A DNA stretch of 64,000 nt, from contig NW_027138451.1 in the NCBI RefSeq assembly GCF_035084215.1, positions 1,488,001 through 1,552,000 of the forward strand, in the 5' to 3' direction. The notes beneath the pieces were generated by a model. The model did not search any database. It was not told where the DNA came from and saw nothing but the letters and a program-made list of their open reading frames with translations. Shown piece after piece: positions 1 through 64,000 of this stretch. This DNA is from Heptranchias perlo (Eukaryota). Each line of letters starts with the position of its first letter. Positions within the stretch are counted from its first letter, which is position 1. A program made the position numbers and the translations under genes.

Positions 1-355
1 CTTTGAGCTCTGTGCTGTTTTAAGTGTGGAGTTTAATGTGACCAATTTGGCTTTTATTTTATTCCTTCACTTTCTATTTTCCGGGCGGACTGTGAAAGGG
101 GTTCGGTTTGGCGGCAAAACATTTAAATGAATGATCTGAACATTGTTTATTCTGATTGTAGATTTCTCGGAGAAACAGCAGGAGTTCATTTATCAGTTAA
201 CTGATAATTCGGAAGCTGAAGTGGCAACTTCCGAAATGAAGAGAGAAGGCAATAAATAAACAACATCAACAAAGTGAAAGGAAGAGAGAGATAGAATCGG
301 AGTGTTTATTCGCTGCTCCGGATCTAAGATTATTTGCTGACCACTGGTTATATGT

Positions 356-436
356 GATCGCGTGGTTTAATGGATAAGGCGTCTGACTTCTGTTTGATGT
401 ATTAGTAGATTGTAGGTTCGAGTCCTGTTGCAGTTG
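356..436 (+). pseudogene. tRNA-Arg pseudogene (Arg-TCG-family body, anticodon now TCT, 8-nt insert after position 37)
   Basis: GATCGCGTGGTTTAATGGATAAGGCGTCTGACT-TCT-G[TTTGATGT]ATTAGTAGATTGTAGGTTCGAGTCCTGTTGCAGTTG aligns to the vertebrate Arg-TCG consensus with many C>T changes. A and B boxes are recognisable and TTTT follows. Stems carry mismatches. Confidence 0.75.
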
Positions 437-627
437 TTTTACACACTGAGTGAAAACGTGTCTTCCAGGTCCTGAAACTATTTCACACCCGACCATTTCT
501 AACAGTGCCTGAAGTGATGCAACGAAAATACATTAAAAAACCGACCCAAAAAACACCGCAATTACATTTATGGAACGCCACAGCCCGACCCCAATCGATT
601 CACATACAATGAATTATATCTTAACTA

Positions 628-750
628 TCAGAGAAGGTACAGCACAGGCAGAGGTCATTTGGCCCATCGGACCTGTGCCGCCTCTTTGAAAAAGCGATCC
701 AATTAATCCCATTCTATTCCCCTGTTCTTTTCCCAGAGCTCTGCAAATGT
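628..750 (-). mobile_element. CR1-type LINE 3' end fragment
   Basis: ACAGCACAGGCAGAGGTCATTTGGCCCATCG...CCAATTAATCCC resembles the reverse complement of CR1 3' termini seen elsewhere in the window (GGGCCGAATGGCCT). Confidence 0.55.
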
Positions 751-772
751 TCAGTGACGGAGTTGATCAATT

Positions 773-850
773 GTCTCTGTGACGCAATCGATCAGCGCGT
801 TGGGCCATGAATTAAAAATGTTGTTGGTGATTCGAGCCCCTCCAGGGACG
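773..850 (+). pseudogene. tRNA-Asn pseudogene
   Basis: GTCTCTGTGACGCAATCGATCAGCGCGTT...TTGGTGATTCGAGCCCCTCCAGGGACG matches vertebrate tRNA-Asn-GTT at both ends. The anticodon arm is degraded. Confidence 0.8.
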
Positions 851-953
851 GGTCTTTCGAGTTTATTTGTAACATCCACAGTCTGACAATTTCACCTTTG
901 CAATGTGCCTTTTGGCTGTAACATTGTGCTGAGCACAGGTGCACATCTTAAGT

Positions 954-1180
954 TCCTCTACCTCCCGCCCCATTAACACACTGGTCACCAGCACCTACAG
1001 TCCTGTGATCTCCTCTACCTCCCGCCCCATTAACACACTGATCACCGGCACCTGCAGTCCCGGGATCTCCTCTACCTCCCGCCCCATTAACACACTGATC
1101 ACCGGCACCTACAATCCCGGGATCTCCTCTACCTCCCGCCGATTAACACACTGGTCACCGGCACCTACAATCCAGGTCAT
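954..1180. repeat. 57-bp minisatellite, ~4 copies
   Basis: TCCTCTACCTCCCGCC...ATTAACACACTG..CACC.GCACCT.CA.TCC recurs at 954, 1011, 1068 and 1125. Confidence 0.9.
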
Positions 1181-1634
1181 ATCTTTATGAAATAAATGTT
1201 TGTCTTTTTCCTATTTGATGTCCAGTTATGGTTCATTTGATTTTCCTGGGTTTGGATTGTGACCGTACCAATTTAATGGCAGTGAGCTGATATTGCCAAT
1301 CGGGCTCAGCATTCTCTGGCGAGCAGTTACCTGCCCTATAAGTTCCGCTGATAACCTGATATCTGACGAATTTCCTTTCCATGTTCCATTACATCTATGC
1401 TTTTCTTTTTAGGGTTCAAACGAGGGTGCACAAAGTTAAACACAAAGCAATTTGTCAACATACACGTCTGGTCAGTAAACGCAAGAGCACGCAGACAGAA
1501 TCCCAATGGACAAAAGCCCTTCTCATTCACTCCCACTGGAAAAAATCCTAAAAGACCAAAACCTTTCCTAATCTCTCCCATTGCATAGAATCACAAAGAG
1601 AAAAAAACCCTTCTCATTCCAAGCCATGATAGAG

Positions 1635-2042
1635 AGTGCGGTGCCCAGAACTGAACACAGTACTTGAAATGAGGTCTAACCAGAGCTCTGGAAAACTGTG
1701 ACAAAACTTCCACTCCTTTATATTCCAGTTCCCTTGAGATAAAGATCAAAATTTAATTTCCATGTTACCGTATATTTGTAGTGAATTCTGTACTTGGACC
1801 CCTAAATCTCTCTCCTCCCCCACAGTTCTTAGCTTCTTCTTAATTAGTAAAAACACTGATCTATCTTTTTAAGGTTCAAAGTGGATGACCTCAAACTTTC
1901 CCACGTTGAACTCCATCTGCCACTGTTTTGCCCACTCACTTAATCTATCAATGTCCCTTTGAAACTTTCTGTTCCCATCTATACTGTTTACTGTGCCACC
2001 TAACTTCTTGTCGTCAGCATACTTGGATATAAGGCTCTCTGC
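1635..2042 (-). mobile_element. CR1 LINE ORF2 reverse-transcriptase fragment (degenerate)
   Basis: Minus-strand translation ISKYADDKKLGG..FQRDIDRLSEWAKQWQMEFNVGK.EVIHF, the CR1 RT YADD motif and downstream block. Confidence 0.85.
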
Positions 2043-2475
2043 ATAAGAACATAACAAATAGGAGCAGGAGTAGGCCATACGGCCCCTCGAGCCGGCTCCG
2101 CCATTCAATCAGATCTTGGGGGATCTTGGACCTCAACTCCACTTTCCCGCCCGATCCCCATATCCATGATTCCTCCAGATTTCAAAAATCTATCGATCTC
2201 CGCTTTGAATATATTGAACGATTGAGCGTCCACAGCCCTCTGGGGAAGAGAATTCCAAAGTTTCCTAATCCTTTGAGTGAAGAAATTTTCCCTGAATGGC
2301 CGACACCTTATCTTGAGACCATGAGCTCGAGTTCGTGACTCTCCAGCCAGGGAAATCAGCTTCTCAGTAACTACCCTGTCAAGTCGTCTAAGAAATGTAT
2401 ATGTTTCAATGCGATCACCTCTAATTCTTTTAAACTCCGTCGAATATACGCCAATTTTACACAATATCTCCTGAT
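2043..2475 (-). mobile_element. CR1 LINE 3' end (ORF2 C-terminus and 3'UTR), adjacent to or nested with the previous fragment
   Basis: RIRGDRIETY..TRAHGLKI..FFTQRI..LWNSLPQRAVDA..FKAEIDRFL, typical of the CR1 ORF2 C-terminus. Terminal GGCCGTATGGCCTACTCCTGCTCCTAT with a short TTATGTTC-type tail. Confidence 0.85.
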
Positions 2476-2755
2476 GGTAAAATTGCAGCAAGACCTCCTT
2501 CCTCTTATATTCCAACGCCTTGTAATAAAGACTAACAAAACATTTGCGTTCCTCACTCTCATTGCACCCTCGGTAACTTAGTATTTCCAGTATATTGTCG
2601 TCTATTCCTTCTACAAGGAAAATAAATGAACGTTGAAAAGATTTCATTAATATCACGCCTGCTTATGTTTTGGAAACAACCCTCAGCTGAATTGAAACAA
2701 ATTCGTTTGTCAACTTCGAGTTTCTGAAGGAAGCAAATTAGTACAAACACTGAAT

Positions 2756-2809
2756 TGCGATGTCCGGGAATCGAACCCGGGTTTATGCTCATCACTATAC
2801 CACCATCGC
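2756..2809 (-). pseudogene. tRNA-Gly(TCC)-derived pseudogene lacking the anticodon arm
   Basis: The minus strand reads GCGATGGTGGTATAGTGATGAGCATAA-ACCCGGGTTCGATTCCCGGACATCGCA. This is the Gly-TCC acceptor, D and T arms with ~18 nt of anticodon arm missing. Confidence 0.75.
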
Positions 2810-2897
2810 TGACTAGCAAAAATAATTAAATAGTTCCGAAACATCAGACCCTGAACAGGCACTGCAGGCTGTTGGATTCTGTTCCTCATTTCAACTG

Positions 2898-3006
2898 TGT
2901 CTGGATTTCCACATCGTTCACCTGAGGAAGGAGGTAGCCTCCGAAAGCTTGTGAATTTAAAATAAAATTGCTGGACTATAACTTGGTGTTGTAAAATTGT
3001 TTACAA
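2898..3006 (+). mobile_element. Short Penelope-like (pseudo-LTR) element with minimal hammerhead ribozyme motif (2917-2955)
   Basis: TTCAC-CTGAGGA-A-GGAGG-TAG-CCTCC-GAAA-GCTT-GTGAA followed by AATAAA. Flanked by a near-identical 12-bp duplication, TCATTTCAACTG (2886-2897) and TCATTTAAACTG (3007-3018). Confidence 0.75.
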
Positions 3007-3046
3007 TCATTTAAACTGCTTTCTGACGGATCCTTTCTCGCTCTGT

Positions 3047-3079
3047 TGCAGTTCCCGTTTCCGTCCAGTAGATGTCGCC
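3047..3079 (+). promoter_or_regulatory. Putative CTCF site with upstream module
   Basis: TGCAGTTCC upstream motif followed by CCAGTAGATGTCGCC. Homologous to the site downstream of each H2A. Confidence 0.55.
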
Positions 3080-3234
3080 AACCCCCAATCAATGGAAATT
3101 ACACAAAAGCCAGTAATTCTTCACCTCATATCGGACTGAAGAGATGGTCGATACCTGCAATACTTTATCAGCTGTACGCACATAGTGCCGCAGCTCACAT
3201 CAGCCATTGAGTAAAGTTAAATAATTACATTAAA

Positions 3235-4555
3235 TCATCACGGAGACCTGAATACCAGCTGGACACAAATGGCAGCTTAATATTCAAGTCCATAAGAAAG
3301 GACAGGGAAATAGGGAAAGGAGGAGGAGTAGAAATATTACTAAAGGGCAATATTACAGCAGTTGAAAGATAGAATATCAGTTAGGGTGAGGGAGCAGTGT
3401 AAACACTCTGAGAGACCCATGGTTCATGTCGTAGATGTGATATATTTGGATTTTCCGAAGGCCTTCGATAAGGTACCACACTTCAGACTCATGGCTTAAG
3501 TTTACAGCACGTGGAGTCAGGGGACAGGTGGCAGAATGGTTTGCAAGCTGGCAACAAAACAGAAAACTGAAAATAGAGGTTAAGGGTAGTTACTCAGACT
3601 GGCAAAAGGTGGGAAGTGGAGTTCCACAGGGATCGGTGTTGGGACCACTGTTGTTCACAAGTTACATTAACAATTCGGGACTCGAGAATCGGAAGTACAA
3701 TTTCTAAGTTTGTGGACGACACCAAATTGGCGGATGTGGTTAATAAAAAGGAAGAATGCATCAAAATGCAAGAGGATATTAATAAACTTGCAGAATGAAG
3801 AATAAGGAGGTCACATACTGCTTGAATAGTAAGAGTCTAATCGGGATAGAAGAGCAAAGGGATCTAGTGGTACAGATATACAAATTACTGAAAGTAGCGA
3901 CGCAGCTTGATAAGGTCACAAAATGGCAAGTCAAACACTAGGATTCATTTCCAGATTGATAGAATTGAAAAGCAATAAAGTTATGTTGAACTTGTATGGG
4001 ACCTTGGTTAGACCATACTTGGAGTGTTGTGCACAGTTCTGGTCTGCAATTATAGAAAGGACTTAGAAGGTGCAAAAAAGATTCTCATGATACGAGAAAT
4101 GAGAGAATATTCTTATTAGGAAATGCTGAACAGATTGGGGGTGTTTTCATTAGAATAGAGAAGGCTGAGGGGTGACCTGATAGAGGCCTTACAGTGGGGT
4201 TTCATGGGGTAGACATAGAGAAAATGTTTCCATTTGTCGGGAGTCCAAAACTAAAGGTAATAATGATAAAATTTTCGCTAATAAATCCAATAGGGAATTC
4301 GGGAAAAACTGCTTTACCCAGAAAGTGGTTAGAATGTGGAAAACGTTACCGCAAGGAGTAGTTCAGACAAATAGCACAGGTGCAATTGAGGGGAAGCTAG
4401 AGAAACACATGAGGAAGAAAGGAATCGAAGGGTATTCTGATCGGGTTAGATGAAGTAGGGAAGGAGGAGCCTCGTGTGGAGCATAAATGCCGGAACAGAC
4501 CAGTTGGGCCGAATGGCCTCTTTCTGTGCCGTAGTTTCGATGTAACTCGATGTAA
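3235..4555 (+). mobile_element. Degenerate CR1 LINE (endonuclease remnant, RT, 3'UTR)
   Basis: Remnants RKDRE.GKGGGV, VDVIYLDF.KAFDKVPH, SGVPQGSVLGPLLF, ISKFVDDTKL. Ends GGGCCGAATGGCCTCTTTCTGTGCCGTA plus a TCGATGTAA repeat tail. Multiple stops and frameshifts. Confidence 0.9.
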
Positions 4556-4600
4556 AGGCTCTTTTCAGAGCCACCCAGTGTATCTCTGAAAGGGCTGGTT
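4554..4600 (+). terminator. Orphan H2A-type histone 3' stem-loop and HDE
   Basis: AAAGGCTCTTTTCAGAGCCACCCA...GAAAGGGCTGGTTACTGTCTGAA is nearly identical to the H2A 3' end at 15899-15955. No histone CDS lies upstream; the CR1 tail abuts it. Confidence 0.85.
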
Positions 4601-5059
4601 ACTGTCTGAAGGGAGACGCTGATATCATGCTACCAGTGTTGCTTTGAGCTGCTTTTTTCTCGTTGCAGGCGAGATGAGGTATTAATGGGACTGGAGTCGG
4701 GGCACCGACCACATTCCGGTACTTTAAACGGTAAGTTATGGCCCCCAGTCCACACATCACCAGATTTCTTGTATTATTTAAACTACTTGCCATGCTGGGC
4801 TCGTAAAACATCACCAGAACTGCTCGACTAACCTTTCTATATCTGCGGGATTCAGCGCTTCGCTCCGTTTCTGCTCTATTTTGTTAGATTATTTACATAA
4901 CGCATCAAACTCATAGGGGAATCAGTGAAATGTAACTCTGTACAGAAACAAATAACAGTGAACGGCCTGGTGCCCAGGAGATCAGAAGCATTACTCGCCT
5001 TTCGTCCTGTTAACAAGCAAACCGTGTTTACAGTCCACCGACCCGCTTCGGTTCCATAT

Positions 5060-5620
5060 GGGGGATTAAACAGAGAAAGCGGGAGGGGAGGAGACAGAGT
5101 GACAGACAGGACAGATGGCAGACTCTAATCTTCCAGCTCCACCTCCAGTTATCCCCGACCGCCGATTTCTAACGATAATTGAACCGAAACACAACGCTCC
5201 GCACAAACCCTTACAGACTCGGGCTTCATATTCAAAGATTCCCAGAAACCCGGAGCTTTCAAATAAGCCCCGTTACAATGAAAAGTCAGTACCATTCCTG
5301 CCTAAACACAGTCCATTCAAGAACAGTCAACTCGGCTCCTCCATTTCAGTCTGCCCCCCTGTTCTATCTCCCCACGCATCCCCTCCCAGACTGGTTCAGC
5401 AGTTTACAAATACCTTACAAATATTTGGAGAATCTCATGTGTTGGGGTTTTAGTTATGACGCCGAGTTTCTCCGCGAGTGTTACGCTCTCACAGAGACTC
5501 TCACCCTGAATCTGTGAAAAAATTATCACCATGAACTGGGACTGGATCCGAACACATCCCCAGTTACAATGAGGCCTGGCCCCGACATCTCATTCTCTCT
5601 GTTTTATATCAGACAGTATC
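5060..5620. repeat. Diverged relic of the H4-H1 intergenic spacer
   Basis: Aligns to 19680-20215 (CTTCCAGCTCCACCTCCAG, GCTCCGCACAAACCCTTACAGACTC, TTCCCAGAAACCCGGAGCTTT). Carries only about one 33-mer-like unit. Confidence 0.8.
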
Positions 5621-6526
5621 CCACCTTCATATCCGTACCAGAGAGAGAGAGACTGTCAGTCTTACTCTTCAGATCAGTGTGTTCATATCACGCTCAATAG
5701 CAGTATCCAACCTTCATATACTGCACCAGAGGGAGAGAGAGGGCGACCGACACGGTGAGAGAGCGCGGAGAGACACAGTGTCACAATATCAATTGCAGAC
5801 TGACCTGTAAAGTTCCGTTTTTTTTCCAGAAAGATCTCATTGGAGAGACAGAAGGTGCAATCTAATCTCTCACTGATATTGTACCAGAGGCAGACACATT
5901 ATTAATCCCACACTCAGGGACAGTGCAGAGCGCGACAAAAACAATGGGCCACATTGAATCCTCTGTTGCCTGTTGTACTATATTCGGTTTTGCAGCTCAA
6001 GGTCGTTCGGTACTAAACTAAATAAGCGCGCGTTTCACTCTGATCATATTAATCTGGGACTGTTGCTGTCAGATATTAAACCGACACGGTCCCAGAAAAC
6101 ACACGGACTCCGACTTTCCTCCAATGTTTCTGTAGGATTGGTTTTGAGAAATCCTCCCTTCAGTTTCTTCCTCAAGCGTCAGTTTTATCAGTAAAGGAGC
6201 CAAGAATGAACAGAACCCATTGGCTCATTCCACAGCCGCCTTCTTTATCTCTGAAAGACTACTTACCATTAAAAGATCCCGAGAGAAACAGCAGGGATGG
6301 AAACATCTAGTTTCATAGTTGGAGATTGGAAAGTCAGTCTGGATTCCAGCGTGAGGCACTGGTGGAATCCCATCTGTTCCCCATTCTGGTGCCTGTTCCT
6401 GCACTGCCTGTGGACCCCATTCCCTCTGACCTTTCCCCCAGACCCACTTCCTTTGCTCAGACTCGGAAAAATTCCAATTGGGGAAAGTTTACATCGATTT
6501 CAGGATTGGGAATTAAACCAGATATC

Positions 6527-6650
6527 TGCGCATGCGTGACTCAGCCCCGCCCCCAGCGCTGGTTGGTGGTGAGCAGAAGAGCGCATGCGCGCTGCCCTCC
6601 CCCAGCTCGGCCTGTGGGCGCCATTCCCTCAGTGAGCGGAAGAAGATGGT
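6527..6650 (+). promoter_or_regulatory. GC-rich housekeeping-type promoter, non-histone (copy 1)
   Basis: Two NRF1-type GCGCATGCG motifs (6527, 6581), TGACTCA (6537), GC box (6544), YY1-like GCGCCATT and AAGATGG, ETS-like GCGGAAG. Strand is inferred from the downstream exon. Confidence 0.6.
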
Positions 6651-7480
6651 TTAAAACAGGCGGGAATGGAGAGATCACGGCCCCCGGGGGAAGGGAGCAA
6701 AGAGCAGCCTCGTTACAGCAGCTCATCGCTCCGGGACCGTGTCCGCAGATGGGCTCAGAGATCGGCATTGAGTCCGGGGGAAGGGCAGGGGGAGTCCGGG
6801 GGATGTTTGTAAGAGGCGGAGTGGATCAGGAACTGGTCCCGGAACATGGAGTGAGAGGGGGGGCGGAAGGGAGAGGTCATTCTCGGGCTGTGTGTGGACA
6901 GGGTGTGTCCAGGGGAAGGGAGAGAGAATGGGAAGAAGCTGCTATTAAAATCATTGCTGCTTTCTCTCCCCAAACCAGGAGTGAATGGTCCTGGTTTAGT
7001 TCCAGTCTCCCCCTGTTTATTGTTATTGGACAGTGAAGAGTGGAAACAGAGCCGGAGAGTAAGGATGTGGGGAGTTATACAAAGAGCATCTATTGCAGGC
7101 ACCAGGTGAGAAGTGTGAAGGAGACATTTTAAACAGCGGCTGTTTGCTTTAAGTTGAACGGTTAGTCCCGTGGGAGAGGGGATTAGAAACCTGACCTGCA
7201 CAAAGGTCCCTGCCCCATCGGCTAGTCCCATTCATGGATCAGTGCAGGGGTTGGGTTGTGTCTGGATATCACTCAATTGTTTTAAATTCGCGCAAAACAC
7301 CTGGTATCAGAAGCTGAGTGCTGCAGTACTGCAGTGGAGTCAGACACTGACTCTGTTTGTATCACTGGTTTTCATTTGTGGGTATTCAAAATAATTATTG
7401 ACAGGGATATTAAACTGATCACTTTTGTATTTTCTACCTCACCTGTTCTTGAGTTACAAGAGATACGTTTCTTTCTACAG

Positions 7481-7702
7481 GCAAACCCTTGAAGGATCCA
7501 GAATGAATGTGAAGTTTCCTCCACCCGAGGCAAAGGAAGAGTGCAGCCAGCTCCTCACACACAGTCGGTATATTATCACTCACAGAGCACAGAGACACAG
7601 ACAGGTCATCAGGTCCACAGTCTCAGACAGCAGAGGTAGTCAGTCCCACACTGATCCCAGGTTCCAGAGACACATTTTCAATCCAACAGTCAAACAGAGC
7701 AG
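7481..7702 (+). other. Putative 222-nt internal exon of unknown transcript (copy 1)
   Basis: Acceptor TTTCTTTCTACAG|G and donor CAG|GTGAGG. Length divisible by 3 with one open frame. Confidence 0.45.
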
Positions 7703-7939
7703 GTGAGGCAGACGCTGTTTCCATTTCCCCCGAACTCAGTCCCGCTGACAGGAAGATCCAAAAATCCCAGTCCAAAGCTTTCAGATTGTCAATTTCACAA
7801 AAGGGCAACATTATCCGTGAATTAAATACCAGATACCCCGAGATTACAATTGAATACTGGCCCAGAACTCTCACACACACGTGAGTTTAATACATGGAGT
7901 ATCCATTCGAATAGCGGATCATGAGATACAAATTGCAAG

Positions 7940-10900
7940 TCCAAAACTCATGGACAGTATCAGATTGAGAAATGCTGTGACAGTGTAACCTGAGGAACAA
8001 ATTAGATACCAGTTTATAATATGCTCATTGTGTGAGATTTAAAGACGCAGTATCAATTTCTTTAGTACAGACTGATCTACACATTATGTACCAATTCAAA
8101 AATATCACCATATCAGTGTGAAAGATACATTATCATTCACAATATTACTCACAGACATATAGATTTAATAGTTGTCCAAAAAGCACACAAATCATCAAAG
8201 CATCAAATACTTAAGTGTATCCATATTCACCAATTAAATAATGAGAAAAACTATTTAAACATTAAGGTATTAAAGCTACAGTATTGAACACAATAGTGTA
8301 ATCTGAGAGAATAAATATCTACAGATACACAATGAATCTTACACTCACATAACGTACCAAAGACTGACAGAAGCAGAAGGAATCCCAAACTCACATACAG
8401 TACCAGAGACTGACAGATACAGAATGAATCCCACACTCACACACAGTACCAGAGACTGACAGATACAGAATGAATCCCACACTCACACACAGTACCAGAG
8501 ATTGACAGATACAGAATGAATCCCACACTCACACACAGTACCAGAGACTGACAGATACAGAATGAATCCCACACTCACACACAGTACCAGAGACTGAGGG
8601 ATACAGAATGAATCCCACACTCACACACAATACCAGAGGCTGACAGATACAGAATGAATCCCACACTCACACACAGTACCAGAGACTGACAGATACAGAA
8701 TGAATCCCACACTCACACACAGTACCAGAGACTGAGAGATACAAAGTGAATCTCACAATCACCTCCATTAGTGCAAGCTGAGTTACAACTTACGTACCAG
8801 AGCAAAAATCTCACAGTTGCAGATTGAAAGATACCATTTCAATTCCATTAATGCAGGCTTAGTTACACATTAGGTACCAGGCCAAAAATCTCAGTGTCAG
8901 AATGAACGATACAGTATCAATTCCATTAGTGCAGGCTGAGCTACGCATTATGAACAACTACAAAAAAACTGATACAGATTCAGACTGAAATATACAGTGT
9001 TTTATTCATGCAGACTGAGCTCCACATTATATACAAGTTCAAAAATGTCACCATATCAGTTTGGAAGATGCACAAATTCACAATTGTGTTCCCATCGATA
9101 TGGATTTAATGGAAGTCCAAAAATAGATGCCCACATTATCTGATTATATCCAATGGCATTACATTTTAAAATGTATCATTATCTACCAATTAATGACCGG
9201 GAAAAAATATTCATACATTAAGGCATTAAAGATACAGTTTTGAATGCCCTGCTGTAAACCGAGATACAAATTAGATAAAGATAAAGAATGAATCTCACAC
9301 TTCGATGGACTGCCAGAGACTGACATATAGAATGAATCCAAAACACATACAATGTACCAGTGACTGACAGATTCAAAATTAATCCCACACTCACACACTG
9401 TAGCACAGACTGTCAGATACAGAATTTATATCACTCACATACAGCATCAGAAATTGATAGATACAGAATGAACGTCTCACCAACACACAATACCTGAGAC
9501 TGACAGATACAGAATGAAGCCCACACCCACACACAATATCAGGGACTGACAGATACAGAATGAATCTCACGCTCACACACAGTACTACAGACTGACAGAT
9601 AAAGTATGAATACCACATACACGCAGTACCAGAAACTGACAGATACAGAATGAATCCCACACTCACACACATTTCCAGAGACAGACAGATACAGAATGAA
9701 TCCCACACTCACAGACAGTACCAGAGACTGAAAGATACAGAATGAATCCCACACTCACACACAGTACCAGAGACTGACAGATACAGAATGAATCCCACAC
9801 TCAAAAACAGTACCAGAGACTGACAGATACAGAATGAATCCCACACTCAAAAACAGTACCAGAGACTGACAGATACAGAATGAATCCCACACACAGTACC
9901 AGAGACTACGAGATACAGAATGAATCCCAAACTCACACACAGTACCAGAGACTGAAAGATACAGAATGAATCCCACACTCACACACAGTACCAGAGACTG
10001 AAAGATACAGAATGAATCCCACACTCACATACAGTACCGGAAACTGACAGATACAGAATGAATCTCACAGTCCCATTACTGCAGACTGAGTTACACTTTA
10101 CATACCAGTCCAAAGATCTCATTGTGTCAGATTGAAAAATACACAATATAGTCCATTCGAGCAGACTGAGCTACATATTAGATATATTGGTAAATACTCA
10201 GAGTATGATACTGAAATAAACAGTATCAATACCAATGGTACAGACTGAGCTACACATTACACACTGTTCCAAAAACCTCATAAATGATCAGACTGGAAGA
10301 TACAGTTTCAATTCTATTTGCACCGCCTGAGCTGTACATTACATACCAGACTGAAAATACGATCAAATGTTAGACTGAAAGGTACAGGATCGATTCCATG
10401 AGTGCAGACTGAGCCACACATAATATCGGGCAGTCCAACAATCTCATACCGTATCAGATTCAAAGATACAAAATCAAATCCATTAGCACAGACTGACCTA
10501 TATGTTGCTCACCAGTCCGAAAATCTCATACAGTATCAGATTGAAAGATTCAGTATCACTTCCACTATTGAAGACTGAACTACACATTACATTCCAGTCC
10601 AGAAATCTCTTACAGTATCAGACTGATAGATACAGTATCAATTCCTTTAGTGCAGGACAGGCTACATATTACATACCAGTCCAAACATCTCATACAGTGT
10701 CAGACTCAGATCGAGAATTCATCCCATTATTGCAGACTGAACTATACATTACATACCAGTCCAGTAATTTCACCGTGAACAGATTGAAAGGTACATTATC
10801 ATTCACAATAGAGTTCAGGGATTAAGATGTAACACACATTGTTTGATGAAAGAAAATCGAAAAGTTTATCCATATTAACAATTTTAATAATCGACAAAGA

Positions 10901-12990
10901 ACTGTATATATTTAAAAGTATTAAAGATACAGTTTCAAATAAGATACTTTCAACTGAAATAAGAATATGAAATGAATTCAGACTTGCACATTGTCTCAGA
11001 GACTGAATTACACAATGAATCCCTCACTGAGATAAAGTAGCAGATAATGGCAGATATAGAACGAATCCCACACTCACATATAGTACCAGAGACTGACAGA
11101 TACAGAATGAATCTCGCACTCACAAACAGTACCAGAGACTGACAGATACACATTGAATCCATCACTTACATATAGTACCCCTGAGACTGACAGATGCAGA
11201 ATATACCCCATGCTCACAGACATTACCAGAGACTGACAGATACAGAATTAATCCCACACTCACATATAGCACCAGAGACTGACAGATACAGAATGAATCT
11301 TACAGTTACATTACTGCAGACTGAGCTACACATTAAATACCAGTCCAAAAATCTCATTGGGTCACATTGAAAGATACAGCACCAATTCCATTGGTGCAGA
11401 CTGAGCGACATATTCTATATATATAAATACTTATGTTATACTGAGATAAATATTATCAATACCATTGGTACAGACTGAGATACACATTACATACGAGTCC
11501 AAAATCAAATAAATGATCAGACTGGAAGATATAGTTTAAATTCTATTAGCACCGCCTGAGCTAAACAGTATATAACACTCCAACAATCTCACACAATATT
11601 AGACTGAAAGATACAGTACCAATTCCAGTAGCACAGACTGAGCTATATGTTACTCACCAGTCCAAAAATCTCATACAGTATTGGACTCAGATACAGAATT
11701 AATCCCATTATTTCAGACTGAACGACACATTACAGACCAGTCCAGTAATTTCACCATCAACAGATTGAAAGTTACATTATCACACGCATGGATTAAAGAA
11801 AATCGAAAAGTGCATCCATATAAATAAATTAAATACTCCAAGAAGAACTGTATATATTTTGAAGTGGTAAAGATACAGTTTCAAATACGATACTGTGAAC
11901 TGAAATAAGAATATGGAATGAATCCAGACTTGCACATTGTCTCAGAGACTGAATTACAGACTGAATCACACACTGCGATAAAGTAGCAGAGAATGGCAGA
12001 TACAGAATGTATCCCCCACATACACAGACAGCACCAGAGACTGACAGATACAGAATGAATACATCACTTATATATAGCGCCAGAGACTGACAGATACAGA
12101 ATTAATCCCACACTCACATAAAGCACCAGAGACTGAGAGATACAGAATGAATCCATCACTTATATCTAGTACCTGAGACTGACAGATGCAGAATGTATCT
12201 CATGCTCACACTCATTACCAGAGACTGACAGATACAGAATGAATCCCAAACTCACGCACAGCACCAGAGACAGACAGATACAGAATAAACCCCACTCTCA
12301 TATACAGTACCAGAGACTGACAGATACAGATATATTTTGAAGTGGTAAAGATACAGTTTCAAATACGATACTGTGAACTGAAATAAGAATATAGAATGAA
12401 TCCAGACTTGCACATTGTCTCAGAGACTGAATTACAGAATGAATCCCACACTGAGATAAAGTAGCAGAGAATGGCAGATACAGAATGTATCCCCCACATA
12501 CACAGTCCCTCTCATATACAGTGCCAGAGATAGACAGATATAGAATAAACCCCACTCTCATTTACAGTGCCAGAGATAGACAGATACAGAATAAACCCCA
12601 CTCTCATATACAGTGCCAGAGATAGACAGATACAGAATAAACCCCACTCTCATATACAGTGCCAGAGATAGACAGATACAGAATAAACCCCACTCTCATA
12701 TACAGTGACAGAGATAGACAGATACAGAATAAACCCCACTCTCATATACAGTGACAGAGACTGACAGATACAGAATAAACCCCACTCTCATATACAGTAC
12801 CAGAGATAGATACAGAATAAACCCACTCTCATATACAGTACCAGAGATAGACAGATGCAGAATAAACCCCACTCTCATATAGAGTACCAGAGATAGACAG
12901 ATACAGAATAAACCCCACTCTCATATACAGTGCCAGAGATAGACAGATACAGAATAAAGCCCACTCTCATATACAGTACCAGAGACTGAC
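7940..12990. repeat. Composite satellite block: 44-bp repeats (two subtypes) interleaved with degenerate ~80-bp repeats
   Basis: Subtype A is CAGTACCAGAGACTGACAGATACAGAATGAATCCCACACTCACACA-like. Subtype B is CAGTGCCAGAGATAGACAGATACAGAATAAACCCCACTCTCATATA-like (12510-12990). The longer unit contains CAGACTGAGCTACACATTACATACCAGTCCAAAAATCTC. Confidence 0.9.
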
Positions 12991-13689
12991 CTCTACTGGA
13001 CGTAAGCGAGAACTGTAAAAGAGTGGAACAAATTCACATGATCTGTCATGGTGACAGAAACAGGACAATGTGCAATGTGAGGAAAGGTTTCTGTCTGTAA
13101 TTTTCACTCTCGTATTTTTGCACTTTTTAATAGAGAAAAATGAAGATAATTGATTAATAATAAAGTTTTAGCTTCACTCATTCAATAGTTGTCAATTTGC
13201 TCGATCATATTTCACTGTACATTGCGCAGTATTTCTCTCTGATTTCTCAGGACACGATTTACATTGTTCCTCTGCCCATTTAGACTGTTATTTTCCAAGC
13301 AGTATGTGGCCTCCTTATTCCCCCTAACGAAATGCAGCATCGCAAACCTTTCTATATTGAGATTCAATGGCCATTTAAACAGCCTTCTGCAAGTTTATTT
13401 TGCCGCAGTCTTCCTCAGTATTGACTATACCCCAAAATCAATTACAAGAATTTTACACAGCATTACAACTAATGTTTGGTCTAACAAAATGTACTTGCAG
13501 CTCGTCTCCATTCCCAGTTTTTCTCAATCCCACCCGTGCAATATAATGTGAAGAATTAGTTTCTGTTCTGTCCCTCTCTCATCTTCAAACTTCAATGTCC
13601 CGGGGTTTGGGGAGATCTACTGGCCGGAAGCAGAACTGCAACAGTTCGGAACAAATTGCTGAAAGCGGACAGTGTGCGGTGTGAGCGTG

Positions 13690-13850
13690 TTTGTGATTGG
13701 TGGCAGATACTGAATCTGATTGGATATCTAAAGAAACCAATCAGAGAGTTACAGTTAATAATTATTGTGACCTCACTCCCAATGACCCAATCACAATCAT
13801 TGCCCTCCCCATCCTTCATTACCATAGGTCTGTGGGACTGCCTATTTAAT
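13690..13850 (+). promoter_or_regulatory. H2B promoter: five CCAAT/ATTGG boxes and TATTTAA
   Basis: ATTGG at ~13696 and ~13719, CCAAT at 13737, 13779 and 13787, TATTTAA at 13842. No ATTTGCAT octamer seen. Confidence 0.7.
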
Positions 13851-13901
13851 CCGAGCTCGGAGCGGATTGGGTCATTTCTGGGTCTGAAATTGAGTTTGGA
13901 A

Positions 13902-14276
13902 ATGCCTGAGGACAAGAAAGCAGCTCCCAAGAAGGGCGCCAAGAAAACCTTGAGTAAAGCACCAGGCAAAGGCGGCAAGAAGCGGAGAAAGTCGAGGAAG
14001 GAGAGTTACGGCATCTACATCTACAAAGTGATGAAGCAGGTTCACCCGGACACCGGCATCTCCTCCAAGGCCATGGGCATCATGAACTCCTTTGTGAGCG
14101 ATATTTTCGAGCGCATCGCGGGTGAGGCTTCCCGCCTGGCCCATTACAACAAGCGGGCGACCATCAGCTCCCGGGAGATCCAGACCGCCGTGCGCCTGCT
14201 GCTGCCCGGGGAACTGGCCAAGCACGCCGTGTCGGAAGGGACAAAGGCGGTGACCAAATACACCAGCTCCAAGTAA
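13902..14276 (+). CDS. H2B: Histone H2B (124 aa)
   Basis: [12 protein letters not shown]...[14 protein letters not shown]...AVTKYTSSK. Stem-loop GGCTCTTTTAAGAGCC at 14308-14323. The true start is the ATG at 13902, not the longer ORF. Confidence 0.98.
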
Positions 14277-14429
14277 AACTCCACAAACAACTGAAAAAAA
14301 ACACAAAGGCTCTTTTAAGAGCCACCCACAGTCTCTCTGAAGACGCTGTACCGACACCTCTGTATGGAATCATTTTACTGCAGATAGTTTGATAATAACT
14401 GTCTCTCTATAACGGCAATTGATACTAGC

Positions 14430-14597
14430 TCAATTGCTAAATTTCAATCTGATGTAGATAGCTCTTTGGCAACCAAAGGTATTAAGGGATATGGGCCAAA
14501 GGCGAGTATATGGAGTTAGATCACAGATCAGCCATGATCTTATCAAATGGAGCAGGAAAGAGGGGCTGAAAGGCCTACTCCATGTTTCTATGTTCTT
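14430..14597 (+). mobile_element. CR1 3' end fragment in the H2B-H2A spacer (present in every unit: ~30815-30980, ~47180-47345, ~62705-62850)
   Basis: GTATTAAGGGATATGGG...CAGATCAGCCATGATCTTATCAAATGG...GGGGCTGAA.GGCCTACTCC..CTATGTTC. Confidence 0.75.
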
Positions 14598-15421
14598 GTG
14601 CTTTTGTAAATTCTCTTGAAATCTGGAAGATTCTTGTATTCATTGCCCGGTATAATCTGTGTGTCGCTTTTTTATTTAGTCCCAATAACCAATAAACATG
14701 TCCCTGATCCTCTCATTCCCGCTCATATTCCACCCCTTCCCCCGCATCTGCCCCGTCAGAGCCGTTTTAAGGCGGGGGATTAGACTTCAGTCATTTCTTT
14801 CTCCATTTCACCTTTGTTTGTTCATTATTCAGGGATATCACTTTCAGAACCGCAATCCTTTGTAAAGCAGCAATCCCGAAAGGGTGTTCACACCGAGTAC
14901 AGAATAGTCTAAAGGCTCTCTCACTGTTCCACTTCTTACACCAGGAGTCTCGGCTCCGGTTTCGATCCCGCAGCAGCTCCTGTGAACAGGGATCAATCCA
15001 CAATCTGGGGTTTGTTACTTTTACAAAGATTGAGCTGGAATCTGTCCCGTTACAAAATGGGACTTTATTCCCGCCCGATTGACAGCGAACGCTGAATGAA
15101 GGCGGATTTTAACCGGATTGTAAAAGATTCTGGAAGTTGTGACGGGAAATGTGGAATAACAGAGTAAAAGGAGTGAGATTTTTAAATCTTTCTCTGTACG
15201 CGACATTATTTACTAAATCCGCTTCTTGTGTTGGAAATATATTGGCGGGCTTTTCAAATTTCAAAAACGGTTCAGTTCGGGATTTTCCGCACTTTTCTCA
15301 TTGCTGGCTACTGATTGGTGAATAAAGCAGCTCTCTGATTGGTTCATAGAACAGCCCAATGAGATTGAGAGCAGGTGGGCCAATCACAAGTGCCTCCACT
15401 GTACTCCTCCAGAAGGTATAA

Positions 15422-15871
<450 letters not shown>

Positions 15872-16044
15872 AGCGGCCAAGACTTAACCTGATAACCCAA
15901 AGGCTCTTTTCAGAGCCACCCACTGTCTCTATGAAAGGGCTGGTTACTGTCTGAAGAGAGTCAGGAATCAATTTAATAAGGACTTGATTCCGATTCGAGA
16001 ACTAACAATAACTTGTTAAATACAAATGATCCATATCGGTTTGT

Positions 16045-16077
16045 TGAAGTTTTCGCTTCCGGACAGCAGATGTCGCC
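16045..16077 (+). promoter_or_regulatory. Putative CTCF site downstream of H2A (also 32445-32459, 48811-48825, 61279-61293 on -)
   Basis: ACAGCAGA(T/G)GTCGCC matches the CTCF core and is retained in all four H2A flanks. Confidence 0.55.
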
Positions 16078-16274
16078 AATCTGCAATAGAGTGAAATTTG
16101 CAGTTTGTCTGGTGAATGAGACAAAATATCAGAATTGTCATTGAACTGGGCGGGTGGGATACAGAAATATCAGGGACGTTTGATCATCGGCATCAAGATA
16201 CATTCTGTTGTGTTCCACCCAATATTATTTACTGTCTCATCCTCCGACAACACTTGCTCGGTCTGTATTATTTT

Positions 16275-16402
16275 ATGATGTGGACATGCCGGTGATGGAC
16301 TGGGGTTGACAATTGTAAACAATTTTACAACACCAAGTTATAGTCCAACACATTTATTTTAAATTAAATTCCACAAGCTTTCGGAGGCTTCCTCCTTCGT
16401 CG
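16275..16402 (-). mobile_element. Penelope-like short element with truncated hammerhead motif
   Basis: Same family as 2898 and 49022. The core reads CTCGACGA instead of CTGACGA at the truncation point. Inserted after TGTATTATTTT. Confidence 0.75.
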
Positions 16403-16892
16403 AGTGGATGGTCTGGACCTCATGTGAAAGAGTGGGGTCGGAATGAGAACTTTCTGCAGCTGTTTGCCAGAACTTTCTCTGTCCGAATGAGGCACTGGAG
16501 GTGATGAGAGTCAGTCTGGTGGAATTCACCTCCCTCCAGTCCTTCGTGTGTGTGAAATAAAGCTGTCTCCGTTAAAAATCCCTCATGTTGTTTCGTCTGG
16601 AATTGGCACTCCTGTCTGTCTGGTGTTGAATCTTAGTCTAAAATGAACAGCTGCCATAAAACGTTGATCGGCTCTGTTCCCATCTCTCCGCTGTTATGAT
16701 GGGCCAACAGTTTTGTCAGGCCGTCCCGTCTAACATCCGCTCCCTCCCCTTTCTGCATGTCCCGTTTAATCAAATTTCTGTGAACTGCACGGCCCTGCGA
16801 TTTCAACCCAGGAGATCACCGCTCTTTCCTTTGCTGATTTGGTGGCTCTGAAAAGAGCCTTTGTTGCACTTGGTGCTGAAGCCGGGTCGGGT

Positions 16893-17579
<687 letters not shown>

Positions 17580-18256
17580 TTAATCATCAATTTCAAAAAG
17601 CCCGCCAATTTCAGAGCATCAAATAACAGTTTCAAGAAAATCTCATTTCCCTCCAGCAATGTAAGAATCTCTCTCTTTATAATCTCCATTATTTCCCACT
17701 CCTCAGCTCAAATCTCAGGCTGGTTCACATTCCGGTTCATTCTCTGACCTGTCTGTAAACGGGCGGGAATAAAGCCCCGCTCATTGCTTTCCGGAACGGG
17801 AAAAAGTCCAGCTTCAAATTCAAAAATCCCGCCAGTTCCGACCCGGTGAACCGCTCCTCACACAGAAACTTCACATTGAACTGATAATTGAATGAGGGCA
17901 GGGAATAAACACCGAGCAGAGAGGGACACAGCGGGAGAGGGAGTGAGGCGGGATTTTACTCTGAGCGGAGAATGTAATGTCTGGGGAAAGACTCTGCATC
18001 CCCGCCTGTTCATTTATACCGTGGAACCCGGAACTCCGCTCCTTCTGTCGGGATGGCCGAGAACCCCGGTCGTTTTTCAGATCTCCCTGTAACGAGTGCT
18101 GGAGAAATATCCCCACATTAATAGATTATCGGAAACTCCTTCCCGGCCCGAGATCTTCCTTCTCCCCCCTTGCCAGATCACTGCTCCCTCTGTGAGGCGG
18201 TGGGCGGCTCTGAGAAGAGCCTTTGTTTTGTGTTTGGTTGGAAAGTGTCGAGTCGT

Positions 18257-18577
<321 letters not shown>

Positions 18578-18679
18578 TCACTGATATCGCTGTTGAATGA
18601 AAAGCGAACTTGTGCTGGTTCCGTTTTTATGCAGCCTGCCCCGACCTGACTGAAACATGTACAGAGTGAAAGAGGGAGG

Positions 18680-19700
18680 GGAGGAGACAGAGTGGGATAT
18701 TAAACAGAGAGGGGAGGAGACAGAGTGAGATATTAAACAGAGAGGGGAGGAGACAGAATGGGATATTAAACAGAGAGGGGAGGAGAGAGAGTGAGATATT
18801 AAACAGAGAGGGGAGGAGAGAGAGTGAGATATTAAACAGAGAGGGGAGGAGAGAGAGTGAGATATTAAACAGAGAGGGGAGGAGAGAGAGTGAGATATTA
18901 AACAGAGAGGGGAGGAGACAGAGTGGGATATTAAACAGAGAGGGGAGGAGACAGAGTGAGATATTAAACAGAGAGGGGAGGAGACAGAGTGAGACATTAA
19001 ACAGAGAGGGGAGAAGACAGAGTGAGATATTAAACAGAGAGGGGAGGAGACAGAGTGAGATATTAAACAGAGAGGGGAGGAGAGAGAGTGAGATATTAAA
19101 CAGAGAGGGGAGGAGACAGAGTGAGACATTAAACAGAGAGGGGAGGAGACAGAATGAGATATTAAACAGAGAGGGGAGGAGAGAGAGTGAGATATTAAAC
19201 AGGGAGGGGAGGAGACAGAGTGAGATATTAAACAGGGAGGGGAGGAGACAGAGTGAGATATTAAACAGAGAGGGGAGGAGAGAGAGTGAGATATTAAACA
19301 GAGAGGGGAGGAGAGAGAGTGAGATATTAAACAGGGAGGGGAGGAGACAGAGTGAGATATTAAACAGAGAGGGGAGGAGACAGAATGAGATATTAAACAG
19401 AGAGGGGAGGAGACAGAGTGAGACATTAAACAGAGAGGGGAGGAGACAGAGTGAGATATTAAACAGAGAGGGGAGGAGAGAGAGTGAGATATTAAACAGA
19501 GAGGGGAGGAGACAGAGTGAGACATTAAACAGAGAGGGGAGGAGACAGAGTGAGATATTAAACAGAGAGGGGAGGAGACAGAGTGAGATATTAAACAGAG
19601 AGGGGAGGAGACAGAGTGAGACATTAAACAGAGAGGGGAGGAGACAGAGTGAGATATTAAACAGAGAGGGGAGGAGACAGAGTGAGATATTAAACGGAGG
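18680..19700. repeat. 33-bp purine-rich minisatellite upstream of H4, ~31 copies
   Basis: AGAGTGAGATATTAAACAGAGAGGGGAGGAGAC. TAAAC recurs from 18701 to 19691 at 33-bp period. Confidence 0.95.
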
Positions 19701-20391
19701 GGCGGAGAGAGTCAGAGTGACGGACAGTGCGGTCTCTGATCTTCCAGCTCCACCTCCAGCTTTCTCCAACGGCCAATTTCAAACCGTTTATCGATAACTG
19801 AACCGAAACACAGCGCTCCGCACAAACCCTTACAGACTCCGCCTTCATATTTAAGAATTCCCAGAAACCCGGAGCTTTTAAATAAGCCCCGTTACAATTA
19901 ACAGTCAGTAATATTCCTGCCTGAACGAGTCAACCCGCCTCCTTCCATTTCAGTCCCAGACCCGATTCTATTCCCCCACACATCCCCTCCCAGACGGGTT
20001 CAGCAGTTCATAAACACATTATTCCAGCTGATTGGAGAATCTCATGTGTTGCGGTTTGAATTGTGATTGCGACGGATCTCCGTCAGTTTTACTCTGTCAC
20101 GGATTCTCGCCCTGAATCTGTGAGAAAAAAATGAACTGGGAGAGAAGGTGAACACGCCCCAGTTCCAGTGAGGCCCGGCCCGGATATCCCATTCTCCCTA
20201 TTTTATATCAGACAGTGGGAGTGGGGCGGGTGTAGCGAATGTCAGCGAGTCACCAGGACCCTGGGATTATTGTAAATGATTTCTATCTGAAACCTGAGCC
20301 CGGCCCCGGGACAGGAATCATCTGATTCCGGGATCAGCTCTTTTCGAAGAGACGTGGGTGGCTCTGAGAAGAGCCGTTGGGTTCAGATTTT

Positions 20392-21015
20392 TTACTTCTT
20401 TTTGCCCGCTGCTTTCTGAGGCTTTGCTGACTTCTGCTTGGGCTTGGCCCTCGGTTTTTGCACCTTCTTCGCCTTTACTGTCTTGGGGGTCTTGGGCTTC
20501 TTAGCCGCCGCTTTCTTCTTAATTGGGGATTTCGCCGCCTTCTTTGTGGTCGATTTCTTGACCGCTGGTTTCTTGACCGCTGGTTTCTTGGCCGTTAATT
20601 TCTTGGCTGCTGTTTTCGTTGCCGCTAGTTTCTTTCCGGGAGATTTCTTGGTTCCTTGTTTCTTCAGCTTCTTTCTCACTTTTGCCTGGGTTTCCTTCTT
20701 AGCGACTCTGAAGGAGCCCGAGGCGCCCGTGCCCTTGATCTGCACCAGGGAGCCTTTTTCCACATTTCTCTTGATACTTAGTTTGATCTGGGACCGGTGC
20801 TTCTCCACATCCAGGCCTTTGGTAGCCAGATCCTTCTTTATCGCGGCCAGGGATATCCCCTTGCGATCCTTGCAATCTGCCACAATCTTGAGGATCTGTT
20901 CTCCCAAACTGGGACCGGCTGTCTTGGGTCGGAGAACCGCCTTCTTCTTCTTCGGAGCATTGGTTTGAGCAGCGGCGGCGGGAGCTGCCGTTTCGGCGGC
21001 TGCAGTATCTGTCAT
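20392..21015 (-). CDS. H1: Linker histone H1 (207 aa)
   Basis: Globular domain (..[11 protein letters not shown]...[17 protein letters not shown]) and Lys/Ala/Pro-rich tail. Stem-loop at 20360-20375. H1 box AAACACA at ~21140-21146. Confidence 0.96.
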
Positions 21016-23181
21016 GTCCTGGACGCTGGAGAAAATCTCTGACAGTCAGAGCTGGGTCAGAAATGAAACGAGAGGCGGCGGCACAGAGCGGACGGGGCGG
21101 AGACACCCTGCTGTCAGCTCCCGGCCCCTCCAGCCTCTCTGTGTTTCTCTCTCCTCTTAAACTCCCCGATTCTAATTAAAATCGGGCACTCCAGAGTCCC
21201 AGACTAGCCCCTTCCCATCTCTAACACCGGAATGTTTGCTGTCCAAAAACTTTCACCGTAATTAAAAGCACCAGTTTCGATTTAAACCCGTTTCATTGCT
21301 GCACTGATCGCGCTCTCTCACATGATCGCTGACATGATCTCTGTTTTTCGGCTGAAATCTTGAATTGAACTAAAACCGTACCTTAAATTTTCACTTCGGG
21401 TCTCGGCAGGGGAGGAGGGCGATCCTTTGACAGGGATTTTTAAAAATTTTACTCAAAAGGGACTCGGACATCCGGCGATGAGGCCGGACACACAAACACA
21501 GTGACATTAATCTAACCCGCCCGCCCCTTTAACACACAGACTCTGACACAATGTTCACATCTGTCCATTCACAGGACAAACTGTTCACCAGATTGACAAT
21601 TCCCGGGACAGGCTTTCTTCCCCGCTCGGCCTGAGCTGCGGATTCTCGGGGGTTAGTTGTAGTTTCCCAGTTGAGTAACTGTGAAACACTCTGAGGCCGG
21701 CGCTCCTCACAGTCTCTGGTCCCCAGATTCAGGAGCAGGAGCCAATCACAGCTGTGACTGTGATCATCCATGTCTGGCTTTACATAATTATATTGTTCGC
21801 ACACAGAAATATGTTTGGTTAAGTTGAAAATTCAAATTATCCGCTCTGGGCTCCTCCAGTCTCTCTGTGTTTCCTTCTCCTGCGAAACTGACTGACAGAC
21901 AATCGTAACTGGTGTCCTATCCATCCCATTCTCCACACCCAGAGACGGCGAGTTACTGAATAAATTCAACACTCACAGACAGTCCGGAGTCAGACAGTTA
22001 CAGGCTGTTACCCTCCACCTATCCTTACAGGACTGGAGACGGATAAATGCACCGTCAGACCGGCTCATATATAATAGAAGGGACAGTAATCGTCTCACCA
22101 ACAGCACACAGACACAGAATCACTCTTTCACTTTCTATCAGTGTGTCTATATTACGCTCAGTAACAGTATCCCGAATTCATGTGCAGAACTGGAGAGAGA
22201 GAGAGACGGACCGGCAGATAAACGGACAGACAGAGAGACAGTCAGACAGACACAGTATCAGTCTCACACTTCCCATCAGTGTGTCCGTTTCACGCTCAGT
22301 AAACATTATCCCACCTTCATGTACAGCGCTTGAGAGACAGAGATACAGACAGACACAGTATCAGTCTCACACTTCCCATCAGTGTATCTGTATCATGCTC
22401 AATAACAGTATCCCAACTCCATATACAGTAGATGAGGGACAGAAAAACTGACCTGTTGTGAGCGGTTTTCACCCAGTAATAAATAGGGAACTATTCCATT
22501 CCAACTGCTATTCCAAGGTGCAGTGACAGAAGATACAGTCTCATCTCTAACTGATCATATTCCAGAGACAGACACATTATTAATCCCACTCTCAGGGACT
22601 GTGTCACATATTTAACGCTCTCTTGCACGTTGTACCCTCTGTAATCTTGCAGCAGAGGGCCGTTCAGTATTAATCTCAGTGACCGAGAGTTTCACTCCAA
22701 TTGAAATAAACTGGGACTGTTGCTGTCAGATATTCATCCTGCACAGTCCCAGCAAATACACCGACTCCCACTTTCCTCCCATGTTTCTCCAGGATTGGTT
22801 TGAGAAATCCTCCCTCCAGTTTCGGGATCAGGCGTTACTTTATCAGTAAAGGAGCCAAGAATGAACAGAACCCATTGGCACATTCCACAGCCGCCCACTT
22901 TATCTCTGAAAGACTCTTTCCCATCAAAAGATCCCGAGAGAAACAGCAGGGATGGAAACATCTAGTTTCAGAGTTGGAGATTGGAAAGTCAGTCTGGATT
23001 CCAGCGTTAGGCACTGGTGGAATCCCATCTGTTCCCCATTCTGCTGCCTGTTCCTGCACTGCCTGTGGACCCCATTCCCTCTGACCTTTCCCCCAGACCC
23101 ACTTCCTTTGCTCAGACTCGGAAAAATTCCAATTGGGGAAAGTTTCCATCGATTTCAGGATTGGGAATTAAACCAGATATC

Positions 23182-23305
23182 TGCGCATGCGTGACTCAGC
23201 CCCGCCCCCAGCACTGGTTGATGGGGAGCAGAAGAGCGCATGCGCGCTGCCCTCCCCCAGCCCGGCCTGTGGGCGCCATTCCCTCAGTGAGCGGAAGAAG
23301 ATGGT
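23182..23305 (+). promoter_or_regulatory. GC-rich non-histone promoter (copy 2)
   Basis: Same NRF1/AP-1/GC/ETS/YY1-like motifs as 6527-6650. Confidence 0.6.
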
Positions 23306-24136
23306 TTAAAACAGGCGGGAATGGAGAGATCACGGCCCCCGGGGGAAGGGAGCAAAGAGCAGCCTCGTTACAGCAGCTCATCGCTCCGGGACCGTGTCCG
23401 CAGATGGGCTCAGAGATCGGCATTGAGTCCGGGGGAAGGGCAGGGGGAGTCCGGGGGATGTTTGTAAGAGGCGGAGTGGATCAGGAACTGGTCCCGGAAC
23501 ATGGAGTGAGAGGGGGGGCGGAAGGGAGAGGTCATTCTCGGGCTGTGTGTGGACAGGGTGTGTCCAGGGGAAGGGAGAGAGAATGGGAAGAAGCTGCTAT
23601 TAAAATCATTGCTGCTTTCTCTCCCCAAACCAGGAGTGAATGGTCCTGGTTTAGTTCCAGTCTCCCCCTGTTTATTGTTATTGGACAGTGAAGAGTGGAA
23701 ACAGAACCGGACAGTAAGGATGTGGGGAGTTATACAAAGAGCATCTATTGCAGGCATCAGGCGAGAAGTGTGAAGGAGACATTTTAAACAGCGGCTGTTT
23801 GCTTTCAGTTGAACGGTTAGTCCCATGGGAGAGGGGATTAGAAACCTGACCTGTACAAAGGTCCCTGCCCCATCAGGTAGTCCCATTCATGGATCAGTGC
23901 AGGGGTTGGGTTGTGTCTGGATATCACTAAATTGTTTTAAAATCGCGCAAAACACCTGGTATTCAGAAGCTGAGTGCTGCAGTACTGCAGTGGAGTCAGA
24001 CACTGACTCTGTTTGTATCACTGGTTTTCATTTGTGGGTATTCAAGATAATTATTGACAGAGATATTAAACTGATCACTTTTGTATTTTCTACCTCACCT
24101 GTTCTTGAGTTACAAGAGATACGTTTCTTTCTACAG

Positions 24137-24361
24137 GCAAACCCTTGAAGGATCCAGAATGAATGTGAAGTTTCCTCCACCCGAGGCAAAGGAAGAGTGC
24201 AGCCAGCTCCTTCTCCCACACAGTAGGTATATTATCACTCACAGAGCACAGAGACACAGACAGGTCATCAGGTCCACAGTCTCAGACAGAAGAGGTAGTC
24301 AGTCCCACACTGATCCCAGGTTCCAGAGACACATTTTCAATCCAACAGTCAAACAGAGCAG
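24137..24361 (+). other. Putative 225-nt exon (copy 2)
   Basis: Same splice signals as copy 1 with a +3 nt in-frame indel. Confidence 0.45.
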
Positions 24362-24614
24362 GTGAGGCAGACGCTGTTTCCATTTCCCCCGAAATCAGTC
24401 CCGCTGACAGGAAGATCCAAAAATCCCAATCCAAAGTCACACTTTCAGATTGTCAATTTCACAAAAGGGCAACATTATCCGTGAATTAAATACCAGATAC
24501 CCCGAGATTACAATTAAATACTGGCCCAGAACTCTCACACACACGTGAGTTTAATACATGCAGTATCCATTCGAATAGCGGATCATGAGATACAAATTGC
24601 AAGTCCAAAACTCA

Positions 24615-27600
24615 TGGACAGTATCAGATTGAGAAATGCTGTGACAGTGTAACCTGAGAAACAAATTAGATACCAGTTTATACTCATAGTGTGAGATTTA
24701 AAGATACAGTATCAATTCTATTAGCACAGACTGAGATACACATTCCACAGGAGTCCAAAAATCTAATAAAATAAAATTTAAAGTTTTAGTATCAATTCCT
24801 TTTGTGCAGACTGATCTTCACATTATGTACCAATTCAAAAATATCACCATATCAGTGTGAAAGATATATTATCATTCACAATATTACTCACAGACATATA
24901 GTCTGGTTGTCCAAAAAGCACACAAATCATCAAAGCATCAAATACTTAAGTGTATCCATATTCACCAATTAAATAATGAGAAAAACTATTTAAACATTAA
25001 GGTATTAAAGCTAAAGTATTGAACACGATAGTGTAATCTGAGAGAATAAATATCTACAGATACACAATGAATCTTACACTCACATAACGTACCAAAGACT
25101 GACAGAAGCAGAAGGAATCCCAAACTCACATACAGTACCAGAGACTGACAGATACAGAATGAATCCCACACTCACACACAGTACCAGAGACTGACAGATA
25201 CAGAATGAATCCCACACTCACACACAGTACCAGAGACTGACAGATACAGAATGAATCCCACACTCACACACAGTACCAGAGACTGAGGGATACAGAATGA
25301 ATCCCACACTCACACACAATACCAGAGGCTGACAGATACAGAATGAATCCCGCACTCACACACAGTACCAGAGACTGACAAATACAGAATGAATCCCACA
25401 CTCACACACAGTACCAGAGACTGAGAGATACAAAGTGAATCTCACAATCACCTCCATTAGTGCAGGCTGAGTTACAACTTACGTACCAGAGCAAAAATCT
25501 CACAGTTGCAGATTGAAAGATACCATTTCAATTCCATTAATGCAGGCTTAGTTACACATTAGGTACCAGGCCAAAAATCTCAGTGTCAGAATGAACGATA
25601 CAGTATCAATTCCATTAGTGCAGGCTGAGCTCCGCATTATGAACAACTACAAAAAAACTGATACAGATTCAGACTGAAATATACAGTGTTTTATTCATGC
25701 AGACTGAGCTCCACATTATATACAAGTTCAAAAATGTCACCATATCAGTTTGGAAGATGCACAAATTCACAATTGTGTTCCCATCGATATGGATTTAATG
25801 GAAGTCCAAAAATAGATGCCCACATTATCTGATTATATCCAATGGCATTACATTTTAAAATGTATCATTATCTACCAATTAATGACCGGGAAAAAATATT
25901 CATACATTAAGGCATTAAAGATACAGTTTTGAATGCCCTGCTGTAAACCGAGATACAAATTAGATAAAGATAAAGAATGAATCTCACACTTCGATGGACT
26001 GCCAGAGACTGACATATAGAATGAATCCAAAACACATACAATGTACCAGTGACTGACAGATTCAAAATTAATCCCACACTCACACACTGTAGCACAGACT
26101 GTCAGATACAGAATTTATATCACTCACATACAGCATCAGAAATTGATAGATACAGAATGAACGTCTCACCAACACACAATACCTGAGACTGACAGATACA
26201 GAATGAAGCCCACACCCACACACAATATCAGGGACTGACAGATACAGAATGAATCTCACGCTCACACACAGTACTACAGACTGACAGATAAAGCATGAAT
26301 ACCACATACACGCAGTACCAGAAACTGACAGATACAGAATGAATCCCACACTCACACACATTTCCAGAGACAGACAGATACAGAATGAATCCCACACTCA
26401 CAGACAGTACCAGAGACTGAAAGATACAGAATGAATCCCACACTCACACACAGTACCAGAGACTGACAGATACAGAATGAATCCCAAACTCAAAAACAGT
26501 ACCAGAGACTGACAGATACAGAATGAATCCCACACTCAAAAACAGTACCAGAGACTGACAGATACAGAATGAATCCCACACACAGTACCAGAGACTACGA
26601 GATACAGAATGAATCCCAAACTCACACACAGTACCAGAGACTGAAAGATACAGAATGAATCCCACACTCACACACAGTACCAGAGACTGAAAGATACAGA
26701 ATGAATCCCACACTCACATACAGTACCGGAAACTGACAGATACAGAATGAATCTCACAGTCCCATTACTGCAGACTGAGTTACACTTTACATACCAGTCC
26801 AAAGATCTCTTTGTGTCAGATTGAAAAATACACGATATAGTCCATTCGAGCAGACTGAGCTACATATTAGATATATTGGTAAATACTCAGAGTATGATAC
26901 TGAAATAAACAGTATCAATACCAATGGTACAGACTGAGCTACACATTACACACTGTTCCAAAAACCTCATAAATGATCAGACTGGAAGATACAGTTTCAA
27001 TTCTATTTGCACCGCCTGAGCTGTACATTACATACCAGACTGAAAATACGATCAAATGTTAGACTGAAAGGTACAGGATCGATTCCATGAGTGCAGACTG
27101 AGCCACACATAATATCGGGCAGTCCAACAATCTCATACCGTATCAGATTCAAAGATACAAAATCAAATCCATTAGCACAGACTGACCTATATGTTGCTCA
27201 CCAGTCCGAAAATCTCATACAGTATCAGATTGAAAGATTCAGTATCACTTCCACCATTGAAGACTGAGCTACACATTACATTCCAGTCCAAAAATCTCTT
27301 ACATTATCAGACTGATAGATACAGTATCAATTCCTTTAGTGCAGGACAGGCTACATATTACATACCAGTCCAAACATCTCATACAGTGTTAGACTCAGAT
27401 CGAGAATTCATCCCATTATTGCAGACTGAACTATACATTACATACCAGTGCAGTAATTTCACCGTGAACAGATTGAAAGGTACATTATCATTCACAATAG
27501 AGTTCAGGGATTAAGATGTAACACACATTGTTTGATGAAAGAAAATCGAAAAGTTTATCCATATTAACAATTTTAATAATCGACAAAGAACTGCATATAT

Positions 27601-29390
27601 TTAAAAGTATTAAAGATACAGTTTCAAATAAGATACTTTCAACTGAAATAAGAATATGAAATGAATTCAGACTTGCACATTGTCTCAGAGACTGAATTAC
27701 ACAATGAATCCCTCACTGAGATAAAGTAGCAGATAATGGCAGATATAGAATGAATCCCACACTCACATATAGTACCAGAGACTGACAGATACAGAATGAA
27801 CCTCGCACTCACAAACAGTACCAGAGACTGACAGATATACATTGAATCCATCACTTACATATAGTACCCCTGAGACTGACAGATGCAGAATATACCCCAT
27901 GCTCACAGACATTACCAGAGACTGACAGATACAGAATTAATCCCACACTCACATATAGCACCAGAGACTGACAGATACAGAATGAATCTTACAGTTACAT
28001 TACTGCAGACTGAGCTACACATTAAATACCAGTCCAAAAATCTCATAGGGTCACATTGAAAGATACAGCACCAATTCCATTGGTGCAGACTGAGCGACAT
28101 ATTCTATATATATAAATACTTATGTTATACTGAGATAAATATTATCAATACCATTGGTACAGACTGAGATACACATTACATACGAGTCCAAAATCAAATA
28201 AATGATCAGACTGGAAGATAGAGTTTAAATTCTATTAGCACCGCCTGAGCTAAACAGTATATAACACTCCAACAATCTCACACAATATTAGACTGAAAGA
28301 TACAGTACCAATTCCAGTAGCACAGACTGAGCTATATGTTACTCACCAGTCCAAAAATCTCATACAGTATTAGACTCAGATACAGAATTAATGCCATTAT
28401 TTCAGACTGAACGACACATTACATACCAGTCCAGTAATTTCACCATCAACAGATTGAAAGTTACATTATCACACACATGGATTAAAGAAAATCGAAAAGT
28501 GCATCCATATAAATAAATTAAATACTCCAGGAAGAACTGTATATATTTTGAAGTGGTAAAGATACAGTTTCAAATACGATACTGTGAACTGAAATAAGAA
28601 TATAGAATGAATCCAGACTTGCACATTGTCTCAGAGACTGAATTACAGAATGAATCCCACACTGAGATAAAGTAGCAGAGAATGGCAGATACAGAATGTA
28701 TCCCCCACATACACAGTCCCTCTCATATACAGTGCCAGAGATAGACAGATACAGAATAAACCCCACTCTCATTTACAGTGCCAGAGATAGACAGATACAG
28801 AATAAACCCCACTCTCATATACAGTGCCAGAGATAGACAGATACAGAATAAACCCCACTCTCATATACAGTGCCAGAGATAGACAGATACAGAATAAACC
28901 CCACTCTCATATACAGTGACAGAGATAGACAGATACAGAATAAACCCCACTCTCATATACAGTGACAGAGACTGACAGATACAGAATAAACCCCACTCTC
29001 ATATACAGTGACAGAGATAGACAGATACAGAATAAACCCACTCTCATATACAGTACCAGAGATAGACAGATACAGAATAAACCCCACTCTCATATAGAGT
29101 ACCAGAGATAGACAGATACAGAATAAACCCCACTCTCATATACAGTGCCAGAGATAGACAGATACAGAATAAACCCCACTCTCATATACAGTGCCAGAGA
29201 TAGACAGATACAGAATAAACCCCACTCTCATATACAGTGCCAGAGATAGACAGATACAGAATAAACCCCACTCTCATATACAGTACCAGAGACAGACAGA
29301 TACAGAATAAACCCCACTCTCATATACAGTACCAGAGACAGACAGATACAGAATAAACCCCACTCTCATATACAGTACCAGAGACTGACC
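24615..29390. repeat. Composite 44-bp/~80-bp satellite block (unit 2)
   Basis: Near-identical to 7940-12990 with different 44-mer copy numbers. Confidence 0.9.
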
Positions 29391-30282
29391 TCTACTGGAC
29401 GTAAGCGAGAACTGTAAAAGAGTGGAACAAATTCACATTATCTGTCATGGTGACAGAAACAGGAAAATGTGCAACATGTAATTTTCACTCTCGTATTTTT
29501 GCACTTTTTAATAGTGAAAAATGAAGATAATTGATTAATAATAAAGTTTTTGCTTCACTCATTCAATAGTTGTCAATTTGCTCGATCATATTTCACTGTA
29601 CATTGCACAGTATTTCTCTCTGATTTCTCAGGACACGAGTTACATTGCTCTTCTGCCCATTTAGACTGTTATTTTCCAAACAGTATGTGGCCTCCTTATT
29701 CCCCCTAACGAAATGTAGCATCGCAAACCTTTCTATATTGAGATTCAATGGCCATTTGCACAGCCTTCTGCAAGTTTATTTTGCCGCAGTCTTCCTCAGT
29801 ATTGAATATACCCCAAAATCAATTACAAGAATTTAACACAGCATTACAACTAATGTTTGGTCTAACAAAATGTACTTGCAGCTCGTCTCCATTCCCAGTT
29901 TTTCTCAATCCCACCCGTGCAATATAATGTGAAGAATGAGTTTCTGTTCTGTCCCTCTCTCATCTTCAAACTTCACTGTCCCGGGGTTTGGGGACATCTA
30001 CAGGCCGCAAGCAGAACTGATACAGTTCGGAACAAATTGCTGAAAGCGGACAGTGTGCGGTGTGAGCGTGTTTGTGATTGGTGGCAGATACTGAATCTGA
30101 TTGGATATTGGAGGAAACCAATCAGAGAGTTACAGTTAATAATTATTGTGACCTCACTCCCAATGACCCAATCACAATCATTGCCCTCCCCATCCCTCAT
30201 TACCATAGGTCTGTGGGACTGTCTATTTAATCCGAGCTCGGAGCGGATTGGGTCATTTCTGGGTCTGAAATTGAGTTTGGAA

Positions 30283-30657
30283 ATGCCGGAGGACAAGAAA
30301 GCAGCTCCCAAGAAGGGCGCCAAGAAAACCTTGAGTAAAGCACCAGGCAAAGGCGGCAAGAAGCGGAGAAAGTCGAGGAAGGAGAGTTACGGCATCTACA
30401 TCTACAAAGTGATGAAGCAGGTTCACCCGGACACCGGCATCTCCTCCAAGGCCATGGGCATCATGAACTCCTTTGTGAGCGATATTTTCGAGCGCATCGC
30501 GGGTGAAGCTTCCCGCCTGGCCCATTACAACAAGCGGGCGACCATCAGCTCCCGGGAGATCCAGACCGCCGTGCGCCTGCTGCTGCCCGGGGAACTGGCC
30601 AAGCACGCCGTGTCAGAAGGGACAAAGGCGGTGACCAAATACACCAGCTGCAAGTAA
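30283..30657 (+). CDS. H2B: Histone H2B (C-terminus YTSCK)
   Basis: Intact ORF. Stem-loop at 30693-30708. Confidence 0.98.
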
Positions 30658-31803
30658 AGCTCCACAAACAACTGAAAAAAAATAAACACAAAGGCTCTTT
30701 TAAGAGCCACCCACAGTCTCTCTGAAGACGCTGTACCGACACCTCTGTATGGAATCATTTTACTGGAGATAGTTTGGTACTAGCTGTCTCTATAACGGCA
30801 ATTGTTACTAGCTCAATTGCTCAATTTATATCTGAGATAGATAGGTTTTTGGCACCAAGAGTATTAAGGGATACTGGCCATTGGCGGTTATATGGAGTTA
30901 GATCACAGATCAGCCGTGATCTTATCAAATGGCGGAGCAGGAAAGAGGGGCTGAATGGCCTACTCCTGATCCTATGTTCTTGTGCTTTTGTAATTTCTCT
31001 TGAAATCTGGAAGATTCTCGTATTCACTGCCCGCTATAATCTGTGTGTCGCTTTTTTATTTAGTCCCAATAACCAAAAACGTGTCCCTGATCCTCTCATT
31101 CCCGCTCATATTCCGCCCCTTCCCCCGCATCTGCCCCGTCAGAGCCGTTTTGAGGCGGGGGATTAGATTCAGTCATTTCTTTCTCCATTTCACTTTTGTT
31201 TGTTCATTATTCGGGAATCTCACTTTCAGAACCGCAATCCTTTGTAATGCAGCAATCCCGAAAGGGTGTTCACACCGAGTACAGAATAGTCTAAAGGCTC
31301 TCTCACTGTTCCACTTCTTACACCAGGAGTCTTGGCTCCGGTTTCGATCCCGCAGCAGCTCCTGTGAACAGGGATCAATCCACAATCTGGGGTTTGTTAC
31401 TTTTACAAAGATTGAGCTGGAATCTGTCCCGTTACAAAATGGGACTTTATTCCCGCCCGATTGACAGCGAACGCTGAATGAAGGCGGATGTTAACCGGAT
31501 TGTAAAAGATTCTGGAAGTTGTGACGGGAAATGGGGAATAACAGAGTTAAAGGAGAGAGATTTTTCAATCTTTCTCTGTACGCGACATTATTTACTAAAT
31601 CCGCTTCTTGTGTTGGAAATATATTGGCGGGCTTTTCAAATTTCAAAAACTGTTCAGTTCGGGATTTTCCGCCCTTTTCTCATTGCCTGCTATTGATTGG
31701 TGAATAAAGCAGCTCTCGGATTGGCTCAACGAACAGCCCAATGAGATTGAGAGCAGGTGGACCAATCACAAGTGCCTCCACTGTACTCCTCCAGAAGGTA
31801 TAA

Positions 31804-32253
<450 letters not shown>

Positions 32254-33213
32254 AGCGGCCAAGACTTAACCTGATAACCCAAAGGCTCTTTTCAGAGCCA
32301 CCCACTGTATCTATGAAAGGGCTGGTTACTTTCTGAAGAGAGTCAGGAATCAATTTAATAAGAACTTGATTCCGATTCGAGAACTAACAATAACTTGTTA
32401 AATACAAATGATCCATTTCGGTCTGTTGAAGTTTTCGCTTCCGGACAGCAGAGGTCGCCAATCTGCAATAGATTGAAATTTGCAGTTTGTCTGGTGAATG
32501 AGACAAAATATCAGAATTGTCATTAAACTGGGCGGGAGGGATACAGAAATACCAGGGATGTATCAAGATACATTCTGTTGTGTTCTACCCAATATTATTT
32601 ACAGTCTCATCCTCCGACAACACTTGCTCGGTCTGTATTATTTTACCCAGATTTGTACAACAGAAGCTGACTGATGAGTTGATTAATGTGTCAGCGATCA
32701 CTGAATCAAGAATGTGAGCGAAATTTGCCCGTGTTATTGGATGTGATTGAGGGATTGATTCTGTCCCTGTCAGACTTTTCCTGTGTCAGTTACGAGCATC
32801 AGTGAATGTAACACTAATGTTTTACACTGTTCCTGATTCTAGCGCTGAGAGAGAGCAAGACACACTTTGCCTTTGGATCTATTAGTGCGAGTTACACTGA
32901 AACAGTCTCTGTCACTGTAGCTGCAGGGAGACAATAGACTGAAACGTCATGTGATCCGAGTCTGGTTCCTTACATCCAGCATGGGTTTCAGATCCCGTCC
33001 GATTGCACCTGTCCTTCAGTGCTGGACTCAAATGTCCAGTAAAGTGTTGGGAGTGAGGCTCGAACTTTTAAACGCCTGACTCCGACATTCGAGTGTTTCT
33101 GTGAACTGCACGGCCCTGCGATTTCAACCCAGGAGATCACAGCTCTTTCCTTTGCTGATTTGGTGGCTCTGAAAAGAGCCTTTGTTGCACTTGGTGCTGA
33201 AGCCGGGTCGGGT

Positions 33214-34045
<832 letters not shown>

Positions 34046-34789
34046 TTGAACCGAGCTCTGACAGTCAGAACGAAAGGGCGGGAGTTCTTGTGACCCAATT
34101 GGCTGAGGTGAAATTAATCATCAATTTCAAAAAGCCCGCCAATTTCAGAGCATCAAATAACAGTTTGAAGAAAATCTCATTTCCCTCCAGCAATGTAAGA
34201 ATCTCTCTCTTTATAATCTCCATTATTTCCCACTCCTCAGCTCAAATCTCAGGCTGGTTCACATTCCGGTTCATTCTCTGACCTGTCTGTAAACGGGCGG
34301 GAATAAAGCCCCGCTCATTGCTTTCTGGAACGGGAAAAAGTCCAGCTTCAAATTCAAAAATCCCGCCAGTTCCGACCCGGTGAACCGCTCCTCACACAGA
34401 AACTTCACATTGAACTGATAATTGAATGAGGGCAGGGAATGAACACCGAGCAGAGAGGACACAGCGGGAGAGGGAGTGAGGCGGGATTTTACTCTGAGCG
34501 GAGAATGTAATGTCTGGGGAAAGACTCTGCATCCCCGCCTGTTCATTTATACCGTGAAACCGGGAACTCCGCTCCTTCTCTCGGGATGGCCGAGAACCCC
34601 GGTCGTTTTTCAGATCTCCCTGTAACGAGTGCTGGAGAAATATCCCCACATTAATAGATTATCGGAAACTCCTTCCCGGCCCGAGATCTTCCTTCTCCCC
34701 CCTTCCCAGATCACTGCTCTCTCTGTGAGGCGGTGGGCGGCTCTGAGAAGAGCCTTTGTTCTGTGTTTGGTTGGAAAGTGTCGAGTCGT

Positions 34790-35110
<321 letters not shown>

Positions 35111-35212
35111 TCACTGAAATCGCTGTTGAATGAACAGCGAACTTGTGCTGGTTCTGTTTTTATGCAGCCTGACCCGACCTGAGTGAAACATGTACAGAGT
35201 GAAAGAGGGAGG

Positions 35213-35803
35213 GGAGGAGACAGAATGGGATATTAAACAGAGAGGGGAGGAGACAGAGTGAGATATTAAACAGAGAGGGGAGGAGAGAGAGTGAGATATT
35301 AAACAGAGAGGGGAGGAGAGAGAGTGAGATATTAAACAGAGAGGGGAGGAGACAGAATGGGATATTAAACAGAGAGGGGAGGAGACAGAGTGAGATATTA
35401 AACAGAGAGGGGAGGAGAGAGAGTGAGATATTAAACAGAGAGTGGAGGAGACAGAGTGAGATATTAAACAGAGAGTGGAGGAGACAGAGTGAGATATTAA
35501 ACAGAGAGGGGAGGAGACAGAGTGAGATATTAAACAGAGAGGGGAGGAGAGAGAGTGAGATATTAAACAGAGAGGGGAGGAGAGAGAGTGAGATATTAAA
35601 CAGAGAGGGGAGGAGACAGAGTGAGACATTAAACAGAGAGGGAAGGAGACAGAGTGAGATATTAAACAGAGAGGGGAGGAGACAGAGTGAGACATTAAAC
35701 AGAGAGGGGAGGAGACAGAGTGAGATATTAAACAGAGAGGGGAGGAGAGAGAGTGAGACATTAAACAGAGAGGGGAGGAGACAGAGTGAGACATTAAACG
35801 GAG
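35213..35803. repeat. 33-bp minisatellite upstream of H4, ~18 copies
   Basis: TAAAC from 35234 to 35795 at 33-bp period. Confidence 0.95.
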
Positions 35804-36330
35804 GGGCGGAGAGAGTCAGAGTGACGGACAGTGCGGTCTCTGATCTTCCAGCTCCACCTCCAGCTTTCTCCAACCGCCAATTTCAAACCGTTTATCGATA
35901 ACTGAACCGAAACACAGCGCTCCGCACAAACCCTTACAGACTCCGCCTTCATATTTAAGAATTCCCAGAAACCCGGAGCTTTTAAATAAGCCCCGTTACA
36001 ATTAACAGTCAGTAATATTCCTGCCTGAATACAGTCCCTTCTATAACTAGTCAACCCGCCTCCTTCCATTTCAGTCCCAGACCCGATTCTATTCCCCCAC
36101 ACATCCCCTCCCAGACCGGTTCAGCAGTTCATAAACACATTATTCCAGCTGATTTGGAGAATCTCATGTGTTGCGGTTTGAATTGTGATAGCGACGGATC
36201 TCCGTCAGTTTTACTCTGTCACGGATTCTCGCCCTGAATCTGTGAGAAAAAAATGAACTGGGAGAGAAGGTGAACACGCCCCAGTTACAGTGAGGCCCGG
36301 CCCGGATATCCCATTCTCCCTATTTTATAT

Positions 36331-36453
36331 AATTGTAAACAATTTTACAACACCAAGTTATAGTCCAGCAATTTTATTTTAAATTCACAAGCTTTCGGAG
36401 ACTTCCTCCTTCCTCAGGTAAATGTTTCAGGAGCTCATGAGTTTCAGGAGTAA
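36331..36453 (-). mobile_element. Penelope-like short element with hammerhead motif (36384-36422)
   Basis: Minus strand reads TTTAC-CTGAGGA-A-GGAGG-AAG-TCTCC-GAAA-GCTT-GTGAA. 9-bp TSD ATTTTATAT (36322-36330, 36454-36462). The empty site is visible at ~20200 and ~57405. Confidence 0.85.
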
Positions 36454-36645
36454 ATTTTATATCAGACAGTGGGAGTGGGGCGGGTGTAGCGAATGTCAGC
36501 GAGTCACCAGGACCCTGGGTTTATTGTAAATGATTTCTATCTGAAACCTGAGCCCGGCCCCGGGACAGGAATCATCTGATTCCGGGATCAGCTCTTTTCT
36601 GAGAGACGTGGGTGGCTCTGAGAAGAGCCGTTGGGTTCAGATTTT

Positions 36646-37266
36646 TTACTTCTTTTTGCCCGCTGCTTTCTGAGGCTTTGCTGACTTCTGCTTGGGCTTG
36701 GCCCTCGGTTTTTGCACCTTCTTCGCCTTTACTGTCTTGGGGGTCTTGGGCTTCTTAACAGCCGCTTTCTTCTTATTTGGGGATTTCGCCGCCTTCTTTG
36801 TGGTCGATTTCTTGACCGCTGGTTTCTTGGCCGCTGGTTTCTTCGCCGTTAATTTCTTGGCTGCTGTTTTCGTTGCCGCTAGTTTCTTTCCGGGAGATTT
36901 CTTGGTTCCTTGTTTCTTCAGCTTCTTTCTCACTTTTGCCTGGGTTTCCTTCTTAGCGACTCTGAAGGAGCCCGAGGCGCCCGTGCCCTTGATCTGCACC
37001 AGGGAGCCTTTTTCCACATTTCTCTTGATACTTAGTTTGATCTGGGACCGGTGCTTCTCCACATCCAGGCCTTTGGTAGCCAGAACCTTCTTTATCGCGG
37101 CCAGGGATATCCCCTTGCGATCCTTGCAATCCGCCACAATCTTGAGGATCTGTTCTCCCAAACTGGGACCGGCTGTCTTGGGTCGGAGAACCGCCTTCTT
37201 CTTCTTCGGAGCATTGGTTTGAGCGGCGGTGGGAGCTGCCGTTACGGCGGCTGCAGTATCTGTCAT
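36646..37266 (-). CDS. H1: Linker histone H1 (206 aa)
   Basis: Intact ORF. Stem-loop at 36614-36629. Confidence 0.96.
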
Positions 37267-39432
37267 GTCCTGGACGCTGGAGAAAATCTCTGACAGTCAG
37301 AGCTGGGTCAGAAATGAAACGAGAGGCGGCGGCACAGAGCGGACGGGGCGGAGACACCCTGCTGTCAGCTCCCGGCCCCTCCAGCCTCTCTGTGTTTCTC
37401 TCTCCTCTTAAACTCCCCGATTCTTATTAAAATCGGGCACTCCAGAGTCCCAGACTAGCCCCTTCCCATCTCTAACACCGGAATGTTTGCTGTCCAAAAA
37501 CTTTCACCGTAATTAAAAGCACCAGTTTCGATTGAAACCCGTTTCATTGCTGCACTGATCGCGCTCTCTCACATGATCGCTGACATGATCTCTGTTTTTC
37601 GGCTGAAATCTTGAATTGAACTAAAACCGTACCTTAAATTTTCACTTCGGGTCTCGGCAGGGGAGGAGGGCGATCCTTTGACAGGGATTTTTAAAAATTT
37701 TACTCAAAAGGGACTCGGACACCCGGCGATGAGGCCGGACACACAAACACAGTGACATTAATCTAACCCGCCCGACCCTTTAACACACTCTCTCTGACAC
37801 AATGTTCACATCTGTCCATTCACAGGACAAACTGTTCACCAGATTGACAATTCCCGGGACAGGCTTTCTTCCCCGCTCGGCCTGAGCTGCGGATTCTCGG
37901 GGGTTAGTTGTAGTTTCCCAGTTCAGTAACTGTGAAACACTCTGAGGCCGGCGCTCCTCACAGTCTCTGGTCCCCAGATTCAGGAGCAGGAGCCAATCAC
38001 AGCTGTGACTGTGATAATCCATGTCTGGTTTTACATAATTATATTGTTCGCACACAGAAATATGTTTGGTTAAGTTGAAAATTCAAATTATCCGCTCTGG
38101 GCTCCTCCAGTCTCTCTGTGTTTCCTTCTCCTGCGAAACTGACTGACAGACAAGAGTAACTGGTGTCCTATCCATCCCATTCTCCACACCCAGAGACGGC
38201 GAGTTACTGAATAAATTCAACACTCACAGACAGTCCGGAGTCAGACAGTTACAGGCTGTTACCCTCCACCTATCCTTACAGGACTGGAGACGGATAAATG
38301 CACCGTCAGACCGGCTCATATATAATAGAAGGGACAGTAATCGTCTCACCAACAGCACACAGACACAGAATCACTCTTTCACTTTCTATCAGTGTGTCTA
38401 TATTACGCTCAGTAACAGTATCCCGCATTCATGTGCAGAACTGGAGAGAGAGAGAGACGGACCGGCAGATAAACGGACAGACAGAGAGACAGTCAGACAC
38501 ACACAGTATCAGTCTCACACTTCCCATCAGTGTGTCCGTTTCACGCTCAGTAAACATTATCCCACCTTCATGTACAGCGCTTGAGAGACAGAGATACAGA
38601 CAGACACAGTATCAGTCTCACACTTCCCATCAGTGTGTCTGTATCATGCTCAATAACAGTATCCCAACTCCATATACAGTAGATGAGGGACAGAAAAACT
38701 GACCTGTTGTGAGCGGTTTTCACCCAGTAATAAATAGGGAACTATTCCATTCCAACTGCTATTCCAAGGTGCAGTGACAGAAGATACAGTCTCATCTCTA
38801 AATGATCTTATTCGAGAGAGCGACACATTATTAATCCCACTCTCAGGGACTGTGTCACACATTTAACGCTCTCTTGCATGTTGTACCCTCTGTAATCTTG
38901 CAGCAGAGGGCCGTTCAGTATTAATCTCAGTGACCGAGAGTTTCACTCCAATTGAAATAAACTGGGACTGTTGCTGTCAGATGTTCATCCTGCACAGTCT
39001 CAGCAAATACACCGACTCCCACTTTCCTCCCATGTTTCTCCAGGATTGGTTTGAGAAATCCTCCCTCCAGTTTCGGGATCAGGCGTTACTTTATCAGTGA
39101 AGGGGCCAAGAATGAACAGAACGCATTGGCTCATTCCACAGCCTCCCACGTTATCTCTGAAAGACACTTTCCCATCAAAAGATCCCGAGAGAAACAGCAG
39201 TGATGGAAACATCTAGTTTCAGAGTTGGAGATTGGAAAGTCAGTCTGGATTCCAGCGTGAGGCACTGGTGGAATCCCATCTGTTTCCCATTCTGGTGCCT
39301 GTTCCTGCACTGCCTGTGGACCCCATTCCCTCTGACCTTTCCCCCAGACCCACTTCCTTTGCTCAGACTCGGAAAAATTCCAATTGGGGAAAGATTCCAT
39401 CGATTTCTGGATTGGGAATTAAACCAGATATC

Positions 39433-39556
39433 TGCGCATGCGTGACTCAGCCCCGCCCCCAGCGCTGGTTGGTGGTGAGCAGAAGAGCGCATGCGCGCTG
39501 CCCTCCCCCAGCCCGGCCTGTGGGCGCCATTCCCTCAGTGAGCGGAAGAAGATGGT
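39433..39556 (+). promoter_or_regulatory. GC-rich non-histone promoter (copy 3)
   Basis: Same motif set as copy 1. Confidence 0.6.
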
Positions 39557-40387
39557 TTAAAACAGGCGGGAATGGAGAGATCACGGCCCCCGGGGGAAGG
39601 GAGCAAAGAGCAGCCTCGTTACAGCAGCTCATCGCTCCGGGACCGTGTCCGCAGATGGGCTCAGAGATCGGCATTGAGTCCGGGGGAAGGGCAGGGGGAG
39701 TCCGGGGGCTGTTTGTAAGAGGCGGAGTGGATCAGGAACTGGTCCCGGAACATGGAGTGAGAGGGGGGGCGGAAGGGAGAGGTCATTCTCGGGCTGTGTG
39801 TGGACAGGGTGTGTCCAGGGGAAGGGAGAGAGAATGGGAAGAAGCTGCTATTAAAATCATTGCTGCTTTCTCTCCCCAAACCAGGAGTGAATGGTCCTGG
39901 TTTAGTTCCAGTCTCCCCCTGTTTATTGTTATTGGACAGTGAAGAGTGGAAACAGAGCCGGACAGTCAGGATGTGGGGAGTTATACAAAGAGCATCTATT
40001 GCAGGCACCAGGTGAGAAGTGTGAAGGAGACATTTTAAACAGCGGCTGTTTGCTTTCAGTTGAACGGTTAGTCCCCTGGGAGAGGGGATTAGAAACCTGA
40101 CCTGCACAAAGGTCCCTGCCCCATCGGGTAGTCCCATTCATGGATCAGTGCAGGGGTTGGGTTGTGTCTGGATATCACTAAATTGTTTTAAAATCGCGCA
40201 AAACACCTGGTATTCAGAAGCTGAGTGCTGCAGTACTGCAGTGGAGTCAGACACTGACTCTGTTTGTATCACTGGTTTTCATTTGTGGGTATTCAAGATA
40301 ATTATTGACAGAGATATTAAACTGATCACTTTTGTATTTTCTACCTCACCTGTTCTTGAGTTACAAGAGATACGTTTCTTTCTACAG

Positions 40388-40609
40388 GCAAACCCTTGAA
40401 GGATCCAGAATGAATGTGAAGTTTCCTCCACCCGAGGCAAAGGAAGAGTGCAGCCAGCTCCTCACACACAGTAGGTATATTATCACTCACAGAGCACAGA
40501 GACACAGACAGGTCATCAGGTCCACAGTCTCAGACAGAAGAGGTAGTCAGTCCCACACTGATCCCAGGTTCCAGAGACACATTTTCAATCCAACAGTCAA
40601 ACAGAGCAG
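40388..40609 (+). other. Putative 222-nt exon (copy 3)
   Basis: CTACAG|G ... CAG|GTGAGG. Confidence 0.45.
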
Positions 40610-40859
40610 GTGAGGCAGACGCTGTTTCCATTTCCCCCGAAATCAGTCCCGCTGACAGGAAGATCCAAAAATCCCAGTCCAAAGTCACACTTTCAGATTG
40701 TCAATTTCACAAAAGGGCAACATTATCCGTGAATTAAATACCAGATACCCCGAGATTACAATTGAATACTGGCCCAGAACTCTCACACACACGTGAGTTT
40801 AATACATGCAGTATCCATTCGAATAGCGGATCATGAGATACAAATTGCAAGTCCAAAAC

Positions 40860-43800
40860 TCATGGACAGTATCAGATTGAGAAATGCTGTGACAGTGTAA
40901 CCTGAGAAACAAATTAGATACCAGTTTATACTCATAGTGTGAGATTTAAAGATACAGTATCAATTCTATTAGCACAGACTGAGATACACATTCCACAGGA
41001 GTCCAAAAATCTAATAAAATAAAATTTAAAGTTTTAGTATCAATTCCTTTTGTGCAGACTGATCTTCACATTATGTACCAATTCAAAAATATCACCATAT
41101 CAGTGTGAAAGATACATTATCATTCACAATATTACTCACAGACATATAGTCTGGTTGTCCAAAAAGCACACAAATCATCAAAGCATCAAATACTTAAGTG
41201 TATCCATATTCACCAATTAAATAATGAGAAAAACTATTTAAACATTAAGGTATTAAAGCTAAAGTATTGAACACAATAGTGTAATCTGAGAGAATAAATA
41301 TCTACAGATACACAATGAATCTTACACTCACATAACGTACCAAAGACTGACAGAAGCAGAAGGAATCCCAAACTCACATACAGTACCAGAGACTGACAGA
41401 TACAGAATGAATCCCACACTCACACACAGTACCAGAGACTGACAGATACAGAATGAATCCCACACTCACACACAGTACCAGAGATTGACAGATACAGAAT
41501 GAATCCCACACTCACATACAGTACCAGACACTGACAGATACAGAATGAATCCCACACTCGCACACAGTACCAGGGACTGACAGATACAGAATGAATCCCA
41601 CACTCACACACAGTACAAGAGACTGACAGATACAGAATGAATCCCACCCTCACACACAATACCAGAGGCTGACAGATACAGAATGAATCCCACACTCACA
41701 CACAGTACCAGAGACTGACAGATACAGAATGTATCCCACACTCACACACAGTACCAGAGACTGAGAGATACAAAGTGAATCTCACAGTCACCTACATTAG
41801 TGCAGGCTGAGTTACAACTTACGTACCAGAGCAAAAATCTCACAGTTGCAGATTGAAAGATACCGTTTCAATTCCATTAATGCAGGCTTAGTTACACATT
41901 AGGTACCAGGCCAAAAATCTCAGTGTCAGAATGAACGATACAGTATCAATTCCATTAGTGCAGGCTGAGCTACACATTATGAACAACTACAAAAAAACTG
42001 ATACAGATTCAGACTGAAATATACAGTGTTTTATTCATGCAGACTGAGCTCCACATTATATACAAGTTCAAAAATGTCACCATATCAGTTTGGAAGATGC
42101 ACAAATTCACAATTGAGTTCCCATCGATATGGATTTAATGGAAGTCCAAAAATAGATGCCCACATTATCTGATTATATCCAATGGCATTACATTTTAAAA
42201 TGTATCATTATCTACCAATTAATGACCGGGAAAAAATATTCATACATTAAGGCATTAAAGATACAGTTTTGAATGCCCTGCTGTAAACCGAGATAAAAAT
42301 TAGATAAAGATAAAGAATGAATCTCACACTTCGATGGACTGCCAGAGACTGACATATAGAATGAATCCAAAACACATACAATGTACCAGTGACTGACAGA
42401 TTCAAAATGAATCCCACACTCACACACTGTAGCACAGACTGTCAGATACAGAATTTATATCACTCACATACAGCATCAGAAATTGATAGATACAGAATGA
42501 ACGTCTCACCAACACACAATACCTGAGACTGACAGATACAGAATGAAGCCCACACCCACACACAATATCAGGGACTGACAGATACAGAATGAATCTCACG
42601 CTCACACACAGTACTACAGACTGACAGATAAAGTATGAATACCACATACACGCAGTACCAGAAACTGACAGATACAGAATGAATCCCACACTCACACACA
42701 TTTCCAGAGACAGACAGATACAGAATGAATCCCACACTCACAGACAGTACCAGAGACTGAACGATACAGAATGAATCCCACACTCACACACAGTACCAGA
42801 GACTGACAGATACAGAATGAATCCCACACTCAAAAACAGTACCAGAGACTGACAGATACAGAATGAATCCCAAACTCACACACAGTACCAGAGACTGAAA
42901 GATACAGAATGAATCCCACACTCACATACAGTACCGGAAACTGACAGATACAGAATGAATCTCACAGTCCCATTACTGCAGACTGAGTTACACTTTACAT
43001 ACCAGTCCAAAGATCTCATTGTGTCAGATTGAAAAATACACGATATAGTCCATTCGAGCAGACTGAGCTACATATTAGATATATTGGTAAATACTCAGAG
43101 TATGATACTGAAATAAACATTATCAATACCAATGGTACAGACTGAGCTACACATTACACACTGTTCCAAAAACCTCATAAATTATCAGACTGGAAGATAC
43201 AATTTCAATTCTATTTGCACCGCCTGAGCTGTACATTACATACCAGACTGAAAATACGATCAAATGTTAGATTGAAAGGTACAGGATCGATTCCATGAGT
43301 GCAGACTTAGCCACACATAATATCGGGCAGTCCAACAATCTCATACCGTATCAGATTCAAAGATACAAAATCAAATCCATTAGCACAGACTGACCTATAT
43401 GTTGCTCAACAGTCCGAAAATCTCATACAGTATCAGATTGAAAGATTCAGTATCACTTCCACTATTGAAGACTGAGCTACACATTACATTCCAGTCCAAA
43501 AATCTCTTACAGTATCAGACTGATAGATACAGTATCAATTCCTTTAGTGCAGGACAGGCTACATATTACATACCAGTCCAAACATCTCATACAGTGTTAG
43601 ACTCAGATCGAGAATTCATCCCATTATTGCAGACTGAACGATACATTACATACCAGTCCAGTAATTTCACCGTGAACAGATTGAAACGTACATTATCATT
43701 CACAATAGAGTTCAGGGATTAAGATGTAACACACATTGTTTGATGAAAGAAAATCGAAAAGTTTATCCATATTAACAATTTTAATAATCGACAAAGAACT

Positions 43801-45736
43801 GTATATATTTAAAAGTATTAAAGATACAGTTTCAAATAAGATACTTTCAACTGAAATAAGAATATGAAATGAATTCAGACTTGCACATTGTCTCAGAGAC
43901 TGAATTACACAATGAATCCCTCACTGAGATAAAGTAGCAGATAATGGCAGATATAGAATGAATCCCACACTCACATTAAGTACCAGAGACTGACAGATAC
44001 AGAATGAATCTCGCACTCACAAACAGTACCAGAGACTGACAGATACACATTGAATCCATCACTTACATATAGTACCCCTGAGACTGACAGATGCAGAATA
44101 TACCCCATGTTCACAGACATTACCAGAGACTGACAGATACAGAATTAATCCCACACTCACATATAGCACCAGAGACTGACAGATACAGAATGAATCTTAC
44201 AGTTACATTACTGCAGACTGAGCTACACATTAAATACCAGTCCAAAAATCTCATAGGGTCACATTGAAAGATACAGCACCAATTCCATTGGTGCAGACTG
44301 AGCGACATATTCTATATATATAAATACTTTTGTTATACTGAGATAAACATTATCAATACCATTGGTACAGACTGAGCTACACATTACATACGAGTCCAAA
44401 ATCAAATAAATGATCAGACTGGAAGATAGAGTTTAAATTCTAGTAGCACCGCCTGAGCTAAACAGTATATAACACTCCAACAATCTCACACAATATTAGA
44501 CTGAAAGATACAGTACCAATTCCAGTAGCACAGACTGAGCTATATGTTACTCACCAGTCCAAAAATCTCATACAGTATTCGACTCAGATACAGAATTAAT
44601 CCCATTATTGCAGACTGAACGACACATTACATACCAGACCAGTAATTTCACCATCAACAGATTGAAAGTTACATTATCACACACATGGATTAAAGAAAAT
44701 CGAAAAGTGCATCCATATAAATAAATTAAATACTCCAGGAAGAACTGTATATATTTTGAAGTGGTAAAGATACAGTTTCAAATACGATACTGTGAACTGA
44801 AATAAGAATATAGAATGAATCCAGACTTGCACATTGTCTCAGAGACTGAATTACAGAATGAATCCCACACTGAGATAAAGTAGCAGAGAATGGCAGATAC
44901 AGAATGTATCCCCCACATACACAGTCCCTCTCATATACAGTGCCAGAGATAGACAGATACAGAATAAACCCCACTCTCATTTACAGTGCCAGAGATAGAC
45001 AGATACAGAATAAACCCCACTCTCATATACAGTGCCAGAGATAGACAGATACAGAATAAACCCCACTCTCATATACAGTGCCAGAGATAGACAGATACAG
45101 AATAAACCCCACTCTCATATACAGTGCCAGAGATAGACAGATACAGAATAAACCCCACTCTCATTTACAGTGCCAGAGATAGACAGATACAGAATAAACC
45201 CCACTCTCATATACAGTGCCAGAGATGGACAGATACAGAATAAACCCCACTCTCATATACAGTGCCAGAGATAGACAGATACAGAATAAACCCCACTCTC
45301 ATATACAGTGACAGAGATAGACAGATACAGAATAAACCCCACTCTCATATACAGTGACAGAGACTGACAGATACAGAATAAACCCCACTCTCATATACAG
45401 TACCAGAGATAGACAGATACAGAATAAACCCACTCTCATATACAGTACCAGAGATAGACAGATACAGAATAAACCCCACTCTCATATAGAGTACCAGAGA
45501 TAGACAGATACAGAATAAACCCCACTCTCATATACAGTGCCAGAGATAGACAGATACAGAATAAACCCCACTCTCATATACAGTGCCAGAGATAGACAGA
45601 TACAGAATAAACCCCACTCTCATAAACAGTGCCAGAGATAGACAGATACAGAATAAACACCAACTCTCATATACAGTGCCAGAGATAGACAGATACAGAA
45701 TAAACCCCACTCTCATATACAGTACCAGAGACTGAC
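40860..45736. repeat. Composite 44-bp/~80-bp satellite block (unit 3)
   Basis: As in units 1 and 2. Carries the longest subtype-B run (~44930-45735). Confidence 0.9.
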
Positions 45737-46647
45737 CTCTACTGGACGTAAGCGAGAACTGTAAAAGAGTGGAACAAATTCACATCATCTGTCATGGTGA
45801 CAGAAACAGGAAAATGTGCAACGTGAGAAAGGTTTCTGTCTGTAATTTTCACTCTCGTATTTTTGCACTTTTTAATAGTGAAAAATGAAGATAATTGATT
45901 AATAATAAAGTTTTTGCTTCACTCATTCAATAGTTGTCAATTTGCTCGATCATATTTCACTGTACATTGCACAGTATTTCTCTCTGATTTCTCAGGACAC
46001 GAGTTACATTGTTCTTCTGCCCATTTAGACTGTTATTTTCCAAGCAGTATGTGGCCTCCTTATTCCCCCTAACGAAATGCAGCATCGCAAACCTTTCTAT
46101 ATTGAGATTCAATGGCCATTTGCACAGCCTTCTGCAAGTTTATTTTGCCGCAGTCTTCCTCAGTATTGAATATACCCCAAAATCAATTACAAGAATTTAA
46201 CACAGCATTACAACTAATGTTTGGTCTAACAAAATGTACTTGCAGCTCGTCTCCATTCCCAGTTTTTCTCAATCCCACCCGTGCAATATAATGTGAAGAA
46301 TGAGTTTCTGTTCTGTCCCTCTCTCATCTTCAAACTTCAATGTCCCGGGGTTTGGGGAGATCTACTGGCCGGAAGCAGAACTGCAACAGTTCGGAACAAA
46401 TTGCTGAAAGCGGACAGTGTGCGGTGTGAGCGTGTTTGTGATTGGTGGCAGATACTGAATCTGATTGGATATTGGAGGAAACCAATCAGAGAGTTGCAGT
46501 TAATAATTATTGTGACCTCACTCCCAATGACCCAATCACAATCATTGCCCTCCCCCATCCCTCATTACCATAGGTCTGTGGGACTGTCTATTTAATCCGA
46601 GCTCGGAGCGGATTGGGTCATTTCTGGGTCTGAAATTGAGTTTGGAA

Positions 46648-47022
46648 ATGCCGGAGGACAAGAAAGCAGCTCCCAAGAAGGGCGCCAAGAAAACCTTGAG
46701 TAAAGCACCAGGCAAAGGCGGCAAGAAGCGGAGAAAGTCGAGGAAGGAGAGTTACTCCATCTACATCTACAAAGTGATGAAGCAGGTTCACCCGGACACC
46801 GGCATCTCCTCCAAGGCCATGGGCATCATGAACTCCTTTGTGAGCGATATTTTCGAGCGCATCGCGGGTGAAGCTTCCCGCCTGGCCCATTACAACAAGC
46901 GGGCGACCATCAGCTCCCGGGAGATCCAGACCGCCGTGCGCCTGCTGCTGCCCGGGGAACTCGCCAAGCACGCCGTGTCGGAAGGGACAAAGGCGGTGAC
47001 CAAATACACCAGCTCCAAGTAA
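46648..47022 (+). CDS. H2B: Histone H2B (ESYSIY allele)
   Basis: Intact ORF. Stem-loop at 47059-47074. Confidence 0.98.
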
Positions 47023-48169
47023 AACTCCACAAACAACTGAAAAAAAATTAAACACAAAGGCTCTTTTAAGAGCCACCCACAGTCTCTCTGAAGACGCTGT
47101 ACCGACACCTCTGTATGGAATCATTTTACTGTAGATAGTTTGGTACTAGCTGTCTCTATAACGGCAATTGTTACTAGCTCAATTGCTCAATTTATATCTG
47201 AGATAGATAGGTTTTTGGCACCAAGAGTATTAAGGGATACTGGCCATTGGCGGTTATATGGAGTTAGATCACAGATCAGCCGTGATCTTATCAAATGGCG
47301 GAGCAGGAAAGAGGGGCTGAATGGCCTACTCCTGATCCTATGTTCTTGTGCTTTTGTAATTTCTCTTGAAATCTGGAAGATTCTCGTATTCACTGCCCGC
47401 TATAATCTGTGTGTCGCTTTTTTATTTAGTCCCAATAACCAAAAACGTGTCCCTGATCCTCTCATTCCCGCTCATATTCCGCCCCTTCCCCCGCATCTGC
47501 CCCGTCAGAGCCGTTTTGAGGCGGGGGATTAGATTCAGTCATTTCTTTCTCCATTTCACTTTTGTTTGTTCATTATTCGGGAATCTCACTTTCAGAACCG
47601 CAATCCTTTGTAATGCAGCAATCCCGAAAGGGTGTTCACACCGAGTACAGAATAGTCTAAAGGCTCTCTCACTGTTCCACTTCTTACACCAGGAGTCTCG
47701 GCTCCGGTTTCGATCCCGCAGCAGCTCCTGTGAACAGGGATCAATCCACAATCTGGGGTTTGTTACTTTTACAAAGATTGAGCTGGAATCTGTCCCGTTA
47801 CAAAATGGGACTTTATTCCCGCCCGATTGAAAGCGAACGGTGAATGAAGGCGGATGTTAACCGGATTGTAAAAGATTCTGGAAGTTGTGACGGGAAATGG
47901 GGAATAACAGAGTTAAAGGAGAGAGATTTTTCAATCTTTCTCTGTACGCGACATTATTTACTAAATCCGCTTCTTGTGTTGGAAATATATTGGCGGGCTT
48001 TTCAAATTTCAAAAACTGTTCAGTTCGGGATTTTCCGCCCTTTTCTCATTGCTGGCTACTGATTGGTGAATAAAGCAGCTCTCGGATTGGTTCAACGAAC
48101 AGCCCAATGAGATTGAGAGCAGGTGGACCAATCACAAGTGCCCCCACTGTACTCCTCCAGAAGGTATAA

Positions 48170-48619
<450 letters not shown>

Positions 48620-49021
48620 AGCGGCCAAGACTTAACCTGATAACCCAAAGGCTCTTTTCAGAGCCACCCACTGTATCTATGAAAGGGCTGGTTACTGTCT
48701 GAAGAGAGTCAGGAATCAATTTAATAAGGACTTGATTCCGATTCGAGAACTAACAATAACTTGTTAAATACAAATGATCCATATCGGTCTGTTGAAGTTT
48801 TCGCTTCCGGACAGCAGATGTCGCCAATCTGCAATAGAGTGAAATTTGCAGTTTGTCTGGTGAATGAGACAAAATATCAGAATTGTCACTAAACTGGGCG
48901 GGAGGGATACAGAAATATCAGGGACGTTTGATCATCGGCATCAAGAGGCATTCTGTTGTGTTCCACCCAATATTATTTACAGTCTCATCCTCCGACAACA
49001 CTTGCTCGGTCTGTATTATTT

Positions 49022-49252
49022 TAAACAATTTTACAACACCAAGTTATAGTCCAGCAATTTTATTTTAAATTCACAAGCTTTCGGAGGCTTCCTCCTTCGT
49101 CAGGTGAACGAAGATTTTCACATCGTTCACCTGACGAAGGAGGAAGCCTCCGAAAGCTTGTGAATTTAAAATAAAATTGCTGGACTCTTACTTGGTGTTG
49201 TAAAATTGTTTACAATTGTCAACCCAAGTCCATCACCGGCATCTCCACATCA
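49022..49252. mobile_element. Inverted pair of Penelope-like pseudo-LTRs with two hammerhead motifs (49070-49108 on -, 49126-49164 on +)
   Basis: 90-bp arms (49022-49111 and 49123-49212, 2 mismatches) around an 11-nt spacer. 12-bp TSD TGTATTATTTTA (49012-49023, 49253-49264). Empty site at ~32634-32645. Confidence 0.85.
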
Positions 49253-49387
49253 TGTATTATTTTACCCAGATTTGTACAACAGAAGCTGACTGATGTGTTG
49301 ATTAATGTGTCAGCGATTACTGAATCAGTGAATGATATTTGTCTGTTATTTGATGTGAGCGAGGGAATTATTCTGTTCCTGTCTCAG

Positions 49388-49474
49388 TTACGACTTCTTG
49401 CCGCATTTCGCTGGTGCTTTACTGAAGGATTTCTTGGCGCCCTTCTTGGGAGCCGCTTTCTTGTCATCAGGCAT
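49388..49474 (-). pseudogene. H2B: Truncated, diverged H2B 5' fragment at the inversion junction
   Basis: [28 protein letters not shown], with a diverged H2B 5'UTR and promoter extending to ~49605. Confidence 0.9.
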
Positions 49475-49611
49475 TTTCAAACTCAATTTCTGACCCAGAA
49501 ATGATCCAAATCCGTTCCGAGCTCGGATGAAATAGGCAGTCCCACAACCCTATTCTAATGAGGGATGGGGGAAGGCAATGATTGTGATTGGACGGATGGG
49601 AGTGATGCCAC

Positions 49612-50195
49612 GTTACATAGCAACATAGAAAACAGGAGCAAGAGTAGGCCATTCGGCCCTTCGGGTCTGCTCCGCCATTCAAAATGATCATTGCTGATCG
49701 TCTAACTCAGTTCCCTGTTCCCGCTGTTTCCCCATATCCCTTGATCCCTTTAGCATTTAGATATATATCTATCTCCTTCTTGAATACATCTAATGACTTG
49801 GCCTCCACTGCATTCTGTTGTAGAGAATTCCACAGGTTCATCACCCTCCGAGTGAGGACATTTCTCCTGATCTCGGTTCTAAATCCTGAGACTGTGACCC
49901 CTGGTTCTGGATTCCCCAGCCATTGGGAATATCCTCCCTACATTTAGTCTGTCTCGTCCTGTTAGATTTTTATATGTTTCGATGAGATCACCTTTCATTC
50001 TTCTAAACTCGAGTGAATATTGGCCGAGTCAACCCAATCTCTCCTCATACGTCAGTTATGCCATCCCAGAATCAGTCTGGTGAACCTTCGTTGCACTCCC
50101 TCCATGTCAAGGACATCCTTCCTCAGATAAGGAGACCAAAACTGCACACAATACTCCAGACGTGGTCTCACCTCGGCCCTGTATAACAGCAGTAA
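49612..50195 (-). mobile_element. CR1 LINE 3' fragment
   Basis: CATAGCAACATAGAAAACAGGAGCAAGAGTAGGCCATTCGGCCC terminus. Internal GAGACCAAAACTGCACACAATACTCCAG is [10 protein letters not shown] on the minus strand. Confidence 0.85.
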
Positions 50196-50204
50196 TGTCA
50201 GGAA

Positions 50205-50284
50205 TCTTACAACACCACGTTATAGTCCAACAGTTTTATTTGAAAATCACAAGCTTTCGGAGGCTTTCTCCTTCGTCAGGTGAG
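50205..50284 (-). mobile_element. Penelope-like short element with hammerhead motif (50247-50283)
   Basis: Minus strand reads TCAC-CTGACGA-A-GGAG-AAAGC-CTCC-GAAA-GCTT-GTGA, then AATAAA and GGACTATAACGTGGTGTTGTAAG. Confidence 0.8.
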
Positions 50285-50399
50285 TAACAGTTCCAGACAG
50301 AAACTTTCCTCACATTGCACATTTTCCTGTTTCTGGAACCACGACAGAAAATGTGAATTTATTCCACTCTTTTACAGTTCCCGATTACGTCCAGTAGAG

Positions 50400-53390
50400 G
50401 TCATTCTCCGGTACTGTATATGAGAGTGGGGTTTATTCTGTATTCTGTCAGTCTCCGGTACCCTACATGAGAGTGGGGTTTATTCTGTATTCTGTCAGTC
50501 TCCGGTACCGTATATGAGTGTGGGATTCATTCTGTATTTGTCAGTCTCCAGTGCTGTGTGTGAATGTGGGATTCATTCTGTATCCTCAGTCTCTGGTACT
50601 GTGTGTGAGTGTGGGATTCATCCTGTGCCTGTCAGTCACTGGTCCAGTATATGAGTGTGGGGATTATTCTCTGTCAGTCTCTGGTCCAGTATATGAGTGT
50701 GGGGATTATTCTCTGTCAGTCTCTGGTCCAGTATATGAGTGTGGGGATTATTCTGTATCTGTCAGTCTCTGATACTGTAAGCAGGTGTGGGTTTTATTCT
50801 GTATCTGTCTGTCTCCGATACTGTACATGAGTTTGCGGTTTATTCTGTATTTGTCAGTCTCTGATACTGTATATGAATGAGGGGTTTATTCTGTATCTGT
50901 CAGTCTCTGGTACTGTGTGTGAGTGAGGGAATCATTCTGTATCTGTCAGTCTCTGGTACTGTGTGTGAGTGTGGGATTAATTCTGTATCTGTAGTCTCTG
51001 GTACTGTCTGTGTATGTGGGGGATACATTCTGTATCTGCCATTCTCTGCTACTTTATCTCAGTGTGGTATTCATTCTGTAATTCAGTCTCTGAGACAATG
51101 TGCAAGTCTGGATTCACTCTGTATTCTTATTTCAGTTTAAATTATTGTATTTGAAACTATATCTTTAATACTTTAAAGTATATACAGTTTTTTGTCGAGT
51201 GTTTAATTTGTAAATATTGATACAGTTATGGATTTTCTTTTATCAAACAATGTGTGTGAGTTTTGGAGTAGTGTTACAACTTAATCTCTGAACTCTATTG
51301 TGAATGATAATGTACCTTTCAATCTGTTCACGGTGAAATTACTGGACTGGTATGTAATGTGTAGCTCAGTCTATAATAATGGAATTAATTCTCTATCTCA
51401 GTCTGACACTGTGTGAGATTTTTGGACTGGAATGTAATATGTAGCTCAGCCTGCACTAATAGAATTGATACTTTATCTATCAGTCTTATACTGTATGAGA
51501 TTGTTGGACTGGTGTGTAACATGTAGCTCAGTGCATGCTAATGGAATTGATGTTGTATCTTTGAGTCTGATGTGGTATGACATTGTTGGACTGCTATATA
51601 ATGTTTGCCTCAGTCTGCACTAATGGAATTGATACATTATCTTTCAATATGACACTATAAGATTTTTGGACTGGCATGTTATGTGTAACTCAGTCTGCAG
51701 TAATGTGACTGTGAGATTCATTCTGTATCTGTCTGACTGTGGTACTTTGTGATTCATTCTGTTCCTGTCAGTTCCTGGCACTGTGTGTGAATTTGGGATT
51801 CATTCCATATCTGTCAGTCTCTGATGCTGTATGCGAGTGAGACATTCATTCAATTTACATCAATCTCTGATACTGTATGCGTGATATAAATTCTGGATCT
51901 GTCAGTCTCTGATACAGTATGTGAGTGTGGGATTTGTTCTGTATCTATCAATCACTGGTACATTGTGTGAGTGTGAGATTCATTCTATATGTCAGTCTCA
52001 GGCACTGGATCTGGGTATGAGATTCATTCTTTATCTGTATCAAATTTGTATCTGTTTACAGTATGGCATTCAAAACTGTATCTTTAATATCTAAATAATT
52101 TTTCCCAGTATTTAAGTGGTAGATAATCATATCCTTTCAAATGTGATGCTGTAGGTTATAATCAGAGAACGAGTGCATTTTTGGGCTACTATTAAATCTG
52201 CTACGATATGAAAACAATTGTGATTTAGTGCATCTTCCAAACAGATATGGTGACATTTTTGAACTTGTATATAATGTGGAGCTCAGTCTGCATGAATGGA
52301 ATTGATACTGTATCTTTCAATCTGACACTGAGATTTTTGGACTGGTACGTAATTTGTAACTCAGCCTGCACTAATGTCAGTGACTGAGATTCATTTTTTA
52401 TCTCTCAGTCCGTGATACTGTGTGGGATTCATTCTGTGTCTGTCAGTTGCCAGTACTGTATGTGGGTGTTGACTTCATTTTAAACATACAGTTTCTCACA
52501 CTGTATGTTAGTGTGGGATTGAATTAGTAATCTGGTACTCTTAATGATTGTGAGATTCATTCTGCATTTCCAATCTCTGGTACTGTGTGTGAGTGTGGGA
52601 TTCATTCTGTATCTGTCAGTCTCTGGTACTGTGTGTGAGTGTGGGATTCATTCTGTATCTGTCAGTTTCTGGTACTGTGTGTGAGTGTGAGATTCATTCA
52701 GTATCTGTCAGTCTCTGGTACTGTGTGTGAGTGTGGGATTCATACATTACATCTCAGTCTCTAGTGCTTTATGAGAGTGTGGGATGAACTCGGTGTCTGT
52801 CAGTCCTTGGTACTGGATGCCTGTGTGGGATTCATTCTGTATCTATCATCTCTGGGACCATACTTGAGTGTGGGATTCATTCTGTATCTATCATCTCTGG
52901 GACCATACTTGAGTGTGGGATTCATTCTGTGTCCGTATATAATTATTCTCTCAGATTACATTATGGTGTTCAATACTGCAGCTTTCATACCTTAATGTTT
53001 GAATCATGTTTCTCATTATTTAATTGGAGAATATGGATACACTTTAGGATTTGATGCTGGAGGTTTAATCAAATAATTTGTGTGCTTTTTGGACTACGAT
53101 TAAGTCTGTATATCTATGAGTAATATTGTGAATGATAATGTACCTTTCAAACTGATATGGTGATATTTTTGAATTGGTATATAATGTGTAGATCAGTCTG
53201 CACTAAAGGAATTGATACTGCATCATTAAATTTTATTTTATAAGATTTTTGGACTCCTGTGTAATGTGTATCTCAGTCTGTACTAATAGAATTGATACTG
53301 TATCATTAAATCTCACACTATGAGTATATTATAAACTGGTATCTAATTTGTTTCTCAGGTTACACTGTCACAGCATTTCTCAATCTGATA
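50400..53390. repeat. Inverted, shorter and strongly diverged composite satellite block
   Basis: Reverse-complement 44-mers (GTGGGATTCATTCTGTATCTGTCAGTCTCTGGTACTG) and ~80-mers. About 3 kb against ~5 kb in the left array. Confidence 0.88.
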
Positions 53391-53650
53391 CTGTCCATGA
53401 GTTTTGGACTTGCAATTTGTATCTCATGATCCGCTATTCGAATGGATACTGCATGTATTAAACTCACGTGTGTGTGAGAGTTCTGGGCCAGTATTCAATT
53501 GTAATCTCGGGGTATCTGGTATTTAATTCACGGATAATGTTGCCCTTTTGTGAAATTGACAATCTGAAAGTGTGACTTTGGACTAGGATTTTTGGATCTT
53601 CCTGTCAGCGGGACTGAGTTCGGGGGAAATGGAAACAGCGTCTGCCTCAC

Positions 53651-53875
53651 CTGCTCTGTTTGACTGTTGGATTGAAAATGTGTCTCTGGAACCTGGGATC
53701 AGTGTGGGACTGACTACCTCTGCTGTCTGAGACTCTGGACCTGATGACCTGTCTGTGTCTCTGTGCTCTGTGAGTGATAATATACCTACTGTGTGTGAGA
53801 AGGAGCTGGCTGCACTCTTCCTTGGCCTCGGGTGGAGGAAACTTCACATTCATTCTGGATCCTTCAAGTGTTTGC
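53651..53875 (-). other. Putative 225-nt exon (copy 4, inverted)
   Basis: Acceptor TTTCTTTCTGCAG|G and donor CAG|GTGAGG on the minus strand. Confidence 0.45.
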
Positions 53876-54704
53876 CTGCAGAAAGAAACGTGTCTCTTGT
53901 AACTCAAGAACAGGTGAGGTAGAAAATACAAAAGCGATCAGTTTAATATCTCTGTCAATAATTATTTTGAATATCCACAAATGAAAACCAGTGATACAAA
54001 CAGAGTCAGTGTCTGACTCCACTGCAGTACTGCACCACTCAGCTTCTGAATACCAGGTGTGTTGGGCGATTTTAAAACAATTTAGTGATATCCAGACACG
54101 ACCCAAGCCCTGCACTGATCCATGAATGGGACTACCGGATGGGGCAGGGATCTTTGTACAGGTCAGGTTTCTAATCCCCTCTCCCATGGGACTAACCGTT
54201 CAACTGAAAGCAAACAGCCGCTGTTTAAAATGTCTCCTTCACACTTCTCGCCTGATGCCTGCAATAGATGCTCTTTGTATAACTCCCCACATCCTTACTG
54301 TCCGGTTCTGTTTCCACTCTTCACTGTCCAATAACAATAAACAGGGGGAGACTGGAACTAAACCAGGACCATTCACTCCTGGTTTGGGGAGAGAAAGCAG
54401 CAATGATTTTAATAGCAGCTTCTTCCCATTCTCTCTCCCTTCCCCTGGACACACCCTGTCCACACACAGCCCGAGAATGACCTCTCCCTCCCCCCCCTCT
54501 CACTCCATGTTCCGGGACCAGTTCCTGATCCACTCCGCCTCTTACAAACATCCCCCGGACTCCCCCTGCCCTTCCCCCGGACTCAATGCCGATCTCTGAG
54601 CCCATCTGCGGACACGGTCCCGGAGCGATGAGCTGCTGTAACGAGGCTGCTCTTTGCTCCCTTCCCCCGGGGGCCGTGATCTCTCCATTCCCGCCTGTTT
54701 TAAA

Positions 54705-54827
54705 CCATCTTCTTCCGCTCACTGAGGGAATGGCGCCCACAGGCCGGGCTGGGGGAGGGCAGCGCGCATGCGCTCTTCTGCTCACCACCAACCAGCGCAG
54801 GGGGCGGGGCTGAGTCACGCATGCGCA
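54705..54827 (-). promoter_or_regulatory. GC-rich non-histone promoter (copy 4, inverted)
   Basis: Same motif set, reverse complemented. Confidence 0.6.
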
Positions 54828-56596
54828 GATATCGGGTTTAATTCCCAATCCTGAAATCGATGGAAATTTTCCCCAATTGGAATTTTTCCGAGTCTGAGCA
54901 AAGGAAGTGGGTCTGGGGGAAAGGTCAGAGGGAATGGGGTCCACAGGCAGTGCAGGAACAGGCACCAGAATGGGGAACAGATGGGATTCCACCAGTGCCT
55001 GACGCTGGAATCCAGACTGACTTTCCAATCTCCAACTCTGAAACTAGATGTTTCCATCCCTGCTGTTTCTCTCGGGATCTTTTGATCGGAAAGAGTCTTT
55101 CAGAGATAAAGTGGGCGGCTGTGGAATGAGCCAATCGGTTCTGTTCATTCTTGGCCACTTTACTGATAAAGTAACGCCTGATCCCGAAACTGGAGGGAGG
55201 ATTTCTCAAACCAATCCTGGGGAAACATGGGAGGAAAGTGGGAGTCGGTGTATTTGCTGGGACTGTGCAGGATGAACATCTGACAGCAACAGTCCCAGTT
55301 TATTTCAATCGGAGTGAAACTCTCGGTCACTGAGATTAATAATGAACGGCCCTCTGCTGCAAGATTACAGAGGGTACAACATGCAAGAGAGCGTTAAATG
55401 TGTGACACTGTCCCTGAGAGTGGGATTAATAATGTGTCTGTCTCTGGAATAAGATCAGTTAGAGATGAGACTGTATCTTCGGTCACTCCACCTTGGAATA
55501 GCAATTGGAATGGAATAGTTCCCTATTTATTACTGGGTGAAAACCGCTCACAACAGCTCAGTTTTTCTGTCCCTCATCTACTGTATATGGAGTTGGGATA
55601 CTGTTATTGAGCATGATACAGATACACTGATGGGAAGTGTGAGACTGATACTGTGTCTGTCTGTATCTCTGTCTCTCAAGCGCTGTACATGAAGGTGGGG
55701 TAATGTTTACTGAGCGTGAAATGGACACACTGATGGGGAGTGTGAGACTGATACTGTGTCTGTCTGACTGTTTCTCTGTCTTTCCATTTTTGTTCCGGTC
55801 CGTCTCTCTCTCTCTCTCCAGTTCTGCACATGAATGCGGGATACTGTTACTGAGCGCAATATAGACACACTGATAGATAGTGAAAGAGTGATTCTGTGTC
55901 TGTGTGCTGTTGGTGAGACGATTACTGTCCCTTCTACTATAAATGAGCCGGTCTGATGGTGCATTTATCCGTCTCCAGCACAGGCCGAGCGGGGAGGAAA
56001 GCCTGTCCGGGAATTGTCTATCTGGCGAACAGTTTGTCCTGTGAATGTACAGATGTGAACATTGTGTCAGAGAGAGTGTGTTAAAGGGGCGGGCGGGTTA
56101 GATTAATGTCACTGTGTTTGTGAGTCCGGCCTCATCGCCGGATGTCCGAGTCCCTTTTGAGTAAAATTTAAAAGACTCCCTTTCAAAGGATCGCCCTCCT
56201 TCTTCCCGAGACCCGAAGTGAAAATTTAAGGTACTGTTTCAGTTCAATTCAAGATTTCAGCCGAAAAACAGAGATCATGTCAGCGATCAGATGAGAGAGC
56301 GCGATCAGTGCAGCAATGAAACGGGTTCAAATCGGAACTGGTGCTTTTAATTACGGTGAAAGTTTTTGGACAGCAAACATTCCGGTGTTAGAGATGGGAA
56401 GGGGCTAGTCTGGGACTCTGGAGTGCCCGATTTTAATTGGAATCGGGGAGTTTAAGAGGAGAGAGAAACACAGAGAGGCTGGAGGGGCCGGGAGCTGACA
56501 GCAGGATGTCTCCGCCCCGTCCGCTCTGTGCCGCCGCCTCTCGTTTCATTTCTGACCCAGCTCTGACTGTCAGAGATTTTCTCCAGCGTCCAGGAC

Positions 56597-57202
56597 ATGA
56601 CAGATACTGCAGCCGCCGAAACGGCAGCTCCCACCGCCGCTCAAACCAATGCTCCGAAGAAGAAGATGGCGGTTCTCCGACCCAAGACAGCCGGTCCCAG
56701 TTTGGGAGAAGAGATCCTCAAGATTGTGGCGGATTGGAAGGATCGCAAGGGGATATCCCTGGCCGCGATAAAGAAGGTTCTGGCTACCAAAGGCCTGGAT
56801 GTGGAGAAGCACCGGTCCCAGATCAAACTAAGTATCAAGAGAAATGTGGAAAAAGGCTCCCTGGTGCAGATCAAGGGCACGGGCGCCTCGGGCTCCTTCA
56901 GAGTCGCTAAGAAGGAAACTCAGGCAAAAGTGGGAAAGAAGCTGAAGAAACAAGGAACCAAGAAATCTCCCGGAAAGAAACCAGCGGTCAAAAAAACAGG
57001 CGTCAAGAAATTAACGGTCAAGAAACCAGCGGTCAAGAAATCGACCACAAAGAAGGCGGCGAAATCCCCAATTAAGAAGAAAGCGGCTGTTAAGAAGCCC
57101 AAACCCCCCAAGACAGTAAAGGCGAAGAAGGTGCAAAAACCGAGGGCCAAGCCCAAGCAGAAGTCAGCAAAGCCTAAGAAATTAGCGGGCAAAAAGAAGT
57201 AA
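56597..57202 (+). CDS. H1: Linker histone H1 (201 aa, more divergent)
   Basis: Intact ORF. AAACACA H1 box at ~56466, GC box at ~56512, stem-loop at 57239-57254. Confidence 0.95.
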
Positions 57203-57911
57203 AAAATCAAGTGCAACTTGTGACCATCTGAACCCAACGGCTCTTCTCAGAGCCACCCACGTCTCTCAGAAAAGAGCTGATCCCGGAATCAGATGATTCC
57301 TGTCCCGGGGCCGGGCTCAGGTTTCAGATAGAAATCATTTACAATAATCCCAGGGTCCTGGTGACTCGCTGACATTCGCTACACCCGCCCCACTCCCACT
57401 GTCTGATATAAAATAGGGAGAATGGGATATCCGGGCCGGGCCTCACTGGAACTGGGGCGTGTTCACCTTCTCTCCCAGTTCATTTTTTTCTCACAGATTC
57501 AGGGCGAGAATCCGTGACAGAGTAAAACTGGCGGAGATCCGTCGCTATCACAATTCAAACCGCAACACATGAGATTCTCCAAATCAGCTGGAATAATGTG
57601 TTTATGAACTGCTGAACCCGTCTGGGAGGGGATGTGTGGGGGAATAGAATCGGGTCTGGGACTGAAATGGAAGGAGGCGGGTTGACTCGTTCAGGCAGGA
57701 ATATTACTGACTGTTAATTGTAACGGGGCTTATTTAAAAGCTCCGGGTTTCTGGGAATTCTTAAATATGAAGGCGGAGTCTGTAAGGGTTTGTGCGGAGC
57801 GCTGTGTTTCGGTTCAGTTATCGATAAACGGTTTGAAATTGGCGGTTGGAGAAAGCTGGAGGTGGAGCAAGAAGATCAGAGACCGCACTGTCCGTCACTC
57901 TGACTCTCTCC

Positions 57912-58447
57912 GCCCCTCCGTTTAATGTCTCACTCTGTCTCCTCCCCTCTCTGTTTAATATCTCACTCTGTCTCCTCCCCTCTCTGTTTAATGTCTCACT
58001 CTGTCTCCTCCCCTCTCTGTTTAATATCTCACTCTGTCTCCTCCCCTCTCTGTTTAATGTCTCACTCTGTCTCCTCCCCTCTCTGTTTAATATCCCATTC
58101 TGTCTCCTCCCCTCTCTGTTTAATATCTCACTCTCTCTCCTCCCCTCTCTGTTTAATATCTCACTCTGTCTCCTCCCCTCTCTGTTTAATGTCTCACTCT
58201 GTCTCCTCCCCTCCCTGATTAATATCTCACTCTGTCTCCTCCCCTCTCTGTTTAATGTCTCACTCTGTCTCCTCCCCTCTCTGTTTAATATCTCACTCTG
58301 TCTCCTCCCCTCTCTGTTGAATATCTCACTCTGTCTCCTCCCCTTTCTGTTTAATATCTCACTCTGTCTCCTCCCCTCTCTGTTTAATATCTCACTCTGT
58401 CTCCTCCCCTCTCTGTTTAATATCCCATTCTGTCTCCTCCCCTCCCT
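57912..58447. repeat. 33-bp minisatellite upstream of H4, ~16 copies
   Basis: GTTTA from 57920 to 58415 at 33-bp period. Confidence 0.95.
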
Positions 58448-58542
58448 CTTTCACTCTGTACATGTTTCACTCAGGTCGGGGCAGGCAGCATAAAAACGGA
58501 ACCAGCACAAGTTCGCTTTTCATTCAACAGCGATTTCAGTGA

Positions 58543-58863
<321 letters not shown>

Positions 58864-59609
58864 ACGACTCGACACTTTCCAACCAAACACAAAACAAAGG
58901 CTCTTCTCAGAGCCGCCCACCGCTTCACAGAGGGAGCAGTGACCTGGGAACGGGGAGAGGAAAGATCTAAAGTTGGGGAAGGAGTTTCCGATATTCTATT
59001 AATATGGAGAGATTTCTCCAGCACTCGTTACAGGGAGATCTGAAAAACGGCCGGGGTTCTCGGCCATCCCGAGAGAAGGAGCGGAGTTCCGGGTTTCACG
59101 GTATAAATGAACAGGCGGGGATGCAGAGTCTTTCTGCAGACATTACATTCTCCGCTCAGAGTAAAATCCCGCCTCACTCCCTCTCCCGCTGTGTCCTCTC
59201 TGCTCGGTGTTCATTCCCTGCCCTCATTCAATTATCAGTTCAATGTGAAGTTTCTGTGTGAGGAGCGGTTCACCGGGTCGGAATTGGCGGGATTTTTGAA
59301 TTTGAAGCTGGACTTTGTCCCGTTCCGGAAAGCAATGAGCGGGGCTTTATTCCCGCCCGTTTACAGACAGGTCAGAGAATGAACTGGAATGTGAACCAGC
59401 CTGAGATTTGAGCTGAGGAGTGGGAAATAATGGAGATTATAAAGAGAGAGATTCTTACATTGCTGGAGGGAAATGAGATTTTCTTCAAACTGTTATTTGA
59501 TGCTCTGAAATTGGCGGGCTTTTTGAAATTGATGATTAATTTCACCTCAGCCAATTGGGTCACAAGAACTCCCGCCCTTTCGTTCTGACTGTCAGAGCTC
59601 GGTTCAAAC

Positions 59610-60530
<921 letters not shown>

Positions 60531-61484
60531 ACCCGACCCGGCTTCAGCACCAAGTGCAACAAAGGCTCTTTTCAGAGCCACCAAATCAGCAAAGGAAAGA
60601 GCTGTGATCTCCTGGGTTGAAATCGCAGGGCCGTGCAGTTCACACAAACACTCGAATGTCGGAGTCAGGGGTTTAAAAGTTCGAGCCTCACTCCCAACAC
60701 TTTACTGGACATTTGAGTCCAGCACTGAAGGACAGGTGCAATCGGACGGGATCTGAAACCCATGCTGGATGTAAGGAACCAGACTCGGATCACATGACGT
60801 TTCAGTCTATTGTCTCCCTGCAGCTACAGTGACTGTTTCAGTGTAACTCGCACTAATAGATCCAAAGGCAAAGTGTGTCTTGCTCTCTCTCAGCGCTAGA
60901 ATCAGGAACAGTGTAAAACATTAGTGTTACATTCACTGAAGCTCGTAACTGACACAGGAACAGGCTGACAGGGACAGAATCAATCCCTCAATCACATCCA
61001 ATAACACGGGCAAATTTCACTCACATTCTTGATTCAGTAATCGCTGACACATTAATCAACACATCAGTCAGCTTCTGTTGTACAAATCTGGGTAAAATAA
61101 TACAGACCGAGCAAGTGTTGTCGGAGGATGAGACTGTAAATAATATTGGGTGGAACACAACAGAATGTATCTTGATACATCCCTGATATTTCTGTATCCC
61201 TCCCGCCCAGTTTAATAACAATTCTGATATTTTGTCTCATTCACCACACAAACTGCAAATTTCAATCTATTGCAGATTGGCGACATCTGCTGTCCGGAAG
61301 CGAAAACTTCAACAGACCGATATGGATCATTTGTATTTAACAAGTTATTGTTAGTTCTCGAATCGGAATCAAGTTCTTATTAAATTGATTCCTGACTCTC
61401 TTCAGAAAGTAACCAGCCCTTTCATAGATACAGTGGGTGGCTCTGAAAAGAGCCTTTGGGTTATCAGGTTAAGTCTTGGCCGCT

Positions 61485-62030
<546 letters not shown>

Positions 62031-63021
62031 TTATTCACCAATCAATAGCCAGCAATGAGAAAAGGGCGGAAAATCCCGAACTGAACAGTTTTTGAAATTT
62101 GAAAAGCCCGCCAATATATTTCCAACACAAGAAGCGGATTTAGTAAATAATGTCGCGTACAGAGAAAGATTGAAAAATCTCTCTCCTTTAACTCTGTTAT
62201 TCCCCATTTCCCGTCACAACTTCCAGAATCTTTTACAATCCGGTTAAAATCCGCCTTCATTCACCGTTCGCTTTCAATCGGGCGGGAATAAAGTCCCATT
62301 TTGTAACGGGACAGATTCCAGCTCAATCTTTGTAAAAGTAACAAACCCCAGATTGTGAATTGATCCCTGGTCACAGGAACAGTGAGAGAGCCTTTAGACT
62401 ATTCTGTACTCGGTGTGAACACCCTTTTGGGATTGCTGCTTTACAAAGGATTGCGGTTCTGAAAGTGAGATTCCGGAATAATGAACAAACAAAGGTGGAA
62501 AGGAGAAAGAAATGACTGAAGTCTAATCCCCCGCCTTAAAACGGCTCTGACGGGGCAGATGCGGGGGAAGGGGTGGAATATGAGCGGGAATGAGAGGATC
62601 AGGGACACGTTTTTGGTTATTGGGACTAAATAAAACAGCGACACACAGATTATAGCGGGCAGTGAATACGAGAATCTTCCAGATTTCAAGAGAAATTACA
62701 AAAGCACAAGAACATATTAACAGGAGTTGGCCATTCAGCCCCTCTTACCTGCTCCGCCATTTGATAAGATAATGGCTGATCAGTGATCTAACTCCATATA
62801 CCTGCCTTTGTCCCATATCCCTTAATATCTTTGGTATCTATCTCAGATTTAAATTGAGCAATTGAGCTAGTATCAATTGTCGTTATAGAGACAGTTAGTA
62901 TCAAACTATCTCCAGTAAAATGATTCCATACAGAGGTGTCGGTACAGCGTCTTCAGAGAGACTGTGGGTGGCTCGTAAAAGAGCCTTTGTGTTTAATTTT
63001 TTTTCAGTTGATTGTGGAGTT

Positions 63022-63396
63022 TTACTTGGAGCTGGTGTATTTGGTCACCGCCTTTGTCCCTTCCGACACGGCGTGCTTGGCCAGTTCCCCGGGCAGCAGC
63101 AGGCGCACGGCGGTCTGGATCTCCCGGGAGCTGATGGTCGCCCGCTTGTTGTAATGGGCCAGGCGGGAAGCCTCACCCGCGATGCGCTCGAAAATATCGC
63201 TCACAAAGGAGTTCATGATGCCCATGGCCTTGGAGGAGATGCCGGTGTCCGGGTGAACCTGCTTCATCACTTTGTAGATGTAGATGCCGTAACTCTCCTT
63301 CCTCGACTTTCTCCGCTTCTTGCCGCCTTTGCCTGGTGCTTTACTCAAGGTTTTCTTGGCGCCCTTCTTGGGAGCTGCTTTCTTGTCCTCCGGCAT
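63022..63396 (-). CDS. H2B: Histone H2B
   Basis: Intact ORF from the ATG at 63396. The stem-loop at 62970-62985 has a top-pair mismatch. Confidence 0.97.
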
Positions 63397-64000
63397 TTCC
63401 AAACTCAATTTCAGACCCAGAAATGACCCAATCCGCTCCGAGCTCGGATTAAATAGACAGTCCCACAGACCTATGGTAATGAGGGATGGGGAGGGCAATG
63501 ATTGTGATTGGGTCATTGGGAGTGAGGTCACAATAATTATTAACTGTAACTCTCTGATTGGTTTCTTCAGATATCCAATCAGATTCAGTATCTGCCACCA
63601 ATCACAAACACGCTCACACCGCACACTGTCCGCTTTCAGCAATTTGTTCCGAACTGTTGCAGTTCTGCTTCCGGCCAGTAAATCTCCCCAAACCCCGGGA
63701 CAGTGAAGTTTGAAGATGAGAGAGGGACAGAACAGAAACTCATTCTTCACATTATATTGCACGGGTGGGATTGAGAAAAACTGGGAATGGAGACGAGCTG
63801 CAAGTACATTTTGTTAGACCAAACATTAGTTGTAATTCTGTGTTAAATTCTTGTAATTGATTTTGGGGTATAGTCAATACTGAGGAAGACTGCGGCAAAA
63901 TAAACTTGCAGAAGGCTGTGTAAATGGCCATTGAATTTCAATATAGAAAGGTTTGCGATGCTGCATTTCGCTAGGGGGAATAAGGAGGCCACATACTGCT

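Follow-up and report, generated by a model that had tools for sequence, protein, structure and literature searches.

The window, by which we mean the whole 64,000-nucleotide stretch of shark DNA that was analyzed, contains replication-dependent histone genes arrayed in tandem, with a unit of ∼16.4 kb. Each unit reads module, satellite block, H2B+, H2A+, H3−, H4−, H1− (Table 1), the H2B-to-H2B spacings are 16,381 and 16,365 bases, and the right end of the window is filled by an inverted set. The array has the marks of a replication-dependent histone quintet: five genes, tandem units, and 3′ stem-loops, 12 of which score above the Rfam cut-off in the window. Coding sequences differ between units by 0.3–1.5%, and ∼7 kb of each 16.4-kb unit consists of module and satellite. 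Over 127–129 residues, H2A is 96.9–98.4% identical to four Heptranchias perlo entries, compared with 89–95% for eight mammals, 95% for a bony fish, and 97% for a pair of short bird fragments among the 14 rows compared. In unit 2, H2B (30283–30657) has a terminal SCK in place of SSK, and H4 (34790–35101) has one residue changed; two H2B copies carry ESYG and the third ESYS.

Table 1. Window coordinates of the module copies, the parts of module copy 1, and the first histone unit
Feature	Position	Strand	Basis or remark
Module copy 1	5841–8085	+	segment 7481–7702
Putative TATA-less promoter	6470–6650	+	motifs; contig cover rises just downstream (hint only)
First exon, start approximate	6595–6850	+	relatives' junctions end the exon at 6778, 6783, 6850, 6913, 6930
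Optional 72-nt exon	7034–7105	+	joints 23433–23695, 23757–24134; loose ends 23437, 23762, 24134
Common splice acceptor	7461–7481	+	AG ends at 7480; junctions from six upstream positions
Second exon, predicted	7481–7702	+	5′ boundary backed by junctions, 3′ boundary without such backing
Satellite block, 46-bp and 82-bp arrays	7982–12990	+	repeats; downstream of module copy 1
H2B, unit 1	13902–14276	+	stem-loop after gene
H2A, unit 1	15482–15871	+	stem-loop after gene
H3, unit 1	17303–16893	−	stem-loop after gene
H4, unit 1	18568–18257	−	stem-loop after gene
H1, unit 1	21015–20392	−	stem-loop after gene
Module copy 2	22519–24744	+	acceptor 24137, proposed donor 24361; reference for contig alignment
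Module copy 3	38770–40992	+	segment 40388–40609
Module copy 4, inverted	55490–53262	−	segment 53875–53651

Other repeats and relics accompany the genes. A 33-bp array of 17–32 copies lies between H4 and H1 (18669–19720, 35202–35824, and 57895–58451), and a 51-bp array with a CCAAT box in each monomer lies upstream of H3 in unit 2 (33709–34041) and in the inverted set (59612–60035), with none reported in unit 1. The remains of a decayed unit precede module copy 1 at 4557–5617; they include an H2A-type stem-loop at 4557, upstream of which there is no histone frame, and a 76–79% copy of the H4–H1 spacer at 5082–5617. Two retrotransposon-like fragments (3400–4500 and 49610–50180) are what we take to be CR1/LINE; 3585–3695 gives a weak RVT_1 match (19 bits, below the cut-off), and the fragment at 49610–50180 sits between satellite block 4 and a truncated H2B. 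A borderline tRNA match at 356–436 (29.9 bits against a cut-off of 29, with no ARAGORN call) is probably a tRNA relic; in the available text of bioRxiv 10.1101/2025.06.08.657570, tRNA loci adjoin a stingray histone cluster.

A sequence-only reading of this DNA had proposed that an unexplained non-histone transcription unit, seen in four copies, is coamplified inside every histone repeat. The four copies were borne out: their cores are 97–99% alike, and one copy heads each of the four units. The wider claim holds for 4/4 unit heads in the window, with the reservation that copy 4 heads a broken unit, its downstream H2B being cut to an 81-nt fragment (49474–49394). The stretch 49394–49560, where the direct and inverted arrays meet, comprises the H2B promoter and the first 81 nt (90% identity). 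In copy 1, 5841–6250 has diverged by 19–21% from the other copies, and from 6251 on pairwise divergence is 0–4%; this drop suggests, on sequence grounds, a recombination or conversion breakpoint near 6250.

The putative promoter carries CCAAT boxes at 6474, 6481, and 6509, the NRF1-type motif GCGCATGCG at 6528 and 6581, TGACTCA at 6537, a GC box at 6545, and CGGAAG/AAGATGG at 6636–6649; the factors that we presume to go with these motifs are NF-Y, NRF1, Sp1, ETS, and YY1. All of the motifs that had been named are present as described, but only the doubled GCGCATGCG exceeds chance: its 2 sites per unit count as 3 strand matches where 0.014 would be expected, although the motif was chosen after the fact. 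The GC box occurs once against 0.18 expected, and there is no enrichment of TGACTCA (1 vs. 3.9 expected), AAGATGG (1 vs. 1.6), or CGGAAG (4 vs. 4.8). CpG is slightly enriched in the module (observed/expected 0.59–0.71 vs. 0.54 for the window).

Downstream of this promoter, a segment bounded by strong splice signals had been proposed as a phase-symmetric exon with an open frame. Its length (222 nt, and 225 nt in copies 2 and 4) and its flanks are as described, and one frame is fully open in 4/4 copies. Taken from the sequence alone, the case for it would be thin. Among 2,000 shuffles of the segment, 46% have one of the three frames open, and 6% have an ATG-started frame of at least 60 codons. 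The splice signals are present and good but not rare in the window: by rough matrices that we wrote ourselves from textbook frequencies, the acceptor ranks 140th of 8,771 AG and the donor 13th of 7,405 GT, and 25 acceptor–donor pairs have comparable scores, of which 4 are the segment copies. Of the 25 listed pairs, the one with the strongest acceptor (14.1; donor 10.3) spans 4669–4730, upstream of copy 1, and has no listed counterpart at the other copies. The indels that had been contrasted inside and just outside the segment have the sizes given (3 nt inside, at 7553; 1 nt and 5 nt outside, at 7306 and 7777), but the contrast is weak: 3/8 indels among copies are multiples of three, and 2 of those 3, a 3-nt and a 21-nt indel, lie outside the segment (at 6862 and 5929). 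The stretch 7560–7702 is decayed 46-bp satellite, scoring 56 against the satellite trimer, above the maximum of 34 in 444 non-satellite windows and above all 500 shuffles. A weak internal donor is predicted at 7567/7568.

Nine public runs from three studies contain 8–26% of the words of 6300–8000; all are guessed to be RNA and are stored as contigs, which show no start, end, or strand and whose depth cannot rank parts, so that depth serves only as a hint. We aligned four of the nine to copy 2 over 21100–25040, a span without H2B and the main satellite block, at 85% likeness. X1 and X2 are from one sample, X5 and X6 are from two further studies, and X6 is also from another organism; the four runs yielded 583, 600, 31, and 368 aligned contigs, and the alignment lists 15/32 joints, 24/195 loose ends, 40/513 substitutions, 12/45 indels, and 32/1,628 pieces. 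Contigs are mostly 90–99% alike to the window and spacer contigs 88–96%, and they therefore come from relatives or from other subfamilies.

At the predicted acceptor (7480/7481; 24137 in copy 2), the listed joints and loose ends converge. Six donor positions are joined to 7481 (6778, 6783, 6850, 6913, 6930, and 7105, mapped to copy 1) in two of the three studies; X5 has cover and no junction among those listed. Splicing at canonical sites is seen for the family in relatives, as the joint 23505–24137 (donor 6850) is bounded exactly by GT..AG in both X1 and X2 and the junction 7105–7481 occurs in X1, X2, and X6. The spliced junctions support the position and direction of the promoter, in runs guessed to be RNA. 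They also define an optional exon of 72 nt that the earlier reading had missed: the first exon is joined to it in X1 and X2, and both of its junctions (first exon to 72-nt exon and 7105–7481) appear as loose ends in X6. In the window, GT follows 6850 in 4/4 copies, and the donor after 7105 is GT in copies 1 and 3 and GC in copies 2 and 4. All four copies read GG, not GT, after 6778, 6783, 6913, and 6930, so the junctions at these donors come from other copies or species, and copies spliced there would be expected to have GT. The window copies can still be spliced, because GT is kept at 6850 (4/4) and 7105 (2/4). Summed depth, as a hint, rises between the places mapping to 6594 and 6702; in X1, X2, and X6, though not in X5, it climbs again at the acceptor, by 90- to 950-fold. 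Both rises accord with the promoter of the sequence-only reading. It falls 12- to 90-fold between 24195 and 24319, likewise a hint, and because of this fall an early exit from the second exon is possible; most family members may leave the module sequence inside that exon.

The downstream donor fared differently. No junction at 7702/7703 is found among the 15/32 joints and 24/195 loose ends listed, and contigs cross the site: an X6 contig (24265–24404) passes it unspliced by 43 letters, and an X2 contig (24354–24637) continues downstream of it. Across this donor, X1 and X6 show level depth and X2 a sevenfold drop, again a hint. Among the listed joints and loose ends of this span, none splices to H2B, from one unit to another, or back between the segment's own ends; a single X2 contig has a joint from 24222 to 24137, going back 86, which might represent either a small circle or a tandem duplicate. 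Another X2 contig, 1,286 nt long and unbranched, covers 21834–23117 (the H1-promoter spacer) at ∼88%, so the spacer between H1 and the module exists in a relative. This contig reaches neither H1 nor the promoter motifs and could be a divergent transcript toward H1 or DNA. Bins 21496–21759 are without cover in any aligned run, which proves nothing, and no contig over 21100–25040, a span without H2B, links the module to a histone gene. Overall, it is very likely that the module family is transcribed and spliced, the evidence being relatives' contigs and not the four window copies.

We then considered what the transcripts might encode. The open frame of the segment had been offered as a hint of a protein, and this hint found no support: there are no relatives, the 3′ half is satellite, the changes look neutral, and some contigs carry frameshifts. 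Frame 2 of the segment had 0/10 candidates among longer proteins and 0 among 1.84 billion representatives, frame 3 had 0/33 candidates and the first-exon frame 0/27 in the protein search, the Atlas search gave at best 0.76 with low recognition, 0/7 module frames matched Pfam, and exact look-up found none of four module frames in the protein collection. These blanks are weak evidence, because 2/3 H1 copies and all queried H2B forms are also absent from the collection, which includes shark RefSeq proteins; the word-index search covered longer proteins, not those of similar length. Of the codon changes among the copies, 4 are synonymous and 6 are not (P = 0.16 at a neutral share of 0.22, low power). 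Contigs of X1, X2, and X6 have one-base insertions at 24187–24195, each making up 6–20% of the depth there and possibly no more than alignment noise, and in one X1 contig ATA replaces the segment's ATG. The form that the window copies can make joins 6850 to 7481; in it, three or four short frames terminate ahead of any that runs open across the second exon. The donors do not share one phase, 6783 and 6930 being off by two from 6778, 6850, and 6913; the 72-nt exon and the three same-phase donors weaken this as evidence against coding.

Structural RNAs were also considered. Neither Rfam at gathering score nor ARAGORN called a small RNA in the module, and an Rfam E-value scan of 5800–13900 gave only two weak matches (16 and 21 bits vs. 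cut-offs of 210 and 50). As a host gene for a snoRNA, miRNA, or snRNA the unit was rejected, there being no known small RNA in the intron by Rfam; as a 5S or rDNA cistron it was rejected as well, with no rRNA family at gathering score in the window. DNA pattern scans of metagenome, viral, and prokaryote genome contigs were blank, as expected for shark DNA.

Between the module and H2B, AATAAA occurs 16 times in sense and once in antisense within 7703–13200, first at 8310. The four blocks have 16, 20, 23, and 8 sense copies versus 1, 1, 1, and 0 antisense, a strand bias that is partly explained by the A-rich sense strand. The last 46-bp sub-array before H2B (12509–12985, 28720–29384, and 44928–45731) is the most homogeneous (94–97%) and has AATAAA in nearly every monomer.

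The reading that we prefer, and to which we give an even chance, is a non-coding, spliced Pol II unit in the spacer of the histone repeat that reads into the satellite and is amplified with the repeat. Taken together with the captured gene head that is discussed next, a real promoter with non-coding spliced exons is quite probable. The preferred reading is backed by the junctions that converge on 7481, donors that sit in two phases, contigs that cross 7702 unspliced, an exon whose 3′ half is decayed satellite, the blank protein searches, the H1-side spacer of a relative, and the sense-strand AATAAA. Counting against it are the GG at 4/6 donors, the fall in depth within the second exon, X5 without a listed junction, the lack of a contig over the aligned span that links module and histone gene, the frame opened by the ATG at 6666 that is taken up below, and the source of the contigs, which are from guessed-RNA runs of organisms ∼5–12% diverged in the spacers and tie no transcript to the window copies. 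Mechanistically, a TATA-less promoter of the housekeeping type would fire outside S-phase control. The transcript would enter old satellite sequence and continue into the satellite block in the direction of H2B, with H1 behind it, until it was cut at one of the sense-strand AATAAA of the block, ahead of the H2B promoter. Donors could be gained and lost by single G/T changes, as no frame would be kept. Any effect would most likely be on chromatin, in that each repeat would have a constitutive open site and a satellite-containing RNA, which is conjecture. A stronger form, in which the module is a sixth conserved gene of each shark histone repeat whose constitutive spliced Pol II RNA through the satellite spacer is maintained by selection for opening or organizing the locus, seems to us rather doubtful.

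Much of this evidence would also suit a module that belongs to a large dispersed gene family, as its promoter and 5′ untranslated exons. One copy would have lost its coding exon, been taken into the histone spacer, and since been carried by concerted evolution. The RNA would then come mostly from intact genes elsewhere, with C2H2 zinc-finger genes presumably the first suspect. The hundreds of variant contigs, the main donors that read GG in the window, and the depth that falls soon past the acceptor agree with such an origin, as do two contigs of 735–736 nt that match only 176–177 nt of the intron 3′ end at ∼86%, with the rest not among the matches listed. However, no downstream coding exon was seen, the share of aligned contigs that continue beyond the match in sequence unlike the window is only 0–0.1, no junction from the leader to a zinc-finger exon is among those listed, no zinc-finger gene is apparent by eye among the window's long ORFs, and a relative has the H1-side spacer adjoining the module. 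According to the available text of PMC11979771, histone and zinc-finger clusters are both on catshark chromosome 13. As for the variant contigs, histone units can number dozens or hundreds in the available text of PMC13525598 and could supply the variants themselves. We regard capture from a dispersed family as possible but not probable.

A shark-specific small protein of at least 111–135 residues is a further candidate. The ATG at 6666 starts a frame of 111 codons when the 6778 donor is joined to the second exon and of 135 when the optional 72-nt exon is included, both forms being open in 4/4 copies. Among 3,000 shuffles, the two-exon form was matched in 12% and both forms together in 2%, a share that falls below 2% if the 72-nt length is counted; the first exon (6595–6778) is nearly invariant (1/184 variable columns vs. 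63/1,436, P = 0.0075), and the 3-nt indel preserves the frame. Yet the adjoining intron is equally invariant (2/262), which points to gene conversion, the donor that the protein requires reads GG in all four window copies, and the frame was picked post hoc from several junction forms. With the codon changes, one-base insertions, lost ATG, and blank protein searches described above, such a protein is unlikely. We consider it very unlikely that the module is an alternative H2B promoter, whose leader would splice over the satellite block to give a replication-independent, polyadenylated H2B message. Module and H2B do lie on the same strand, with a strong donor at 7702 and acceptor-like sites at 13251 (12.4) and 13828 (8.8; 74 nt before the H2B ATG), but no junction listed over the aligned span, which is without H2B, leaves 7702, many sense AATAAA intervene, searches with either exon frame found no extended H2B, and the module persists in copy 4 despite its truncated H2B. 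Finally, inert spacer, in which motifs and splice signals were chance and the contigs DNA, would agree with splice signals and an open frame that are unexceptional by sequence and with runs whose RNA type is a guess. It is hardly credible and for the family largely refuted: joints from six positions onto one AG, one of them with exact GT..AG ends, in two studies are unlike DNA deletions, and the doubled GCGCATGCG is above chance.

We found no paper on the module in listings of the open-licence literature, and its transcripts may already be annotated as uncharacterized lncRNAs. The main text of a 2026 review (PMC13525598), whose Table S1 could list sharks, contains neither "shark" nor "cartilaginous"; in its available text, only rRNA genes are described as passengers in histone repeats, and the regulation of mixed histone arrays is called a major mystery. 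If the preferred reading of a non-coding spliced Pol II unit is true, the unit is a vertebrate case of an all-cycle promoter beside S-phase genes and lets one ask whether satellite RNA helps to organize the histone locus. The sixth-gene form, if true, would make it the Pol II equivalent of the rRNA genes that lie within the histone arrays of some invertebrates. Even if the module is no more than the captured head of a gene, it accounts for a family of shark transcripts that is unannotated and apparently abundant, and it indicates how histone arrays sweep up neighbors.

Among known systems, the 5′ ends of C2H2 zinc-finger genes, as we understand them, seem to resemble the module in their TATA-less, GC-rich promoter, short non-coding exons, and many diverged copies; unlike them, it is followed by no zinc-finger exon, either in the window or among the listed contigs. 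The array itself is like the tandem histone quintets in the available text of PMC13525598 in its five genes with stem-loops, tandem units, and near-identical coding sequences, whereas its 16.4-kb unit compares with the 3.7–13 kb given there. The sequence-only reading had likened the locus to newt histone loci, where transcription reads through into satellite DNA in Notophthalmus (Diaz and Gall 1985, as cited in PMC11602149). The fit is loose. Histone clusters split by transcribable satellite are shared, but read-through in newt, where it occurs in oocytes, and in Xenopus starts at histone promoters in the available text of PMC11602149. In the shark, the satellite is faced by a separate, dedicated promoter and by no intact histone gene, the upstream neighbor H1 pointing away. 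The nearest parallel for a passenger is the rRNA genes in histone arrays, given in the available text of PMC13525598 as 5S in Artemia and Mytilus, an rDNA cistron in the boll weevil, and both in Potamopyrgus. As in those arrays, the histone repeat includes a non-histone unit that is homogenized along with it, and the same question arises of an all-cycle gene beside S-phase genes. Those passengers are Pol I/Pol III structural RNAs, whereas the shark unit is spliced, has a Pol II-type promoter, and matches no Rfam family.
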